A stretch of DNA of 64,000 bases from Promethearchaeota archaeon (GTDB lineage: Archaea > Asgardarchaeota > Lokiarchaeia > Sigyniarchaeales > SOKP01). A program made the position numbers and the translations under genes. Location: positions 34,973 to 98,972 of the forward strand of contig JAEOTZ010000017.1 of NCBI GenBank assembly GCA_016839585.1, written 5' to 3'. Positions 1 to 64,000 of this stretch are shown here, piece after piece; the first letter of the stretch is position 1; each line of letters begins with the position of its first letter. The notes below the pieces were generated by a model that saw nothing but the letters and a program-made list of their open reading frames with translations, was not told the origin of the DNA and did not search any database.

Positions 1-363
1 AGAATGGCAATAGCTATATGTAGAGATTTTCTTGATATGGATCTCAGAGTTGAACTTAAAAATTTTGAACCACCAATAGACATAATGTTCAATCCAGCCT
101 TTACTCCCGTTACAGCTGATTTTAAAGCAGCCCATTTTGATGCCCGGAGGTCAATATATGCTTATTGTTTCTTTGTAAATATCGCTGAATTTGGAGAATC
201 TCTCATTTACACACCAGAAAAAGAACGTATCGAAAGAACAATACCATCTAAAGAAGAGGACATAATTTTTAAAGATGTAGATCTCTTTAAATTGCGTTCA
301 GAACGTAAGAAATGGGAAAAAGAACGAAAAAGTGATAAGAGATTCATACAAAGCACAAGATAA
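1..363 (+). CDS. Hypothetical protein, C-terminal part (probably begins upstream of the window)
   Basis: Frame is open from position 1 (AGA in frame before the ATG at 4); no recognised motif. Confidence 0.6.
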   Translation, partial: RMAIAICRDFLDMDLRVELKNFEPPIDIMFNPAFTPVTADFKAAHFDARRSIYAYCFFVNIAEFGESLIYTPEKERIERTIPSKEEDIIFKDVDLFKLRSERKKWEKERKSDKRFIQSTR

Positions 364-430
364 ATAATAAACTATATAAGTTTAAGAAGATCTCATTAGT
401 TCTTTACATTAAATATAAAAAAGAAAAATA

Positions 431-1498
431 TTAATTTTTGGGTTTTTTTATTTTATCCTTTACTTCAGCTTCAGTTCCCTCAATTTTAAAAGGTTTTGAG
501 GGTCTTGATTTGTCAATCGGGGCATTACAAGCCCAACAAGCATTTTCCAAATTGGATAATGCACGTGCACAGTTTTCACAATATAAAGCATCACAACTAG
601 TGCAGATATACGTATTGAAACCCCCTACCTTACTTTTGCAAACTAAACATATTTTCTGTTCCCGATAATAAGTAACTTCTTCTTCAGTTATTTGTTTAGG
701 TCTTTTAGCAATCCTAAATATTGAATCTTCAATTTTTACTTCTTTTTCAGCAGAGATCTTTTCAATTTTAATAGGTTCTTCTTTCAATCCCAAATAATAC
801 AGCCAAAATGTAAAAACCATGCCAATTCTTACTAAAAAAAGTCCAACGCCAATAATTCCTAAACCCTCAATCAAACTAAATATAGAATTTAAAATGAAGC
901 CAATTGCTAAATAAAAATACTTTTTTCTTAGTACATCTGTTGATTTAATACTTTTAATCAAATACCCAATTCCAAGAAAAACGAAGGAAATAGCGACGTA
1001 TGAAAAGCCAATTAGGTAAAAAAGGCTATTAGCGAGCAAATCTTCATCAACAAGATCTTCACCTGGCACATCGGGAACGTAAATCGATATAGATCCTAGT
1101 GGATCTAAAAAAAGAAGTAATTCCCATACAATTGATATGAATACAATAAATCCAACCATATACCATTTTCTTTTAGGAATTAGCAGTTCGCCACCAACAT
1201 AAATGATAAATATTATTGAAAAAGGTACCCAAATGTAACTCATAATAGCTTGTAATTCATATGGTATATTTATTCCATTTACAATATCAAAATTTTTGCC
1301 TGTTATTAAAAGAGATAAAGATTCCCAGAAATTACCCCAATACCAAAGACCATTAAAAAAAATAGCCAAACCCATAAAAAAGAGGAGTTTAACATTAGTT
1401 TTTCTACCCTGATATATAAAATATAATCCAAAAGAGCAGCCAATTATAAGAATGCCCATTATTGAGATAACATTAAGCCAACCTACATCAGAAAGCAT
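431..1498 (-). CDS. 7TM membrane protein with C-terminal C4C4 RING-type zinc finger (candidate membrane E3 ligase), paralog 1
   Basis: Seven hydrophobic segments, then CLVC-x11-CTSC-x4-CENC-x10-CWAC; paralogous to 5518-6621 and 6820-7869. Confidence 0.8.
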   Translation of the reverse strand: MLSDVGWLNVISIMGILIIGCSFGLYFIYQGRKTNVKLLFFMGLAIFFNGLWYWGNFWESLSLLITGKNFDIVNGINIPYELQAIMSYIWVPFSIIFIIYVGGELLIPKRKWYMVGFIVFISIVWELLLFLDPLGSISIYVPDVPGEDLVDEDLLANSLFYLIGFSYVAISFVFLGIGYLIKSIKSTDVLRKKYFYLAIGFILNSIFSLIEGLGIIGVGLFLVRIGMVFTFWLYYLGLKEEPIKIEKISAEKEVKIEDSIFRIAKRPKQITEEEVTYYREQKICLVCKSKVGGFNTYICTSCDALYCENCARALSNLENACWACNAPIDKSRPSKPFKIEGTEAEVKDKIKKPKN

Positions 1499-1827
1499 TT
1501 TTGGATCCGCCTTTTTAAATATATTTTTTTTGTAATTTTTATTGTAATTATCTCTTTTTTACAATATAAAAAGCTTACTACATTAATGTTCAATCTCATT
1601 AATCTTATTAATTAAATTATTAAAAATCCATAAAAATAGTTCAATTTTATTTTGTGTTTACTGCTAAGAATATTATTAAGTAATATTATTCTCTTTTGTA
1701 TTTGATTCATTTGTATCTTTTTTCTTAGTAAATTTGTAAAAAATAATTTTATCATTGGGAGGTTTTCGTTCAATTATTCCTTTCTTTTTTGTTTTTACTA
1801 TTTTTGGATATGAATCTCTATTCTGTT

Positions 1828-1847
1828 TCTCATGCATGAGAGCTCTC
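1828..1847. promoter_or_regulatory. Overlapping palindromes in the divergent intergenic region (candidate operator)
   Basis: TCTCATGCATGAGA (1828-1841) and GAGAGCTCTC (1838-1847) are perfect palindromes between divergent genes. Confidence 0.25.
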
Positions 1848-1972
1848 TTGATATTTTTCTATAGTTTTAAACTTATCAATTATATTTATATATATTTTTC
1901 ATAATCATTTTAATTAATCTTATTATCTTAAATAAAATTAAAAATCAAGTCAAAAAATAATTAGAATCTAAG

Positions 1973-2878
1973 ATGATATCTAGGATATATGTCATAGCAA
2001 AAGGAGGGATACTCTGTTATTCAAAAAATTATATATGCCCTAGTGAAGTAGAAGATGATTTAATAAGTGGTTTTCTTACAGCAATTAGTGGTTTTGCAAA
2101 AGCAGTTAAAGTTGGTGAAATAAAATCACTTAACTTTAAAAATTTTAATTTTTTCTATTCCTATTCATCTGAATTCGATTGTATGTTTATTATTGTTACA
2201 GATATAGAAGATCTGGAAGATGAGGTAAGAGAAAAAGTAGAGTTGATGAAAGTTGAATTTATTAATAGATATCATGAATATTTAGAGAATTGGACAGGTA
2301 AAACTCAAGTGTTTGAAAGTTTTGATGAGTTTATTGAAGCACATATATATATTCCCCCAAAAGTTTTATTTGTTGGTGAAACTGGTGTAGGAAAAACAAC
2401 TATTATGGATTTATTTCCTGAAGAAACTATTTTAAATATAGATGATGATATGAATGAAATCATTGAAAAACCAGTTGATATAACAAATTTAGGAAATATA
2501 AAGCAATTTATATTAAGGGAGATTGATTTAGAAGATTTAATAAGTAATTCAAAGCAGTATAAAACTTTATTAAACATTTGCGATATTATATGTATTATAA
2601 CTAATTCAGCAGCCAGTAATTTAAGAAGAACAAAAAAATTATTTTTAAAACTTAAGAAAAAAGTCCGGAAAGCAGATTTCTATATAATTGCAAATTTTCA
2701 GGATTTAAAAGAAACATCTTTTGAAGCTAAGGAAATTGAAGAAACTTTTGGTGTAAAAACATATGGATTTTCTGCAATCCAAGAAGATTCGGCTAAAAAT
2801 ATTTTTATCATAATGAATGAAATTCTAAAAAATTCCATTTATAATAAAATTCAAATGAAGCAAAAGCAAGTTTCTTAA
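1973..2878 (+). CDS. Longin-like domain fused to a degenerate small GTPase
   Basis: N-term IYVIAKGGILCYS...DDLISGFLTAISGFA (Asgard longin-like). G1 GETGVGKT is intact, G3 DxxG is absent, G4 reads NFQD, G5 reads SA. Confidence 0.75.
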   Translation: MISRIYVIAKGGILCYSKNYICPSEVEDDLISGFLTAISGFAKAVKVGEIKSLNFKNFNFFYSYSSEFDCMFIIVTDIEDLEDEVREKVELMKVEFINRYHEYLENWTGKTQVFESFDEFIEAHIYIPPKVLFVGETGVGKTTIMDLFPEETILNIDDDMNEIIEKPVDITNLGNIKQFILREIDLEDLISNSKQYKTLLNICDIICIITNSAASNLRRTKKLFLKLKKKVRKADFYIIANFQDLKETSFEAKEIEETFGVKTYGFSAIQEDSAKNIFIIMNEILKNSIYNKIQMKQKQVS

Positions 2879-2921
2879 ATAGAAAATTCAAACTAATTAC
2901 AATCAAATCAATTTCTTAATT

Positions 2922-3434
2922 ATGACAATTGACGAGAATTACGTATTTCCATTATATATTACTAAAGAAGTAATAGAAGGGATTAAAAAGATATGTAAAG
3001 AAAACGTTAATGAAGTTTTTGGTTATTTAGTTGGAGAACGCTACATTTGGGATAAACAGAAATACATTTTATTAAATCATTATCTTTACATAAAGGAGGC
3101 TTTCATAGCAAATGAATTTTATTTTCAAGAATCAGGAGAAAAAGGGATAGTCAACAATATTCAATTTGAATTTTTTAAATATTCGGAGGAATTTGATAAA
3201 TTAAAATTAGATCCAAATAATGAAAACTTACTAAGGTTAGGGTGGTGGCATTCCCATCCAAATTTTGGATGCTTTTTAAGTAGTGTTGATTTAGCTACTC
3301 AACGCTCAATTTTTAATAAATCATATCACGTAGCTTTAGTTGTTGATCCAATTAGAGATGAATATAAATTTTTTACTTTAAATGATCAATTCGAAGATGG
3401 ATATAAAGAAATTAGTTATGCCATTATCAAGTAG
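2922..3434 (+). CDS. JAB/MPN+ (JAMM) metalloisopeptidase, Rpn11/CSN5-like
   Basis: EVFGYLVG; [21 protein letters not shown] (HxH-x7-S-x2-D); VVDPIR. Confidence 0.93.
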
Positions 3435-3487
3435 ATATTTGATAATTTTTAATTTCGATTCAATTATTAAAATAATCTTGTAAAAAT

Positions 3488-4366
3488 ATGACAGACAACA
3501 GTGATAATGAATATAAAATCTTAGGAGAGGAGGATATAAATGAGGATAAGTATGATCGACAGAAACGAATTGCTGGATGGGACCAAAATAAGATCTCAAA
3601 TGCTACGGTAATGATAATAGGGGTTGGTGCAACCGGTAACGAAGTCGCTAAAAATTTAAGCTTGAGCGGAATTGGAAAGTTAATTATTATTGATTATGAT
3701 ATTATTGAAAAATCCAATCTTAATCGATGTATTTTGTTTAATATGGAAAATAAAGTAGAAAATAAATATAAAGTAGATATCATTAAAGCAGCGTGTGAAA
3801 AACTCAATCCTGAAGTTAAAATTTTAACAATAAAGAAAGCTCTTAATGAGATAGATAAAGATTTGTATAAACAAGTGGATGTGATTTGCTCTTGTCTTGA
3901 TAATGTTGAAGCTAGACTTGAAGCAAATAATTATGCATATTATTATCAGGTACCTTTTATTGATTCTGGAATTGATGAATTCTTTGGATCAGTCCAAGCT
4001 GTATATTCTGGAGTTACTGATGCTGCTTGTCTACAATGCGGGATTTCTGGTGCTGATTTAGATTTAATGTGGGTAAAGTTTTCCTGTACAGGAGAAGAAA
4101 TCGAATCTTCTAATGGAGCTACTATTGGTAAAATTGCAACTATAATTACTACAACTTCTATTATAGGAGGAATTCAAACTCAACAAGTAATAAAATTTTT
4201 ATTAGGAATTGATCAATTTAAAGAGCAAGGAAAGTGGAATCCTCATATTGGAGAACCCTTAATAGGTAAACAATTAAATTATAATGGATTAATAAATAAA
4301 TTTGAAGTTATTGAAAAGTTAAAGAATCCAGATTGTTGGACATGTTCTTATAAGGATAATAAATGA
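3488..4366 (+). CDS. Ubiquitin-activating enzyme E1-like (ThiF/MoeB/UBA family)
   Basis: YDRQKRI, GVGATG, SNLNR, CLDN-EAR, CLQC...CWTC zinc pair, putative catalytic Cys in FSCTG. Confidence 0.92.
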   Translation: MTDNSDNEYKILGEEDINEDKYDRQKRIAGWDQNKISNATVMIIGVGATGNEVAKNLSLSGIGKLIIIDYDIIEKSNLNRCILFNMENKVENKYKVDIIKAACEKLNPEVKILTIKKALNEIDKDLYKQVDVICSCLDNVEARLEANNYAYYYQVPFIDSGIDEFFGSVQAVYSGVTDAACLQCGISGADLDLMWVKFSCTGEEIESSNGATIGKIATIITTTSIIGGIQTQQVIKFLLGIDQFKEQGKWNPHIGEPLIGKQLNYNGLINKFEVIEKLKNPDCWTCSYKDNK

Positions 4367-4475
4367 AGATTAAATCCATTTCAAAATAAAAAATGATTAT
4401 TATGAAAGATATAATATAAATATAAAGAAAGAAAATATCAATATGTAACTTAATGAGATTTTTAATTTTAAAAAG

Positions 4476-5033
4476 ATGCCAGAACTTCCTTTAGAAATTT
4501 GGAAAAATAGGATTGAAAATGAAATTAAAAGTTTAAAAAGCTTAAACGTTATCGATATGAATTCAATAGTTCAAAGTGATAATAGTGTTAAGTTTTTAAT
4601 CAATTTACAAGGCTTAGGTTTTATTATGGGTACTTTTAAGGAAGGAATTGATATTGTTCCTCAGAAAGATCATCAAATTCATTTGGAACTAAATAGAGCT
4701 TTTCCATATCCTGGAGGCATTAGATTTTCTTGGCAATCAAATATATTTCATCCCAATATTCATCCTGCTAAAGCCCCCTTGCGTTACGAATCTGGAACTG
4801 GCTATATTTGTTTAAACATTCTAAAAAAATGGTCAAGACTTACAGATTTAGAGACTACCGTCAAAGCCTTGCAAAAATTAGTGGAGAATCCTAATCCAGA
4901 TGATCCATTAAAATATGATATTTGTTTAGAAGCAGCAAATTTTTTTAAGCAAAATACTATGGAAGACCTCAAGAAAGAATTCAAAATTGAAGAAGAAGAG
5001 GAAGAAAAGGATGATATAGTCATCATAGATTAG
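4476..5033 (+). CDS. Ubiquitin-conjugating enzyme E2 (UBC fold) with acidic tail
   Basis: FPYPG, IFHPNI...GYICLNIL-KW, NPNPDDPL; tail EEEEEEKDDIVIID. Confidence 0.92.
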   Translation: MPELPLEIWKNRIENEIKSLKSLNVIDMNSIVQSDNSVKFLINLQGLGFIMGTFKEGIDIVPQKDHQIHLELNRAFPYPGGIRFSWQSNIFHPNIHPAKAPLRYESGTGYICLNILKKWSRLTDLETTVKALQKLVENPNPDDPLKYDICLEAANFFKQNTMEDLKKEFKIEEEEEEKDDIVIID

Positions 5034-5107
5034 AAAAGTTAAATATCATTCTTAATCCTAACTTATTAACTTATTCTTAATAATTGGATCTCCAATTAAA
5101 AAATAAT

Positions 5108-5374
5108 TTATTGTTTATAATAACCCCCAATTACTCTCGCCCATAAAGCTAGCTTGTCATTTTCCTTTAATCCAAATTTATGCACAGAATCCTCGATGGT
5201 TATTGTTGAAGGTAACTCCTTTCCATTTAATACTAAAGTATATGCGCGTTCCTCGGCACTAATAATGCCCATATGCTTTACAATTATGTCTATAATCCTT
5301 TCAATTGTATGATGCTCCTTAACATCAAGTTTAATAACTTTACCTGTTCGTGAATCCTCAATAGTTATTCTCAT
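5108..5374 (-). CDS. Ubiquitin-like protein precursor (GG followed by YYKQ)
   Basis: Ubiquitin-like pattern MRITIED-TGKVIKLDV...TIE...LVLNGKEL...TIED...L-L--RVIGG plus a 4-residue extension; adjacent to E1/E2/JAMM. Confidence 0.88.
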   Translation of the reverse strand: MRITIEDSRTGKVIKLDVKEHHTIERIIDIIVKHMGIISAEERAYTLVLNGKELPSTITIEDSVHKFGLKENDKLALWARVIGGYYKQ

Positions 5375-5517
5375 ATAAATCTCTCTCTTTTTTTTAAATT
5401 ATGTAAATATTTTAATGATTAATTTAATTTATTTTAAAATTTGTATTATATATTTAAATATTTTATTTCTTTTCATGTAATCTTAATTTCACTTATTTAT
5501 AATAACTTTTTGAACCT

Positions 5518-6621
5518 CTATTCTTCTCTGAGTGTTTTCCTTGATCCTTCTGATATTGTGATATCGATATCATCTTCTTCTATTTTAAAAGGTTTAATGG
5601 GTTTTGAATCGTCAATTGGATTATTACAAGACCAACACATGTTTTCTAATTGAGTTAGAATTTGAGCGCAATTATCGCAATAAAATGATTTACACTTAGG
5701 ACAAATAAAAACATCAATGAATCCCTTTAATTTTTTTTTACAAACTAAACAGATTGTTTGTTTTCGATATAACTCAATCTCTTTTATGGATATATCAGAG
5801 GGTCTAGAATAAGATAACACCTCGGATAATGAAGTTGTTAGGATATCCCTCTCAATTTCATCATCATGAATATCTTCTTCTGGCTGGGTTGTAACTTCTT
5901 CTTTTTTTACTCCCAAAACAAAAAAAAGTCCACTAGCGACCATTCCATATCTAACAATAATTAAAATGATTGTTGGCAGGAAAAATAAAATATCCACAGT
6001 TCCAAATCCTAATAAAAGAATGAAACAGATAGTTAAATTCGCGAATTTTTCTCTTAAGAGACCTGTTGATTTAACAGATCCATAAAAAAATCTAACAACA
6101 TAGAATAGTGTTGCTGTTGCAAAAAAGATAATAAGTAAAATAGAAGCAGGAGAACCCATAATTAAAACATTATCAATTAAATTTTCTCCTGAATTTGAAG
6201 GCATCTTATAATCTACAGTACCAAATGGGTCTAATAAAAGAAATAAATCAAAGATTATCGCTAAAATAATATAAATAAATAATATTGAATTTTTAAATTC
6301 TTTTTTAACACCTGGTATCAAAAATTCAATACCAAGATATATCCCAAATGAGAGAGTTGGAGCAAACCATATGAATGTTAAAATACCATGAATTCCAGAG
6401 GCATTATTCAAATTTTTGCCAGTAAAGAGGATTGTGAAAAAATCTAAAACTATACCAGTGAAAAACATACTTATGAATATGATTAGTAATCCAAAATACA
6501 ATAAAATATCAGATTTTGATTTTTTATATCTATACAGACTAAAGGAACCCCAAAGAAAACCAGTGATATACCAAATAATCGCAGTTATTCCATTAAATAG
6601 TCCAATAGGAGTTAGAGTTAT
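5518..6621 (-). CDS. 7TM + C4C4 RING-type protein, paralog 2 (extends 40 codons upstream of the ORF-track start; probable ATA start)
   Basis: In-frame upstream sequence ITLTPIGLFNGITAIIWYITGFLWGSFSLYRYKKSKSDILL aligns with the N-terminus of 6820-7869; finger CLVC-x12-CPKC-x4-CDNC-x10-CWSC. Confidence 0.78.
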   Translation of the reverse strand: MTLTPIGLFNGITAIIWYITGFLWGSFSLYRYKKSKSDILLYFGLLIIFISMFFTGIVLDFFTILFTGKNLNNASGIHGILTFIWFAPTLSFGIYLGIEFLIPGVKKEFKNSILFIYIILAIIFDLFLLLDPFGTVDYKMPSNSGENLIDNVLIMGSPASILLIIFFATATLFYVVRFFYGSVKSTGLLREKFANLTICFILLLGFGTVDILFFLPTIILIIVRYGMVASGLFFVLGVKKEEVTTQPEEDIHDDEIERDILTTSLSEVLSYSRPSDISIKEIELYRKQTICLVCKKKLKGFIDVFICPKCKSFYCDNCAQILTQLENMCWSCNNPIDDSKPIKPFKIEEDDIDITISEGSRKTLREE

Positions 6622-6819
6622 ATGCTACACCTTTTATAGTATATAGATTTCAATATATTTAAGCTTGATATTTAATAACAAAATATAAATTTGTAAAAGA
6701 TTACATAATAAATTTTGCTCAATTTCCTTAAAAATTTTTTCACTTTAAGGCAAGGCTAAATGTAATATTACTTTTTTTTAGCATCTTAAAAAAAGCTTTT
6801 AATTATTTTTAATTATATT

Positions 6820-7869
6820 TCAAGATATATCATTATTTTGCTTAACAGGTTTTGATTCATCAATTTGCTCCTCACATATCCAACACTTATTACTCATTTC
6901 TATCATCTTTTCCGTGCATTTTTCACAATATAATGCTTCACATTGAGGACATAAGAAAATTTTAATGAAGCCCTGAATTTCTCTTTCACAGATTAGACAT
7001 TTTGTTTGTTCTCGAAATGCTAAGATTTGTTCTTGTGATATCTCTTTAGATTTAGTCTCAGATAAAATATCTATAAGAGAAGGTTCTTCAGATCTAAATT
7101 TTTTAATGGAAGGCAATTTCATGCCTTTTACAGATTCTTCTTTTAAGCTAAAATAAAAGATAAATCCCCCAATAATCATAAGAACTCTTATTATAATTAT
7201 TGATGTACCTTTAGGTAAATTAAAGAAATCTAAAGGGAAAATAACTACGTCTAAAGAACCAGAACCAAAAAATACTATGAAAGTGATTAATAATAATATG
7301 AGTTTCTTTCTTAATATTCCTGAGGATTTAATACCACTATATAAAAATGAAAGACTAAATACTATAATCCCCGGAAATAAAGAAATTCCGAGCATATAAA
7401 ATGGAGGAGTCCAAAAAACTAAGATATTATCAATTAAGTCTTGACCGGGTTCTGAGGGGCTTTTATAAATAATCGAACTTGAATGAGTTAAAAATAACAG
7501 AATTTCGTATATTATACTTATTATCGAAAAATAAATTAATATTAAATACTTCAACCATACTTTAAAGTTCATAGCAATAAGTTCATTAAATATATAGGTA
7601 CCAATAATTATTAAAGGACCAAACCAGAAAAATGTAAGAATACCATGTATATTTGTATCTAAGTTGCTCTCTGTAAAAAGAACTAATAAAGAATCTAAAA
7701 CCAAACCTGAATATAATAAGCTTATAAATAATATAGCCAAACCCATAGAAAATAAAACATTTGATTTTGATTTCCTTGCCTTAATTAAACTATATGTCCC
7801 CCATATTAAACCAAGGGTAAACCATATAATAATGGTTAAAGCACTTATTACTCCAATAGGAGAAGGCAT
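6820..7869 (-). CDS. 7TM + C4C4 RING-type protein, paralog 3
   Basis: Seven hydrophobic segments; CLIC-x12-CPQC-x4-CEKC-x10-CWIC. Confidence 0.8.
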   Translation of the reverse strand: MPSPIGVISALTIIIWFTLGLIWGTYSLIKARKSKSNVLFSMGLAILFISLLYSGLVLDSLLVLFTESNLDTNIHGILTFFWFGPLIIIGTYIFNELIAMNFKVWLKYLILIYFSIISIIYEILLFLTHSSSIIYKSPSEPGQDLIDNILVFWTPPFYMLGISLFPGIIVFSLSFLYSGIKSSGILRKKLILLLITFIVFFGSGSLDVVIFPLDFFNLPKGTSIIIIRVLMIIGGFIFYFSLKEESVKGMKLPSIKKFRSEEPSLIDILSETKSKEISQEQILAFREQTKCLICEREIQGFIKIFLCPQCEALYCEKCTEKMIEMSNKCWICEEQIDESKPVKQNNDIS

Positions 7870-7924
7870 TTGTAAAAAATATGATTTAATTCTAAATTCT
7901 TTTACCTTAAATCTGAATACAAAA

Positions 7925-8500
7925 TTAATATATTTTGAAAATTATATCATTTAAATCTCTTTTAGGTACATGTATGGTACCTTCTTCATCCTTCCAATAG
8001 TTAAAGGAGTCTTTATAAGGTTCAATGATAGCGACCTCATCTGGATATCCTAAGCTTATAACATGCTTTATATCATAATAGTCAGGAATCTCAAATAATT
8101 CTCGAATCTTTTTTGCATTAATATTTCCCATCCAACAACAACCTATGCCAAATTGTACTGCACCAAGTAAAATATTTTCAACTGCTGCTCCAACATCAAA
8201 ATCAACATAAGTTCTTTTTATTTCAGTATTTACGAGAACAATTATATAAGCTGTAGGTTCTCTTCCCTTTTCCGGAGTTCTTTCATCTTTTGGAAGAAGT
8301 GCTGCCCAATTTACTAATGGAAATAATTTTTGGCGAATATCCTCTTTTTGAATAATAATAAATTCAAGAGCTTGCCGATTAGTTGCCATTGGAGCAACAC
8401 GAGCAAAATCTATCAATTTTTTTAATATATCTAAAGGGATCGGATCTTGCTTAAATCTTCTTATTGTTCTTCTTTTAAATATAATTTCTTCTAATTCCAT
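7925..8500 (-). CDS. Nitroreductase family protein
   Basis: RRTIRRF...AP-ATNRQ...DVGAAVENILLGA--FGIGCCWMG...ISLGYP. Confidence 0.9.
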   Translation of the reverse strand: MELEEIIFKRRTIRRFKQDPIPLDILKKLIDFARVAPMATNRQALEFIIIQKEDIRQKLFPLVNWAALLPKDERTPEKGREPTAYIIVLVNTEIKRTYVDFDVGAAVENILLGAVQFGIGCCWMGNINAKKIRELFEIPDYYDIKHVISLGYPDEVAIIEPYKDSFNYWKDEEGTIHVPKRDLNDIIFKIY

Positions 8501-8520
8501 TATCCTTACTCAAATTTATA

Positions 8521-8853
8521 TTATTTTTTAGAATTAATTAATGCTTCTGCTATTTTATGAAAACTTAATTCTACATTTTTTCCAGTTAAAGCAGAAGTTT
8601 CTATATAATCGAGGTTAAGTTCTTTTGCAATTTTGATTACTTCTTTTTCCCCAAGTAGTCTACTTTCCGATAGATCTACCTTGTTTCCTAAAATAAAGCC
8701 TATTATCTTAGTATTGGATATTATATATTTTTTTATGTCCTCATACCATTTTGGTATACTTTCAAAGGATTTACGATTTGTTAAATCAAATATTAAAATA
8801 ACTGCTTCTGTTCCTTTATAAAAATGTTTTCTCATTGTTTCGAACTTGGATTG
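8521..8853 (-). pseudogene. 5'-truncated Rab-like small GTPase
   Basis: Keeps G4 GNKVD and G5 ETSAL. Homology to paralogs runs upstream only to QSKFETM (cf. WDIAGQIKFETM) and then stops; G1/G2 and most of G3 are missing. Confidence 0.8.
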
Positions 8854-9351
8854 AAAGTATTTTTTTTTTCATTACTATTCCAAATATGCAATACAAAATT
8901 TATACTTTTTTTGTTAAAAATGTGACAATTGAAAAAAAGAAGTCATAATTTCAAAAATTCCCATAAAGTCTATAGAAGGAGTTACAAAGGGCGAAATCCA
9001 ACACAAGACAAAAATACATTGAGATATGGAATTCTCTTTAGACTAATAAATAAAATAATAAAGATTTGATAATTAAAACTTAACAGAGTGGAAAATTTAT
9101 CTGTCTGTTATATTATTTAAAATTTAAATCAAAAATTCAATAAATTTAATTCCTTTATCTTACTACTACGCTTTTTAGCTCCTGAACATCCTCAGTAAGT
9201 TGATAAAGAATACATTCAGATGGATTACCCCATTGTTTATCTTTACATTTAACAGCCCCATAAAAGCTACAACCTTCTCTATATTGACAATGATCAAGCT
9301 TAGTTTTTATATTTACCATTAGATTTCCGCTTTTTTTTTATTATAAAATTT

Positions 9352-9672
9352 TTATTTCTCTGGTTTTTTATAATTATCAAAATTTTGAAGGGTTCTATTA
9401 ATATCATCTAATTTATGTTGAATATCAAATGATAATTCTCGTAAAACCTCTTTCAATGCATCTATAAAAGGATTCTCTCCTTGTAAAAAACTTCTAACCA
9501 CATTTCTATAATCTTGCTTTTGAGCAATTAAAGATAAGTCTTTATCGCTTATCGTTCCCTTTTCGAGTTTTTTAGCAATCTTTCTAACTTTCCAAGTACT
9601 TAAAATATATTTGATCCCGGCTGCTGAAGTTATCCCGGTAAATATCAGGGTCAGAATTTCTAAAATAAACAT
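9352..9672 (-). CDS. Small protein with N-terminal transmembrane helix
   Basis: One hydrophobic N-terminal segment followed by a basic/coiled region. Confidence 0.55.
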   Translation of the reverse strand: MFILEILTLIFTGITSAAGIKYILSTWKVRKIAKKLEKGTISDKDLSLIAQKQDYRNVVRSFLQGENPFIDALKEVLRELSFDIQHKLDDINRTLQNFDNYKKPEK

Positions 9673-10021
9673 TTTCTTGCTAAAGCATTGTTCGAACTAT
9701 TTTTTAAGAGAAATAAGAGTAGTGATTTTTTAATTTTTAATAAGCAGGTCTAGGAGAAACTTCTTGAAAAACCATATATCTCGATCAAGTTATGTGCTTT
9801 TTTCTTGAAAAAATGATTTCAAAGAGGATTGTCATGAACCTTTCATTACAAATTAAAAAAGTACTGATAAAAGAATATATTAAAAACATAATATTAAAAA
9901 ACAAAGTTAAAATGAGATTATTTTCAGGAATAAATAATCAAAATCTTCAAGAGTTCTAAAACTAAAATAATAAATATAACATAAATCTCTTTTAAAATAA
10001 ATAAATCAATGAGGGTAAAAA

Positions 10022-10459
10022 ATGGGTAGTATGATAACTCTACAAGAACTAGGTCGCAGGAAAAGAATAATTGATAGAATGAATAATGGAGAACTTCCAT
10101 TATTTATAGGAAACTGGGATGAAAATAATGATAAAATCTCAGAACATCATATAAATACGAAAAGAAAAGATAGAAGACCCGAAAATATTGTTAAAATTCC
10201 AAGATGGTTTCATGATATGATATCTAAACAACATAAGTATATAAAGCGTATATTAGCTCTTAGTAAAAAATGTTTTATAAAATGTGTTAATGAAAAAGCC
10301 ATCACGTTCAATATAACATGGGGATATGATTATGACCGGTGGAAAGTGACCATAATCGTATGTAGTAATAATCATCATCACCAACGGATGATTGCATCAT
10401 TACCCAATGATCATAAATGGAAGGGAAAATGGACATATACAGATGAAGAATTATTATAA
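10022..10459 (+). CDS. HNH-endonuclease-like protein
   Basis: HHINTKRKDRRPENIVKIPRWFH resembles the HH-x-N-x-H HNH motif; GAGG 5' of the ATG. Confidence 0.55.
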   Translation: MGSMITLQELGRRKRIIDRMNNGELPLFIGNWDENNDKISEHHINTKRKDRRPENIVKIPRWFHDMISKQHKYIKRILALSKKCFIKCVNEKAITFNITWGYDYDRWKVTIIVCSNNHHHQRMIASLPNDHKWKGKWTYTDEELL

Positions 10460-10551
10460 TTATTTTTTTCTCAACCGTTATATAACAAAAATAAAGGTAA
10501 AAAAGAAAGTATACATAAATAAGCGAAAGGTCTTAAAATAGAAACGATTTT

Positions 10552-10761
10552 TTGAAAGTAGTAAATCGATTTGAATCTAAATATATTCCAGTTATGAAAT
10601 TCCTATTAAATGAAGATTATCTTAAATATTTAGATACTAATGAATTACAATATTTAATTGATACATTGGATATTCTTATACAGAAGACTAATGACATTAA
10701 AAAATCTCAAATATTACAAAAAGTCAAGAATAAGATAAAAAATACTTATATACAATTATAA
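10552..10761 (+). pseudogene. Short ORF, probable gene fragment
   Basis: RFESKYIPVMKFLLNEDYLKYL recalls (from memory, unverified) a helical segment of larger Lokiarchaeal LRR-associated proteins; TTG start. Confidence 0.3.
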
Positions 10762-10773
10762 TTATTTTTGATT

Positions 10774-11817
10774 TTATCCCAATTCAGTTTCAATACATTT
10801 TTTAGCAATTTGCTTAAAGACTTCGGATATGTTTTCACCAGTTAATGCTGATGTTTCATAATAATCAAGGCTTAATTTTTTAGCAATATCTTCTGCCTCT
10901 TTTCTTTTTATCATTCTTTTCTTGGTTAAGTCACATTTATTTCCAATAATCATCATTGGCAAATTATGATTTAATTTTACTTCTTTTATTATATCTTTAT
11001 ACCATTTTGGAATATTCTTAAGAGTTTCAGGATTTGTCAAATCAAAAATTAAGAAAGCTGCCTCTGCTCCTTTGTAATAATGTTTTCTCATCATCTCAAA
11101 TTTTAACTGCCCCGCGATATCCCAAAGAATGAAATTTACCCCCTCTTTATTTATTAATACATTCTTCTCTGAAATTGAAACCCCAATGGTAGCTATATAC
11201 GTTCGCCTAAAGGCATTATCAGTAAATCTTAAAATAGTTGATGTTTTTCCTACTCCGGGATCTCCACAAACGACTATTTTAAACTTATATTTTATAATCC
11301 CTTTATCCTCTACAGGCTCCTCAGGAAATGCTTCAGATTTTAAGACAGATTGTTCTTTTATTCGGAGATCCTCTAATATATTTAAAATTTCAGCACGTAA
11401 ATTATCTATTTGATTAGAAAGGATTTCTTTATTTTCTTTAATATCTTCTATTTTAATTATTTCTTGAGTAATTTTATTAAATGCAGGTTCTAAAAAGCTC
11501 AAATATTTATAAAAAATCAGATCGTCAATTTCACTAAAAAGTAAAGTAATAGATGATTGAGCAACACCACCACGGCGAGATTTATCTTCTTTTTCTATAT
11601 ATTTTATTATACCTTTCGAGGTTAATGATGGGAATGGCATAATTATTAAAGATTTAGGCATTAAACCCTGGTCTGCTGAAAGAATGGTAATTGATTTAAT
11701 ACTAACCGCCATCCGAAAGCTCTCAGGTAAATCAGAAGGATACCATAAAATTGGGTTTGGTCCAAGTTTTTCGTCAAATTCTGTAAATATTATTGCTTTT
11801 ATTAGTTCTTTAGCCAT
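10774..11817 (-). CDS. uDENN/longin domain fused to Rab-like GTPase (start reassigned to MAKELIK)
   Basis: IIFTEFDEKLGPNP (NPRL2/FLCN-type longin start); GDPGVGKT, TIG, WDIAGQ, NKCD, ETSA. The 58 extra codons in the ORF track are AT-rich and absent from the paralog. Confidence 0.88.
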   Translation of the reverse strand: MAKELIKAIIFTEFDEKLGPNPILWYPSDLPESFRMAVSIKSITILSADQGLMPKSLIIMPFPSLTSKGIIKYIEKEDKSRRGGVAQSSITLLFSEIDDLIFYKYLSFLEPAFNKITQEIIKIEDIKENKEILSNQIDNLRAEILNILEDLRIKEQSVLKSEAFPEEPVEDKGIIKYKFKIVVCGDPGVGKTSTILRFTDNAFRRTYIATIGVSISEKNVLINKEGVNFILWDIAGQLKFEMMRKHYYKGAEAAFLIFDLTNPETLKNIPKWYKDIIKEVKLNHNLPMMIIGNKCDLTKKRMIKRKEAEDIAKKLSLDYYETSALTGENISEVFKQIAKKCIETELG

Positions 11818-12036
11818 CGTCAGTTCAGTAAATTTATAACTTAAATAAATATTAGCACTATATATGAATAATTTATATAAATTATAATAATTTAAACATT
11901 TAATCAATTTAAATAAGCATATAAAAAATATGAATGTGGTATTTAACATTATAGGAACTAATTCTTTATTAATTTTATAATAAATCAACAATCTTAGTTT
12001 AGTTTCACGAAGTATAACTTAGAAGTAATCAAATAT

Positions 12037-12067
12037 TTAAATCAATAAGGAACGATTTTTTACAATT
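12037..12067. repeat. 31-bp perfect direct repeat, copy 1
   Basis: TTAAATCAATAAGGAACGATTTTTTACAATT, identical to 20384-20414. Confidence 0.9.
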
Positions 12068-12168
12068 TTATACAAAAAATGAGAAGTAAGTTTTTATCCA
12101 AATACAATTCAGTCTCGCCGTCCTTAAAGACTAAATAGAAAATTTAAAAAAATTAAAAAAAAAAATAA

Positions 12169-12261
12169 TTAAATAGATTCATAATAAAGTGCTGCCATGC
12201 CTATTCCTGCTAAAAGTCCTGCTCCAATAAATAATATTGCTGACCACTCTGAAGTAAAAAG
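12169..12261 (-). pseudogene. Orphan 3' fragment of an LRR membrane protein paralog
   Basis: Translates LFTSEWSAILFIGAGLLAGIGMAALYYESI*, versus LFTAEWSAILFIGAGILAAVGMVALYYELS* at the end of 13744-14694. Confidence 0.85.
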
Positions 12262-12310
12262 TCTGAAGTAAAAATAAAAATAAATAAAAAAAAAGAATTT
12301 TAAATTAGAT

Positions 12311-13471
12311 TTATTTTGGTCTTCTTCTTCTTAATATGAAGATTGCTAAGCCAATCACCGCTCCCCCACCAATAACCGAAGATGTGATAATAATTAACTC
12401 TAGAGGAAATGCGTCTCCACCTGTCGGTCCCTCTTTGTAACCAAAATTCACCAGTAACATATCGGAATATGTCACGTAAGTATCTGAAAACCCCCCAAGG
12501 TAGAGATTATCAGAGGAATCCACTGCTCCACAATAACATATTTCACGGTTATCACCACCCCACGTACGATTCCAAAGTTGTATCCCAGAATTATCATATT
12601 TCACCAAAACCATATCATCACCTCCAGCTCCAAAACTACCTGTCTCTCCTGTAAGGTAAATATTATCTGTAGAATCAATTGCAATTCCATAACTACTGTC
12701 AGATAGAGCACCACCCCACGTGCGATTCCATAGTTGCACTCCAGAACTATCGTACTTCACCAGAATTATATCCTCCTCACCTGCGCCAAAGCTGAAGGTT
12801 TCTCCCACAATGAAAATATTATTTGACGAGTCCAGTGCAATTCCAAAGCCACTGTCAGATAGGGCACCACCCCACGTGCGATTCCATAGTTGCACTCCAG
12901 AACTATCATACTTCACCAGAATTATATCCTCCTCACCTGCACCAAAGTTATTTGAAACTCCTACAAGATAAATATTATCTAATGAGTCTACTTCTACTCC
13001 CCAACCGGTATCCACATTAAGAATAGCACTCCCTCCCCACGTACGATTCCAGAGTTGTATCCCAGAACTATCATATTTCACCAAAACCATATCAACACCT
13101 CCAGCTCCAAAACTCCCTGTCTCTCCTGTAAGATACACATTGTCTAATGAATCTACCGTCACTCCATAACTCTTGTCGTAACTACTTCCCCCCCAGGTAC
13201 GATTCCAAAGTAGTGTCCCAGAATTATCATATTTCAGCACAGCAATAGCTGAACTTCCTTGACCAAAACTATATGAATACCCCACAAAATAAATATTATC
13301 TGAAGAATCCACTGCTACACCATTGCCATTTTCGGGGTCGTTTCCACCCCATTTACGATACCAGTTAACTCCAAAAGAATTATTTGTCGATAAAACACTA
13401 GATATTTGTAATATAAAGCTAAAGTACATAACTAATATAACCATTGTTAAGTAAGATCTTTTATTTTTCAT
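12311..13471 (-). CDS. SBBP beta-propeller repeat surface protein with C-terminal TM anchor
   Basis: Signal peptide; repeats of D-LVKYDSSG-QLWNRTWGG...G-AVDS-NIY-G; TM followed by RRRRPK. Confidence 0.88.
   Translation of the reverse strand: MKNKRSYLTMVILVMYFSFILQISSVLSTNNSFGVNWYRKWGGNDPENGNGVAVDSSDNIYFVGYSYSFGQGSSAIAVLKYDNSGTLLWNRTWGGSSYDKSYGVTVDSLDNVYLTGETGSFGAGGVDMVLVKYDSSGIQLWNRTWGGSAILNVDTGWGVEVDSLDNIYLVGVSNNFGAGEEDIILVKYDSSGVQLWNRTWGGALSDSGFGIALDSSNNIFIVGETFSFGAGEEDIILVKYDSSGVQLWNRTWGGALSDSSYGIAIDSTDNIYLTGETGSFGAGGDDMVLVKYDNSGIQLWNRTWGGDNREICYCGAVDSSDNLYLGGFSDTYVTYSDMLLVNFGYKEGPTGGDAFPLELIIITSSVIGGGAVIGLAIFILRRRRPK
12695..12947. repeat. Near-identical intragenic repeat, 156-bp period
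   Basis: 12695-12791 vs 12851-12947 differ at about 3 positions and encode identical GAGEEDIILVKYDSSGVQLWNRTWGGALSDS. Confidence 0.85.
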
Positions 13472-13743
13472 TTATCACTTTCAACTTCTTTTTATATTTT
13501 TTTCTCATTTTCACTTACTCTTTTCTTGTAGATTATAATTAAATGATGAGAGATAGTACCCTTTATAATTGAGCTTCCGATAGTTCCATAGAACTTTCAA
13601 TATCTTGTGATAGTTTCTTAGAAAAAGTATAAATAGATACGAGAATGGTATAAGCATTCTATTAAATAATTAGTTATCTTCTTAGCCAAAATCTAGTTTA
13701 AATTTTTTAAAAGTAAGAGAAAAAAAAAATAATTTAAAAAGAA

Positions 13744-14694
13744 TTAAGATAATTCATAATAAAGTGCTACCATACCCACAGCTGCTAAAATCCCTGCTCC
13801 AATAAATAATATTGCCGACCATTCTGCAGTAAAAAGCACTTCCCAGAAATCAAATTTTACTGGATCTGGATTGTAATTTGTCACTGCCAAAATAATTATC
13901 AAAGTTATAAAGCTTGCAATTCCAAAAGTTATCCCTGCCCATACTGCTAGAGCTAGTAAAATTTTCTTTCCCACTTCATTAATTTCATGGTAGGTCTGAC
14001 GTCGAATGATCTTCTTTAAGCGCTTTAATTCTTGTTTTGGGAACCATTGTTTTGGTCCAAAATGGATTTTCTTATAAGTTTCTTTCGAATAAATGTGGAA
14101 ATTCTCAATAGGATTCTTTGCTATGTTAATATGTGTCGCTGTATTAGGCAAATCTGTTATGTTGAACTCTTTTAATTGATTATTATCAAGGATTACTTTT
14201 TTCAATTTTTGAAAATTTCTAATATTTTCAATTTTTTGGACCTTATTATCACTTAGTTTTAGTATTCTTAAATTTGGAAAATATTCAATTCCCTTCATAG
14301 TTGTTATTTGATTGTGAGAAAGATCCAGCTTTCTTACACGCCAGAGATGATCAAGCCCTTGAATATCAGTAATACTGTTTATGTGTTTACCACATAATTT
14401 TAAGGATTTTGATCCCACACGATGTTGTATTCCTTCAATTATAATATACTTTGGTTCCAAATTTTGTGCTGAAGATGGATTGGGGGTTGTAAATGTATTA
14501 GGTAGCTCTGGTTTGATATCTGTTGATTCTGTAATTCTTAGGTATATAGAAATAATTGCAGTACCGATTATCGATAGTACCATAAGTGTGAGCATCACTA
14601 TAGGATTTAGAGTTAATAGCCAAACCAATAAAAAAAGAACTAGACATTCTACATACCATATCCTTTTTGACCATGGATCAAGATTTTTGTCCAT
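13744..14694 (-). CDS. Leucine-rich repeat protein with N- and C-terminal TM pairs
   Basis: LDLSHNQIT, LKLSDNKVQ, ILDNNQLK LRRs between hydrophobic ends; its ATG abuts the stop of the upstream gene. Confidence 0.85.
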   Translation of the reverse strand: MDKNLDPWSKRIWYVECLVLFLLVWLLTLNPIVMLTLMVLSIIGTAIISIYLRITESTDIKPELPNTFTTPNPSSAQNLEPKYIIIEGIQHRVGSKSLKLCGKHINSITDIQGLDHLWRVRKLDLSHNQITTMKGIEYFPNLRILKLSDNKVQKIENIRNFQKLKKVILDNNQLKEFNITDLPNTATHINIAKNPIENFHIYSKETYKKIHFGPKQWFPKQELKRLKKIIRRQTYHEINEVGKKILLALAVWAGITFGIASFITLIIILAVTNYNPDPVKFDFWEVLFTAEWSAILFIGAGILAAVGMVALYYELS

Positions 14695-17600
14695 TTACTT
14701 CTCCCTTCTTCTAAGTTTTTTAACGATTAATGGAATTGATATTACGGCAATTATTCCCGCTATACTGGTTCCTATAATTATCGGCAACAGATTTGGTTGT
14801 TTTGTTGTTTTTACTTCTTTAACTGTTATGGCTATTGTATCAGCAATAGAATTTCCATACGCGTCAGTAAAATTGATAGTAAAGATGTATTCGCCTGAAG
14901 ATAGACCTTCTGGAATGATATAGACAATCGCCACTCCGCTTGACCAAGAAGCTGGACCTGCTACGATACCAGACCCTTGAAGCTCAATCGTATAGGTATT
15001 TGGATGAGGATCTGTTGCCGTCCATGAGATATTTACTCCAGAATAGCCGTAATCAACCGTAAAATCACTTGGGGCATCTGTTATTACCGGATCTATCGTA
15101 TCTTCAATAGTCATAGTGACTGTATGAGTAGCAAAGTTACCATAGTTGTCTGTAAAGTTAACGGTATAGATGTACTCGCCTACATTTAAACCATCTGGGA
15201 TGGTATAGTTGATTGGAGTATTACTAAGCCATGAATCTGGACCTGCTACGATACCAAATCCTTGAAGCTCAATTAAATAAGTATTTGGATGTGGATCAGT
15301 TGCAGTCCAAGAAATACTTATCCCTGTGTATCCGAACTCGATATTAAAGTCGCTTGGGGTATCTGTTATTGTCGGACCTATTGTATCATCAATAGTCATA
15401 ATAACTGTATCAGTAGCAAATTGACCATAACTATCAGTAAAGTTAATGGTATAGATATATACACCCACATCTAAACCATCTGGGATGGTATAGTTGATTG
15501 GAGTATTGTTAGACCATGAATCTGGACCTGCTACGATACCACTTCCTTGAAGTTCAATGGTGTAAATGTGTGAATGTAGATCTGTTGCAGTCCAAGAAAT
15601 ATTTATCCCTGTGTACCCAAACTCGATGTTAAAGTCGCTTGGGGCATCAATTATTATCGGATCTAAGGTATCAGATATCTCATCTGTAAATTTAGGTCTT
15701 AAAAAGTCTTTTCCAGCAAGACCTTGCCATAATACCTCTTCTCCAGAAGTAGTAGGATTGAGAGCATATATCTTATTATCATCACTCCCTACAATTATTT
15801 CAAGCTTTCCATCTCCATCCACATCTCCCAGAGCAGGTGAGGAAATTATATTTCCTCCCAACTGATAGTTCCAAGCTTTAGTTCCATCTTCGCCGTTTAT
15901 TGCATATATATTATCATCATAACTTCCTACTATTACTTCAAATTTTCCATCACCATCGATATCGCCTATTGCAGGAGATGAATACACTTGATCTCCCGTT
16001 TGAAAGTTCCAAGTTTCAGTTCCATCTTCGCCGTTTATTGCATATATCTTATTATCATAACTTCCTACTACTACTTCAAACCTTCTATCACCATCAATAT
16101 CAGCTATTGCAGGAGATGACATTATCCTACTTGCTGTCGTATAATTCCAAATTTCAGTTCCATCCTTGCCGTTTATTGCATATATTTTGCCGTTATAACT
16201 CCCTACTACTACTTCAAACTTTCCATCTCCATCCACATCGCCTATTGCTGGAGAAGAATAGATATCATCTCCAGTGTTATATTTCCACCTAAGAGATCCA
16301 CTCTCTCCATTTAATGCATATAAATAGTGATCACCACTTCCAATAACTACCTCAAGCTTTCCATCACCATCCACATCTCCCAGAGCAGGCGAAGAAATGA
16401 TAATGTAATTCGTCTTATGACTCCATAATACACCTCCATTCTCTCCATTTAGGGCAAATATTCTACCATCATAGGTATTACCAAAGATTACCTCAAGCTT
16501 TCCATCCCCATCCACATCTCCCAGAGCAGGTGAAGAATCTACATCACTTTGAGTATCAAACTGCCATATCAGGTTCCCATTTTCACCATTTAGAGCATAT
16601 AAATAATTATCGTCACTTCCCACTACGACCTCAAGTTTACCATCCCCATCAATATCTCCAAGAGCAGGTGAACATGAAATACTACTCCCAGTTGCGTAAT
16701 TCCATAGCTCAGTTCCATCTTCACTATTTAGAGCATACACCTTGTCATCATGGCTTCCGATTATAACTTCGAGTTTCCCATCCTCGTCTATATCTCCTAA
16801 TGCTGAAGAGGAAGTTATATCGTCTCCTGTTGGGTAATTCCATAATTCTGAAACCAATGGAAAGGACTTCATTCTGTAAAAGTCAGTGCCGGCTAATCCT
16901 TGCCATACGATTTTTTCTCCAGAAGGAGTAGATTTTATTGCATATACTTTATAATCATAGCATCCTATTACTACCTCAAGAGTCCCATCTCCATCCAAAT
17001 CACCTAATGATGGAGAAGACCTAACTAACCCACCCGTCTGGTATGACCAAGATATACTTCCATCCTTACCATTAATTGCATACACTTTTCGGTCATCGCT
17101 TCCAATCACTACTTCGAGCTTTCCATCACCATCCACATCACCTATCGCAGGAGAAGACCATACTTGGTTTCCTGTTGAGATTTTCCATTCGACACTTCCA
17201 TCTTCTCCGTTGAATACGTACACATAATTATCAGTATTTCCAATGCCTGACTCAGTACTTCCAACCACTACTTCTAGTTTTCCATCACCGTCCACATCAC
17301 CTAAAGCAGGCGAAGACCATACAATTGACGCTTCTGTGGCGCGCCACCATGCAGTAGTACCGTCTTCTCCATTTAGAGCATAAACTCTGGAATTTGAAGT
17401 TCCGAATACCACTTCAAGCTTTCCATCCCCATCTATATCTCCTATAGCTGGAGATGAGAAGCAGTTAAGGTTTCTAGACCATACAGGGGTTCCATCCTCA
17501 CCGTTAAATACATAAGTACCCGCAACGACCTCGAGTTTTCCATCACCGTCCACATCGCCCAATGAGGGAGAATATGCTGCACCACCTAAATATTCCCATA

Positions 17601-18186
17601 GCACACTTCCATTTTCACCGTGTAATACTTTTATGTTTCCAGTACTTCCAGAAAACAAAATATGTACTACTACTTCAAGTTCCTCATCTCCATTTACGTC
17701 GCCCAGAACAATAGGATTATCTACAACACCGCCAAATTTTGTTGTCCATTCAGTATTTCCAGTCAGACTATTCAAAGAATAAACATGTTGATTCGTACTT
17801 CCTATTAATACTTCCAAATATCCATCATCATCAACATCGCCTATTGCAGGAGATGAGTGTATACTATCCCAACCATCTCCCGTTTTATGATCCCACATCA
17901 GGCTTCCAGATTCACCACTTAGGGCATATATAGTACTATTATGACTTCCGAAGAACACTTCAAGCTTCCCATCGTGATCTACATCAAATAGTGCAGGGTT
18001 ACAATATACTTGATCATCAGCTTGAAAACTCCATAATAACGAGGCTGTTGCTGAAGTATTCAATTCGCTTTCCATAGTATTAAAGTGGTTTTCCATTTTC
18101 GTATCTTGAATAACTGTTGTTGCTGCAAAAATAGTTCCTAAAATCAGTACTATAATAACAATTTTTGGGTTTATGATTTTTTTCAT
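14695..18186 (-). CDS. FG-GAP/PQQ-like repeat double beta-propeller + three Ig-like repeats + C-terminal TM (large surface protein)
   Basis: Many SSPA[IL]GD[VI]DGDGKLEVV-GS-D--VYA-NGEDG---W repeats with DxDGDG Ca-binding-like motifs; three P-ITDAPSDF...YTINFTD-YG repeats; TM then KKLRRREK. Confidence 0.88.
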   Translation of the reverse strand: MKKIINPKIVIIVLILGTIFAATTVIQDTKMENHFNTMESELNTSATASLLWSFQADDQVYCNPALFDVDHDGKLEVFFGSHNSTIYALSGESGSLMWDHKTGDGWDSIHSSPAIGDVDDDGYLEVLIGSTNQHVYSLNSLTGNTEWTTKFGGVVDNPIVLGDVNGDEELEVVVHILFSGSTGNIKVLHGENGSVLWEYLGGAAYSPSLGDVDGDGKLEVVAGTYVFNGEDGTPVWSRNLNCFSSPAIGDIDGDGKLEVVFGTSNSRVYALNGEDGTTAWWRATEASIVWSSPALGDVDGDGKLEVVVGSTESGIGNTDNYVYVFNGEDGSVEWKISTGNQVWSSPAIGDVDGDGKLEVVIGSDDRKVYAINGKDGSISWSYQTGGLVRSSPSLGDLDGDGTLEVVIGCYDYKVYAIKSTPSGEKIVWQGLAGTDFYRMKSFPLVSELWNYPTGDDITSSSALGDIDEDGKLEVIIGSHDDKVYALNSEDGTELWNYATGSSISCSPALGDIDGDGKLEVVVGSDDNYLYALNGENGNLIWQFDTQSDVDSSPALGDVDGDGKLEVIFGNTYDGRIFALNGENGGVLWSHKTNYIIISSPALGDVDGDGKLEVVIGSGDHYLYALNGESGSLRWKYNTGDDIYSSPAIGDVDGDGKFEVVVGSYNGKIYAINGKDGTEIWNYTTASRIMSSPAIADIDGDRRFEVVVGSYDNKIYAINGEDGTETWNFQTGDQVYSSPAIGDIDGDGKFEVIVGSYDDNIYAINGEDGTKAWNYQLGGNIISSPALGDVDGDGKLEIIVGSDDNKIYALNPTTSGEEVLWQGLAGKDFLRPKFTDEISDTLDPIIIDAPSDFNIEFGYTGINISWTATDLHSHIYTIELQGSGIVAGPDSWSNNTPINYTIPDGLDVGVYIYTINFTDSYGQFATDTVIMTIDDTIGPTITDTPSDFNIEFGYTGISISWTATDPHPNTYLIELQGFGIVAGPDSWLSNTPINYTIPDGLNVGEYIYTVNFTDNYGNFATHTVTMTIEDTIDPVITDAPSDFTVDYGYSGVNISWTATDPHPNTYTIELQGSGIVAGPASWSSGVAIVYIIPEGLSSGEYIFTINFTDAYGNSIADTIAITVKEVKTTKQPNLLPIIIGTSIAGIIAVISIPLIVKKLRRREK

Positions 18187-18289
18187 ATTTTTCACTTCCT
18201 TTGTTTTATAAATTATTTTTTTTAGATTTTGACAATTTTATATAATTGGAAAAAAAAATTTGATTGTTATATTTAAAGAAAAAAGAGTA

Positions 18290-18395
18290 TTTTCCTAATG
18301 TACGATGCCATTCGTATGTATATGTTATCCTTATCCCCTCTTTACCTTTTTTTAGTTTTCGTATTTATTTTTCCCTTCTCCTAAGTTTTTTATTA
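18290..18395 (-). pseudogene. Mosaic of gene remnants (KKLRRREK* end and YEWHRT start)
   Basis: 18365-18391 encodes KKLRRREK*, as at the end of the FG-GAP gene; ~18299-18316 encodes YEWHRT, as at the mature start of 18427-20310. Confidence 0.6.
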
Positions 18396-18426
18396 GAATA
18401 TAATATCTTTCAAATTTTATTGGGAT

Positions 18427-20310
18427 TTAGCTCATCCTTCTTTTTCTAATATATACTACAACTGCAACGCCAATCACTGCTCCTCCACCAACAGTCGTTG
18501 TTAGAATTATTAATTCGAAAGGAATTTCTGGTTCTTCATTTTTCTTTACTTTTTCTATAATTACTTCACTATGCCCAATATTTCCTACGAGGTCTTTAGC
18601 CCAAAACTCCATTGATATGCTACCATATGAAGCAGCTTCCCATGCAGTTTGATTTATTGTCCCTGTCTCGTGAATAATACTGAAGTTAGTAATACCATTA
18701 TCAATAGTATACCATATTGAATCCAAATTTGGTTCTATGAGTGAGATATCATAATTAGGAGCGTCATCACTGAATTTTTCTCCTTGAGAGGGTTTATTTA
18801 TAGTAATTTTAGGGTCATCAATATCTTTAAAGATTGTAACCTCAGCATGTCCTTTTTTACTAAAGGTATTATTCGCCCAAAATGTAATATTTATCCAACT
18901 AGTTCCTTCTTTTTCCCATTCTGTTTGGTTTATTGTTCCAATCAGTCCACTAAATATAATATTAGATAATCCATCATCTAACGTATACCATGTAGAATCT
19001 AAATTTGGTTCAAGAACAGAAATATTGAAAGTTGGTGCTAAAATTCCAAATAACTCATTTTGTTGTGGCGAATTAATTACAACTTCTGGAATCTTACAAT
19101 ACTTCACCAAAGCAATATCTTCAAGACCAACTTCTGTTATTCCCCCGAAATACACATTTTCTGATGAATCCAATGCTATTCCAAAACCCATATCTCTTAA
19201 ACTTCCGCCCCATGTGTAATACCATTGCTCCTCACCAAGAGAATTATATTTCACGAGAGTCATGTCAAACAATCCCGTACCAAAACCAACTGTTGTCCCT
19301 GCAAAGTAAATATTATCCGAAGAATCCACCGCTATTCTGTTACCATAATCGGTACTAATTCCGCCCCATGTACGATACCACTGCTGCACACCAGTACTAT
19401 CATATTTAAGTAAAACCATATCGCTATCTCCCGCTCCAAAACTTCTTGTTCTTCCTGATACATACATGTTATCAGATGAATCTACAGCCACACCCAAACC
19501 ATAATCCCAATTACTTCCGCCCCATGTTTTATTCCATTGCAGTATTCCAGCACTATCATATTTCTCCAAAAGTATGTCTTTAAGTCCTGCTCCAAAATAT
19601 GTGTCTCCTACAAGATAAATATTACCTAATGAATCCAAAGCTAATGACGTACCGAGACTTCCAATTTCACTCTCGGTATTAATCCACTGTAGTACCCCAA
19701 AACTGTCATATTTCACTAGAACAACGTTACCGAAGCTCTCTGTATATCCCGTAATATACACATTATTTGCTGTATCTACAGTTATCCCCAAACCTTCATC
19801 ATCTTCAGTCCCACCCCATGTGCGATTCCACTGTTGTACTCCGTCACTATCGTATTTCACTAGAACAATATCAGAACCTCCTGCGGTGTAACTTTGGGTG
19901 TTCCCTACAAGATAAATAAAGTTTGTTGAATCAACAGCTAAATCCGCACCATAATCGTAATTTACTCCACCCCATGTACGATACCACTGCTGCACTCCAG
20001 CATTATTAAATTTCACCAGAACAATATCAGTCCCACCTGCCCCGTAACTCTCTGTGTATCCCACAACATATATATTATCTAACGAATCTATTGCAACTCT
20101 ACCACCAATATCACTTAAACCACCACCCCAGGTACGATGCCACTCATATTCATGTGAAATGCTTGTAGATGATTTAATTTTAATGTTTCTATTATCTTCA
20201 TCACTTTGTCGATTAGAAATAATATTTTTTCCCTGGAATATAAAGCTAAAACACAGAATTAAAATAAATACCGCTAAATATGTTTTTTTCATTGAGTACT
20301 TTTTTTTCAT
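18427..20310 (-). CDS. SBBP beta-propeller + two Ig-like domains + C-terminal TM
   Basis: Signal peptide, seven WxRTWGG-type repeats, two EPNLDS-WYT-D-G domains, tail IPFELIILTTTVGGGAVIG...RKRR. Confidence 0.88.
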   Translation of the reverse strand: MKKKYSMKKTYLAVFILILCFSFIFQGKNIISNRQSDEDNRNIKIKSSTSISHEYEWHRTWGGGLSDIGGRVAIDSLDNIYVVGYTESYGAGGTDIVLVKFNNAGVQQWYRTWGGVNYDYGADLAVDSTNFIYLVGNTQSYTAGGSDIVLVKYDSDGVQQWNRTWGGTEDDEGLGITVDTANNVYITGYTESFGNVVLVKYDSFGVLQWINTESEIGSLGTSLALDSLGNIYLVGDTYFGAGLKDILLEKYDSAGILQWNKTWGGSNWDYGLGVAVDSSDNMYVSGRTRSFGAGDSDMVLLKYDSTGVQQWYRTWGGISTDYGNRIAVDSSDNIYFAGTTVGFGTGLFDMTLVKYNSLGEEQWYYTWGGSLRDMGFGIALDSSENVYFGGITEVGLEDIALVKYCKIPEVVINSPQQNELFGILAPTFNISVLEPNLDSTWYTLDDGLSNIIFSGLIGTINQTEWEKEGTSWINITFWANNTFSKKGHAEVTIFKDIDDPKITINKPSQGEKFSDDAPNYDISLIEPNLDSIWYTIDNGITNFSIIHETGTINQTAWEAASYGSISMEFWAKDLVGNIGHSEVIIEKVKKNEEPEIPFELIILTTTVGGGAVIGVAVVVYIRKRRMS

Positions 20311-20383
20311 ATTTTTCACTTGTTTTGTTTTCAAAATTGATTTTTATTAGATTTTGACAATTAGAGATTAATTCTCCTAATTA

Positions 20384-20414
20384 TTAAATCAATAAGGAAC
20401 GATTTTTTACAATT
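20384..20414. repeat. 31-bp perfect direct repeat, copy 2
   Basis: Identical to 12037-12067. Confidence 0.9.
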
Positions 20415-20517
20415 ATATAAAAATGCTTATATAAGTTTGTATAATAATAAGATATAACAAAATTTAGATCTCTAAGACGAAAAAGAGAAGATAAATCCAA
20501 AAAACCTCACATGAAGT

Positions 20518-21246
20518 ATGAACCAAGTATCTGTCATCTCTAACATTAGCTTAAAGCACCCAAATGTTCAGGGAGTAATAGAAATTGCCGAGGAAATTGT
20601 TGCAGAAAATAGAGTAGTAACTTTAGATAATTTATATTACAGGGCAAAAAGAAAGTTAAAAATTCCCCGTAGAGGTTTAAAGTCTATAATCCAATACCTA
20701 GTTAATAAGAAAGTGTTGGTTGACCAATCAAGATTTACAAGAAATTCTATTTTATCACACCCTCTTAGAGAGGAAATTTATTATTTTATAAGAGATAATC
20801 TAGGAGTTCATTTATCAACTATTCGAAGACACTTCCAATCTGAGAACACGGGAACAGGTCAATTAGTTTGGCATTTAGATATGTTATTAAAATTTAATTA
20901 TGTAAAGTCGATAAAATTGAAGAATTATTTACTCTTTCTTCCCAAAGATATTGATGATGAAGCTGGTATCATCTATTTTTTTCTTAGAGATGATTTAAAT
21001 TTTAGAATTGTTAAGTTATTATTAGAAAAAAAAGAATTAAAGAGAGCAGATATATATAAGAACTTAGCAGAATCTCGAGAATTAGTGTATTATCATCTAA
21101 ATAATCTAATAGATGATAAGGTGATTGAACTTAAGGAAGATAAATTCGTCTGTATTAATCCTAAGAAAGTATTATTAATTGAATCCATTATTAAAGATTT
21201 AGAGAATATATCAAAAGATAAACTTATAACCAACAAATTGAAGTGA
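20518..21246 (+). CDS. Multi winged-HTH transcriptional regulator
   Basis: REEIYYFIRDNLGVHLSTIRR...GQLVWHLDML and a second RADIYKNL-ESRELVYYHL wHTH. Confidence 0.78.
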   Translation: MNQVSVISNISLKHPNVQGVIEIAEEIVAENRVVTLDNLYYRAKRKLKIPRRGLKSIIQYLVNKKVLVDQSRFTRNSILSHPLREEIYYFIRDNLGVHLSTIRRHFQSENTGTGQLVWHLDMLLKFNYVKSIKLKNYLLFLPKDIDDEAGIIYFFLRDDLNFRIVKLLLEKKELKRADIYKNLAESRELVYYHLNNLIDDKVIELKEDKFVCINPKKVLLIESIIKDLENISKDKLITNKLK

Positions 21247-21252
21247 ATAAAA

Positions 21253-22554
21253 ATGGCATTAAATTGGACACCAGAAGTCATTGCTGGATTTATTAACACA
21301 GGTATATTACTATTTTGTGCTACGCTTACATACACATCACCGAAGACAAAGAAGATCATCTCAGTTGCATACATTAGAATGGCATGGATCTTTCTTTCCC
21401 TGTTTTTTTTATTTGAAGGAGTTTCAATTCTCACGTTAAGTTTAGCAATAACAAGATTTTATACCCTCTTCATGGCAGCAGGAATTATTTTCTTTTTAAT
21501 GGGGATAAACTATACTATGAAAGAGCGTCTATATTCAATCGGTCTAATGGTTGTAGTTATATTATCGCTATCGCTATTATACCTCCCATTTCAAACCGAG
21601 GTTGCAGATATCATAATTGAAGGAGGATATAATACCACAGATCTTCTTGGTATTTACAGTATTATTAGCGACTTATTATTTTTAATTGTAGCCATTTATC
21701 TTTTTGTTTGGGCGATAAAGACATGGAGAAATGCCCCTTTCTTAATAAAGACAGAAGCCACAATATTTTTCTTGGCATTAACTATATCATCAGTAATTAT
21801 GATGATTGTTTATCTTTTTTATTATTTCAATCCTATGTTTATTTTAATATCGGATCTTATATTCGCGGTTGGTATCTTTGCATTTACCTATTCAGTCATA
21901 AGAGAACCAAAGCTACTTTATATCTTACCGTTTGAAATTAGTCGAATTGTAGTAAAAGACAGGGATGGCTTTCCTTTATTCGATCATGATTGGTCAGAAT
22001 CGAAAATTAGTGAGTCTATGTTTACTGGTTTTATTAATGCGGTACAACTAATGAGTGAGGAGGTTATACATAAAGGTGGTGTATTAGATATAGTTTTAAC
22101 TGATGGTATTCTAATACTACGAGAATCAAGATATATTACTGTAGGTTTAGTCGCGTCCAAATCATCTAAGTTATTGAGAACTTCATTAATTAATTTTGCT
22201 AATGAGTTTGAGGAAAAGTTTTCAAAGTTATTAAAAACTTCATGTAGAAACATAGAAGAGTATGATGGAGCATATGAACTTCTCGATAAGTATTTCTCAA
22301 ACTTTCCATCCAAATTAATATCTAGTAAAAAGGATGCTTTATATTTAATTGCGAAATATAAAGAAATTCCACTTGAATTAGAAAATAAGTTAAGAGGTCT
22401 TATTACAGACGAGACTGACTTTGAGAAGATTAAAGAAGAGTTTAGGAAATTTCCTAAAGGTGTTCCATACCACTTCATGAATTTTTATGAAAATAACAAG
22501 GATACATTAGCATTCAGGGATGAAAAAGAATTATCCGATAAAACTCAAGAATAA
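21253..22554 (+). CDS. 7TM membrane protein with cytoplasmic longin-like domain
   Basis: About seven TM segments, then IVVKDRDGFPLF...MFTGFINAV...GLVASK; 6 nt downstream of the wHTH gene. Confidence 0.72.
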   Translation: MALNWTPEVIAGFINTGILLFCATLTYTSPKTKKIISVAYIRMAWIFLSLFFLFEGVSILTLSLAITRFYTLFMAAGIIFFLMGINYTMKERLYSIGLMVVVILSLSLLYLPFQTEVADIIIEGGYNTTDLLGIYSIISDLLFLIVAIYLFVWAIKTWRNAPFLIKTEATIFFLALTISSVIMMIVYLFYYFNPMFILISDLIFAVGIFAFTYSVIREPKLLYILPFEISRIVVKDRDGFPLFDHDWSESKISESMFTGFINAVQLMSEEVIHKGGVLDIVLTDGILILRESRYITVGLVASKSSKLLRTSLINFANEFEEKFSKLLKTSCRNIEEYDGAYELLDKYFSNFPSKLISSKKDALYLIAKYKEIPLELENKLRGLITDETDFEKIKEEFRKFPKGVPYHFMNFYENNKDTLAFRDEKELSDKTQE

Positions 22555-22748
22555 ATATAGCTTGAATGAACTCGAAAAAGTTGATTTCATTTATTGAAAA
22601 TTAGGGAATCATTAATCTTATAATCCTTTTATTGTCTAACATCCATTATATTGTTATGTAACAAAGATTTAAAAATCTAATAAAATAAAAATAAAGAGGT
22701 TTATGTATAAAATGGGTATTATTGAAAGAACGTTAAAAAGAGCAGTTT

Positions 22749-22976
22749 TTGACTAGGTTTTATATTTTTCATGCATATGATCTAGATCAAGGCATTTTAG
22801 AATCAGGTGCACTTGCAGCAATTATTTTCCTTCCATTACTCCATTTCATTCTAATGATCCTTTTTACTCCTGCTATAATCATTTTTAATAGTACAAGTGA
22901 AAAAAGGCAGCAGAATTTGTTAGAATTAGCAAAAGAATTGCAAATTAATCAAGATCTTAAAGAGCTACTAATATAA
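22749..22976 (+). CDS. Small hypothetical membrane protein or fragment
   Basis: One TM segment; TTG start; a short out-of-frame upstream ATG ORF suggests possible decay. Confidence 0.3.
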   Translation: MTRFYIFHAYDLDQGILESGALAAIIFLPLLHFILMILFTPAIIIFNSTSEKRQQNLLELAKELQINQDLKELLI

Positions 22977-23022
22977 AATAGTTTATCAAAAAATTATTAA
23001 CTCTTAATTATTTCTTTTTTTT

Positions 23023-24072
23023 TTATAAATCATCCTTTAATGATTCATATAAAGCTTTGGCAATGTTATAAAAAGCTTGTTCAACATTTTCTCCTGTTAA
23101 GGCTGAAGTTTCTATATATTTAAGGTTCAAATTTCTTGCTATCTTATTTGCTTGTTCAAACCCAACAATTTTTTCATTAATTAAATCACTCTTATTACCG
23201 ATTATAAATCCTATAATTTCTCTTGTCTTTTTCAATTGACTTTCAATATCTTGATACCATCTTGGAATGCTATCAAAAGATTTAGAGTTAGTTAAGTCAA
23301 ATATTAGGAAAACAGCGTCTGTTCCGAGATAAAACTGGCGCCTCATGGTTTCAAACTTTATCTGCCCAGCAATGTCCCAAATCACCAATTGAACAACAGA
23401 ATCATCGATTTTAAAGGTTCGATCTGAAACCACGACTCCTAATGTTGGAATGTACCTTCTTCTAAACGCTTTTTTAGTAAATCTTAAAATTAAAGAAGTT
23501 TTACCAACACCAGGATCTCCACAAATGCTTATCTTAAATTTGTAATCAATAAATTCAGAAGTTTTTCTTGATATTTCAGGAAAAGCTTCCATATCTGGAG
23601 CAGAAGTTTCTTTTACTTTCAACTCATATAATACATTTAATATAACTCTTTCAAGTGTTTTTATCTCGTTTATAATATATTTCATATCTGCTTTTGATTT
23701 TTCTAACATAATGATTTTTGCAGTAATTTCATTAAAAATTAACTCAAGATTATTCTTATATTTATAAAATATAACGTCATCAACATTTTTAAAAAGTACA
23801 GTAATAGCAGATTGACCAATATTACCTCTACGAGATTCATCCTCCCATATTATATATTTAATCAATCCCTTTAAATTTAGTGAAGGAAATGGAAGAATTA
23901 CGAGAGATTCTGGAACCAGACCATGTTCACCAGAAAGAATTGTAATAACTTTTATACTGATATGCATTTGATTTTCAAGAGAAAACTCAGAAGGAAGACA
24001 AACAATAGGATTTGGTCCGAGTTCATCGTTAAGCTCGATATATAAAACCGCAGTTATGATATCTTCTTCCAT
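23023..24072 (-). CDS. uDENN/longin domain fused to Rab-like GTPase (paralog of 10774-11817)
   Basis: LYIELNDELGPNP...DESRRG; GDPGVGKT, WDIAGQ, NKSD, ETSA. Confidence 0.9.
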   Translation of the reverse strand: MEEDIITAVLYIELNDELGPNPIVCLPSEFSLENQMHISIKVITILSGEHGLVPESLVILPFPSLNLKGLIKYIIWEDESRRGNIGQSAITVLFKNVDDVIFYKYKNNLELIFNEITAKIIMLEKSKADMKYIINEIKTLERVILNVLYELKVKETSAPDMEAFPEISRKTSEFIDYKFKISICGDPGVGKTSLILRFTKKAFRRRYIPTLGVVVSDRTFKIDDSVVQLVIWDIAGQIKFETMRRQFYLGTDAVFLIFDLTNSKSFDSIPRWYQDIESQLKKTREIIGFIIGNKSDLINEKIVGFEQANKIARNLNLKYIETSALTGENVEQAFYNIAKALYESLKDDL

Positions 24073-24205
24073 TTTAGATTTTCTCCATTTATAGCTCTTT
24101 ATGAAAGGATTATTTTAATTAAAAAAAATCGTTATTCAATCATATTTTGTATTTTCGCTTTTTTATTTTTTATTGATCGAATTACTTAGAAATATTATTA
24201 AAATC

Positions 24206-24523
24206 TTACTTTTCAGCTTGGGAGAGCTCTAATGCGTTGCCGTTAATGCAATAATACCCCCAACGGAGACCCATTGTTCTAGTAATTGGGCATTGCCCAC
24301 ATAAACAAGCTTTCTTCTCAGTTATTACGGAACTCTTTCCCACCATACAAAAAGCAAGAGATTCTTCTCCAGTTCCCTCATAACTTGGACATTTTCCGCA
24401 ATACTCCCTACACATATATATTATTTGTTCACGACCATTCTTCTGTTGTTTTTCTGACATCTTGCTGTATAGCATTTTCATTTTTTCTTCAAAAGTGGCA
24501 GTTTTGAAATTTTTTTCCGACAT
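24206..24523 (-). CDS. DUF2769-like cysteine-rich metal-binding protein
   Basis: C-CGKCPSY...FC--GKS...CLCGQCP...YYC. Confidence 0.75.
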   Translation of the reverse strand: MSEKNFKTATFEEKMKMLYSKMSEKQQKNGREQIIYMCREYCGKCPSYEGTGEESLAFCMVGKSSVITEKKACLCGQCPITRTMGLRWGYYCINGNALELSQAEK

Positions 24524-24627
24524 TAGTATTATAACACTTTATTTCTTTCTGAATTTGATGTAATTATGAATCAACATGAAAATCTATTAAATTTTATTAA
24601 AAAAAAAGATTGATTTTTTGGCTTTTC

Positions 24628-25332
24628 TTATCTTAAACCCACGTACATAAACCAAAAACTACTCAAGTACCCAATTCTTACGATAATCACCATAAAACCT
24701 GGCGCAGTTAAACCTTCTAAAAGTCCGAAGATACAAAAGCAAAAAACTCCAATTGAGAGAAAATAGAATTTCTTTTTTATTTCGCCTGTTGATTGAAAAG
24801 CTTTATATAAAAATCCAAATCCAAGAAAAATCAATACTGACAATAAAAAACTACCCATTAACATGCCGGCAAGTGTATTCAAATTAACATTATAGTCAAT
24901 TAATCTGTCAGGAGGAGTTGTAGTAGGTTCATCAAAATAGAAAGAACCTAGTGGATCCATAAATATGACGAATTCAAAAACTATGCTTAAAATTAAAAAT
25001 ATTAACACAATATACCACTTTATATTCGGTGTTAGAAGTTCAGCCCCTATAAACATTGATACAATAATTACTGGACCAAACCATATATAGCTTAAAATTC
25101 CAACCAATCCATTCGTATTATCGATGTTATTTTCTGTTAATACAACTAGCAAAAAATCTAAAAACACTCCTAAAAACATAAGACCTGCAAGTAAATTTGC
25201 TAAACCTAAATAGAAAAGAAGTTTTGCTTTCCTTTTTCTTGATACATAAAAAAAGAATAAACCAAAAATTATTCCGAAAATTACCACACCTGAGGCAGTA
25301 ATACCATCGATCCAACCATCTGTAGAAACCAT
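24628..25332 (-). CDS. Stand-alone 7TM protein of the same family as the 7TM-RING proteins (no RING)
   Basis: Shares GW, KLLF-LGLA, SYIW-P, GAELL, DPLGS, LID and KSTG-KK motifs; ends right after TM7. Confidence 0.8.
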   Translation of the reverse strand: MVSTDGWIDGITASGVVIFGIIFGLFFFYVSRKRKAKLLFYLGLANLLAGLMFLGVFLDFLLVVLTENNIDNTNGLVGILSYIWFGPVIIVSMFIGAELLTPNIKWYIVLIFLILSIVFEFVIFMDPLGSFYFDEPTTTPPDRLIDYNVNLNTLAGMLMGSFLLSVLIFLGFGFLYKAFQSTGEIKKKFYFLSIGVFCFCIFGLLEGLTAPGFMVIIVRIGYLSSFWFMYVGLR

Positions 25333-25521
25333 TATGAAATTTCACCAACAAGAATATTAATATTCGATTTTAGTTCGAATAAATTATTTTATTAGTCTTA
25401 ATACAAATATATAATTTTTTCTAAATTATATTAATGAATTGTTATTTTTCTTATTTGATGAGACATAAATAGGATAAAAAGACAAGACTCTTTGAATTTT
25501 TTAAGGTAAAATGAATTTTAA

Positions 25522-25803
25522 CTAATCTTTAATTTTTTCTAAAATTGACAAGATTCTATAGATCGTAGTCCGGCTATGAAAGGGTATGTTTGGATCTTGC
25601 GAGAGATCATCAACCATATACATTATATTGCTCGAAAGAACGCCAGCAGTTTCATCTTCTCTCTTTAACTCATTAATGCATCTTTGAGAGATTCTTTTTA
25701 TATTTCTAGGAACAGAACGATCATTAATCATTCCTTGTAATAACTGTTCCACATTCTCAAAAACTTCCTTAACTTCCTTGCTAAATTCTTTTACCCTTGT
25801 CAT
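25522..25803 (-). CDS. UPF0147 family protein
   Basis: INDRSVPRNIKR...DDLSQDPNIPFHSRT. Confidence 0.9.
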   Translation of the reverse strand: MTRVKEFSKEVKEVFENVEQLLQGMINDRSVPRNIKRISQRCINELKREDETAGVLSSNIMYMVDDLSQDPNIPFHSRTTIYRILSILEKIKD

Positions 25804-25935
25804 AGAACAAAATCACCCAAAATAACGATTATAGTGAATAAAGGGTTTTAATTCTGAAATATTTCTTAAAATATAATTTTTTTGATTTTTTAAGACTTAT
25901 AAAATAAATCATTAATGAAATGATAAAAAAAATCT

Positions 25936-28848
25936 TTAATAAATACCAAATTCACGAATTTTTCGCTGTAAATTTGGAAGTTCATTTACATATTCAGTGA
26001 TCTGACTGTGATATTTATTGAATAACTCGTTGAAATTAATAAATTTACCTTTATCAATCTCTTTTACAAAATCATAAGAAATTTTTTGTATTTCATCAAA
26101 GTTATTATCAAACCGTTCAGTAGTTTCTATTAATCTAGGAATTACTTCCTTTCTTTGTTTTCTTACCATATTTCGAAGTTTACCCCTAGGTATCCTAATT
26201 GTTTCTATTAATTTATCACATTCACTTAAGAATTCATAAGACATTGCTCTCTCCTCATCATCAAGTTTTGCTTCGATAATTTCTGTTCTCCATGTGTTTA
26301 TCCTACCTCTCGCATAAGTATCAAAATTTAATGAAATAGAATCAATTCCTTCACGAACTAGAAATCTAAGAAAATCTGGGTCATCGCTTGGAGCTTGTCC
26401 ACAAATACCTACTTTTCTATTAAATTCATGAGCAATTTTAATTAAATGGCTTACTGATCTCTTAATTGCTTCACTATTTGTATTATAATTATAATAATTC
26501 ATTAAGGGGATCATTTTTTCGTTGTCTCGTCCCACTCCATACGTAAGTTGAGTCAGATCATTAGATCCTATACTGAACCCATCAAAATATTGACTAAATA
26601 TATCCGCACAGATAATATTTGATGGGATTTCAGCCATAACATATACCTTTAATCCATCTTGACCTCTTATTAAACCCTCACTCTTCATAATATCCATTAT
26701 TTTTTGAGCTTCTTCTGGGCTTCTACAAAATGGAAGCATAGCTATTATATTTTTTAGACCCCACTCTCTGGCTTTTTTTATCGCTCTTAATTCTAAAATA
26801 AATGCATTTTGAAACTCATCATGCACATAGCGAGAGCAACCTCGAAATCCTAGCATTGGATTATTCTCTTCACCTTCGTAAATCCAACCACCTATTAGAT
26901 TCGCATATTCATTAGTTTTGAAATCTGAAAGTCTTACAACACATTCAGCAATATCCCCATCAGATAATTCTTTCCAAACTCCAGCAGCAATCGTAGCAAT
27001 TCCTTCTGCCAATTTTTCTATATAAAATTCTTCTTTATTGTCATATCCAACTGTTAATTCTCTGATTTTATCAAGGGTTTTTCTTAATTTCAAGATTTCT
27101 TGACTAAAAGGGTCTTTATGATATAAATCACTTTTTTTAATATTCTCAATTCTTTTTCTTTGTTCTAGTAAAATATCATATCTCATGACTAAAGCTTCAA
27201 AATCTAGTAAAGCATTTGGGTGAATTTGAATCTCATCGTTAATAATAAATTCTAATCTTGCTAAACCTGTTCCGTCTGGATATTTACCAGAAGATAATGC
27301 TCCTTTAGGAATACCCGAATTAATGAGAACCTTAGTTTGTGTATGTGGAAGTTTTGCAAATTCAATTGTATCAAAATCATATTCTACATCTTTTAGCCAG
27401 ATTCTCGGCTCTCCTTGGCTACAATCAATAGTGATATATTCAATACCTTCACGTTGTTTTTCTTTCATTGTTTCTACTATATTATCAGCTCCTACGATAG
27501 ACGCTATATTTAATTCTCTTGAAACTATAGCAGCATGACAGGTAGGCCCTCCTCTTTCAGTGATTACACCACCTAAATTTTGCATATAAGATGTCCAGTC
27601 TGGATTAGTCTCCTCAGTTATTAGAATATCACCATCTTTTAAAAAATGTGCGTCATTAATGGATTCTATTACTTTAACTTTTCCATATCCTATTCTTCTT
27701 CCAATAGCGATACCTGAATTCTCAATTAATAATTCTTCATTAATCAATTTTTCAGGATTCTCAAGAAGATAAAAGATTTCCTCAACATCACCTTTGATGC
27801 TATGAACTGTTTCAGGACGAGCTTGCACCACGTATACTTTACCATTATTTCCAACAGCCCATTCTATATCCATCCTTCTTTCATAATGAGTTCTTATTTT
27901 TTTGGCGTATTCTGCTAATTGTAAAACTTCTTCATCTGTTAAACAATATTGCATCTGATTTTCTTCTGGTACGGATATTATTTCAGTTCCAATCTTTCTA
28001 GTTTCTTTCGTGAAAACCATCATTTTTTCTTTTTTCACCAGCTCACGACGAATAATTCTAAGTTTTTTTGGGTCATGCTTAAAAACAATGAATTCATCAC
28101 CCTTTTCTATTCCTTGTACTATTAATTCACCAAGACCCCAAGTTCCTCTTATAACAACAACATTTGGATTACCAGAATCAGGATCCTCAGTAAACATCAC
28201 CCCTGATGCTTTAACACCACCTAAACCTCCTGCCATTTCTTGAACGCCTACACTTAACTTGACAGCAAAATGATCAAATCCTGCCCTTTCACGATACATT
28301 GTTGCCCTTGTGGTGAAGACTGATGCCATATCTTTTAATATATATTCTAATAATTCTTTTTCTCCCGATATATTCAAATGAGTATCTTGTTGTCCTGCGA
28401 ATGAAGCATCTGGTAAATCTTCTGCTGTTGCTGAACTTCTAACTGCAAATGTTGTTTCATCTCCAATTAGCTTTATTAACTTATGATATGCATCTAAAAT
28501 TTCATCTCCTAGACTATCAGGAATTTTAGCTTGTTCTATCACATAACGGGCATTAGCACATATTTTATCGACCTTTTCGATAGATTTAATATCTTCGCTT
28601 TTTAGCTCATTAGAAATCCTTCTAATATCTCTTGATATTAACTGTCTTAAGGAAACTTCTTTATCTTTTATTGTAAAATAATTTGTATCTAATATATAGT
28701 CATATGCCTTTGCTGTTACCGCAAAACCTAAAGGCACTGGGATTCCAAAACTTAAAAGTTCTCCTAAAGAAGCATTTTTCCCTCCTACTAAAGGCACATC
28801 AGTGTTCCGGACTTCTTCGAAAAACTTTACGTATACATATTCACTCAT
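25936..28848 (-). CDS. ppsA: Phosphoenolpyruvate synthase (pyruvate, water dikinase)
   Basis: VGGKNASLGE, AVRSSATAEDLPDASFAGQQDT, DIEWA, QARPETV, GG-TCHAAIVSRE, NPMLGFRG, FSIGSNDLTQ, GICGQAPSD. Confidence 0.96.
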   Translation of the reverse strand: MSEYVYVKFFEEVRNTDVPLVGGKNASLGELLSFGIPVPLGFAVTAKAYDYILDTNYFTIKDKEVSLRQLISRDIRRISNELKSEDIKSIEKVDKICANARYVIEQAKIPDSLGDEILDAYHKLIKLIGDETTFAVRSSATAEDLPDASFAGQQDTHLNISGEKELLEYILKDMASVFTTRATMYRERAGFDHFAVKLSVGVQEMAGGLGGVKASGVMFTEDPDSGNPNVVVIRGTWGLGELIVQGIEKGDEFIVFKHDPKKLRIIRRELVKKEKMMVFTKETRKIGTEIISVPEENQMQYCLTDEEVLQLAEYAKKIRTHYERRMDIEWAVGNNGKVYVVQARPETVHSIKGDVEEIFYLLENPEKLINEELLIENSGIAIGRRIGYGKVKVIESINDAHFLKDGDILITEETNPDWTSYMQNLGGVITERGGPTCHAAIVSRELNIASIVGADNIVETMKEKQREGIEYITIDCSQGEPRIWLKDVEYDFDTIEFAKLPHTQTKVLINSGIPKGALSSGKYPDGTGLARLEFIINDEIQIHPNALLDFEALVMRYDILLEQRKRIENIKKSDLYHKDPFSQEILKLRKTLDKIRELTVGYDNKEEFYIEKLAEGIATIAAGVWKELSDGDIAECVVRLSDFKTNEYANLIGGWIYEGEENNPMLGFRGCSRYVHDEFQNAFILELRAIKKAREWGLKNIIAMLPFCRSPEEAQKIMDIMKSEGLIRGQDGLKVYVMAEIPSNIICADIFSQYFDGFSIGSNDLTQLTYGVGRDNEKMIPLMNYYNYNTNSEAIKRSVSHLIKIAHEFNRKVGICGQAPSDDPDFLRFLVREGIDSISLNFDTYARGRINTWRTEIIEAKLDDEERAMSYEFLSECDKLIETIRIPRGKLRNMVRKQRKEVIPRLIETTERFDNNFDEIQKISYDFVKEIDKGKFINFNELFNKYHSQITEYVNELPNLQRKIREFGIY

Positions 28849-29084
28849 TATAAGTCAATTATGAGATGTTGTTTAATTTAAAATTTTTTTATTCCTCTAA
28901 TTATAAATTAAACCTTCATAAAAAAAATAAGTATTCTATTAACTGTAAGGAATAATTAATATTAAAAAGAAAAAGAAATATTAAATTTAAGTAAATTCAA
29001 TATGGAATTAACTTAATAGTCAATTTATTATTTTTAAATATGCTTACCCTGCTTTTAGTACTACTAAATAGTAATACACTGAAT

Positions 29085-29615
29085 CTAGCTTAATTCTTTT
29101 TCAAATACTTCAAAATCATCAGAAGTATATAAACAGAAAACGACTTCTTCAATTTGAGTGCCACCTTTTAAATACTCCCTTACAGCAGAAATCATGATTT
29201 TCGCAACCCAAGAGATGGGATTCCCAAAAATCCCTGCAGAAATGGCAGGGAATGCAATTGTTTTCAATTTATGTTTATCCAATATTTTTAAACTATTTAT
29301 TGTTGCACTTTTTAATTTTTTCTCTTCTTCTCCTTCCCCTTTTCTTGGACCCACAGCATGTATCACATGCTTAGCTTTTAAATTACCTCCTGTTGTTATA
29401 ACAGCTCCTCCATGAAAGGTGCGCCCTATTTTATTACACTCTTCTTGTATTTTAGATCCTCCTTTCCTTTTTATTGCCCCAGCTACCCCTCCACCCATGA
29501 TTAGCTGAGCATTAGCAGCATTAACAATAACATCTGTTTCCATTTCAGTTATATCTCCTTGGACTAATTTAATTAGCGAATTTTCCACTTTTAATTCTCT
29601 CATAATAATAACCAA
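29085..29615 (-). CDS. Macro domain protein (ADP-ribose hydrolase family)
   Basis: GDIT, IVNAAN, GGGVAGAI, HAVGP, PAISAGIFG. Confidence 0.93.
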   Translation of the reverse strand: MVIIMRELKVENSLIKLVQGDITEMETDVIVNAANAQLIMGGGVAGAIKRKGGSKIQEECNKIGRTFHGGAVITTGGNLKAKHVIHAVGPRKGEGEEEKKLKSATINSLKILDKHKLKTIAFPAISAGIFGNPISWVAKIMISAVREYLKGGTQIEEVVFCLYTSDDFEVFEKELS

Positions 29616-29658
29616 GTATTTTGGTGTTAAGAATAAAAAAATAGTAAATTATTATAAC

Positions 29659-30408
29659 TTAAATTTGTTCTTGTTCTTTATTTTTTTTAAAAATGTCATC
29701 CAATTTGGTGCGATCTTCATCACTCATTTTGCTCATAGCTTCTAAATTCTGTCGCATTAAATCCATCATTATCTTTTGAGAAATAACTTGATTTAATACC
29801 GGTAAAGCAATCCTCATACGCGTGAGTTCATAATGCATAGTTTTTGCTGTTTCTCTCATTTTTATAAGATCTTCTTTCGTCATTCCTTCACCAATACCAA
29901 CACCGGGACAATCAGCATCCACAACTATAAAATTTTTTCCATCAAATTCTAATGGATATGTACGACAACTCAATGGTCGATTCTCATAGATTAAGCATTT
30001 TTTATCATTTTTATTATATAATGGACATTTAACATTTAGCAATTCTTCTATAGGAACTGCTCCAAATGGGTCTTTCTTGACTTCTTCCTCTTTTTCTCCT
30101 TCTTTTGGAGGGGGCGCTAATGGTTTTAGTATTAAGTCAATGCCACCATCTGGTTTATTAAATACATCTAAATACGGTAAGAAATTCGCAACTACGCCAT
30201 TTCTTGCCCACATTTCTAAATCCCACATTGTTATTGGAATAGGGCCTCTTGCTAAACAACATGCATCACATTGTGTGCATTTGAAAGTAAATTTAGCTTT
30301 TGGCTTTTCAGACTCTACTGCTTTATTCGAATTGTTTTTTTCAGGTTTTTCTTCACTAGAATCTTCATTTTCTTCAGAATTTTGTTTTTCGTGATTTTTT
30401 TTTGACAT
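29659..30408 (-). CDS. YkgJ family CxxCxxCC cysteine-cluster protein
   Basis: CTQCDACC...CPLY...CLIYENRPLSCRTYP...CPG. Confidence 0.85.
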   Translation of the reverse strand: MSKKNHEKQNSEENEDSSEEKPEKNNSNKAVESEKPKAKFTFKCTQCDACCLARGPIPITMWDLEMWARNGVVANFLPYLDVFNKPDGGIDLILKPLAPPPKEGEKEEEVKKDPFGAVPIEELLNVKCPLYNKNDKKCLIYENRPLSCRTYPLEFDGKNFIVVDADCPGVGIGEGMTKEDLIKMRETAKTMHYELTRMRIALPVLNQVISQKIMMDLMRQNLEAMSKMSDEDRTKLDDIFKKNKEQEQI

Positions 30409-30518
30409 AATAGAATTCTCCTCTTTTATTTTAATTTGCTATTGTGTTCAATCTTTTTTTGAGAAATAAGAATATAGCCTTGAAAAAAAATTTTATTTTT
30501 TATTTTAATAAATATAAA

Positions 30519-31124
30519 TTATAAAAATAAATCCTTTCTTTTTATTAGTTTTCCTAGATAAATCAAGGCAGGCTCTATTAGATTTTTATCACGAATTCCG
30601 GTGAAGACTATTTTTCCGGTACTAAATATTAAAAAAACAGACTTTACAGGATTAGTGCAATTATATACTAGTCCAGGAAATACTTCGGGTTCGTAAATAG
30701 AGTTTTCAAGTTTAATAGCAGCTAAATCTAGATTGATTTTTTTAAAAAGGTCAGCTGTAATTACTATATTTACTACTGTTGAGTTGATCAATTCTTTTTC
30801 TATATAAATTTGAAGTGTATTTGTTACTTCTAAAATAACCCTATTAATTACTAAATCAATATCTCCAAATGATTTTATCCCAGTTAAAATTAGTTTACCA
30901 TTCCTAAAAATAATAATAACACATTTAGGATTATTTAGTCTTAAAAAAAGTCCAGGAAAACGATTAGAATTGTATTCAGCATTAATTAAACTTTCTGATA
31001 ATTTCTTTAGATCTAATTCCAAATTAGGATTTAATGAGGATTTTAGAGAGGATTTGACAACTATATTTTGTATTGTATAAGTCAAGCTATGAGTGTCTTC
31101 TGCCGAATTTTCTTCAAGAATCAT
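30519..31124 (-). CDS. tbp: TATA-box binding protein
   Basis: Two repeats: IQNIV...EYN---FPGL...IF-NGK--LTG and VNIV...YEPEVFPGL...LIFSTGKIV-TG. Confidence 0.93.
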   Translation of the reverse strand: MILEENSAEDTHSLTYTIQNIVVKSSLKSSLNPNLELDLKKLSESLINAEYNSNRFPGLFLRLNNPKCVIIIFRNGKLILTGIKSFGDIDLVINRVILEVTNTLQIYIEKELINSTVVNIVITADLFKKINLDLAAIKLENSIYEPEVFPGLVYNCTNPVKSVFLIFSTGKIVFTGIRDKNLIEPALIYLGKLIKRKDLFL

Positions 31125-31370
31125 TAATGGATTCCTAATTTATTAATTTCATTCTATATATTCCACACTAAACAAATAGTTTAGCATTCTATTTAATTTT
31201 AGTTTATCGCTCAAAATCTATACAAAAGGCATCTAACAGTTATTTTATGTCATTTCCTAAAATTAATAAAAAATAGAATTAAATAAATAGAATCTTTAAC
31301 TCTTCTAAAAAAACCTTAATATCTATGATGAATTTGTTTTTTTATCTTTAAATCACAAAGGATAATAACT

Positions 31371-31787
31371 ATGGAGCTCTTAATCAAAAAAAAGTTAATC
31401 ATCTGGTTAGTTAATTCAATTAATTTGATACTAGCTTTTCTAATTGGTCTTTTAATATCTTCAAACATAGTAATAAATTTTCTTTATTTTGGATATTCAA
31501 TTATTCTGATATTACTAATTATTAGTTATTTCACATTTGAATTATTAAGAAGAGAACATAACAGACTAATACCCAGGAAAAGAGTTTATATCTGGATATT
31601 TTTTTCAATTAATTTACTGTTTTCATTAAGCATTGGATTGACAATTCCAATCTTAAAATCAGAGAGTAGATATAATTTTGGTATCGTTATGATTCCATTA
31701 TTAGTAATACTCAACTATATAATCGCAGACAGATTGAATTTTTATTTAAAACATATTAATGATGGAGGAAAGATTGATGAAGGATAA
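31371..31787 (+). CDS. Four-TM hypothetical membrane protein
   Basis: Four hydrophobic segments; overlaps the start of the archaeosortase gene. Confidence 0.7.
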   Translation: MELLIKKKLIIWLVNSINLILAFLIGLLISSNIVINFLYFGYSIILILLIISYFTFELLRREHNRLIPRKRVYIWIFFSINLLFSLSIGLTIPILKSESRYNFGIVMIPLLVILNYIIADRLNFYLKHINDGGKIDEG

Positions 31788-32472
31788 TAGTAAAAAAAAT
31801 AAAAGACCAATTATAGAATTTGAGGGAAAAAAATATATTTTTTCAGTAAGATCTATTATTCTTTTTGCTATTGGAGCACCAGTATCTGCTTATCTTATAT
31901 ATTTATTTTTTGATTTAGAGCTTAGCTTCTGGTTGCATGAGATTGTTGTAAAACAAACAGTTCTCTTTTTGAATTTATTCTTTGATATGGATGCTAGCAC
32001 AGGGTATACAAATGTGGGGAAATATTACTGGGAATTTATTGTTCCAGGAAGATCTCCTATAGGGTTTGAAACTTTTTGTACTGGAGTTCAGGCTATTTGC
32101 GTATTCGCAGGAATTATTATTTTTACACCCCATAGTCATGATTCAGCTACAAAAGAAGACATAATATGGAGAAAAGCCAAAGCTTTAATTGTTTCATCAG
32201 TAATCTTTTATGTTGTAAATATAATTAGAATGCTTATTCAAATTTATCTCTATTATAAAGGATATGACTGGGATGATATTCATGTTTCTATTAGTGCCGC
32301 AAGTTCCTTTATTGCAGCAATTATTGTTCTTCTCTTACATAAATGGATTCCAGAATTTATTATATCAATAATTTATACGGGAACCCTTATTAGCCAACAA
32401 GTTAAGAAATTAAGGGGGATTCCTATTGAATCAAAAGATAATTTAGAATTAAAATCTAAAAAGAAATCTTAA
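31759..32472 (+). CDS. Archaeosortase/exosortase family transpeptidase (start possibly 31777)
   Basis: Multi-TM protein with Cys (TFCTG), Arg (NIIRM) and His (DDIH) triad. Confidence 0.85.
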   Translation: MMEERLMKDNSKKNKRPIIEFEGKKYIFSVRSIILFAIGAPVSAYLIYLFFDLELSFWLHEIVVKQTVLFLNLFFDMDASTGYTNVGKYYWEFIVPGRSPIGFETFCTGVQAICVFAGIIIFTPHSHDSATKEDIIWRKAKALIVSSVIFYVVNIIRMLIQIYLYYKGYDWDDIHVSISAASSFIAAIIVLLLHKWIPEFIISIIYTGTLISQQVKKLRGIPIESKDNLELKSKKKS

Positions 32473-32501
32473 ATATTTAAATTAAATTATAGAGAAATTG
32501 A

Positions 32502-33413
32502 GTGAAAACTATGTTAAATTTTGAAAAAGAGCAAAATATTGTAGAAATTGGAAATGTAAAATTAGGTGGTCAACCAGGAGAAAATTCAATAGTTCTAATT
32601 GGTACTGTATTTTATGCAAGACATAAAGCATTATTAGATGAAAAGATGGGAAAAATCGATAAAAATATGGTTGAAAAGGAAGTTAATGAATTTATAAGTA
32701 TAGTTGATGAGAATGGAATGCAAGCAATTATTGATATAGTAGGTGCCTACCCTGAAGCACTTTTAAAAGAATGTGAATATATAGCAGATCTTGTAGATTG
32801 TCCATTCTTAGTTGATGGTTTAAATGATTCAAGTAGGATTCCTGCAATGGAAGGATTGCAAGAAAAAGGATTGTTAAATAGAGCGATTTTGAATAGCATT
32901 GATGAGAATACAACTATTGAAAATCTTGAAAAAATTAGAGATATTGGAGTTAGAAGTGCGGTATTATTGAGTTTTGGGAGTAAATATATTTTTCCTCATC
33001 AAAAATTGCATTTACTACAAGAAAAGTTGATACCTAATGCCCAAAAAGCAAATATAGAAAATTTAATTGTTGATACTGCTGTTTTAGACTTGCCCTCAAT
33101 TGCAATCAATGTTGAAACAACAAGATTAGTTAAAAAAGAATTAGGAATACCAACTGGTTTTGCTCCTGCTAATGCAATATATGGTTGGGATTTTGTTAAA
33201 AAATATGGTGATATACCCCGGTGTGGTGCGATCGCATCCCTTATGACTTATTGTGCCTCAGCAGGAAGCGATTTCATTTTATTTGGCCCAGTTAAATTTG
33301 CTAAATGTATTGTACCATCAATTGCTTTAATTTCTGGTATTAATTCTTATTACAGAAAGCGGATTTTAAGAAAATCAATATCAGAAAAAACACCATTGAA
33401 ACTTATCTTTTAA
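32502..33413 (+). CDS. mtrH: MtrH-family pterin-binding methyltransferase
   Basis: GGQPGEN-IVLIGTVFY--H, PFLVD, ILNSI, LIVDTAVLD, LG-PTG-APAN, DFILFGPV; no other mtr subunits nearby. Confidence 0.8.
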   Translation: MKTMLNFEKEQNIVEIGNVKLGGQPGENSIVLIGTVFYARHKALLDEKMGKIDKNMVEKEVNEFISIVDENGMQAIIDIVGAYPEALLKECEYIADLVDCPFLVDGLNDSSRIPAMEGLQEKGLLNRAILNSIDENTTIENLEKIRDIGVRSAVLLSFGSKYIFPHQKLHLLQEKLIPNAQKANIENLIVDTAVLDLPSIAINVETTRLVKKELGIPTGFAPANAIYGWDFVKKYGDIPRCGAIASLMTYCASAGSDFILFGPVKFAKCIVPSIALISGINSYYRKRILRKSISEKTPLKLIF

Positions 33414-34912
33414 GAAATATATCTTAAGAGTAAATCTTTAGTGTAATCTAAGAAATAGTCTAATTGCTCATCAATTAATTCTTCTTTAGATTCATCATCA
33501 ACTAAAAATAAAATGAACATATTATTATCAGTAATATTAATTTTTCTAAAGATAATTACAGAATCAGCCACTTTAAAAATTGCTTCTTCTTTTTGTAAAG
33601 CCTTAAACTTAGAAAATATTTTATATATAATAGCAAACTGAGGTGCTGTAATCTCAAATACGTTAATAAGTTCAGATTCAGGAATTTCAATCAATTTTTT
33701 TGCTTCAGAAGAATAGAAATCAGCAAGAACTAAACCATCTGTACTTAATAATAATGTTAAATAAACATTCGTTTTCATAGAAAAGGTTTTAAGATTATAA
33801 TTGATTATCTCTCTATTTGGACTTAACTTTGAAATACCTGAAGAAAATGCTCTTAAAATTGTAAAAATTTGAAAAATGCTCGTTATATGGATTTCAAGAG
33901 AATCGTCAAGATTGATTTCTCTTAATTTTTTTTTTATAATTCTGACATTTTCTTGGATTTCATCAGAATTTAATATATCTGAATCCCCTTTTGACAAAAT
34001 AAATATTATTGGTGTTTGTTGATTATATTCATTTAGAATTTTTTTAATATTCAGTAAATAATCAATACTTTCTTCGAATCTATCTCTATTTTTAATATCA
34101 ATAAAGTAAAATAATAAATCTGCTTCATATAGATAAATATGAGCTTTGCTAAGATACCTTTTTCTATAAACCAATTGGCCACCTAGATCCCATAAAAATA
34201 TTGTAGCTCCAAGGGCTTCAATAGAATTCACTTTAGCTCCGGTAGTAGGCTTTAAACCAATTAATTTCGAGTATTTTCGGTCAACTGATAATAGAAAGGA
34301 AGTTTTTCCGGAATCATCGAGTCCTGAAAATAAAATTTTCATTTTTCTTTTACTGGTTATAATTGTTGATGGTGCTTTTTCAATTTCAATTAACTTTTTT
34401 AACAAGTTTTTAAACAGGGGTTCGATTTCTTCCTTTTTTTTATAACCATTAAATAATTCTATATCAAATTCAGTAAAAAATTCTAAAACTAGTGGCTTTA
34501 TCCGATTTATATTATTATATAGAAAACTTCTACTATTTTCATCAACCAATATAGAAAAACTCGTAGCAAGAGGAGATTCAGTAAAATTAGTTCTTATATA
34601 ATGAAAAAATGTTAATGAGGTTGCATTAAAATCAGGATGAGGTAGGATTGCGAAATATTGTACTTTTTGGAAATCATCATCAATCGATATTTTTCTATCA
34701 CTTATAAATAAGCTTAAATTTTTTATTGAAATTTGGGTATAATCGCGCAAGGTTAGTTTGAATAAATTTTTTTCATTGATTTCTGCAGAATACTCTTTAA
34801 ACTCAATCTCACTGATAAATTCAGGAAACATATAAAATGGTTGAGGACCTAACTTATCATAGGTACTAAAAACAAGACCCTTAATAACTGAATATTCAAA
34901 TAATTCTTCCAT
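33410..34912 (-). CDS. uDENN/longin + Arf/Rag-like GTPase + roadblock fusion
   Basis: VFSTYDKLGPQP; GLDDSGKTS, PT-G, WDLGGQ, SKGD, TSIF; LLLSTDGLVLA roadblock. Confidence 0.85.
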   Translation of the reverse strand: MEELFEYSVIKGLVFSTYDKLGPQPFYMFPEFISEIEFKEYSAEINEKNLFKLTLRDYTQISIKNLSLFISDRKISIDDDFQKVQYFAILPHPDFNATSLTFFHYIRTNFTESPLATSFSILVDENSRSFLYNNINRIKPLVLEFFTEFDIELFNGYKKKEEIEPLFKNLLKKLIEIEKAPSTIITSKRKMKILFSGLDDSGKTSFLLSVDRKYSKLIGLKPTTGAKVNSIEALGATIFLWDLGGQLVYRKRYLSKAHIYLYEADLLFYFIDIKNRDRFEESIDYLLNIKKILNEYNQQTPIIFILSKGDSDILNSDEIQENVRIIKKKLREINLDDSLEIHITSIFQIFTILRAFSSGISKLSPNREIINYNLKTFSMKTNVYLTLLLSTDGLVLADFYSSEAKKLIEIPESELINVFEITAPQFAIIYKIFSKFKALQKEEAIFKVADSVIIFRKINITDNNMFILFLVDDESKEELIDEQLDYFLDYTKDLLLRYIS

Positions 34913-35006
34913 TATTTAAAATTTCTTTTTTATTTCTAAATTATTAATCTCTCTATAAATAATTTAAGCAAAATTAATTATAAATAGCTTTATTTTAGAA
35001 TAATAG

Positions 35007-35966
35007 ATGGTTCTTAAAAAAGTAGCAGAAAGCATCAGAAGTAATAAAAATATCATAGAAAAAATTGAGATAAATCCTATAATTCAGCATATAGATAATA
35101 ACTCATTTAAAAGTACAAATATCTTTTCAGATATAGGAGAAGATTCAGCATCAATAATAGATGAAGATAAATTCATATTAATAACAACTGATAGAATTAA
35201 GACAACTTTTGTTGAGAAATTCCCATTTGGTGCAGGATTTTCGTCTATACTAGTCGGAGTTGATGATATTTATGCATGTGGAGGCACTCCTTTAGCTGCT
35301 AGTATTATTATTTCTGTAAAAGATGTAAAAACATGTAATAGTTTGCTTGATGGAATATGTGAGGGTTCTAAAAAATTTAAAGTTCCGATTATAAGAGGTC
35401 ATACTAACATTCATGGGAAATGCTATGAATTAAGTTCTACAATGATTGGAGAAATAAAGAAGGAAAATTATCTATCAGCTATTAATGCAAAAATAAATGA
35501 TTCTATAATATTAGTTGTAGATTTTGATGGAAAGGTTGGGAAAGCTAGCAAATTATATTGGGATACAGTGACTTTTAAAAGTTCAGAAGAAATTCTAAAC
35601 AAACGTAAATCTATGAATCTAATTGGTGAAGTACATCTTGCAAATTCTTCAAAAGATATTTCAAATGGAGGAATATTTGGAACTCTATTACAATTGATAA
35701 AATATTCGAATGTTGGAGCAGATGTTAATATTAATAATATTGATATCCCTCCAAAACTTCTAGAAGCACAATATAATTTAGAAACTTATATAAAAATGTA
35801 TTTAACAACATCATTTGTAATAACTGCTCCAAAAGCTAATTGTGATAAAATTCTTGAAATTTTTAGCAATTGTGGTTTAGAAGCAAGAGTTATTGGTGAA
35901 ATTATTAAAGAAAAAAAGTTAAAAATTAATGATGGTCAAAAATCTGTAGAAATATTCAAATTTTAA
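35007..35966 (+). CDS. AIR synthase-related (PurM/ThiL superfamily) protein
   Basis: GEDSA, VDDIYACGG-P, GHT, KDISNGG--GTL. Confidence 0.8.
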   Translation: MVLKKVAESIRSNKNIIEKIEINPIIQHIDNNSFKSTNIFSDIGEDSASIIDEDKFILITTDRIKTTFVEKFPFGAGFSSILVGVDDIYACGGTPLAASIIISVKDVKTCNSLLDGICEGSKKFKVPIIRGHTNIHGKCYELSSTMIGEIKKENYLSAINAKINDSIILVVDFDGKVGKASKLYWDTVTFKSSEEILNKRKSMNLIGEVHLANSSKDISNGGIFGTLLQLIKYSNVGADVNINNIDIPPKLLEAQYNLETYIKMYLTTSFVITAPKANCDKILEIFSNCGLEARVIGEIIKEKKLKINDGQKSVEIFKF

Positions 35967-36026
35967 AAATTTAATAGTCATAATTGTTTATAAAAACTGA
36001 GAATATTTGCTAAGGAGTCTAAGATA

Positions 36027-36587
36027 ATGAATTTTGATTTTAAAAAAGAATTTAAAGGAATTATATCAGTAGTTGGTGCAAGTGAAACTGATAAAGAAAC
36101 AGAGAAAAAAGCATTTGAAATCGGAAAATTAATCGCAAAAAGTAAATATATTGTAGCATGTGGAGGATTATCAGGTGTTATGGAAGCAGTTTGTAAGGGT
36201 GCAAAAGAAGAAAATGGATTAACTATTGGTATTATTCCACATGCAGAAAAAAGTGTTGCTAATAAATATGTTGATATAGTAATCCCATGCCCCTTTTCTC
36301 AAGCTAGAAATATAGTTGTTGTTTTAACTGGTGATGCTTGCATAGCAATTAGTGGTAAGGCAGGTACATTATCGGAAATTTGTTTTGCCTGGATATATCA
36401 AAAACCTATTGTTGCTTTAACTAGTTGTGAAGGATGGTCTTCAAAAATAGCTAATCAAAAATTAGATGATAGGCGAATAGATATAATTTATGGAGCAGAA
36501 ACACCTCAAGAAGCAATTAAGAAAGTAATTGAGATATTGGAAAACCCTGTATATAGAAAAGATTTAAGTTTTACTGATAAGTTTTGA
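36027..36587 (+). CDS. TIGR00725-type / LOG-like Rossmann nucleotide-binding protein
   Basis: CGGLSGVMEAVCKGA...TIGIIP...ARN...G-AGTLSEI. Confidence 0.88.
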   Translation: MNFDFKKEFKGIISVVGASETDKETEKKAFEIGKLIAKSKYIVACGGLSGVMEAVCKGAKEENGLTIGIIPHAEKSVANKYVDIVIPCPFSQARNIVVVLTGDACIAISGKAGTLSEICFAWIYQKPIVALTSCEGWSSKIANQKLDDRRIDIIYGAETPQEAIKKVIEILENPVYRKDLSFTDKF

Positions 36588-36765
36588 ATCTATTCAAAAT
36601 AGGAAAGGATTTAGCAATTCAATGGGTTTTTTGATTAGCAATATTTTTAGCTATTTTTACATAATAACTTTTAATGCGAAACTTAAATAAATAATAATAT
36701 AATTTTTTATCTTACAAAAGAATATATTTATAAATTACATTAATGATTTCATAGGTGAAATTATT

Positions 36766-37731
36766 TTGGAAAAAGGTCAATCCATCTTATACCTGAAAAA
36801 AGAAATGGAAGAAAAACCAATTCAAAATAAGATATTATTCACAGGATTGGACGATGCAGGGAAGACAAGCATTATTTTAAGCCTTCAGCGAGAATTCTCT
36901 AAGATCGCATTACTTTCTCCTACAAGAGGGGCTCAGAGAAGAATATTCAATTTTCTTGGAAAAGAAATATCAGAGTGGGATTTAGGAGGGCAACTTAGCT
37001 ATAGAATATCATATTTAAAGAGCCCGGGTAAATTTTTTGATGGAACAGAAATTGCAATATATGTTATAGATATTCAGAATAAAGCACGGATTTCTGAAGC
37101 TATTAGCTATTTTAAAGATGTAGTAACACAATTTAGGAAGTTGGAAATAGAGCCACCTATTTATGTTTTTCTGCATAAATATGATCCAGCATTAAAAAGA
37201 AATGCTAAGAATGAAATGACAAACCTTATTTTAGATATAAAAGAAAAATTTAAAAAAGCTACAGATTATAAAAAACTTTTTTATTATGAAACATCGATTT
37301 ATGATTTTTCTTCAATTATAACAGCAATGAGTGAAATTCTTTTAAGTTTATATCCTAAATCTGAATTAATAGCAAAAACAATTCAAGAATTTGCTAAAAA
37401 AATAAATTCTGAAGGAGTAGTTGTAATTGACGATAATTCTCTTATTATTGGGTCTTATTATAAGGATGAAGAAGTAAAACATCTCCTCAATGCATCAACA
37501 CCTTATTTCTTAACCCTTAATGATTCGTTTGAATTTACTGATGTTATGGAAGAAAGATATGAAAATAGAATGATTGTTCAAAGATTTGGAAGAAATTTTA
37601 TTTTTAAACAGATCACAGTGAAAAAGGGATTAACACCCTATTATCTACTTCTACTTAAAGGAGATCCAATATTCCGGAAAGAAGATTTTGAAACGTTTGC
37701 TAGTTTATTAAGAGAAATCTTATACAAATAA
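36766..37731 (+). CDS. Rag-like GTPase with C-terminal roadblock domain
   Basis: GLDDAGKTS, PTRG, WDLGGQ, HKYD, ETSIY; VVVIDDNSLIIG. Confidence 0.88.
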   Translation: MEKGQSILYLKKEMEEKPIQNKILFTGLDDAGKTSIILSLQREFSKIALLSPTRGAQRRIFNFLGKEISEWDLGGQLSYRISYLKSPGKFFDGTEIAIYVIDIQNKARISEAISYFKDVVTQFRKLEIEPPIYVFLHKYDPALKRNAKNEMTNLILDIKEKFKKATDYKKLFYYETSIYDFSSIITAMSEILLSLYPKSELIAKTIQEFAKKINSEGVVVIDDNSLIIGSYYKDEEVKHLLNASTPYFLTLNDSFEFTDVMEERYENRMIVQRFGRNFIFKQITVKKGLTPYYLLLLKGDPIFRKEDFETFASLLREILYK

Positions 37732-37966
37732 TATTTATTACTTCATTTATAATTATATTTAGTTAGAGATTTTTATTTCAATAGAATATTTTAATAGATT
37801 TCTCATTTATTGTTTAATATGTATACCAAATTAACTTCTAAGGTTACAATCTAGGACATAGTACCGTTAAAGGAAAGAAAATTTATAGTTAATAACATTA
37901 ATAATAGTGAATTTTTTTTATATTAATAATGAAAAAAGCAAATTTTAAGATTGAATAATAGTTTGT

Positions 37967-38914
37967 TTGGAGGCGATATTTGCCATAATTATTTGTCAAA
38001 ATTGCGGTGCAACAAATCAAGACGTTAAATTTTGCAGGAAATGTGGGGCTTTACTTCCAGTTTCTTCTAAATCACCACGATTGCGCGTATCAGTTTCTAA
38101 AACGAAAAAAGAGAAAGGACAAAAAATAAAAGATTTAGATTTACAAGAAATTCCAAAAGAAGCGGAATCAATAGATCAATTATCAGTGAAAGATGAGATA
38201 TTAGAAGATTTTATAGATAAAGATGCGGAATCAATTAATGTACCTGAAAGCGAAGAATCTTTAAAAGACAAAAGAGAAGTTTTGAAAGAGATTACTCCAC
38301 AACCTTATAGAAGCTCACTTATAGCATCAAATAGCGGTTCTATTTCACAACTGAGTAGAGAAACTTCAGGAACTCAAACAGTTGAATCATCACTTATGAA
38401 ACAGAAACAATTAGAGAAGGATATGACTGAAGTTTTGGGATTCTTATCAAAAAAAATTACAGTAAAAAAATTAGATACACCTAAATCTAAAACCAAAAAA
38501 GAAAAAGTGGCTGAAGAAAAAATCCCACCATCTAGTATGAATGAAATTTTAAACCAATTATTAACCTTAGACCTTCATATCGAAGCTTCAGCAATTATAA
38601 AGAGTGATGGAACAATATTAGCATCTGCATTATCAAATAGAATTTCTGATACGTTATTTGCTACTATTGGTCAAACCTTAAATCAAATTGGAGCAGATAT
38701 TATTAATGGTTTAAGTGCTGGTTCTTTAAAGTCTATATCAGTAAGAGGGACAGAAGGAGTCTTAGATTTAGCTCCAATTGATAAAGAATCTCAAAGCATT
38801 AAAGATATGATTTTAATCATTTACTCATATCCAAAAGCTAAAAGTGGAATTATTAATTTCGCAGCTAATATTGTTAAAAAACAGCTTATAGAATATTTAG
38901 GTATAAAAAGCTAA
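37967..38914 (+). CDS. Zinc ribbon + low-complexity linker + roadblock/LAMTOR-like domain
   Basis: CQNCG...FCRKCG at the N-terminus; HIEASAIIKSDGTILAS...ISVRGTEG at the C-terminus. Confidence 0.8.
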   Translation: MEAIFAIIICQNCGATNQDVKFCRKCGALLPVSSKSPRLRVSVSKTKKEKGQKIKDLDLQEIPKEAESIDQLSVKDEILEDFIDKDAESINVPESEESLKDKREVLKEITPQPYRSSLIASNSGSISQLSRETSGTQTVESSLMKQKQLEKDMTEVLGFLSKKITVKKLDTPKSKTKKEKVAEEKIPPSSMNEILNQLLTLDLHIEASAIIKSDGTILASALSNRISDTLFATIGQTLNQIGADIINGLSAGSLKSISVRGTEGVLDLAPIDKESQSIKDMILIIYSYPKAKSGIINFAANIVKKQLIEYLGIKS

Positions 38915-39022
38915 TATATATTTGAACTAAACTTATTTTAATTTTTTGAAATTTAAGTAAATAAACTATATTATTAATATCTTTAATATGGAAGGAAATC
39001 TATAAAGATTCTGGCTAAGGTT

Positions 39023-39826
39023 CTACAATTTTAGCAGTTGTTTTTGTATAGAAACCCTATAGATCATTACTCTCTTAAAATACTCTATGTTATTAAGTAT
39101 TTCTTGTAAAAAAGAATTCAATTCATATATTGAAACTAGAGGTACTTGATTATCATTTATTTTGATAAAATTATCCTCAAGTGTGACCATAATAGGTACT
39201 AATATTAAAGGTAAATTTCTTTTTAAACTAAAATTTATACCCATAAGTTCTTGAATTAATTTAGAAAAAGCATCTTGATTTTTCTTCAAAGCTAAAACAC
39301 GTTGATATTGTAAATTGGCTGCTTTATTTAATGAATTATAAGAATCTTTGTGTTTCCATTGTTTAGCATCAATAACCAATACATAATTTAAATAAATACC
39401 TATTACATCAATTTCATATCTTTTTTGTAAAGTTTTTGATTTAAAATTGGATTTATCTGAAAACCTAAAATTTGTTGTAGTTTTGTAATTGTTTTTCAAT
39501 AAAATTTCTTTTATTAATGTTTCAAAACCTTTATAATCTAACAATACTGAAACGTCTTTAATGTCAAATTGTAAAATTCTGACAGATTCCATAACAAATA
39601 AAATTTTATTAATTACAATGTAATCTAAATATTTCCCTTTTTGAATTGAGAGAAATTCAAAAAAATTTAAAAAATCTCTGAGTTCATAGTCATTAAATCT
39701 CTTAAAAAAATCTATTTCTGAAGCTTCACACCATATTTCAGTTGCTGCTTTTTCAGTTTTTTTTAAAATATTATATATTTCGATAAACAATTTTTTTAAA
39801 AGTGACTCTGGCAATATTTTTAACAT
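39023..39826 (-). CDS. PD-(D/E)xK nuclease (Mrr/NERD-like)
   Basis: FETLIKEIL...YEIDVIG...VIDAKQW. Confidence 0.75.
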   Translation of the reverse strand: MLKILPESLLKKLFIEIYNILKKTEKAATEIWCEASEIDFFKRFNDYELRDFLNFFEFLSIQKGKYLDYIVINKILFVMESVRILQFDIKDVSVLLDYKGFETLIKEILLKNNYKTTTNFRFSDKSNFKSKTLQKRYEIDVIGIYLNYVLVIDAKQWKHKDSYNSLNKAANLQYQRVLALKKNQDAFSKLIQELMGINFSLKRNLPLILVPIMVTLEDNFIKINDNQVPLVSIYELNSFLQEILNNIEYFKRVMIYRVSIQKQLLKL

Positions 39827-40127
39827 AAGTCAGAAGAGTGTATTGCATTAAAATAAAGCAAAGGGAGTATCGAAATTTTAATGAACTATTATTTTAATTT
39901 TTTTAAAACAGAAACCCTAAAAAGAATCTTTTTTTGAAGTGTTATTGTATGGTACGACAAAAATCATAGATTAATTCTATTTATAGGAAGCTTCCAGCAT
40001 ACTTAAAAATTATATAATAAATAATTCCAATTTATTCAGTTAATAATATTTTTTTTTAAGTCTCTTGAATATTATAATTCAAGAAAAAGAATATTATACT
40101 AAAAAAAAAACAATTTAAAGGCTTATT

Positions 40128-41936
40128 ATGGATTTATTACCTAAAGTATTTCAAACAGAGGGTGATATGGCTGAATTTGATCCTTCAAAAATTCTTAATA
40201 GCATTATTAAAGAAACAAAAATGAGTGAAGAAGATGCTAAGCATATAACAGAGCTTGTAGTACGGAGAATAATAAGTTCAGGCATAAAATTTCTTTCTGG
40301 CCCCCATATAAGAGAAATAGTTTGTTCAATGCTTTCAGAGAATCACTTTGAGCAAGAGCGAAAACTTTATACCCGTATTGGTATGCCACTAATGGATTAT
40401 GAAGAAATCCTTGAAAAAGGACGAAAACCAATAACTGTAGAGTTAATTAATCCCGAAAAAGTACATCATTGGGCAGCAGATCAATTAGCTGAAGAATACA
40501 CATTATTAAGAATTTTAGATGATAATGAGGCTAAAGCGCATTTATATGGAGATATCCATATTCATAAACTTAAATATTTTGACTTAAGACCACTAAGTCA
40601 AATCTGGGATCCACGAATAATCTTAAAGAATGGTATACCTCCTATAATAAATAAGTTTATATGTTGTAAATCAGGACCAGCTGATAATTTCAACATTGCA
40701 ATTCAGCACCTTTCCAAATGGTTAAGCTTAATTCAAAGTGAATTTTGTGGGAATCAAGGATTTCCTGCTATAACTACTTATCTTGCTCCTTATATAAAGG
40801 GTTTATCTAACGAAAAAATAGCTAATGGAATACGGGAATTAGTCTATGAATTTAATCAATTGCCCACAATAATTGGTCGCAATATTTCAAAAACATTTAT
40901 ATCAGCTTCATCATTTATCCTTGAAGATCTCTCCGAATATCCTGCAATAGGTCCCTATGGAAAAATCAAAGGGGTATATGGCGATTATAATGATGAATGT
41001 TTAAAACTATTTAATACTCTTACTAACGTCTTTATTAAAGGAGATTTTTTAGGTAATTCATTTAATTTTTTAAAACATCAAATATTTTTTACTGAAAAAT
41101 CGTTAGATGATTTTGATTCAGCCTATTCAAAGGTTTGGGAAGAGATCAAAAAAGTGAAAACACCTTATCTTCTAAATTTATGTTCTAATTGGTTTAAAAC
41201 TAAATTAAAAAATCAAATAAATTTACTTAATAGCTCTAATATTGGGGTACTACAAAGTATTTGTTTAAATCTACCAAGATTTGCCTATATCGCGAAGGAA
41301 GAAGATAAATATATGGAAATCTTAGAGGAAAAAATGAAGTTTTGCTCTGCTATATTATTAAAAAAATATGATATAATAAGAAAAAGATTGAACACAAATC
41401 ATTTGCCTTTTTGTAGTGGTTTTATTAATAATCACCATCTTTTTGATTTGAAAAATCAAAATTTATCAATAAGCTTTGTCGGCTTAAATGAAACAGTGAA
41501 AATTCTAACCGATTATGAATTACATGAACATTCCGAAGCATATAATTTAGGAAAGAAAATTTTAAAGAAAATGATTCAAACTTGTGAAGAACTATCTTCT
41601 AAAGAAGGTAAAAATTATTCGCTTATTGAAAATTCATCAAAAAAAGCATTAAATAGATTTGTCAGATTAGATTTAAAACATTTTCCAAAATTAGCAATAC
41701 CTTATTCTAAAGGAAAAAGAAAATATTATACTAATTCTGCTCATTTTCGAGAGAATATAGAAATTGATTTATATGAGAAAGTGATTAAGCAAGGAGAATA
41801 CCACCCGTTAATTCAAAATGAAATTTTTGAACAAATTTCACTTAATGAACTTGATAAAAACAATATCAATTTAAAAGATTTCGTAAAAAAGATTTGTAAC
41901 ACCTCAAAAATAGCATGTTTGAAATTTTTTCCTTAA
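40128..41936 (+). CDS. Degenerate anaerobic ribonucleotide reductase (NrdD-like) with ATP cone, lacking the glycyl-radical domain
   Basis: ATP cone FDPSKI...IRE, YTRIGMP, HLYGDIHIH, NLPR, GLNE, YYTNS; ends with no CxxC or RxxGY. Confidence 0.8.
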   Translation: MDLLPKVFQTEGDMAEFDPSKILNSIIKETKMSEEDAKHITELVVRRIISSGIKFLSGPHIREIVCSMLSENHFEQERKLYTRIGMPLMDYEEILEKGRKPITVELINPEKVHHWAADQLAEEYTLLRILDDNEAKAHLYGDIHIHKLKYFDLRPLSQIWDPRIILKNGIPPIINKFICCKSGPADNFNIAIQHLSKWLSLIQSEFCGNQGFPAITTYLAPYIKGLSNEKIANGIRELVYEFNQLPTIIGRNISKTFISASSFILEDLSEYPAIGPYGKIKGVYGDYNDECLKLFNTLTNVFIKGDFLGNSFNFLKHQIFFTEKSLDDFDSAYSKVWEEIKKVKTPYLLNLCSNWFKTKLKNQINLLNSSNIGVLQSICLNLPRFAYIAKEEDKYMEILEEKMKFCSAILLKKYDIIRKRLNTNHLPFCSGFINNHHLFDLKNQNLSISFVGLNETVKILTDYELHEHSEAYNLGKKILKKMIQTCEELSSKEGKNYSLIENSSKKALNRFVRLDLKHFPKLAIPYSKGKRKYYTNSAHFRENIEIDLYEKVIKQGEYHPLIQNEIFEQISLNELDKNNINLKDFVKKICNTSKIACLKFFP

Positions 41937-42059
41937 TAAAATTATAAACCCTTAATTTTTTAGAAAAAAGATAATTTAATAGTAATAATTTTCTTAGGTA
42001 TATTAGTATAATATTATGAATTAAATTCATGCTCTTTTAATTATAAAACTAGGGATAAA

Positions 42060-43523
42060 TTGCCTAAATCAAATTTAAAATCAAAAGAAAGTAAAGCAAC
42101 TGAAGAAAAGCCAAATGAAAAAAAAGAGAACATAATAAAATCAATTGTTTTAAGTATTTTTGATGAGAATGGCCCTACTCCAAAATTATATTGGCCTCAG
42201 GAGTTAGATGATAAAGCCCGTTTCTCCATCGCAATGAAAACAATCTCACTTTTAATGGGAGAGAGCACTTACCAAAACGGAACTGAAACAGAAGGGATTA
42301 ATTATTTTGGAATCCTACCCTTTCCTGATTTAAAGTTAAACGGTTTGACTTACTTTTTTTTGATCCCTGAAGCAAAAGCGCGGGGGCAAGCTTTAGCATC
42401 AACAATCACAGTTTTAATAGATGAAGAGGATAAGGTATTTTTCTATGAAAATATGAAATATTTACGGATTATTATTGATAGAGCAGCTACAAGAATACAA
42501 GATTCTAATAATCCTAGTGAATATAAGGAGATTTTGGCTAATTTGAGAGTAGAATTGTTTGAATTTACTAAAGAATTAAAAGATCCTTTATCTCCTAGAA
42601 GACAAATAAAAATTTTATTAACAGGCCTCGATAAAGCTGGTAAAACAAGTTTTCTTTATGGAGTAAAGAGAAAATACTCTGAAATTATCAAATCACTTCC
42701 TACTAAAGGAGTTGATAGGACAGAAGAAAAAATTTTTGAGGAACAAAACTCTACTATTACTATTTGGGATTTAGGAGGACAAAAACAATATAGAGAAAGA
42801 TTCCTTGAACAAGGAAAGGTTTATATATATAATATTGACTTGATGTTCTTTTTTATTGATATACAGGATATTGAAAGAATTAAGGAAGCACTATCTCTAT
42901 TTAAAAATATATTGAATTCATTGAAAGAATTAGATGAGTATCCACCAATTGTAGTTTGTTTAAATAAATTTGATCCAGATTTGAAAGGTTCTAAAGAAAT
43001 ATTTGAAAGTTTAGAAGTTATAGCAGATGAAATCAACGAAAATACTGATACTTTTTTCATAAAAATTTTTCAGACATCTATTTTTGATCATTGGTCATTA
43101 ATTACTGCTTACTCTTATGGTTTATCACAGTTAAGTCCAAACCGGGAATTATTTAGGAATCAATTAAGAAAATTCGCGAAGAAAATAAACTCAGATTCAA
43201 TATTATTGCTAAATGAAAATGGTATTATATTATCAACCTATTCAAAATCTGAAATTTACGAGAAGGTATTTGAAATTTCAGCACCTCATTTTGAAACTTT
43301 ATATAAAACATTCAAAGAATTTAAACTATTGAAGAAAGATTTTATTGTATCATCAGGAATAACTGATGAATCCAAAAAAGTAGTCTTTAAAAAGATTATT
43401 GTCGAAAAGTACAATTTGTATTTACTTCTCTTTATAGAAAAGACTCTTGATCTAGAAAAAATTGAGAAAAACTTACCTAATTTTTCAAAGAATCTTATTG
43501 ATTTAATTCATACGTATATTTAG
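42060..43523 (+). CDS. uDENN/longin + Arf/Rag-like GTPase + roadblock fusion
   Basis: VLSIFDENGPTP...EAKARG; GLDKAGKTS, WDLGGQ, NKFD, TSIF; LLLNENGIILS. Confidence 0.87.
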   Translation: MPKSNLKSKESKATEEKPNEKKENIIKSIVLSIFDENGPTPKLYWPQELDDKARFSIAMKTISLLMGESTYQNGTETEGINYFGILPFPDLKLNGLTYFFLIPEAKARGQALASTITVLIDEEDKVFFYENMKYLRIIIDRAATRIQDSNNPSEYKEILANLRVELFEFTKELKDPLSPRRQIKILLTGLDKAGKTSFLYGVKRKYSEIIKSLPTKGVDRTEEKIFEEQNSTITIWDLGGQKQYRERFLEQGKVYIYNIDLMFFFIDIQDIERIKEALSLFKNILNSLKELDEYPPIVVCLNKFDPDLKGSKEIFESLEVIADEINENTDTFFIKIFQTSIFDHWSLITAYSYGLSQLSPNRELFRNQLRKFAKKINSDSILLLNENGIILSTYSKSEIYEKVFEISAPHFETLYKTFKEFKLLKKDFIVSSGITDESKKVVFKKIIVEKYNLYLLLFIEKTLDLEKIEKNLPNFSKNLIDLIHTYI

Positions 43524-43555
43524 ACTTTCAAAATAGATATAATAAAAAAAAAGAT

Positions 43556-44848
43556 TTAATATTCATAATAAATAACTTCTTTTTTACGTTTTCTTTTTAT
43601 AGTTATAGTTAAGATTATAGCAACTAAAGCGATAACTATAGCAGCAATTATAATAATAGTAGTAATAAGCGTAAGTGTTTCAAACGTTTTTAGATTAGTA
43701 TCTAAAACTTTAACTTTTAATTCATAATCAAATTGAAAATTAGGTGTTGGTAGAAAATATTCATAATATAAGGTTGGATTTGAAAATTCACTAAAATTGT
43801 ATGAAGGGGGATAAAAAAAGTAAGCACCAATATTATGAGTTAAATGTTGATAATCTATCTGATTAAAGTAATTTGCTCCTGATACGCCCCAAGTAGGATC
43901 ACATGCTATCCAGCCAATATTTGGTACATAATATTCCATCCAAGCATGTCCAAGGGGAGGATTAGTACCTGAAAATGGACTTCCCGCTGTAGCATGTAGA
44001 TCAAAAGTCCAGCTATCTCCTTTCTTAGGTTTAAAGTTTAATGAGGCTGAAATGCAGTTACCTGTGACTTTTCGGGCGGGAATTTCTTGAATTCTCAATA
44101 ATGTAATCATTAAGCTGGAATATTCTGAGCAATCACCTCTTAGATTTTCATATGCCCAAGAGGCGCCCCTCTCGACACTCTGAGTTTGATAGTTAATGTT
44201 TGAGCTTACCCAATAATATATCTTTTGCGCTTTCTCAATAGGATTATCTCCAAAATCTACTAAGCTATTTGATAAGGATATTAGTAATGGATCACTAGTA
44301 TTATAGAATGGTTCTGTGTTATTACAATATAATATAAATATTGGATCAGAAGTATCATAAGGTCCAATATCTGAATCTGAAATCCCTGAAATAGAAATAT
44401 CATTCAGAGTTACTCTATATTTTGAACTATATGTAATAGAACCTGAACCAGTAATCGTTCTATTGAAAGAATCGTAAGTATTATTAAATCTATCATTATG
44501 ATTTGAAAGAATTGTATCATATCCAGAAATATCTAAATACAATAACTCTGATTCTTGGTAAGGTGGAGTAAATCGTGTCAAAGTGTTATTTGGCTGTCGG
44601 TCGTTTAATCGTGCATATTTAAAATAATAATTCACATTATTTCCAGATGATTGCTGAACAGAGAAATTAGTCTCAATGTCATATGTTACATAATTATTGA
44701 TTGTATAATTTGATACACCACTGCTTGTTGATAATGTTGGAAAAGGATGATTGAAGATTTCAGTAGGTGCCGAAATTGTTAGAGTTGTTGAAAATATCCA
44801 AGGAAAAATAAATAAAAATACAATAAAAAATGACTTTTTAACTTTCAT
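43556..44848 (-). CDS. Membrane-anchored transglutaminase-like (TGc) protein
   Basis: Signal peptide; GDCSEY, HAWMEY, CDPTW (Cys-His-Asp); C-terminal TM followed by KRKRKK. Confidence 0.88.
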   Translation of the reverse strand: MKVKKSFFIVFLFIFPWIFSTTLTISAPTEIFNHPFPTLSTSSGVSNYTINNYVTYDIETNFSVQQSSGNNVNYYFKYARLNDRQPNNTLTRFTPPYQESELLYLDISGYDTILSNHNDRFNNTYDSFNRTITGSGSITYSSKYRVTLNDISISGISDSDIGPYDTSDPIFILYCNNTEPFYNTSDPLLISLSNSLVDFGDNPIEKAQKIYYWVSSNINYQTQSVERGASWAYENLRGDCSEYSSLMITLLRIQEIPARKVTGNCISASLNFKPKKGDSWTFDLHATAGSPFSGTNPPLGHAWMEYYVPNIGWIACDPTWGVSGANYFNQIDYQHLTHNIGAYFFYPPSYNFSEFSNPTLYYEYFLPTPNFQFDYELKVKVLDTNLKTFETLTLITTIIIIAAIVIALVAIILTITIKRKRKKEVIYYEY

Positions 44849-44922
44849 TTCCCTAAATTGGTTTTATTAATATTTATTAAATCAATATAAATTTGAACAT
44901 TTAATTTTAATCATTTAAATTT

Positions 44923-45630
44923 ATGCGAGCATTCAAAAGAAAGTATTTTTATTATCATAGTAAAAAAAAATTAGATTTTTCTATTTCAACCTTGATCTAT
45001 AAAGTATATTTAATTGATGGAGATAGCTCGATTTCCCTTTTAGAATTAACATTCAGAGAATTAAAGGAAATTCAAGATGATATTTTAACAGGCTTTTTCA
45101 ATGCAATTAATAAAACAATTGATCTTATCCATGACGCGATGGCTAAAGGGAGGCGTGTAAATGAAATGAATAGAGTCTTAGGATCAGAAGATTCAACTAT
45201 TTTTATTTATTATCATCCTATATCACGGGTTTTATTCTGTTCTATTTCTGATGCCGATGATAATACTGAAAAAATCAAAGAAGTAATTCATAAAATAGCA
45301 AATCGCTTTTGGAAAAAACATAAATCTGATCTTAAAATTTATAGATTAACAACAGAAAAAAGTATGTTTAACACCTTAAAAGCAGATATTGAGAATTTAA
45401 CCATTGGGGGGCATGTTGCCGAGGAATTTCCTAAATTATTAGTTGTAAAAAATGTATTAGAAAAAGTTCTTTCAATGGGAATGATATCAGACTTTGATTT
45501 TCAAGTTGCGATACAATGCACTGGTAAAAATTCACCACTTAAAATCTCAAGAATATTAGATAAAAAGCGATCAGAAATAAACGATGTACTAAAGAAATTA
45601 GAACAGCTTGATATAATAAAGATTAAATAA
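44923..45630 (+). CDS. Longin-like domain + C-terminal wHTH-like protein (start possibly TTG 44992)
   Basis: IYKVYLID...DDILTGFFNAI; C-term KISRILD---SEINDVLKKLEQLDII. Confidence 0.65.
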   Translation: MRAFKRKYFYYHSKKKLDFSISTLIYKVYLIDGDSSISLLELTFRELKEIQDDILTGFFNAINKTIDLIHDAMAKGRRVNEMNRVLGSEDSTIFIYYHPISRVLFCSISDADDNTEKIKEVIHKIANRFWKKHKSDLKIYRLTTEKSMFNTLKADIENLTIGGHVAEEFPKLLVVKNVLEKVLSMGMISDFDFQVAIQCTGKNSPLKISRILDKKRSEINDVLKKLEQLDIIKIK

Positions 45631-45646
45631 AAAGAAAAAATAAGGT

Positions 45647-46990
45647 TTAATTTTTCCTAAATTTTTTTATAATAACTGCTATTATCAAAATACTTGTAGT
45701 AGTAAAAACGAATAGTTCATATCCAGGAATTTCAAAACCATTACCATCACCATTACTAGGCTCACTTTCTTGCGTAATTTTCATCAAAAACATATCAGAT
45801 AGAACAGGAAATACAGATGTATCCAAAGTTTCTCCAACAAGATAGATATTATCAGATGAGTCTAAAGCTATATTTCGACACCAATCTCTTATATCACTAT
45901 CTGAAGTTGCATTCCATGTAAAGTTCCATTGATAATTTCCAATGGAGTTATATTTTAACAACGCTACATCTATATTTAAATCTGGTGCCGTTGTAAAACC
46001 AGCAACATAGATATTATTATTCGAATCAATTGCTATTCCATAACCTTCATCGCTATTTGTTAAACCCCAATTTTTAAACCACTGTGAATTTAAATCAGAA
46101 TCATATTTAAGAATTATGATATTATGATTTCCAGTTAAATTGGTATAACCAGTAATATATACATTGTCATTTGAATCTATTGCTATACTTTTGCCTTGAT
46201 CGTCATTGCTTGGGTCAAAAATTCTATAATCTTCAAAGTTCCCAGAGTTATTGTATTTTACTGTCAAAATATCATTCCCAACAAAATCAATATAACCAGT
46301 AATATATACATAACCCGAGGAATCTACCGCAACGTCATAACCTCCTTCGAAATCAGTTCCCCCATAAACATCTGACCATTCAAGATCACCAGAAGAATTA
46401 TATTTTAATATAACAATATCTTCAAAATTTCCTCCATTATAAGAGTGACCGGTTACATAAATATAATCATCTTTATCAATGAATAATGCCCAACCATTAT
46501 CTGAAGCACCCCCATTCCATGTTACATTCCAAATTTCCTCTCCATTCTGATCAAATTTAATTAGTAAAACATCATAATTACCTTCTTTATTTGTAGCACC
46601 TGCAATATAGACATAACCTTGAGAATCTATAGAAATATCTCTACCCCTATGATATCCTGCAGGATCCCAGGTCTTATTCCATATACAAACACCTGAACTT
46701 GAATACATTGACAATAAAACTCCATCTGGATACCCTCCAGGTGGTCCTGTTAGATTATTGCCAGTAATATATACATTCCCTGTTACGTTATTTATAGCGA
46801 CTCCATGGCCATAATCTCTATCGTACTTATCCCAAATATCAACCCATTCTTTTTCCTGAGAGGTGTTTGGGGCAACTTCTATACTTAAATCTGTAATTTT
46901 TCCTGCATTCTGAGTAGAGGAGTGGTTATTTAGAATTAAGCATACCATTACAATTATTCCAATAATTGATAAACTCTTTTTAATTGACAA
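45647..46990 (-). CDS. SBBP beta-propeller surface protein with IPGY-type C-terminal sorting signal
   Basis: SBBP repeats; linker, then EIPGYELFVFTTTSILIIAVIIKKFRKN. Confidence 0.87.
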   Translation of the reverse strand: MSIKKSLSIIGIIVMVCLILNNHSSTQNAGKITDLSIEVAPNTSQEKEWVDIWDKYDRDYGHGVAINNVTGNVYITGNNLTGPPGGYPDGVLLSMYSSSGVCIWNKTWDPAGYHRGRDISIDSQGYVYIAGATNKEGNYDVLLIKFDQNGEEIWNVTWNGGASDNGWALFIDKDDYIYVTGHSYNGGNFEDIVILKYNSSGDLEWSDVYGGTDFEGGYDVAVDSSGYVYITGYIDFVGNDILTVKYNNSGNFEDYRIFDPSNDDQGKSIAIDSNDNVYITGYTNLTGNHNIIILKYDSDLNSQWFKNWGLTNSDEGYGIAIDSNNNIYVAGFTTAPDLNIDVALLKYNSIGNYQWNFTWNATSDSDIRDWCRNIALDSSDNIYLVGETLDTSVFPVLSDMFLMKITQESEPSNGDGNGFEIPGYELFVFTTTSILIIAVIIKKFRKN

Positions 46991-47204
46991 GTTTTTAACC
47001 CTTTTCTGAAATTTTTTTAATAAATCTTGATATATAATCTTCTATTTGCTTAATTATTAAAAATTTACATTTCTCTTACTGATTTATTTTAATCTTTTTT
47101 TTAGATATTTTTTCAGTAGAATTTATGGTTTTACTATTTTTAATAGAAAAGAATAAAAACTTTATAATTTTATCTAAATTACATTACTGATATATCAAAA
47201 CTGT

Positions 47205-47804
47205 GTGGAAAGTATGGAAAGTAAACAGAAACATATTGCTATAGTAAAAAGCCCCGCTAAAGATGGACATACCAGAAAAGGAAAAGGATTTTCTCTAAAA
47301 GAAATTAAAGAAGCTGGGAAGACTATTGAATCATTAAAAAAATTAAATATTCAAATAGACTTCTTTAGAAAATCTGCACTCATGGAGAATATTGAAAAAC
47401 TAAAATCAATTGAAATACCGAAAGAAAAAAGAAAGAAAAGACAGCCATTTGTTAAGAAAGAAAAAAAACCAACTCCATTCAAACTTAAAGTAGAGAAACC
47501 TAAGGCAAAACCCGCGAAGAAAGTAGGTGTCACTCCGAAAAAACCTGTAATAAAAGAAAAACCAAAACCAATTAAGAAAGAGAGAGTTAAAAAAGAAAAA
47601 ATAACTGTTGAACCTATAGGAGTCCCCCTAACACGATTATCAGGATTAGGTGCTGCAACTGCCAAGAAATTTATAGAACTTGGAGTTAATAATGTAGAAG
47701 AACTTAGCAAGGAAAATCCTGAAGAATTAGCCACCTTAATTAAAGGTGTTTCAGAAGAAAGATTAAAAAAATGGATTGAAGAAGCTATAGAGTTAATCAA
47801 GTAG
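47205..47804 (+). CDS. rpl13e: Ribosomal protein eL13-like domain fused to a Lys/Pro linker and helix-hairpin-helix domain
   Basis: RKGKGFSLKEIKEAG...IDFFRKS---ENIEKL (eL13 pattern); LTRLSGLGAATAKKFIELGV (HhH). Confidence 0.7.
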   Translation: MESMESKQKHIAIVKSPAKDGHTRKGKGFSLKEIKEAGKTIESLKKLNIQIDFFRKSALMENIEKLKSIEIPKEKRKKRQPFVKKEKKPTPFKLKVEKPKAKPAKKVGVTPKKPVIKEKPKPIKKERVKKEKITVEPIGVPLTRLSGLGAATAKKFIELGVNNVEELSKENPEELATLIKGVSEERLKKWIEEAIELIK

Positions 47805-47956
47805 TTTAGAATTTTTTATTTTTAATTTGAAGTGTGATAATTAAATTGATAAATTAATCAAACAATTCAAATTATCTCTTTTTTAAGAAAAAATAAACTT
47901 TAAAAAATCTAAATATATGTTAAAAATAAGTTTTTTCTTAAAACTAATAATTAGGT

Positions 47957-48454
47957 GTGAATATGGAATACAATTACTATGTGTATAACAAACCAGAATG
48001 TAACGTTATAGTTAACAAAATGCCAAAATGGTATAGAGAAGTTAAATTTGAAGGGGATGAAACTCATGGTTCCATTACTTTTCATTCTCAAAATGATTAT
48101 GATGAAATTTGGGGTCCCAATTCAACACTAGAAATTAATTGGGAAAAAAAGGATAGAATGAACCTCTTTTATTACAAAGAAGTACAAAATTCAATAGATG
48201 TTTACAATGCCATCGGTTTAGTAGTTACAAAAAAAGAACAGGATTGGTTGCTAAGTCATGAACAAACAATTTGGTTTGGACAACGAAGAAAAATGATGAG
48301 AAAACGATACTATGTCGAAAAGGCAATTCATGTGATTTTTTATTGCGATATATCTGAAAGAATATTTAATGCCCATGCGATTGTAATAGGAAAACTATAT
48401 GAAAATTTTGAACTATTCATTTTAAAGGCATTTAATTCAATGGTATGTCATTAA
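47957..48454 (+). CDS. Hypothetical protein
   Basis: Long ORF with GGTG upstream; no recognised motif. Confidence 0.7.
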   Translation: MNMEYNYYVYNKPECNVIVNKMPKWYREVKFEGDETHGSITFHSQNDYDEIWGPNSTLEINWEKKDRMNLFYYKEVQNSIDVYNAIGLVVTKKEQDWLLSHEQTIWFGQRRKMMRKRYYVEKAIHVIFYCDISERIFNAHAIVIGKLYENFELFILKAFNSMVCH

Positions 48455-48484
48455 AGTTAAAATATGATGATTAAAATTCAATAA

Positions 48485-49231
48485 TTATAGTTTTTGGGCT
48501 AAGATAAAAAAATTATCTCGATTATTTGGTCCACCCAATATTTTAAATTCTTGAACTTTAAACGTTTTGATTAACTTCTTAATCTCACGCTTTGAAAAGA
48601 AATGATAAAACCTATTATATTTCTTTTTCTCATTCGATATTTTCCAAGAGACATATTTGTCTCCAAATTCATCTAATCCTTCCATATGTCGTTCTCTTTT
48701 ATACGTAGAACTAATTAATCTTCGAAACCAATCGTAAAAAAAATAACTTGTATACTTCTTTTGCCATTTACGCCATACAGTTATTATAATATAGCCATTA
48801 TATTTTAGTAAATTAAATAATTGCTTAATTGCACCTTGTCTTTCAAATTTATGTCTTATATGATGAATTGATGCAACTGAGAAAATGTTTTGTACTATAT
48901 TTAGTCTTATAGGTAGAAATCTTAGATCCGCAAGGACAATTTGTATAAAATTTATCTCATTATTAGTATATTGATCGCTATCCTTTAAACCTTCAAGAGC
49001 AATCTTTAAAATTTCAATTGAATTGTCAATTCCAATTAATTTAAAACTTTTTTTTTGTAATAATTTAAAATGTCTACCATTACCACATCCTAAATCAATA
49101 TTAAGTCCCTTAAAGGTATAGCCTTTCTTCTCTAAATATATTAAAAATGATTCAAAAGGTTTCCAAGGCTTTTTTCTTTTCAAATGATAATCTTTAGCAA
49201 TATGGTTAAAAAAGCAGTTTTCCATCAGCAA
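48485..49231 (-). CDS. Class I SAM methyltransferase, Trm9/ALKBH8-like
   Basis: IAKDYHLKRKKPW, DLGCGNG, SVASIHH---R, IITVW, RFYHFFSKRE. Confidence 0.8.
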   Translation of the reverse strand: MLMENCFFNHIAKDYHLKRKKPWKPFESFLIYLEKKGYTFKGLNIDLGCGNGRHFKLLQKKSFKLIGIDNSIEILKIALEGLKDSDQYTNNEINFIQIVLADLRFLPIRLNIVQNIFSVASIHHIRHKFERQGAIKQLFNLLKYNGYIIITVWRKWQKKYTSYFFYDWFRRLISSTYKRERHMEGLDEFGDKYVSWKISNEKKKYNRFYHFFSKREIKKLIKTFKVQEFKILGGPNNRDNFFILAQKL

Positions 49232-49337
49232 AACGCGTTTTCTTCTTTTTTAAGATTTTCAATATAAAACATAAATGTTTATATTGATTATAGATATAAG
49301 ATTAATAAATAAATTGCTCAATTAAGAAAATTGAAAG

Positions 49338-50999
49338 ATGGAAGAAATAAAACCAATTTTAACTAACTTTTTATCATCTCTAAAAGCAGAGATTTTAGAT
49401 TATTTTAACCATAGCTACTCATATTTAAAGGATCTTATTTCTTACAAAAACATTGATTTAAATAAAAAAACATCTGATGAAAGCAAGAAATCAATGAAGA
49501 ATACATCAAAAGATATTACAAAAGCAATAAAAACAGGTTTAAATACAATAGGAGTTTCAATGGATAAAATATCAGATGAACAGAAAAAATTTGAAGAGAA
49601 TTTTAAAATTGAACAATTTCCTGATTATAACACTTTTTTTGAACAGAATTTAACTATTTATGTAAATAAAATCTTATTTGAAATTTTAGTCAAATATCTT
49701 ATTGATTTTGATAGGAAACAAATTGAAAATTTAAACCTTTTTAACTTGATACCCCAAAGTTTCATTCAGAAACTAAATAATTTTAAAGAAAATAATATTA
49801 CTACACCACATATTAAGGAAGTATTTCAAACAAGTAAAATCTATGATTATATTGATTATACTAATTTTCATCTAATAATTGAGAAAGTAGGGGAGGTTGG
49901 ATCAGTTGAAAAATCTAAAGAACAAAAGCAAGAGAGTGATATTTTAAAACAACTTCAATTTGCTAAACGAGATAGTATTGAGACTCTAAAAACCCCAAAA
50001 AAAGAGATAATCAAAGAAGAGCCCTCACTTAGAAGAAGAATTACTGAGATCACACCAAATAACCAAATAATAGATTTACAATCCATAAATTTAGATAAGG
50101 AACCAAAATTAACATACCTTGATTATTTTGGGAATTTCCCCTCTATTCATCCAGAGATTATTAATAAAATTAAAATCGAAATTATGAATTTTTTAAATTC
50201 TAGAGTTGTAAATCCTGACTTTCTTGACTTAGAAAATCTCTTTTATTATGTTTCTATATTAAAAATGTTAAATATAGAATTTCCTTTTACTTCTATTGAA
50301 ATTTTAAAAATTATAAAGAAGTACATAAATGGAAAGATGTTTAGCGCTTCAAGAGAAGCTAAACCTGACCCTGTAAATATTTTTTTCGGGCTTATTATAT
50401 TTTCAGAATTAAATCTCCTAAATAACCCCGATATTATAGATCTTCTTGCTATTGAAATGTTCCTCGAATCAGAATTGAGAAATTTTACTCCAGAGAAATT
50501 AAGTTTGAATTTCTATACTTTATTTAGTTTGAGGTTATTGGAAAAAAGTGGAACTATAATAATGAATAAGAGAGATCTTCTAAACCCTATTTTAAACCTT
50601 AATTTGCATAATCTAGAAGAATATAAACCTTCTTTTGATATTTATCATCAACTTACATTGATAAAATTGATTGATAAGAGAATAAACCTTCAACCATTTA
50701 AATCTCGTTATAATAATGAGCTAAAAAATTTAATAAAATCCAATGGATCGATCAATGATATTATTACTGATTCGGCTAAAGTATTATTGATATATGATCT
50801 CCTTGAGCTAAAAGAACAAGAATCAGAATTTTGTAGTCAATTATTAGATTTTATAACTAATTCGACAAATTTTTTTAGCCTAGAAGAGATTAATAAAGAC
50901 TTTAACTGGCGAACTGATAAATTAGGTTATAAAGTTGAATTAAGGATGCTATTTTGGGCATTATTAGCAATCTCTCAATATGGATCTCTACTTTCTTAA
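49338..50999 (+). CDS. Hypothetical helical protein
   Basis: 553-aa ORF; no confident motif. Confidence 0.75.
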   Translation: MEEIKPILTNFLSSLKAEILDYFNHSYSYLKDLISYKNIDLNKKTSDESKKSMKNTSKDITKAIKTGLNTIGVSMDKISDEQKKFEENFKIEQFPDYNTFFEQNLTIYVNKILFEILVKYLIDFDRKQIENLNLFNLIPQSFIQKLNNFKENNITTPHIKEVFQTSKIYDYIDYTNFHLIIEKVGEVGSVEKSKEQKQESDILKQLQFAKRDSIETLKTPKKEIIKEEPSLRRRITEITPNNQIIDLQSINLDKEPKLTYLDYFGNFPSIHPEIINKIKIEIMNFLNSRVVNPDFLDLENLFYYVSILKMLNIEFPFTSIEILKIIKKYINGKMFSASREAKPDPVNIFFGLIIFSELNLLNNPDIIDLLAIEMFLESELRNFTPEKLSLNFYTLFSLRLLEKSGTIIMNKRDLLNPILNLNLHNLEEYKPSFDIYHQLTLIKLIDKRINLQPFKSRYNNELKNLIKSNGSINDIITDSAKVLLIYDLLELKEQESEFCSQLLDFITNSTNFFSLEEINKDFNWRTDKLGYKVELRMLFWALLAISQYGSLLS

Positions 51000-51023
51000 A
51001 AATAGCTCTAACTATTAATATCT

Positions 51024-51650
51024 CTAATCTTGATTAGTCTTTTTTATATTAAAAATGGTTAAAAGAAAATGTTTAACTGTGGGAGTAACTTGACCAAGTT
51101 TAACAGCTTTATTCCATTTTTCTATTAAAATTTCATTATTATTCAATTCTTCTATTGTTTGTTTTCCTAATTCTATCCATTTATCTTCATTAATAAGAGG
51201 GGCGTCAACTCCGATACCAGGACAATATTGTTTCCCTTTTTCGGTATAAAACATTTTAATTTTAGCACTTGTTTTATTAGACTTACTAAAAATAAGATTG
51301 AATGAAAAAGGAAAAGTTCTACAAAATGCCGGACGTAGCTTATAAATTTTACACTGTTTATTTTTGGCATCATAAAAATAACATAACCCTGAATCTTTCT
51401 TAAGAAGTCCAATAAATGCTAACCCTCTTTCTGTTTCTATTGGAGAAACCACCATTTTATGTTCTTCATTTATATTTTCTTTATCAAAAATATAAAACCC
51501 AATAACTTCAAGAGTTTCTTCAATGCTCAAATTTAAACCATTTCTGATTCTTAAAATATCAAAATAAGTCGTATTAACTATTGTATTTATATCGCTACAA
51601 CAATTTCCGCATCTAGTACATCTAAATCTGAATTCTTTCAAATTGTTCAT
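51024..51650 (-). CDS. YkgJ family CxxCxxCC protein
   Basis: CTRCGNCC...CYFY...CKIYKLRPAFCRTFPF...CPG. Confidence 0.87.
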   Translation of the reverse strand: MNNLKEFRFRCTRCGNCCSDINTIVNTTYFDILRIRNGLNLSIEETLEVIGFYIFDKENINEEHKMVVSPIETERGLAFIGLLKKDSGLCYFYDAKNKQCKIYKLRPAFCRTFPFSFNLIFSKSNKTSAKIKMFYTEKGKQYCPGIGVDAPLINEDKWIELGKQTIEELNNNEILIEKWNKAVKLGQVTPTVKHFLLTIFNIKKTNQD

Positions 51651-51697
51651 AAAATAAATAAAAATAATAAATATATTATGATTTTGATGAAATTCTA

Positions 51698-54600
51698 TTA
51701 ATTAAATGGAATAATTATTTTTTGTGCTATTAATGATTCTATTGCTTTTATAATTATATCTTTATTTTCTTCATGAACTAGATTAATTATTGTATCTAAA
51801 TGAATAATATTCTCCTTACTTTTGGCAACTGAATTGATAACATTTAAAACCCGAATTTCCATTTTGTTTAGACTTTTATCTTTCTTCATCTTGAGGAATT
51901 CAGCATCCCTAATGTTCAATTGAAATGATTCTTTATAATAAAGTTCAAAATATTCATTTAATATTGGTGGCAATATTACCTCAAAACGTTCTAATGATCC
52001 GTCCCAACTTTGTAATTGTTCTGATAGGTTCAAATTTAAGGCTAATAAAAGTTGTCTAAGTTGACTTTTTAATCGTTCAGATGATTTATCTCTAAGTACT
52101 AATACTGTTCTTACGTCTTCTAAATCAGCAATAAGGCAATAGAATTGTTTAAAATCTAATTCCATAATTCTTTCACCACCATAACCTTTAGTTGATTCTT
52201 TCATCTTAGGCTCTGTGGATTCTTGCTTAGTAAATTCTTCTCCAATTGTAGTTATTGCTTGAATAAATCCAGAAAAAAGTTCCTTTTTATGTTTCTCTAA
52301 AATAGAATAACTTTTAGAATAGATTGGTATCCCGCTAAATCTGTGTATTACCACTATAGCCTGAATATTTCTGATATCTTTAAATCTTTGGGTTTCTGCT
52401 AAAAGTTCAGATTCCTTCCTTCTTTTTCTTGGTAAGATTACATAAGACCTTAAGCTTAGAGCCGCAAATATAGCACCTATTCCAATAGAAGCAAACAATA
52501 TTCCCAATAACATATAGTTTGGTTTTTCGGGTGTTATAGGAGGATTTATGATTTCAAACTGGAATATATGAGTCTGTGGTTCATATCCAATTGCTGAGAA
52601 TTCAAATACCAATCGATAAACACCTAAGCTATCAATAAATTCAGTACTGAATTCAATTGAATAATAACCATCAGATTCATCCTCAACAGTATAATAGGCT
52701 GGATTACTTATATTTACTAAAACCTGAGCTCCAGGGATTCCTTCCTCATCAAATTCTGAATAATAAAAGAATCTAATAGTACTATTTGTATGTATAACTA
52801 CTTTTGAATCAGACTCTAATCTCTGTAAATTTGTATCTTCTCCAAGGTTTATTCTTAAAGTTAAGTTACTACTTATAAAACCTACCTTGCTTGTACTTAT
52901 GATTATGTTATATAATCCGAATCCACCTAAATCTGCTGTATCCAGAACAGCTTCATAAATTCCTAATGAAGCTTCTACTAAAAATTCTGTACCTGTTGTC
53001 CAATTATAAGAAACTAAAGCATCGGAGATATATAAATCATTTTCAGCATCTCGTAAATAAATTCTCAATGGAATAAGATCTCCAACAGTACCCCCTGTTT
53101 GGTTATCTAATCTTGCATCATCAGGCTTTAAGATCGTTAAATAACTATTATGAATTATAGTGAAATTGGATTTCAATCCACCCAATGCTGTTCCATTACT
53201 CCAAAATAGTGTATAATTATAAATTCCTCCTACAGAATTTTGAGAAGTGAAGGTAATACTTGAAAAAATCACGGTTCCGTTTGATAATGGTTTTTTAGAT
53301 TCTTGATACCACTTTGTTCCATTAGGATAATAAATTGTAAGATTTACTGTCGTTTGATCCAGATTCAATGGAATTTCATTAGTATAATTTATTTGAGTTT
53401 TAATCTGAGCAGATTCACCAGAATAAAATTCTCTATATCCCCATTCACCATCTTTTGACATATCTGTGTTATTTCCACTAATATAGTTTTGAGAAATTGC
53501 CTTAAATCTCCACCAACCTGGATATATCGCATTAGTCTTATTTATTTTTAAATATGAATTCCCTTCTTCTCCACCTTCATAAGATTTAGGTTGTAAAGTA
53601 GGATCTAATACAGTAATAAATTTCCAGTTCTTAGGCTTTTTGATAATAAATTCAAAATCAGAATATTGAGAGGGCATATAGAAATTATGTAAGAATTCCC
53701 AGTATATTGTACCATTGTCTAATATTTTATAAGTTATACCTATATCATTTTGTTGATTAATCTTTGAAGTTGTATTATGGAACCCATATAACGTCGTATT
53801 TAGGAAAAAGGAAAGTGATGGAGAATATGTTTTAACCATTAGAAATATTGGATTTGATGACCATCCTTCATTAAAAGATTTATAAGCTGAACCCCAGTTA
53901 TACCCATTAAATAATTGTTCTTCATTAATAGTGAGATTAACGCTATTTTGAGTAGAATTTGCTATTGTTGTTAATATTAAACTTAAATTATCAAATCCAA
54001 TGACTTGTTGATATTGATCATCTAGACCATCATATAAAAAATCGGAGTTACTTAAAATTCCTAAAGAAATATTAATTTTTTGTTCATTTACTACATCACT
54101 AAAAATTTTTGTTTTATTACTCCATAAATCTAAATAGATATTTCCTGTTTTCTGCCATTTATACTTACCTCCTTCAACGATATCCCTGAAACCTATTCGG
54201 TATATTATTATTTTGTTGATTGCAATATAGATATAAAAATCATTTACGGCTATAGCATAATCTGCATAATAATCAAAACTAAAATAACCATCTATAACTG
54301 ATCCTCTTGGAATAGTTAAGTTTTGATATATTTCAACATAATCTCCATCATTATATGCAGGATAATTCGCACCATCATAGGGGTCAACATACCTATCTGC
54401 ATATAGAGCTAAAAACGCCGCAGTAGCATTAATACTGGTTTCATTAAAAATAGCAAAACCATAATTTGTTTTTGATATTGATGCATTATTGTTACTCCAT
54501 GAATTTGTTTCAATAACTCCGCTATAATACTCATAATGATCAATATAATATCCATAATCTGTATTTGAAAAATCAGTATCAAGAAAAACATCTAAAGTGT

Positions 54601-55255
54601 CTCCTTTTGCCCACGGTGTGTAAAAAGGATCGAATTGACTGCCAGTATTTTGATAACACATATTTCCATCTTTATCATGTACATAAACATAATCATAGTA
54701 TGCTTCTAATGAAAAATTGATAAAATGAGCTCTAATAGCAGTGACTCCTGGATGGTTTATTTGATCCAAACTATTACTTTTGTCTCTATTATTTCGATAT
54801 TCTCCACCTTGACGATCATTTTCATGAACTTCATAAACCTTATATCTTTCCATATTAGTGGAATGAAAATCACTATTATTTATCCAATCTCTTGTATCTT
54901 GTACATTTTTCAGCGAGATATCGATTTTTGAAACATTCCAATCATGGATTTCATCTAAATAATAAGTTAAATTTAATTCTTCTTCATTAGATAGTGAAAT
55001 TTCTTGATTTAATTTATATAAATTACCCGTATCCGTAATATTTAAAGCTGGTTCAGTTCCTTCAAATAAATATGGACTAGAATCTGCACTTCTCAAATCT
55101 AATTCAATATTATCATCTTTATATCGTTTAGAAATGTTAAAATGATTAGAATAGGTATTTACAGATATCATAAATATGGAAATAATGAAAATTATTGAAA
55201 TCGTTCTCTTTTTAAAATTTAATTTATTGTATGATTTAGACAAAAAAATCCCCAT
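51698..55255 (-). CDS. Large single-pass membrane protein: CUB-like/Ig-like ectodomain, cytoplasmic longin-like domain
   Basis: Signal anchor; IRAHFINFSLEAYYDYVYVHD (CUB-like); many NxS/T sites; TM + PRKRRK; IVVIHRFSGIPIYS...LFSGFIQAI. Confidence 0.75.
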   Translation of the reverse strand: MGIFLSKSYNKLNFKKRTISIIFIISIFMISVNTYSNHFNISKRYKDDNIELDLRSADSSPYLFEGTEPALNITDTGNLYKLNQEISLSNEEELNLTYYLDEIHDWNVSKIDISLKNVQDTRDWINNSDFHSTNMERYKVYEVHENDRQGGEYRNNRDKSNSLDQINHPGVTAIRAHFINFSLEAYYDYVYVHDKDGNMCYQNTGSQFDPFYTPWAKGDTLDVFLDTDFSNTDYGYYIDHYEYYSGVIETNSWSNNNASISKTNYGFAIFNETSINATAAFLALYADRYVDPYDGANYPAYNDGDYVEIYQNLTIPRGSVIDGYFSFDYYADYAIAVNDFYIYIAINKIIIYRIGFRDIVEGGKYKWQKTGNIYLDLWSNKTKIFSDVVNEQKINISLGILSNSDFLYDGLDDQYQQVIGFDNLSLILTTIANSTQNSVNLTINEEQLFNGYNWGSAYKSFNEGWSSNPIFLMVKTYSPSLSFFLNTTLYGFHNTTSKINQQNDIGITYKILDNGTIYWEFLHNFYMPSQYSDFEFIIKKPKNWKFITVLDPTLQPKSYEGGEEGNSYLKINKTNAIYPGWWRFKAISQNYISGNNTDMSKDGEWGYREFYSGESAQIKTQINYTNEIPLNLDQTTVNLTIYYPNGTKWYQESKKPLSNGTVIFSSITFTSQNSVGGIYNYTLFWSNGTALGGLKSNFTIIHNSYLTILKPDDARLDNQTGGTVGDLIPLRIYLRDAENDLYISDALVSYNWTTGTEFLVEASLGIYEAVLDTADLGGFGLYNIIISTSKVGFISSNLTLRINLGEDTNLQRLESDSKVVIHTNSTIRFFYYSEFDEEGIPGAQVLVNISNPAYYTVEDESDGYYSIEFSTEFIDSLGVYRLVFEFSAIGYEPQTHIFQFEIINPPITPEKPNYMLLGILFASIGIGAIFAALSLRSYVILPRKRRKESELLAETQRFKDIRNIQAIVVIHRFSGIPIYSKSYSILEKHKKELFSGFIQAITTIGEEFTKQESTEPKMKESTKGYGGERIMELDFKQFYCLIADLEDVRTVLVLRDKSSERLKSQLRQLLLALNLNLSEQLQSWDGSLERFEVILPPILNEYFELYYKESFQLNIRDAEFLKMKKDKSLNKMEIRVLNVINSVAKSKENIIHLDTIINLVHEENKDIIIKAIESLIAQKIIIPFN

Positions 55256-55432
55256 TAATTAAACAAAATATATTTTTATGTAATAAGAAAAAAATATACA
55301 AATTTAAATAATTGCGATAGTAAAAAGAAGAAGCTTTTTACAATTTTGAAACTCTTATTAAATTTTTAATTATGATCCTTTTGGTATTTAAAGAAAAGTA
55401 GCTAATTTAAAAATTGGAGCTTAATCAATAAA

Positions 55433-55747
55433 TTAGTTTGGTAAAAATTCATCTTTTAATTCCGCCATTAAAATCTTTCTTTCTTCTTTAGATATATGAT
55501 TAGCGTCTTCTCCACATTTATTATAAGTATCAGGTGGGGTATCTTCAAACAAGGAGATTAATAAAAGAATTGCATTTGTGACTAAAGTTCTATTTCTGGT
55601 ACGTTTAAAATATTCCATTAATTCAATTAGGGCTTTACTTCTCCAGATTTCCGCTTTTCTATATTCAAAATTTCCTTTTTGAAAGTAGTTAATTATTCTA
55701 ATATAATAGTTTAACTCGAAATCTATGTCGTTATTAATTAAACTCAT
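55433..55747 (-). CDS. Hypothetical protein
   Basis: 104-aa ORF. Confidence 0.65.
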   Translation of the reverse strand: MSLINNDIDFELNYYIRIINYFQKGNFEYRKAEIWRSKALIELMEYFKRTRNRTLVTNAILLLISLFEDTPPDTYNKCGEDANHISKEERKILMAELKDEFLPN

Positions 55748-56076
55748 CTTTGTTTACTTACTCGTTCTTAGCTAATTATTTAAACTTAGAAATTATTTTT
55801 AAATTGATATTTTTTTATTCTTTTATGTTATATCATTCCGCACATTTTTCTTCCTTCGCGGAATTAAAATACAATTTAACTAAATTAATATTTGTGTGTA
55901 AAAAATTTTACAATTTTTAGATATAAAATTTCTTGCCTATTTTATTTTCTATTATGATACGTAGATATCATATATATACGACAATTATGAAGAGATACAA
56001 TAAAAAACGACTTAATTAACTAACTTATATGATTAAATAATTTGAATTTTATAGTATGGTTAATTACTAAGAAAAA

Positions 56077-56703
56077 ATGGAAACCTTATTAGAAACTGTA
56101 GAACAATTAAAAAAGAGTGAAGTAGAGGCATTAATAAAAACGCGTATAAATGAATTCAGTGATATCAAACATGGTTCTATTAATGATATTTTTAAAGAAT
56201 TATGTTTCTGTATAATGACTGCGAATTGTGGAGCTGAAAAATGCATTGAAATTCATGAAAAAATTAATAAGGGATTCTTAAATCTTTCTCAACTTCAATT
56301 AGCAGAGAGATTTAAAGATTTAGGGTATAGATTTCCAAATGTGCGCTCCAAATTTATTGTAGAAGCCAGGAAGAAAATGAAAAATCTAAATAAGATAATT
56401 AGATTAAATAATGATGAGATTGAACTAAGAGAATGGCTCGTTAAAAATATAAAAGGAATTGGATATAAAGAAGGAAGTCATTTTCTTAGAAATATAGGCT
56501 ATAAAAATCTAGCAATTATCGATTTTCATATTCTGGATCTCTTAGATCAACACGAATTAATTGAAAAACCAAAAGTATTAACTAAAAAAATATATCTTGA
56601 TATTGAAAATCTATTAAAAAGAATAGCAAAAGAATTAAACCTAAATTTATCTGAATTAGATTTATTTCTGTGGTATTTAGAAACAGGTAAAATACTCAAA
56701 TAA
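56077..56703 (+). CDS. ogg: 8-oxoguanine N-glycosylase/DNA lyase (archaeal Ogg)
   Basis: FKELCFCIMTAN, GYRFPN-R, LREWLV-NIKGIGYKE-SHFLRN-G, AIIDFH, LDL-LWY-ETGKILK. Confidence 0.92.
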   Translation: METLLETVEQLKKSEVEALIKTRINEFSDIKHGSINDIFKELCFCIMTANCGAEKCIEIHEKINKGFLNLSQLQLAERFKDLGYRFPNVRSKFIVEARKKMKNLNKIIRLNNDEIELREWLVKNIKGIGYKEGSHFLRNIGYKNLAIIDFHILDLLDQHELIEKPKVLTKKIYLDIENLLKRIAKELNLNLSELDLFLWYLETGKILK

Positions 56704-56752
56704 TTTATGTGGGCTTAATTTAAAAAAGCATAAAAGGATAAAATTTATTTAA

Positions 56753-57016
56753 TTATTCTTCAAGGTCGATAGTCAAAAATTCTTCATCAGAATTTTTCAA
56801 CTTTTTCATTAACTGTCTTGCGCCATAATCATTAAGTAATAGTTCTAATAAGTTTTTATAAAGAGCTTCAAGATTATCTAAACCCATTTTACAAAAAGCA
56901 TCATCATCGCATGAAATCTTTAGGATTTGGTATAATCCTTTTATGGATTCCTTGATATTTTCGAAATTTTTGTCCGCTTTGGTCTGCATTTTTACTACAA
57001 AATTCATACTTTCCAT
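56753..57016 (-). CDS. Hypothetical protein
   Basis: 87-aa ORF with GAGGTG upstream. Confidence 0.65.
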   Translation of the reverse strand: MESMNFVVKMQTKADKNFENIKESIKGLYQILKISCDDDAFCKMGLDNLEALYKNLLELLLNDYGARQLMKKLKNSDEEFLTIDLEE

Positions 57017-57060
57017 TTTTTATAACACCTCAAATAATGATAATTAATATGCATATTTAA

Positions 57061-57303
57061 ATATGATCATTTTTATGATCATTTCTCGACGGGGTGCTTA
57101 TGTGAATCGACGAAATGTGTACATGATGAGTCATATATTGCTGAAAATCATAAAGGAAGAAATGTGAGATTTTAATAATTGTCAAGTATTAGTTATAATG
57201 ATCGCAGAATATGATCATTATAATGGTTATTAATCAAAAAAAGATGATGGATATGGGTAATTGTCAAGAATTAGTAATAAGGATCACTAAAAACGATCAT
57301 TAT
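57061..57303. repeat. Intergenic repeats: ~45-bp imperfect direct repeat (82-bp period) and ATGATCAT palindromes
   Basis: TAATTGTCAAG-ATTAGT-ATAA-GATC...GATCATTAT at 57176 and 57258; ATGATCAT twice within 57061-57084 and again at ~57211. Confidence 0.7.
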
Positions 57304-57429
57304 TTCCTGTTTGAGTCACTAAAATAAGTAAGATTTACCAAATGATTTAAAATTCGAACTAAGATATTTAACTACTATAAATTGAAAAATGAATAATTTT
57401 AAAATAAATTAAAATAAAAAAAATTAAGA

Positions 57430-58146
57430 TTAAAATTTGTGGCCACAGGCAGTACAAAATGTGGCGTCTGCTTTATCAATTTTTGTACCACATTCGGGAC
57501 AAAAGCGAGCAACCTTAGCTTCTTCAGGAATTGGAGTTGGAGTGGGAGCAGGTGTTTTTGCCACAGGAACTGGTTTCTCTACTTGAGGAATAGCTTTTGG
57601 CTTACTAATAACTTCTTCTCTACCAATCGCCTTACCTATAATTGCTCCTAAAAGCGCTAATCCACCTCCAATAAATGGGGCAATAACCGCAAAACCGGGA
57701 TTATAATCATAATCGTTCCAAAAACTAATATGGTAGGGTGCCCCTTGGTTAGACCAATAAGCTCCAACACCTATCTCTACACCTGCTATAAAAATAATTG
57801 CCCCTATAATAAGAAGAATACCTAAAGCAATCCATGAACCAGGTGTTTCTTTTCCTCTATGAGTAAGAGCTGAGACAAACAATATAATTGTACATACAGT
57901 TAATAATATTGTAGCAATAATTCCAGGAATAACATATCCAGGAATAACTTCCCCTGTAAATGGTTCTGCAAAAAAACCAGTTTCGGAGCCATAAGCTCCA
58001 CCAGTTATTAGCATAAAACCTGTCATCCAAACAAATGAATGATATATTCCATGAGCTTCATATGCTGCAGGAGTAAAAAGACCGATTGCAACAAGGATGG
58101 CGCCAATAAATGGGCATAACCAAATAAAATCTCTAGCCTCTGCCAT
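57430..58146 (-). CDS. Four-TM membrane protein with C-terminal double-CxxC zinc ribbon, copy 1
   Basis: Four TM, Pro-rich linker, FCPECG...FCTACG; ATG after AGGTGA. Confidence 0.85.
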   Translation of the reverse strand: MAEARDFIWLCPFIGAILVAIGLFTPAAYEAHGIYHSFVWMTGFMLITGGAYGSETGFFAEPFTGEVIPGYVIPGIIATILLTVCTIILFVSALTHRGKETPGSWIALGILLIIGAIIFIAGVEIGVGAYWSNQGAPYHISFWNDYDYNPGFAVIAPFIGGGLALLGAIIGKAIGREEVISKPKAIPQVEKPVPVAKTPAPTPTPIPEEAKVARFCPECGTKIDKADATFCTACGHKF

Positions 58147-58439
58147 AATATTCACCTTATTTATTTTCTACTTTTTTGTTAGATTTCCTTAAATTTTTAG
58201 ATTTGATATATAATATAATACTGTGATATTTAATATTATATTTAATTATTTTCCTTTAGAATTCATTTAACAGAGCTTTTGATTAAAGCTAGCACTTTTT
58301 AGTTGATAATTTTTATCCATAACCAAGGTTTAAATATATTTTCAATTTTGATAAAAAACAATGAAATCAAATCTAACTAAGATATTTAACTACTAAAATT
58401 TAAAAAATGAAATAAATTAAAATAAAAAAAATTTTAAGA

Positions 58440-59156
58440 TTAAAATTTGTGACCACAAACTGAACAAAATGTGGCATCTGCTTGTTCTATTTTTGTGCCA
58501 CATTCGGAGCAAAAGCGAACAACCTTAGCTTCTTCAGTAGGAGGAGTTGGAGTGGGAGCAGGTGTTTTTGCCACAGGAACTGGTTTCTCTACTTGAGGAA
58601 CAGCTTTTGGTTTAGCAATACTTTCTGGTCTACCAATCGCTTTACCTACAATTGCTCCTAAAAGCGTCAATCCACCTCCAATAAATGGCGCAATAACCGC
58701 GAAACCGGGATTAAAATCCCAATCGGTCCAAAAACTAATATGTTCTGTGGCTCCTTCGTTATACCAATAAGTTGCAAAACCTATCTCTACACCTGCTATA
58801 AAATAGATTGCCCCTGCAATAAGAAGGATACCTAAAGCAATCCATGATTTAGGAATTTCTTTTTTTCTATGAGTAAGGGATGATACGAACAATATAATTG
58901 TACATATTGTTAAAAATATTGTGGCAATAATTCCAGGAATAATATATCCAGGAATAACAGTTCCCCCCATTGGTTCGGCAAAGAAACCAGTTTCGGGGTC
59001 AGACGGTCCACCAGTTACTAGCGTAAAACCTGTCATCCAAATAAATGTTGAAATTATTCCATAAGTTTCATATGCTGCAGGAGTAAAAAGACCGATTGCA
59101 ACAAGGATGGCGCCAATAAATGGGCATAACCAAATAAAATCTCTAGCCTCTGCCAT
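58440..59156 (-). CDS. Four-TM + zinc ribbon protein, copy 2 (recent tandem duplicate of copy 1)
   Basis: Near-identical to copy 1, including flanking non-coding DNA; period ~1010 bp. Confidence 0.85.
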   Translation of the reverse strand: MAEARDFIWLCPFIGAILVAIGLFTPAAYETYGIISTFIWMTGFTLVTGGPSDPETGFFAEPMGGTVIPGYIIPGIIATIFLTICTIILFVSSLTHRKKEIPKSWIALGILLIAGAIYFIAGVEIGFATYWYNEGATEHISFWTDWDFNPGFAVIAPFIGGGLTLLGAIVGKAIGRPESIAKPKAVPQVEKPVPVAKTPAPTPTPPTEEAKVVRFCSECGTKIEQADATFCSVCGHKF

Positions 59157-59361
59157 AATATTCACCTTATTTATTTTATACTTTTATGTTAGATTTCTTT
59201 AAATTTTTAGATTTGATATATAATATAATACTGTGATATTTAATATTATATTTTTTATCTTTTAGAATTCATTTAAGTCATCTTAATATGAGTTTAGAAT
59301 TTATATGTAAAATTTCAAAACGAAATCAAAAATAAATGAAAAAAAAAATAAAAATATTGGT

Positions 59362-60084
59362 TCAGCGAGGAAATTCAAATCCACAACTAGAACAATATTT
59401 ACTTTCACTGTACGTTATTTTTTGACCACATTCGGGACAATAATTAAAAACTTTAGGTTTTTTAGTCATTGAGTGTTCAAAAGTAGGAATAGCTTTTTCT
59501 TTAATTGGATATACTTCTCTTTTTGATACATATTTGCTTATACCTGCCCCAACAATAGCTAAAACTCCGGTTAAAAAAGGGGCGATTATACCAAAACCAG
59601 GTTCATAAACATCCCAATAGTCACTTATAACATAACCATCAGGTGGTAATTGGGAGATTACCCATTTTAAATAATTCCTCGTAGTAACGTGTATTCCAAT
59701 CATATAAATTATTGCTGCTATAAATATCAATATTCCCATACCAAGCCACATGTTTTCAAATTCTTTTGAATTTCTTCTTCCAATTCTTATACTATTCGCC
59801 GAGATAATCAGCATAATTGAGGCAATTAAAATTATTATCGCACTGAATATACCCGATAAAAATATTGGTATCATATATTCTGCAGGTTTTTCATTAAAAA
59901 AAAAATCAGTTTCTGGACTATATCCATATATCTCAGTATGAAATAATCCCCACATCCAATGATATTCACTAATACCCATTTGAGTAGCATAAGCCGAAGG
60001 AGTAAAAAATGATATAAGTAATAAAATTCCACCAATTAAAGGTATGGTCCAAATATAGTCTTTAATATCTGCTATTTTATTCAC
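59362..60084 (-). CDS. Four-TM + zinc ribbon protein, copy 3 (start GTG 60084 or ATA 60075)
   Basis: ADIKDYIW..., GFGIIAPF, YCPECG...YCSSCG. Confidence 0.83.
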   Translation of the reverse strand: MNKIADIKDYIWTIPLIGGILLLISFFTPSAYATQMGISEYHWMWGLFHTEIYGYSPETDFFFNEKPAEYMIPIFLSGIFSAIIILIASIMLIISANSIRIGRRNSKEFENMWLGMGILIFIAAIIYMIGIHVTTRNYLKWVISQLPPDGYVISDYWDVYEPGFGIIAPFLTGVLAIVGAGISKYVSKREVYPIKEKAIPTFEHSMTKKPKVFNYCPECGQKITYSESKYCSSCGFEFPR

Positions 60085-60105
60085 CTAGTTTTTTTAGTAT
60101 TAATA

Positions 60106-60804
60106 CTAAAATTTAAAGCCACAACTAGGACAAAAGGTTACCCCTTCTTGTTCAATTTTTTGTCCACATTGAGGGCAAAATCTTAGTGCAGTAGGTTTTT
60201 CCTTTAGGGGTTCCTTCTCCCCTATAGTCTCTTTTTTAGGCTCGCGTATTCCAGCTTTTTCTTTGAGATAATAATAATATAAAGCTACTCCAATAAAACC
60301 CATAGTTGCTCCGATGAATGGAGATATAATTCCAAAGTTTACATCAAACCAATCCCAAAATTTTTCACCAGCTACTACAGACTCTAAACCAGCAATATAA
60401 GGCCAATCTGCGCCGATTAACCATATAATCGGCCCAATTAGAAGTAAAGCTGCTCCTATTGATGACATTACAATAATATTTGTATTAAATTCAGTTCTTC
60501 TCTTACTTTGAACCCCTCCTATAATAAGGGCTACAATACCAATTGTGATAATTATAGTGCAGACCAATGAAAGTAATAAAAAAGGGCCATTTTCTGTTAT
60601 CCCACTTTCCGTAGCAGAGTAGGGTCCATAAGAAGTTGAGATTGTGGTAAAGCCCCAAATCCAATAGTACCAGTCTAAAGAAACAGGTCCATAATACCCA
60701 TAGCCACTTTGTGTCCAGTATGCTACTGGAGCTAGAAATGTAATGATTCCTAAAACAGCTCCAATAATTGGAAATACCCAAAGATAGTCTTTAATATCCG
60801 CCAT
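60106..60804 (-). CDS. Four-TM + zinc ribbon protein, copy 4
   Basis: MADIKDYLW..., FGIISPFIG, FCPQCG...FCPSCG. Confidence 0.85.
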   Translation of the reverse strand: MADIKDYLWVFPIIGAVLGIITFLAPVAYWTQSGYGYYGPVSLDWYYWIWGFTTISTSYGPYSATESGITENGPFLLLSLVCTIIITIGIVALIIGGVQSKRRTEFNTNIIVMSSIGAALLLIGPIIWLIGADWPYIAGLESVVAGEKFWDWFDVNFGIISPFIGATMGFIGVALYYYYLKEKAGIREPKKETIGEKEPLKEKPTALRFCPQCGQKIEQEGVTFCPSCGFKF

Positions 60805-60922
60805 TAAATTCACCTTCTTTATCTTAATTTTTATGTTAGATTTCTTTTAATTTTGATATTTGATAGATGATATCATATATTTGTATTTAATTTTTTTCAT
60901 TCTTTTTTAGTTTGACTTACTA

Positions 60923-60944
60923 TTTTTCTTGAGCTCAAGAAAAA
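60923..60944. promoter_or_regulatory. 22-bp perfect palindrome (candidate operator)
   Basis: TTTTTCTTGAGCTCAAGAAAAA, ~120 bp upstream of the first gene of the four-TM array. Confidence 0.4.
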
Positions 60945-61280
60945 CTAAGAATTTAGATATGAGCATATAAAAACTATTAATGGAAATTTTAAGAGATAAA
61001 ATAAATAAAAGGTGGGGTGATAATAGAATTTTTTTTTAGGAAAAACGGATTTTTTCCAGTTATATGTATTTTATGTACTTACTCTGTAGATAATGTGATT
61101 ATTAACTTTTTCAGTACATTGTATACTCGATCGTCTATATATCACCCCTTTTTTAAAGGAAATGATATTTTTTCGGCATTAAAATAATAAGACAAAAGTG
61201 TATATAAAAGTTTTCCTTGGCATATACTTTTTATAGTTTTAACTAATTATTATTCAATATTAATCAAATTCCAACTTTGA

Positions 61281-62176
61281 ATGACAAATGAATTTAATAT
61301 GTTATTAAAAGATAAAAATATAGTAATTATGGGTTCTGGAAGGGGAATTGGAAAATATATCGCACTTCTATGCGCGGAAGAGGGAGCCAATATTGGATTA
61401 ACATCTCGAACATTAGCAGAATTAAATAAGGTTAAGCGCGGAATAGAATCTTTAGGAACTGACGTAAAAATATCTATTAAAACAGGAGATATAAGGATGT
61501 AGAAGATATTTTTAAACATTTTTACGATGAACTTGGTTTATTAAATGGCGTAATAGCGAATGCGGGTTGGCGTACTGACGCAAAGCCTTCTCTAGCATTA
61601 GATATTAATACAATTCCTAAAACACTTGATGTAAATATACTTGGAGTTTATTTTACATTTAGAGGGTCTTATCCATATTTAAAAAAAGATGATAGACAAG
61701 ATAAAGCCAGATTTATAATTACGGGTAGTCAGCATTATGGGTCTGTTGTACCCTTATATTTAGCTTACACAGCATCTAAATATGCAATAGTTGGCTTAAT
61801 GGACTCACTATCGAAGGAATTTAAAAGAGAAAATATCATATTTAATATGGTCTTACCCATAAGAACCGATACACGATTAACACGGGGAATTTTAGCTGAA
61901 AATGGAAACAAACCAGATGGATTTTTGAATCCATAGGATATAAGTGATTACTATTTGTTTCTTTTAACGAAAGATAGCAATAGGATAAATAATGAATTAT
62001 TAAGAATATCAAATTTTCAACATGTAAAAAAAATCATATCTGAAGCTCCCATTGAACAAAAGGATAATATAAATATTTTTATGGAATATCTTCAAGAAGA
62101 AGCTCCGAAATTATTTCAAGATATTAAGAAATTACAGAAATTTGTAGAATTCTTATTAATTCGAAAGAAAAAGTAA
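61281..62176 (+). pseudogene. Short-chain dehydrogenase/reductase pseudogene (frameshift + nonsense)
   Basis: GSGRGIG N-terminus; frame change at ~61495 into DVEDIF...NAG...YTASK; in-frame TAG at 61934-61936; frame continues to 62176. Confidence 0.88.
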
Positions 62177-62200
62177 AAAAAATTTATTTATATAATAATT

Positions 62201-63310
62201 TTAAATTTTCCATTGTCCTTCTTCATAAATAACTTTTCCATCAGCAATAACTTTTGACCCTGGCAACTTCATATCTTTCAAAATGTCCCAATGTATTGCA
62301 CTTTTATTTTTTGAACCGGATTCTTCAGGACCTAATCCAAGTGCACAATGCATTGTGCCACCCATTTTTTCATCGAATAGCATGTTCTTTGTGAAATTTT
62401 GAATCCCATAGTTTGTTCCAATAGCAAATTCTCCTAATATATCAGCATTTTGTATCTTCAAAATTTCTTGTAGTAATTCTTCTCCCTTCTCAGCAGTTGC
62501 TTTAATTACTTTTCCATCTTTGAATTCTAAGTAAATATTCTCTATTTCTTGACCACTATATATCCCGGGAAATGTAAACCTAATATGTCCATTAACTGAA
62601 TCCTCTACAGGTCCAGTAAATACTTCTCCATCTGGTAAATTATTTTGACCAGAACAATTTATCCATTTTCTTCCTTTTACTGATAGTGTCAAATCGGTAT
62701 CTTCTCCAATTACATGAATTTTCTCTGTTTCATTCAAATAATTAACAATCTTTTCTTGCTCTTGGTCTATTTTAGTCCATTCACTAACAGGGTCTTCTTT
62801 ATCTAATAATAAAGCCTTTTCTACAAAGTCAAAATAAGAAAACAAGCCCATTTTTGCTTCTTGTGCTAAAGATTGACAAGGATAAGGAGCAATCACCCAG
62901 TTAAATTCTCCTTTAGAATATCTTTCATTCATAATACTCATTATTTCAAAACGTCCTGGTGCGCTTTGCATTTTTGCCATCTTTTTAGGATCAACAGATG
63001 CATGTTTATAAGGATTATAATCACCTAATATTTGTATCATACCATCAAACTCCTTAAATACGATCTTTTGGATATTATCAACATAAACAAGTTGTTTTTC
63101 TGACGCGTATTTAAAGAATAATTCTTGAGTTCCTTCTATTGTTGACAAAAGAAGGCTATGTCCTCCAGCTTTGAGTATTTCAGCATATATAGCTAGAATA
63201 AAATCTTTTGCAAGAGTTGGTCCCGCAACGAATATTCTATCTCCCTCTTTAACTTTAATGGAGTAATTTACTACTAATTTTGCAAGTTTCTCATAAAATG
63301 TATTTATCAT
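62201..63310 (-). CDS. Aminopeptidase, M29 family (AmpS/AmpT type)
   Basis: NLPDGEVFTGP, GEFAIG, NMLFDEKMGGTMHCALG, SAIHWD. Confidence 0.93.
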   Translation of the reverse strand: MINTFYEKLAKLVVNYSIKVKEGDRIFVAGPTLAKDFILAIYAEILKAGGHSLLLSTIEGTQELFFKYASEKQLVYVDNIQKIVFKEFDGMIQILGDYNPYKHASVDPKKMAKMQSAPGRFEIMSIMNERYSKGEFNWVIAPYPCQSLAQEAKMGLFSYFDFVEKALLLDKEDPVSEWTKIDQEQEKIVNYLNETEKIHVIGEDTDLTLSVKGRKWINCSGQNNLPDGEVFTGPVEDSVNGHIRFTFPGIYSGQEIENIYLEFKDGKVIKATAEKGEELLQEILKIQNADILGEFAIGTNYGIQNFTKNMLFDEKMGGTMHCALGLGPEESGSKNKSAIHWDILKDMKLPGSKVIADGKVIYEEGQWKI

Positions 63311-63444
63311 GATTATATTAAATTGATATTTGGATTTAAACTATTCTTATGAAAAATGGCAAGAAGAATGTAATTCTCTTTTAACTAAGAGCAATTAATC
63401 AAAATAAAAATAAAATAGAAAAAAATAGAAATAATAAGAGTCAA

Positions 63445-64000
63445 TTAGATTTTCCACTTACCTTCCTCATAAATTACCTTTCCATCAGCCAAAATCTTAG
63501 AGCCAGGTAATTTCATATCTTTTAAAATATCCCAATGTATCGCGCTTCTATTTTTTGAACCAGTGTCCTCAAAACCCAACCCTAATGCACAATGCATTGT
63601 GCCACCCATTTTTTCATCGAATAACATGTTCTTTGTGAATTTTTGAATCCCATAGTTCGTACCAATAGCAAATTCTCCTATTATATCGGCATTTTCAATC
63701 TTTAATATTTCTTGCAGTAGTTCTTCTCCCTTATCAGCAGTTCCTTTAATAACTTTTCCATCTTTAAATTCCAAAAATATATTTTCTATTTCCTTACCAA
63801 TATATATTCCTGGATAAGTAAATCTAATATGTCCATTGATGGAATCCTCGACAGGACCAGTAAATACTTCGCCATCAGGCAAATTTCTCTGCCCACAGCA
63901 ATTTTTCCAAGTTCTACCTTTTGTTGATAGGGTTAATTCTGTGTCTTCCCCCAATACTTGAATATTTTCAACCTTATTTAGATATTGAACAATTTTATCT
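63445..64000 (-). CDS. Second tandem M29 aminopeptidase, C-terminal part (runs off the window)
   Basis: Highly similar to 62201-63310 with the same metal-binding motifs. Confidence 0.9.
   Translation of the reverse strand, partial: DKIVQYLNKVENIQVLGEDTELTLSTKGRTWKNCCGQRNLPDGEVFTGPVEDSINGHIRFTYPGIYIGKEIENIFLEFKDGKVIKGTADKGEELLQEILKIENADIIGEFAIGTNYGIQKFTKNMLFDEKMGGTMHCALGLGFEDTGSKNRSAIHWDILKDMKLPGSKILADGKVIYEEGKWKI

Follow-up and report, generated by a model that had tools for sequence, protein, structure and literature searches.

Which proteins could serve as E3 ligases in an Asgard archaeal locus where the genes for a ubiquitin cascade stand beside genes for multipass membrane proteins ending in a cysteine-rich finger? 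The question is raised by positions 431-7869 of a 64,000-nt stretch of DNA (the window) from Promethearchaeota archaeon (Asgardarchaeota; Lokiarchaeia; Sigyniarchaeales; SOKP01), assembly GCA_016839585.1, contig JAEOTZ010000017.1, positions 34,973-98,972 of the forward strand. An earlier note on this DNA had placed eight genes here, and all of them were confirmed at their coordinates: an Arf-like GTPase, a JAMM protease, a ThiF-type E1, a UBC-type E2, a convergent ubiquitin precursor and three paralogous seven-transmembrane (7TM) proteins with a C8 finger, called TMR1, TMR2 and TMR3 below. Its statement that the window holds neither a soluble RING gene nor an ESCRT gene also held for the queries used; RING-like patterns and the finger HMM matched only the three TMR genes, and the matches to Snf7, Vps4_C and Vps25 all lay on other contigs, none on the contig of the locus. 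The genes annotated nearby code for small GTPases, beta-propeller surface proteins, a nitroreductase and a PEP-utilising enzyme. On balance, we regard it as fairly probable that these eight genes form a self-contained ubiquitylation module of eukaryote type, with three membrane-embedded candidate RING E3 ligases.

The enzymes of the cascade can be assigned to their families clearly. The JAMM/MPN+ metalloprotease (2922-3434, plus strand, 170 aa) matches PF01398 JAB above the Pfam cut-off (E 1.3e-9) with an intact H-S-H-x7-S-x2-D motif, and by analogy with the Rpn11 of Caldiarchaeum (PMC5654768) it is probably both the maturase of the ubiquitin precursor and a deubiquitylase. The E1-like activating enzyme (3488-4366, plus strand, 292 aa) has the ThiF fold (PF00899, E 3.6e-47, above cut-off) and a CxxC…CxxC zinc motif. 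The E2 (4476-5033, plus strand, 185 aa) has the UBC fold (PF00179 UQ_con, E 3.6e-12, above cut-off), its profile matches eukaryotic E2s in PDB (E 3.5e-9), and it carries HPN…Cys112 with an insertion of about 10 residues ahead of the Cys and an acidic tail ending in DDIVIID; 35 orthologues show no variation in helix 1, the FPYPGG loop, HPN, Cys112 or W119/L122/D124. The ubiquitin-like modifier precursor (5108-5374, minus strand, 88 aa) consists of a mature form of 84 aa ending in R-V-I-G-G and a tail YYKQ. Ubiquitin is the sole PDB match of its family profile, end to end (7-85 versus 6-77); every orthologue retains the GG, with 0-15 variable residues after it.

The first gene of the operon (1973-2878, plus strand) encodes a P-loop GTPase with an N-terminal extension of about 125 aa, which by its sequence is of the Arf-like type: its profile matches Arl/Arf proteins in PDB over residues 129-263 (E ~1e-3), its Atlas neighbours are Promethearchaeota Arf/Ras/Roc clusters (0.98), and it has an invariant P-loop, GxxGVGKT, and NFQD as its G4 motif. 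This GTPase heads the operon in most of 60 loci. A long paralog (~871 aa), detected by tblastn with 56% identity to the short form over 297 aa, starts upstream of the window at about C89:32720, and its reading frame continues from locus L061 into the window, where its C-terminal end occupies 1-363 (plus strand); the last 119 aa have no Pfam match. Several relatives (L013, L024, L035, L036, L043, L057-L060) carry a GTPase form of 790-880 aa immediately upstream of JAMM.

The three membrane proteins, all encoded on the minus strand, share 32-37% identity: TMR1 (431-1498, 355 aa) is divergent from the GTPase-JAMM-E1-E2 operon, TMR2 (5518-6621) lies directly upstream of the ubiquitin gene, and TMR3 (6820-7869, 349 aa) lies upstream of both. 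Each has seven hydrophobic segments, and the AF2 model, made for TMR3, shows seven helices, the membrane part having a pLDDT of about 90. Each ends in the pattern C-x2-C-x11/12-C-x2-C-x4-C-x2-C-x10-C-W-x-C, and the Lys/Arg counts in its loops are consistent with an N-out, C-in arrangement that would place the finger on the cytoplasmic side. In TMR1 the finger HMM gives E 2.4e-36 and Pfam a weak zf-C3HC4_3 match below cut-off (E 3.4e-4); orthologues of this type (GGFN-x-YIC) adjoin the ubiquitin gene in L036, L058 and L060. TMR2 (finger HMM E 1.1e-33) has 367 aa and seven transmembrane segments when started at ATA 6621, versus 327 aa and six segments, without TM1, from the first canonical start, TTG 6501; the frame stays open as far as 6624, the added part being homologous to TM1 of the paralogs, and the layout AAAGGTG-6 nt-ATA/ATT is kept in genomes G000, G182 and G208, including two sister species. 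Public orthologues of TMR3 (72-89% identity) are named 'RING finger protein' or 'DC1 domain-containing protein'. Contig C8 of the same genome encodes a nine-transmembrane protein that carries this finger too, and three paralogs in the genome consist of the 7TM part only, including one at 24628-25332 of the window.

The earlier note had called these proteins receptor-like, which is partly borne out, at the level of fold and architecture. Structurally, the 7TM domain comes closest to HisKA_7TM sensor modules of bacteria (TM-score 0.5-0.62), its nearest feature cluster carries the automatic name 'Histidine kinase N-terminal 7TM region', and the same fold is joined to TIR_2 in 78 Promethearchaeota proteins; partner modules of the finger comprise 7TM, 9TM and 5-6TM domains as well as ectodomains, namely an FG-GAP propeller with one transmembrane segment and a beta-helix with a transmembrane segment. 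The description does not extend to the sequence level, where the 7TM part has no Pfam match and none to any sensor family. Among finger-bearing representatives of at least 290 aa, 105 of 106 have four or more hydrophobic segments, and all carry the finger at the C-terminus.

A synteny survey across related loci, as suggested by the earlier note, was made with 55 E2 loci having a ubiquitin gene; in 51 of them the sequence extends 2 kb or more past that gene. An intact multi-transmembrane finger gene was found within 3.7 kb of the ubiquitin gene in 33 of these 51 (27 within 3 kb and six at 3.4-3.7 kb, four of the six with the finger gene at the operon head), against about one expected by chance, given that 85 genomes, each of about 3.8 Mb, hold 471 finger matches. 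The other 18 have finger remnants (5), other finger architectures (3) or no finger gene (10), indicating that the operon can persist without an adjacent finger copy. The earlier note had reasoned that genes scattered over the genome without enrichment near ubiquitin genes would speak against a connection; the family, limited to two families of the host order, is scattered indeed, with 1-21 copies per genome, but its enrichment near ubiquitin genes is strong. Among 154 genomes of the order, which like the loci above are related and not independent samples, 71 have both the E2 and the finger, 2 the E2 only, 14 the finger only and 67 neither; in the host genus, 10 of 11 E2-less genomes also lack the finger.

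This distribution bears on a different view of the locus, namely that it is an accessory conflict (antiviral) system, in which infection or envelope damage would be sensed at the membrane and the RING output would set off ubiquitin-like tagging of proteins of the invader or the host, as in the bacterial Bil and CBASS Cap2/Cap3 Ubl pathways. Such a role would fit the patchy occurrence of the E2 (43 of the 54 genomes in the host genus, with the window's own included, and 15 of 42 of genus g12), the wide range of finger copy number and the recurrent pseudogenisation of operon-adjacent finger copies (L011, L034, L035, L038). TIR_2, fused to the same 7TM fold as described above, is an immune effector domain, and bacterial operons of the E1/E2/JAB/Ubl kind have been recognised or predicted as defences (PMC10557695). 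We nevertheless think this view unlikely, because PADLOC matches JAB and E1 at the domain level only and gives no match for E2, Ubl, GTPase or membrane proteins, no recognisable defence gene is found among the annotated neighbours, and the strong conservation of the ubiquitin-like protein (mean column identity 72%) is unusual for a component of an arms race.

Whether the finger is a RING acting with the E2 was approached from its fold, its sequence profile and its predicted docking. The isolated finger folds with pLDDT 81, and RING E3 domains make up almost the whole of its 50 best Foldseek matches in PDB (E 0.01-0.3), among them TRIM37, BMI1/RING1B, RNF165 (rmsd 1.6 A over 47 columns), EL5, RNF38 and the isolated HRD1 zinc finger (6a3z, E 0.039). 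Its profile, compared with PDB sequences, finds RNF4 (1.7e-4), TRIM37 (5e-4), and RNF113-like and TFIIH p44 (1e-3), with all eight Cys aligned; these Foldseek and profile E-values are marginal for a domain so small. Modelling of the finger with the E2, another check raised in the earlier note, gave a score of 0.62 for E2(1-165), the best of three controls being 0.00; among solved complexes this mark is attained in 58 cases of 80, among mismatched pairs in 2 of 110, counts that hold only roughly here owing to the custom alignments used, and the pass may reflect mere likeness to known complexes because many RING-E2 structures have been solved. The runs share at least 51% of contacts, with partner pLDDT at least 73, and the modelled interface (E2 1-19, 78-79 and 121-124; finger 24-28, 49-58 and 62-63) is the canonical RING-E2 surface. 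In this predicted interface, helix 1, P77-Y78, W119, L122 and D124 of the E2 and W62 of the finger are invariant, and K27 of the finger is nearly so; the Pro-Tyr of E2 loop 4 has been shown to be required in the Caldiarchaeum cascade (PMC5654768).

These results can be set against the reading that the finger is a RING-like zinc module without ligase role, i.e., a structural, protein-binding or lipid-binding treble-clef such as those of TFIIH p44, FYVE, PHD and C1-like domains, the membrane proteins being substrates, regulators or ubiquitin receptors and the E3 lying elsewhere or being dispensable. Several observations agree with it or count against the ligase reading. In Pfam, the finger stays below the gathering score of every RING model (the best, zf-C3HC4_3, gives 20.8 bits versus a cut-off of 27) and matches C1_2, FYVE, B-box-like and double zinc ribbon models just as weakly. 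TFIIH p44 belongs to the top profile matches, and the spacing from C4 to C5 is four residues versus the usual 2-3. The classical linchpin is absent, the residue after the last Cys never being Arg or Lys in the alignment, and the linchpin at this position is required in Caldiarchaeum srfp (R69A; PMC5654768). Moreover, classical soluble zf-RING_2 proteins are encoded on other contigs of the genome, the operon occurs in some genomes with no finger gene next to it, and among the 14 genomes having the finger without the locus-type E2, G184, G233 and G234 are 99-100% complete (a fourth, G238, 99% complete, has a weak match only, E 2e-18). Against this stand the dominance of bona fide RING E3 domains in the fold search, the model on the canonical E2-binding face, the conservation of predicted interface residues on both partners and the joint gain and loss of finger and E2; we therefore judge a non-ligase finger to be quite improbable. 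That an expanding lineage-specific membrane-protein family merely landed by the operon in an ancestor and was then inherited, so that adjacency has no functional meaning, is very hard to maintain: most finger copies sit elsewhere, sister family f4 has the E2 standing alone, and the arrangement, seen in a single family of one order, may go back to few independent events, but it persists down to 57-60% E2 identity across four genera, presence and absence are tightly coupled within genera, and its occurrence with three membrane-domain classes at either operon end argues for maintenance or repeated recruitment.

Candidate RING ligases in the membrane can be compared with known systems. The operon of Candidatus Caldiarchaeum subterraneum (Ub / E1-like / E2-like / srfp / Rpn11; Hennell James et al. 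2017, PMC5654768) shares with the window locus a C-terminally extended pro-ubiquitin, a ThiF-type E1, a UBC-type E2 and JAMM, and in both a RING-type finger is expected on E2 loops 4 and 7, with the same Pro-Tyr in loop 4; its E3 is, however, a small soluble RING-H2 with the linchpin Arg, whereas here a C4C4 finger without it ends a seven-helix membrane protein, occurs three times at the locus and up to 21 times per genome, and an Arf-like GTPase heads the operon. The Helarchaeial E1/E2/RING-E3 cascade, reconstituted in vitro, ubiquitylates UEV-Vps23 (bioRxiv 10.1101/2023.07.25.550441); it is likewise Asgard with a pro-ubiquitin and a RING E3, but it is soluble and lies within an ESCRT gene cluster, whereas the window locus has no ESCRT gene on its contig and its candidate E3s are membrane proteins. 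Hrd1, MARCH/Doa10, RNF43/ZNRF3 and PA-TM-RING similarly combine a membrane or extracellular module with a cytoplasmic RING recruiting an E2 to the membrane; their membrane parts have no detectable homology to ours, the window pattern is C4C4 rather than RING-H2 or RING-CH, and since the finger family is confined to one Lokiarchaeia order, common descent with the eukaryotic ligases is not indicated. The C4C4 RING variants of TFIIH p44/Ssl1 and CNOT4 also have all-cysteine ligands (p44 in register, E 1e-3), but they are soluble nuclear proteins and the likeness is marginal, no better than to RNF4 or TRIM37. HisKA_7TM (PF16927) modules of histidine kinases and GGDEF/EAL proteins are also N-terminal seven-helix membrane modules followed by a cytoplasmic output, which there is a kinase or cyclase and here a RING finger. 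Burroughs, Iyer and Aravind (in Mol Biosyst, 2011) reportedly predicted, by comparative genomics, membrane-associated RING-like proteins in bacterial E1/E2/JAB/Ubl operons, so that the statement in the earlier note that multipass RING E3s are considered eukaryotic was too strong; those operons share with ours a membrane-anchored RING component in a prokaryotic Ubl operon, and the window differs in being archaeal and in having another RING subfamily, eukaryote-like Asgard E2 and Ub, and a 7TM sensor-like module.

The proposal that 7TM-finger proteins fill the E3 role thus finds computational support in the RING fold, the RING-dominated profile, the predicted E2 docking, adjacency and co-occurrence. 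In the cascade that we infer, with its topology, its contact between E2 and finger, its catalysis, its substrates and any control by a signal or role in quality control, JAMM would trim the YYKQ tail off the precursor, and the E1 would activate the exposed Gly-Gly end and hand it on to Cys112 of the E2. The seven-helix domain, lying N-out and C-in in the cell membrane, would hold the C4C4 finger at the cytoplasmic face, where it would dock on helix 1 and loops 4 and 7 of the E2, and ubiquitin would then be passed to the ligase itself or to membrane proteins; the conserved Arf-like GTPase is probably a regulator or adaptor. Varied membrane and extracellular modules on one constant RING tail read as one E2 serving many E3s, whose members may differ in their sensing or substrate-recognition parts. 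On this computational evidence, the locus suggests that receptor-like membrane ubiquitin ligases arose outside eukaryotes too.

The window, from a genome of 3.45 Mb (27% G+C, 91 contigs), contains at its positions 431-7869 the eight genes that had been claimed there, and their orthologues in public data are named Lokiarchaeota and Promethearchaeota, and Hodarchaeota in two records. The operon, on the plus strand, consists of genes for an Arf-like GTPase (1973-2878), a JAMM protease (2922-3434), a ThiF-type E1 (3488-4366) and a UBC-type E2 (4476-5033); the latter three exceed the Pfam thresholds of JAB, ThiF and UQ_con, respectively. On the minus strand, a ubiquitin-like gene (Ub; 5108-5374) and the genes of two membrane proteins, TMR2 (5518-6501, or to 6621 depending on the start codon) and TMR3 (6820-7869), are convergent with the operon, and that of their paralog TMR1 (431-1498) is divergent from it. 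The JAMM motif H-S-H-x7-S-x2-D is intact, and E2 keeps the HPN motif and the catalytic Cys, with an insertion of about 10 residues between them that is absent from relatives in family f4 of the order. The modifier ends in R-V-I-G-G-YYKQ; its Gly-Gly is invariant in 55 orthologues, with 0-15 variable residues following it, and its profile matches only ubiquitin among PDB sequences, in an end-to-end alignment. Of the archaeal Ub/E1/E2/srfp/Rpn11 operon (Caldiarchaeum and Asgard type), the locus has the GG-ending ubiquitin-like protein, the ThiF E1, the HPN/Cys E2 and the intact JAMM protease, but no srfp, the small soluble RING finger protein: within the 64 kb of the window, only the ORFs of the three membrane proteins are RING-like. 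An Rfam scan of the whole window gave zero RNA families.

Several observations concern the GTPase and E2 genes of this region. Just upstream lies a paralog of the operon GTPase of about 871 aa (window 1-363 and L061:7748-10000), and in several relatives (loci L013, L024, L035, L036, L043 and L057-L060) the operon begins with this long form instead of the short one. For a 104-aa ORF on the minus strand (8521-8835), the match to the Ras domain (E 1.2e-23) covers only its positions 64-160, and the P-loop half is missing from this frame; the ORF is possibly a small GTPase that has been truncated or frameshifted. The C-terminal tail of E2 is acidic, and a hydrophobic-acidic end (consensus DDIIIIDD) is found in nearly all orthologues, including those of family f4.

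The statement that neither a soluble RING nor an ESCRT gene occurs in the window was borne out for the queries used; classical soluble RINGs were found on five contigs, and ESCRT genes on contigs C13, C48 and C61. A second, more canonical ubiquitin operon is present on C61 (L064:4970-8045; Ub of 110 aa, E1 of 411 aa, E2 of 175 aa and JAB of 280 aa), with no RING gene found in the 8 kb inspected, and a further E2 and E1 are encoded on C5. Since the second operon, the extra E1 and E2, the soluble RINGs and ESCRT are all located elsewhere, the module in the window is an additional, specialised system.

The three membrane proteins show pairwise identities of 32-37% and have seven hydrophobic segments each, followed by the C-terminal C8 zinc finger (hereafter, the finger). 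In an AF2 model built with 35 homologues, seven helices are predicted with confidence (pLDDT about 90), and the fourth loop contains a small beta hairpin. Lys and Arg residues, as read from the sequence, are clustered after TM1, TM3, TM5 and TM7, and the predicted topology therefore has the N-terminus outside and the finger on the cytoplasmic side. For TMR2, no ATG, GTG or TTG was found ahead of TM1. In this genome and two sister species, the conserved coding part of TM1 is preceded by an AAAGGTG-6 nt-ATA/ATT layout (ATT in the two sisters), and the region upstream of the first canonical start (6501-6624, minus) is open and conserved in all three genomes; we infer that TMR2 starts at a non-canonical ATA at 6621, with AAAGGTG as a Shine-Dalgarno-like element.

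Whether the finger is a RING was checked from several directions. The zinc ligands are arranged as C-x2-C-x11/12-C-x2-C-x4-C-x2-C-x10-C-x2-C, which has the order and spacing of a RING, and the eight Cys are invariant across 39 finger sequences; the C4-C5 gap of 4 residues is one above the classical 2-3. No curated Pfam RING profile exceeded its threshold (best: zf-C3HC4_3, 20.8 bits against a cut-off of 27; Prok-RING_1, 18.6 against 29.1; zf-RING_2, 17.9 against 27.3), and the sub-threshold matches were mixed with C1, FYVE and zinc-ribbon models. When the profile of the finger family was compared with PDB sequences, RNF4 was the best match (E 1.7e-4), with TRIM37, an RNF113-like finger and TFIIH p44 among the other top matches, in register over the eight Cys; by family profile, the finger would thus be marginally assigned to the RINGs. 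The predicted fold does identify it as a RING: the AF2 model of the isolated finger (pLDDT 81) predicts a cross-brace RING fold and superposes on RNF165, EL5 and RNF38 with rmsd of 1.6-2.6 A over 47-51 columns, and RING E3 domains occupy nearly all of its top 50 Foldseek matches, with weak E-values, as expected for a domain of about 50 residues. The linchpin Arg/Lys after the last Cys is never found in the 39 sequences, the residue there being N, E, D, S, M, L or A; the Lys of a D-E-S-K-P motif near this position is conserved in over 70% of them.

Modelling of the finger together with E2, close to the check proposed in the earlier note, placed it on the canonical E2 surface. The complex of E2 (residues 1-165) and the finger scored 0.62 versus 0.00 for the best control, with at least 51% of contacts agreeing between runs and partner pLDDT of at least 73; 58 of 80 solved complexes attain this mark, as do 2 of 110 mismatched pairs, a calibration that is only a rough guide here because custom alignments were used. 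On the E2 side, the predicted contacts fall on helix 1 and on the loops of P77-Y78 and of residues 121-124; on the finger side, they fall on the central helix, the residues following C1 and the Trp following C7. These are the elements of RING-E2 docking, namely helix 1 with loops 4 and 7 of E2 and the central helix with the first and second zinc loops of the RING, and the contact residues are mostly conserved on both sides. In the Caldiarchaeum cascade, activity depended on the equivalent Pro-Tyr of E2 and on the equivalent residues of the RING (PMC5654768). The modelled interface is the textbook RING-E2 surface and may stem from solved RING-E2 complexes; the model therefore shows a predicted likeness, not binding.

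The survey of gene neighborhoods gave evidence of another kind. The E2 subfamily is present in 73 of the 154 genomes of the order, and the GTPase-JAMM-E1-E2 block with convergent Ub is kept at 55 of the 60 E2 loci fetched. At 51 loci the sequence extends 2 kb or more past Ub. Among these, a multi-TM finger gene lies intact within 3 kb of Ub at 27, usually 60-400 bp upstream and on the Ub strand, and at 3.4-3.7 kb at six more, four of them at the opposite operon end; finger remnants were found at five and other finger architectures at three, and no finger gene at 10. Since there are about 1.5 finger copies per Mb, roughly one adjacent locus is expected by chance, against the 33 of 51 with such a gene within 3.7 kb. 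The membrane domain of the adjacent genes changes among 7TM, about 9TM and 5-6TM. The finger (E <= 1e-10) occurs in 85 of the 154 genomes at 1-21 copies each, with only weak matches outside families f1 and f4; E2 and finger are both present in 71 genomes and both absent in 67, E2 alone occurs in 2 and the finger alone in 14, and in the genus of the window the finger is also missing in 10 of 11 genomes without E2. Related genomes are non-independent samples; a functional link between E2 and finger is nevertheless suggested by their coupling inside genera and by the exchange of the partner domain. In family f4, the orthologous E2 (53-54% identity; L027, L028, L029) is solitary: profile searches of the surrounding 10 kb found neither E1, JAMM and Ub nor the finger; these genomes nevertheless carry 4-14 finger copies. 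The place beside Ub that the membrane RING gene has in other genera is taken in genus g5 by a soluble protein with a CxxCxxCC domain (PF03692, E 2e-11; L001:8641-9354, L002:10840-11586).

A profile search of 1.84 billion representatives gave 706 finger clusters at E <= 1e-10. Of the finger proteins of at least 290 aa among the matches listed, 105 of 106 have at least four hydrophobic segments; the finger is always C-terminal, and its alternative N-terminal parts include an FG-GAP propeller with one TM and a beta-helix with several TMs. In the genome of the window there are four intact finger copies, three at the locus and one 9TM form amid unrelated genes on contig C8. Among the 134 further genomes of the window's own family, 133 have the full-length family, which is hardly found elsewhere in the phylum, many matches being 7TM-only proteins of about 240 aa. 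Such a paralog (234 aa, finger absent) is encoded in the window at 24628-25332 (minus); a tblastn match at 24376-25332 had suggested a broken fourth 7TM-RING gene, and we rejected this because the reading frames give the intact 7TM-only paralog and then an unrelated Cys-rich DUF2769 protein (24206-24523, minus). With a Rab/Ras-like GTPase having a long N-terminal extension (23023-24072, minus), these genes make a second small cluster (23023-25332, minus), in which a 7TM module again lies beside a small GTPase. The region 12311-20334 (minus) has a G+C content of 0.34-0.41 versus about 0.27. Its genes specify large proteins of surface type (386, 316, 1166 and 635 aa) with beta-propeller, FG-GAP and LRR parts, and in relatives (L057, L059) this FG-GAP module occurs as a fusion with the RING tail.

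The receptor-like character attributed to the membrane proteins was supported in part, by a tentative resemblance of their predicted fold to HisKA_7TM sensors in the ESM Atlas and in feature searches, but not by Pfam: the 7TM part (residues 1-245) gave zero Pfam matches at E up to 0.1, HisKA_7TM (PF16927) included. The nearest ESM Atlas models are Promethearchaeota proteins having the same 7TM alone or fused with TIR, and next come bacterial HisKA_7TM sensors with kinase, GGDEF or EAL outputs; TM-scores (by query) to HisKA_7TM-bearing clusters are 0.51-0.62 (rmsd 4.1-4.6 A), and an EAL/GGDEF protein without this annotation gives 0.53. The feature search scored 0.89 to a cluster with 10% HisKA_7TM. 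This resemblance supports, by architecture only, a reading of the 7TM-RING proteins as sensor input plus output. A cluster of 78 proteins, all from Archaea and most often from Promethearchaeota, combines the same 7TM fold with TIR_2; this lineage has thus coupled the 7TM module to two or more kinds of cytoplasmic output. Among PDB structures, the full-length model matched only GPCRs, weakly and generically (TM 0.32-0.48, rmsd 6-11 A), and this is not taken as a sign of kinship with them.

Other known systems were also compared. Hrd1 and MARCH/Doa10 have RING-H2 or RING-CH ligands, whereas the TMR finger is C4C4, and no Hrd1, MARCH or Doa10 chain is among the PDB matches of the full-length TMR model; a relationship to Hrd1/ERAD was rejected, the generic RING fold being the sole link. 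The locus proteins do not satisfy the PADLOC models of the bacterial anti-phage Ubl pathways (Bil, CBASS Cap2/Cap3), giving only generic JAB (1.4e-7) and E1-domain (4.7e-18) matches and none for E2, Ubl, GTPase and membrane proteins. Membrane-embedded RING ligases are regarded as a eukaryotic trait; Burroughs and colleagues reportedly predicted membrane-associated prokaryotic RINGs in 2011. We found no 7TM-RING or membrane RING ligases of Asgard archaea in the literature searched, which is weak evidence of novelty because most subscription papers lie outside that search. Archaeal cascades reconstituted to date, such as those of Caldiarchaeum (PMC5654768) and a Helarchaeial archaeon (bioRxiv 10.1101/2023.07.25.550441), use one small soluble RING each.

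The best explanation, which we hold to be probable by a modest measure, is that the 7TM-finger proteins are the ubiquitin ligases of this cascade. The E3 role proposed in the earlier note is favored by the predicted RING fold, the predicted docking and the synteny, and disfavored by the missing linchpin and the lack of a curated Pfam match. As to its biological purpose, the module may serve signalling, quality control or defence. A much more tentative reading, rather unlikely at present, is that this Lokiarchaeia family evolved receptor-type ubiquitin ligases, in which seven-helix and other sensor modules in the membrane would control the activity of a cytoplasmic RING and convert an outside or membrane signal into ubiquitin marks via a dedicated E1/E2/DUB, with one E2 serving up to about twenty ligases per cell; if true, prokaryotes would have an E3 network, with a type of signalling output that neither archaea nor bacteria are known to possess. 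In eukaryotes, ubiquitin specificity comes from hundreds of E3s. If the 7TM-finger proteins are active ligases, E1, E2, Ub and JAMM plus a finger tail of about 80-95 residues would make a small clonable system useful for studying the origin of E3 diversification and membrane-coupled ubiquitylation. Restricted as it is to a single order, the family bears more on convergent evolution than on the direct ancestry of Hrd1 or MARCH; given active ligases, an Asgard lineage would have coupled ubiquitin output to a 7TM module of sensor type and built, apparently independently, a membrane network of one E2 and many E3s.

Follow-up and report, generated by a model that had tools for sequence, protein, structure and literature searches.

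The window analysed here, a 64,000-nucleotide stretch of the genome of a Promethearchaeota archaeon, encodes Asgard longin-GTPase fusions, in which an N-terminal longin and a C-terminal small-GTPase domain share one chain. The assignment of the N-terminal domain to the longins of the folliculin (FLCN)/NPRL2/SMCR8 class, with an arginine in the equivalent loop, is supported by sequence profiles and by structural models. Eukaryotic nutrient signalling depends on longin-domain GAPs, namely folliculin, GATOR1 and C9orf72-SMCR8. Both the longin-GTPase fusion and the arginine motif are already published (see below); what is new from this window is P0273, a conserved paralogue that lacks the arginine and keeps the Gly-Pro motif.

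The gene of the first fusion protein, P0001 (10774..11817, minus strand), was delineated from its open reading frame and translation; it runs from an ATG at 11817 to a stop codon at 10774-10776 and encodes 347 amino acids. This predicted start is consistent with the length of the homologues, 192 of which, with 341-354 aa, were found in Asgard MAGs, and an alternative, longer frame, which starts with TTG and extends up to 11991, probably does not represent the true start. The P0001 translation (10777-11817, minus strand) contains EDKSRRGGVAQSSITLL, including Arg82-Gly83. The second longin-Rab fusion, P0002 (23023..24072, minus strand; 349 aa), shows 50% identity to P0001 and keeps Gly19-Pro20, and its translation (23026-24072, minus strand) contains EDESRRGNIGQSAITVL, with Arg82-Gly83 at 23824-23829. 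In P0003 (42060..43523, plus strand), a longin (aa ~21-150) is followed by a Rag/Arf-like G domain (aa 184 to ~345) and a roadblock C-terminal domain; the translation (42060-43520, plus strand) contains PEAKARGQALASTITVL, with the Gly-Pro motif encoded at 42171-42176 and Arg108-Gly109 at 42381-42386. The three motif strings quoted in the preliminary description, for 10774-11817, 23023-24072 and 42060-43523, were thus all found in the respective translations.

According to the AF2 model of the P0001 longin domain (aa 1-126, 11440..11817, minus strand; pLDDT 92.8), the order of elements is strand-strand-helix-strand-strand-strand-helix-helix (strands 6-15, 19-26, 58-62, 67-77 and 85-95; helices 32-48, 96-104 and 106-126). 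The modelled domain displays the longin fold, a five-stranded sheet with one helix on one face and two C-terminal helices. As judged by conservation, the beta1-beta2 turn (11758..11778, minus strand) harbours the stretch Phe14-Asp15 ... Gly19-Pro20, i.e. a GP motif, located at the start of strand 19-26, with an aromatic-Asp pair four residues upstream. The predicted beta4-beta5 loop Asp78-Gly84 (11566..11586, minus strand), between strands 67-77 and 85-95, contains Arg82-Gly83 (codons 11569-11574), a candidate for the arginine finger. In the full-length AF2 model, a connecting helix (aa 130-161) and a low-confidence linker (aa ~162-174), together encoded at 11296..11430 on the minus strand, lead to the Rab-like G domain (aa 175-347, 10777..11295, minus strand) with its P-loop GDPGVGKT (11242-11265), switch II DIAGQ (11107-11121) and NKCD. 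The overall pLDDT of this model is 81, with residues 159-173 below 50, and its pTM of 0.60 means low confidence in the interdomain arrangement.

The G domains of P0001 and P0002 belong to the Pfam family Ras (PF00071; E 2e-50 and 9e-48, respectively) and show the Ras-superfamily motifs G1-G5 (GDPGVGKT, DIAGQ, NKCD/NKSD, ETSAL), including the catalytic Gln; in a Foldseek search, the top matches of the P0001 G domain were Rab8 and Rab1 (31-32% identity, TM by target 0.88-0.91). We denote these domains as "Rab-like", not Rab, because the C-terminal Cys prenylation motifs of eukaryotic Rabs (CC, CXC or CAAX) are absent from the ends of both proteins. Downstream of the P0001 longin, we found no DENN-like or NPRL2-specific domain; the helix, the disordered linker and the Rab domain (Rag in P0003) occupy this place. 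The fusions are, therefore, relatives of FLCN, NPRL2 and SMCR8 by their longin domains and not whole-protein orthologues. By the same token, the term "uDENN" that had been applied to P0001 is apt insofar as it denotes a longin and has to be dropped insofar as it implies a DENN protein, since a helix, a flexible linker and a G domain follow, with no central or downstream DENN module.

The class of the longin can be judged from fold comparisons. In an exhaustive VIA fold search, in which the P0001 longin model was compared with 48,161 PDB representatives, the best match was an archaeal homologue, 8yqg (Z 15.4, rmsd 1.9, 122 aligned residues), and ranks 2 to 7 were occupied by Lst4 (Z 11.5, rmsd 2.6, 112 aligned), FLCN (6nzd_H; Z 11.1, rmsd 2.7, 117 aligned), C9orf72/SMCR8 (7o2w_A; Z 10.8), NPRL2 (8fw5_B; Z 10.2, 21% identity), Npr2 (Z 9.8) and FNIP2 (Z 9.7). 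Rag C-terminal domains and roadblocks (about 9.3), Mon1-Ccz1 (8.7), TRAPP and DENND1A (8.4) and the VAMP7 longin (7.5) scored lower, so that the modelled domain is nearer to the longins of GAP complexes than to GEF, SNARE and roadblock folds, by a margin of only 1-2 Z units. In the ESM Atlas, the eukaryotic neighbours of the P0001 longin are the SMCR8, NPR2, Avl9 and DENND11 clusters, and one neighbouring Heimdall cluster carries the Pfam domain Folliculin (PF11704). The ranges of the NPRL2 alignment (model residues 4-128 versus chain residues 5-117, 112 aligned), taken as ranges only, place Arg78 of NPRL2 within model residues 77-89, which is compatible with the predicted beta4-beta5 loop of P0001 and not decisive.

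At the sequence level, the longins of P0001 and P0002, whole or in fragments, match no Pfam family, P0001 not even at E 10, and HMMER searches of PDB sequences with P0001:1-130, the family profile, the homologue P0239 and a Roadblock-Longin profile retrieved only 8yqg and no chain of FLCN, NPRL2 or SMCR8. Among the 115 longins of the family, 17 match PF11704; the sole one above the curated cut-off of 23.3 bits is P0239, with 28.7 bits, and the longin of P0003 shows a weak match (14.5 bits, below the cut-off; E 0.03). In the same set, three members weakly match Afi1 and one weakly matches DENND11. Arg115 of P0239 and Arg164 of FLCN both fall on position 61 of PF11704, within matched stretches of equal length that are presumably ungapped; the FLCN fragment used for this mapping was validated only by its match to PF11704, with 46.6 bits, and by the agreement with the established residue number of Arg164. 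The weak match of P0003 places its Arg108 at the same profile position, and Arg82 of P0001 aligns with Arg115 of P0239. Via the Pfam profile, Arg82 of P0001 is thus the predicted equivalent of FLCN Arg164 in the beta4-beta5 loop.

Conservation was analyzed in 118 representatives of 50%-identity clusters by alignment with the profile of the family. Of these 118 representatives, 100 have Arg82, 97 have Gly83, 102 have Gly19 and 103 have Pro20, which corresponds to ranks 3-6 among all longin positions; the figures for Phe14, Asp15 and Asp78 are 85, 70 and 84, respectively. By this measure, the Arg-Gly motif is more than a product of chance. The short length of the motif and the failure of the P0001 longin to match Pfam on its own might be taken to indicate a fortuitous resemblance within an unrelated domain. 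This is highly improbable, being contradicted by the family-wide conservation, the PF11704 matches of the relatives, the shared profile position with FLCN Arg164 and the fold searches, in three independent of which the nearest eukaryotic folds were GAP longins. The homology half of the preliminary description, which had proposed an FLCN/SMCR8-type longin with an arginine in the matching loop, accordingly holds in view of the motif conservation, the fold ranking and the common profile position, with the Gly-Pro motif also in place.

Within the longin-Rab fusions, the Gly-Pro motif is lost in 12/15 representatives without Arg-Gly versus 5/51 with it (Fisher p 4e-7), and a P-loop proline at the position of Ras Gly12 is found in 41/51 Arg-Gly-bearing versus 5/15 Arg-Gly-less representatives (p 0.001). 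These counts come from a covariation test for coupling in cis. On the tree of 66 longin-Rab representatives, Arg-Gly changes about 5 times, which yields 4-5 independent pairs; because so few pairs cannot reach significance, the link of Arg-Gly to Gly-Pro and to the P-loop proline is suggestive only.

The conserved motifs might have a different purpose, with the longin serving as a dimerisation or scaffold platform, or as a GEF-like or effector-binding module, in which Arg-Gly and Gly-Pro would stabilise adjacent hairpins or bind a non-nucleotide ligand, with no GAP activity. Longin and roadblock platforms are, indeed, mostly GEFs or scaffolds. Furthermore, Asp78, located four residues before Arg82, could pair with it, and the two conserved residues could equally form a structural salt bridge of the hairpin, which counts against the catalytic reading. 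In one clade of longin-Rab fusions, both Arg-Gly and Gly-Pro are lost and the intact-looking G domain retains Gln and NKxD, so the fusion can survive without the motif. The crystallised relative 8yqg also lacks the arginine. This structure, solved as a dimer according to the entry title, shows the longin of a Roadblock-Longin protein from Lokiarchaeota, which is a genuine homologue by sequence (profile E 7.5e-15) and has the GP motif; unlike P0001, with its C-terminal GTPase, the 8yqg protein has an N-terminal roadblock as the partner domain, and in place of the Ala-Arg-Gly that is invariant in its own subfamily, it shows Lys-Glu-Pro-Glu-Lys. Literature searches on 8YQG and "LokiRagM" found no relevant paper. 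Nevertheless, in three eukaryotic GAP complexes the same two motifs, at the same structural sites, make up the catalytic signature, and non-GAP longins reportedly lack them; the longins of the GEF and SNARE types are also more distant in fold. A longin without GAP activity appears unlikely to us.

The locus around P0003 brings in the Rag-like branch of the family. P0003 matches Pfam Gtr1_RagA (PF04670) at aa 184-399 with E 2e-26, and its matches among PDB sequences are the Lokiarchaeota Rag-like GTPases 8yl2 and 8zla/9m28 as well as Gtr1/RagA, with alignments reaching into the C-terminal domains. A search with the family profile revealed a fourth fusion gene, that of the longin-Rag-like-roadblock protein P0273 (33410..34912, minus strand; 500 aa), which shows 32% identity to P0003 and matches Gtr1_RagA at aa 192-406 (E 8e-21). 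In both proteins, the predicted order after the longin is a G domain of the Arf/Rag type and then a C-terminal roadblock. P0273 has Gly22-Pro23 (34844-34849, minus strand), and Arg-Gly is absent from its beta4-beta5 loop (34568-34597, minus strand), as it is in the P0273 orthologues of all 10 other genomes compared (10/10). This Arg-less protein is encoded 7 kb from its Arg-bearing sister; orthologues of the two share one contig in at least 16 genomes, and the divergent orientation of the pair, with a spacing of 6-20 kb, is conserved across the family. Between the two genes lies one for a longin-less Rag-like GTPase (36766..37731, plus strand; 321 aa; Pfam Gtr1_RagA, E 4e-27), and genes of about 316-339 aa are found at the same position in related genomes.

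This longin-less Rag-like GTPase is a possible substrate in trans. More generally, the GAP-type longin might act on free-standing GTPases, such as this one or the many single-domain Rab-like proteins, with the fused G domain gating the GAP as a switch for its regulation or localisation, similarly to FLCN, which is held by one Rag and acts on the other. All eukaryotic longin GAPs work on separate polypeptides, and the placement of a longin-less gene between the two longin-Rag-roadblock genes, here and in related genomes, points in the same direction. So do the Roadblock-Longin proteins (about 287 aa), which carry a related longin with an invariant Ala-Arg-Gly and no fused GTPase, and thus indicate that the arginine can do without a G domain on its own chain. 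Conversely, fusion is the commonest context of this type of longin, with a C-terminal extension of G-domain size in about 70 of the 118 representatives, and no conserved operon partner was found among the neighbours of P0001 and P0002, which encode a beta-propeller surface protein, a DUF2769 protein and membrane proteins without family assignment. We consider action in trans rather unlikely.

The fusion family was found in 158 of the 301 genomes sampled across the phylum and in 68/68 genomes of the window's own taxonomic family. Its domain orders are identical to those of the longin-GTPase (L-G) and longin-GTPase-roadblock (L-G-R) proteins that have been described in Asgard archaea (Klinger 2016, via PMC4917890; Liu et al., bioRxiv 10.1101/2020.10.19.343400; Tran et al. 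2024, PMC10933270); in this published work, both the Rab-like and the Rag-like fusion classes are known from Prometheoarchaeum MK-D1, and a catalytic-type arginine in the fused longin is not discussed in the parts of these accounts available to us. The arginine itself has been reported in Asgard longins of the Folliculin/SMCR8 type, for which the GP motif and the arginine finger were taken to suggest possible GAP activity like that of FLCN, NPRL2 and SMCR8 (Traffic 2025, PMC12290439). According to the same work, the GP motif is specific to GAP longins, those of Asgard archaea included, where it neighbours the arginine finger, and is absent from non-GAP longins. The longins of that study are of the same class as that of P0001 and bear both motifs at matching structural sites, and the spacing of Phe14-Asp15 ... 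Gly19-Pro20 equals that of W33-D34 ... G38-P39 in C9orf72 (numbering from PMC12290439). The study covered 15 proteins, for which models are deposited, and left the partner GTPases open; the portions of its text that we could consult make no mention of a fusion to a G domain, whereas in the present proteins a longin with the motifs forms one polypeptide with a Rab-like or a Rag-like G domain. The sequence set of that study may overlap with the fusions described here.

Comparison with characterised systems outlines how such a fusion might operate. FLCN-FNIP (client RagC/D), GATOR1 with NPRL2-NPRL3 (RagA/B) and C9orf72-SMCR8 (Arf, possibly Rab8/11) share with our fusions the longin, the GP motif, the beta4-beta5 arginine and the association with a small GTPase; each of these complexes has one subunit with the arginine and one without, which is paralleled by P0003 versus P0273. 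In the eukaryotic complexes, however, GAP and GTPase reside on different polypeptides, a DENN-like or NPRL2-specific C-terminal domain comes after the longin, and the subunits form obligate heterodimers at the lysosome, whereas the proteins considered here are single chains without a DENN module, the GAP role of which is putative. In the monomeric DENN GAPs (Avl9, DENND6A/B, DENND11, Afi1), the longin subdomain likewise has its arginine finger between strands beta4 and beta5 (bioRxiv 10.64898/2026.01.05.697756), and Atlas clusters of Avl9 and DENND11 count among the folds closest to the P0001 longin; these GAPs act as monomers and grip the GTPase's switch regions with a cDENN subdomain, which the fusions do not have. 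The bacterial MglA-MglB system, prokaryotic like the fusions, comprises a Ras-like GTPase and the GAP that controls it, a roadblock dimer belonging to the roadblock/longin superfamily, but MglB has roadblock, not longin, topology and is further from the P0001 longin in fold (Z 8.4). To our knowledge, MglB supplies no arginine finger.

The best explanation that we can offer, in our estimate a little short of an even chance, is that P0001, P0002 and P0003 are Asgard multidomain small GTPases in which a GAP-type longin pairs and docks the tethered G domain, whereupon its arginine speeds up hydrolysis. What we observed is the identity of the domains, the class of the longin fold, and the conservation and equivalence of the motifs; the dimerisation of these proteins, the docking and the catalysis we infer. 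The longin, homologous to the GAP-type longins of folliculin, NPRL2 and SMCR8, retains the pocket signatures of this group, namely the aromatic-Asp pair, Gly-Pro and the beta4-beta5 Arg-Gly, and the helix, followed by about 15 residues of flexible linker, connects it to a full G domain with the catalytic Gln. The longin domains would pair, as do all known GAP longins and the crystallised homologue 8yqg, and one of the tethered G domains would dock on the platform that the pair creates. The arginine (Arg82, or Arg108 in P0003) would then reach the gamma-phosphate and accelerate GTP hydrolysis; the protein would therefore carry its own off-timer. Two copies of the longin were also modelled as a complex together with the P0001 G domain, GTP and Mg, without control runs; the median score, 0.20, fell below the mark of 0.32, and we count this prediction neither for nor against the proposal.

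In the Rag-like branch, the Arg-bearing P0003 and the Arg-less P0273 might form an asymmetric heterodimer. It can be speculated, as a long shot, that such a heterodimer unites in two chains what eukaryotes distribute over four, that is, a Rag heterodimer joined via its roadblocks and an asymmetric longin GAP pair, one subunit with and one without the arginine, like FLCN-FNIP or SMCR8-C9orf72. The asymmetry of the Rag dimer and that of the longin GAPs would then have arisen together, prior to the eukaryotes, and the longin-Rab proteins would represent this self-timing device in the form of a symmetric homodimer. The suggestion of the preliminary description that the fusion may be an ancestral state finds no support in the present data. 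The multidomain architectures of Asgard archaea have been published as lineage-specific domain shuffling, and FLCN-like longin-DENN proteins occur separately in Heimdallarchaeia.

Taken together, these fusions are of value as a convenient test object and as a hint at partners, not as a new kind of system. The question of which GTPases the Asgard longins serve, as raised in PMC12290439, is answered here in the "Rosetta stone" fashion, in which fusions hint at partners: motif-bearing Asgard longins are joined to Rab-like and Rag-like G domains. Being small, soluble-looking and single-chain, the fusion proteins would be apt for testing whether the longin GAP chemistry predates the eukaryotes.

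The three stretches claimed in the preliminary description proved to be real genes, and the motifs quoted from them are found in their translations. Two of these, P0001 (10777-11817, minus strand, 347 aa) and P0002 (23026-24072, minus strand, 349 aa; 50% identity to P0001), are longin-Rab fusions with a Ras/Rab domain in the C-terminal half (Pfam E 2e-50 and 9e-48, respectively); in the longin-Rag-roadblock gene P0003 (42060-43520, plus strand, 487 aa), the C-terminal half holds a Gtr1/RagA-type domain (E 2e-26). The N-terminal ~130 residues had no match of their own in the Pfam scan of P0001-P0003. The mechanical open reading frame of P0001 (10774-11991, minus strand) starts from a TTG codon that lies 58 codons ahead of the ATG at 11817; since this extension is missing from the homologues and is hydrophobic and of low complexity, the ATG is the likely start. 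The G+C content of the window is 27-30%, its own assembly comprises 91 contigs and is 99% complete, and homologues of the studied proteins are assigned by their sources to Promethearchaeota (Lokiarchaeia), Hodarchaeota and Hermodarchaeota, which makes the host a Loki-type Asgard archaeon.

The full-length AlphaFold model of P0001 (54 homologues; pLDDT 81, pTM 0.60) shows aa 1-126 as a longin-type domain, aa 130-161 as a long helix, aa 159-173 as a linker of low confidence and aa 175-346 as a G domain. The latter finds its best structural matches in Rab8 and Rab1, with 31-32% identity and a TM of about 0.9 by target, and its motifs are GDPGVGKT, DIAGQ, with the catalytic Gln retained, and NKCD; the C-terminus is devoid of prenylation cysteines, and the protein is therefore Rab-like rather than a Rab. 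The longin alone, modelled with 115 diverse relatives, was predicted with confidence (pLDDT 92.8). In this model, Gly19-Pro20 marks the start of strand 2 and Arg82-Gly83 sits in the hairpin loop that joins strand 4 (aa 67-77) to strand 5 (aa 85-95); judging from the predicted sheet topology, the hairpin loops with Gly-Pro and Arg-Gly are next to each other at one edge.

To which kind of longin does this domain belong? In a Foldseek search of the PDB, the top match was 8yqg, a Lokiarchaeota Roadblock-Longin domain (E 4e-6), followed by NPRL2 chains of GATOR1 (E 5e-5 to 1e-3) and then by Npr2, DENND10, FLCN and SMCR8/C9orf72. Exhaustive structural alignment of the longin model against 48,161 PDB representatives ranked 8yqg first (Z 15.4), ahead of Lst4 (11.5), FLCN (11.1; rmsd 2.7, 117 aligned), C9orf72/SMCR8 (10.8), NPRL2 (10.2; 21% identity), Npr2 (9.8) and FNIP2 (9.7); Rag C-terminal domains and roadblocks (about 9.3), Mon1-Ccz1 (8.7), TRAPP and DENND1A (both 8.4) and the VAMP7 longin (7.5) scored lower. 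The eukaryotic neighbours in the ESM Atlas were clusters of SMCR8, NPR2, Avl9 and DENND11; a Heimdall cluster annotated in part as Folliculin had a TM of 0.84 to the longin, and the feature search yielded a Promethearchaeota cluster with NPR2 matches. For the modelled domain, the three independent structure searches are concordant on the kind of longin, and GAP longins outscore roadblock folds modestly (by 1-2 Z units) but consistently across searches. At the sequence level, Pfam Folliculin was matched by 17 of the 115 family longins, and one of these 17, P0239, scored above the curated Folliculin cut-off (28.7 vs 23.3 bits).

Family HMMER profiles reached no FLCN, NPRL2 or SMCR8 chain, and Pfam PF11704 served as the common ruler for the equivalence of the arginines, in place of residue-level superposition. 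A 40-residue FLCN fragment around Arg164, validated by a 46.6-bit Folliculin match and the known residue number, aligned over 39 residues to profile positions 44-82; the equivalent 40-residue fragment of P0239 aligned over 30 residues to positions 49-78. In both, the matched stretch equals the profile stretch in length and the arginine falls on position 61. The weak direct match of P0003 (E 0.03) has the same starting register, with Arg108 on position 61, and Arg82 of P0001 stands opposite Arg115 of P0239 in the family alignment. The arginine fingers of DENN-type GAPs are located between longin strands 4 and 5 (bioRxiv 10.64898/2026.01.05.697756), and the finger-adjacent GP motif is reported to be specific to GAP longins (PMC12290439). 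Moreover, Phe14-Asp15 of P0001 lies four residues ahead of Gly19-Pro20, the same spacing as between W33-D34 and G38-P39 in C9orf72 (PMC12290439). Because the PF11704 register, the place of the loop and the GP motif agree, and in line with the fold searches and the spacing, the proposed homology to FLCN-type longins with a finger-equivalent arginine is supported. The sole solved structure of this longin family, 8yqg, carries Lys-Glu-Pro-Glu-Lys at the finger site, so that the finger is not visible there; ten relatives in the 8yqg subfamily have an invariant Ala-Arg-Gly at this site (alignment A4, Roadblock-Longin proteins P0216-P0272).

A longin-only search of 1.84 billion cluster representatives returned 152 clusters, most of 340-360 aa (longin-Rab) and some of 470-525 aa (longin-Rag-roadblock), along with a class of ~287 aa in which the longin lies downstream of an N-terminal domain, and some short ones. 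In the family-profile alignment of 118 representatives, the most conserved positions were Pro27, Tyr103, Pro20, Gly19, Arg82 (100/118) and Gly83 (97/118), with Phe14 (85/118), Asp78 (84/118) and Asp15 (70/118) also highly conserved; the adjacent Arg81 varies, so that Arg82 is the conserved arginine. Gly-Pro is lost in 12 of 15 members that lost Arg-Gly versus 5 of 51 that kept it, an association that is suggestive, the losses falling in few clades with 5 changes on the tree. In the P-loop (aa 185-192 of P0001, window 11242-11265), most members of the longin-Rab family have Pro at the Ras-Gly12 position (GDPxVGKT). This Pro tends to accompany the longin Arg (41/51 vs 5/15), a phylogenetically non-independent signal from a small sample, and its replacements fall mostly in the clade from which the longin Arg-Gly has gone as well; such co-occurrence would be interesting with regard to packing of the finger against the residue at the Ras-Gly12 position.

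The fused longin could be envisaged as a self-contained GAP that, within a longin dimer, would act on one of the tethered G domains. For P0001 this is plausible, if just short of an even chance. As a matter of geometry rather than evidence, the modelled linker would let the G domain reach either its own longin or that of a partner. A dimeric state is plausible by analogy, given that the structure of the homologous 8yqg domain is that of a dimer and that the known eukaryotic GAP longins all function as pairs. The observation and the longin homology in the preliminary description are borne out; the suggestion that such fusions represent an ancestral state is not. Asgard longin-GTPase architectures have been attributed to domain shuffling, and FLCN-like longin-DENN proteins are reported from Heimdallarchaeia (Liu et al., bioRxiv 10.1101/2020.10.19.343400).

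This longin type is present in 158 of 301 genomes sampled across the phylum and in all 68 genomes of the family to which the window belongs; the genomes searched from several other families gave none (0/76, 0/19 and 0/11). Elsewhere in the genus, the two longin-Rab genes lie next to each other, with starts 1.2-2.1 kb apart, versus 12 kb in the window. The intervening block 12311-20334, with a G+C of 35-37% vs about 27%, codes for beta-propeller (SBBP, FG-GAP/PQQ) and leucine-rich-repeat surface proteins, one of 1166 aa, and looks like an insertion. Convergent with P0002 is a gene (21253-22554, plus strand) for a protein of 433 aa that has no Pfam match; its N-terminal half spans the membrane several times and its C-terminal half is soluble. 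Further along, 57430-60813 (minus strand) holds a tandem array of four paralogous genes (235-241 aa), both scanned copies of which (57430-58155 and 59362-60084) end in a zinc ribbon, and no Pfam family was found in the large frames 51698-55255 (minus strand, 1185 aa) and 49338-50999 (plus strand, 553 aa).

A family-profile search of the window revealed a fourth longin-GTPase fusion, overlooked in the preliminary description: P0273 (33410-34912, minus strand, 500 aa), which has the longin-Rag-roadblock order of P0003 and 32% identity to it. Its longin, with a ~20-residue insert downstream of strand 2, retains Gly-Pro but is devoid of Arg-Gly in its beta4-beta5 loop, a state shared by the orthologues from 10 further genomes in the family. 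Orthologues of P0273 and P0003 are linked on one contig in no fewer than 16 genomes, 6-20 kb apart, divergently oriented where positions were compared, and often with a longin-less Rag-like gene in between. In the window, this gene (36766-37731, plus strand, 321 aa) encodes a G domain and a C-terminal domain, and related genomes carry similar genes of 316-339 aa at this site; together with P0003 and P0273, the gene may make up a loose but conserved "Rag island". At the level of genes, the Arg-bearing P0003 and the Arg-less P0273, in both of which the longin is fused to a Rag-like G domain plus roadblock, recall the Rag heterodimer, and their longins recall the FLCN/FNIP, NPRL2/NPRL3 and SMCR8/C9orf72 pairs.

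Longin-GTPase fusions in Lokiarchaeum have been on record since 2016, as summarised in PMC4917890; NPRL2-like longins and longin-Rag fusions followed in 2020 (bioRxiv 10.1101/2020.10.19.343400), and the L-G and L-G-R architectures of Prometheoarchaeum strain MK-D1 in 2024 (Tran et al., PMC10933270). The partner GTPase of the Asgard GAP-type longins was left open in 2025 (PMC12290439), and a link from the fusions to this partner was not found stated in the literature examined. The fusion proteins provide a direct hint at the partner, and the most interesting addition from this window is the Rag-type pair in which one longin bears the arginine and the other does not.
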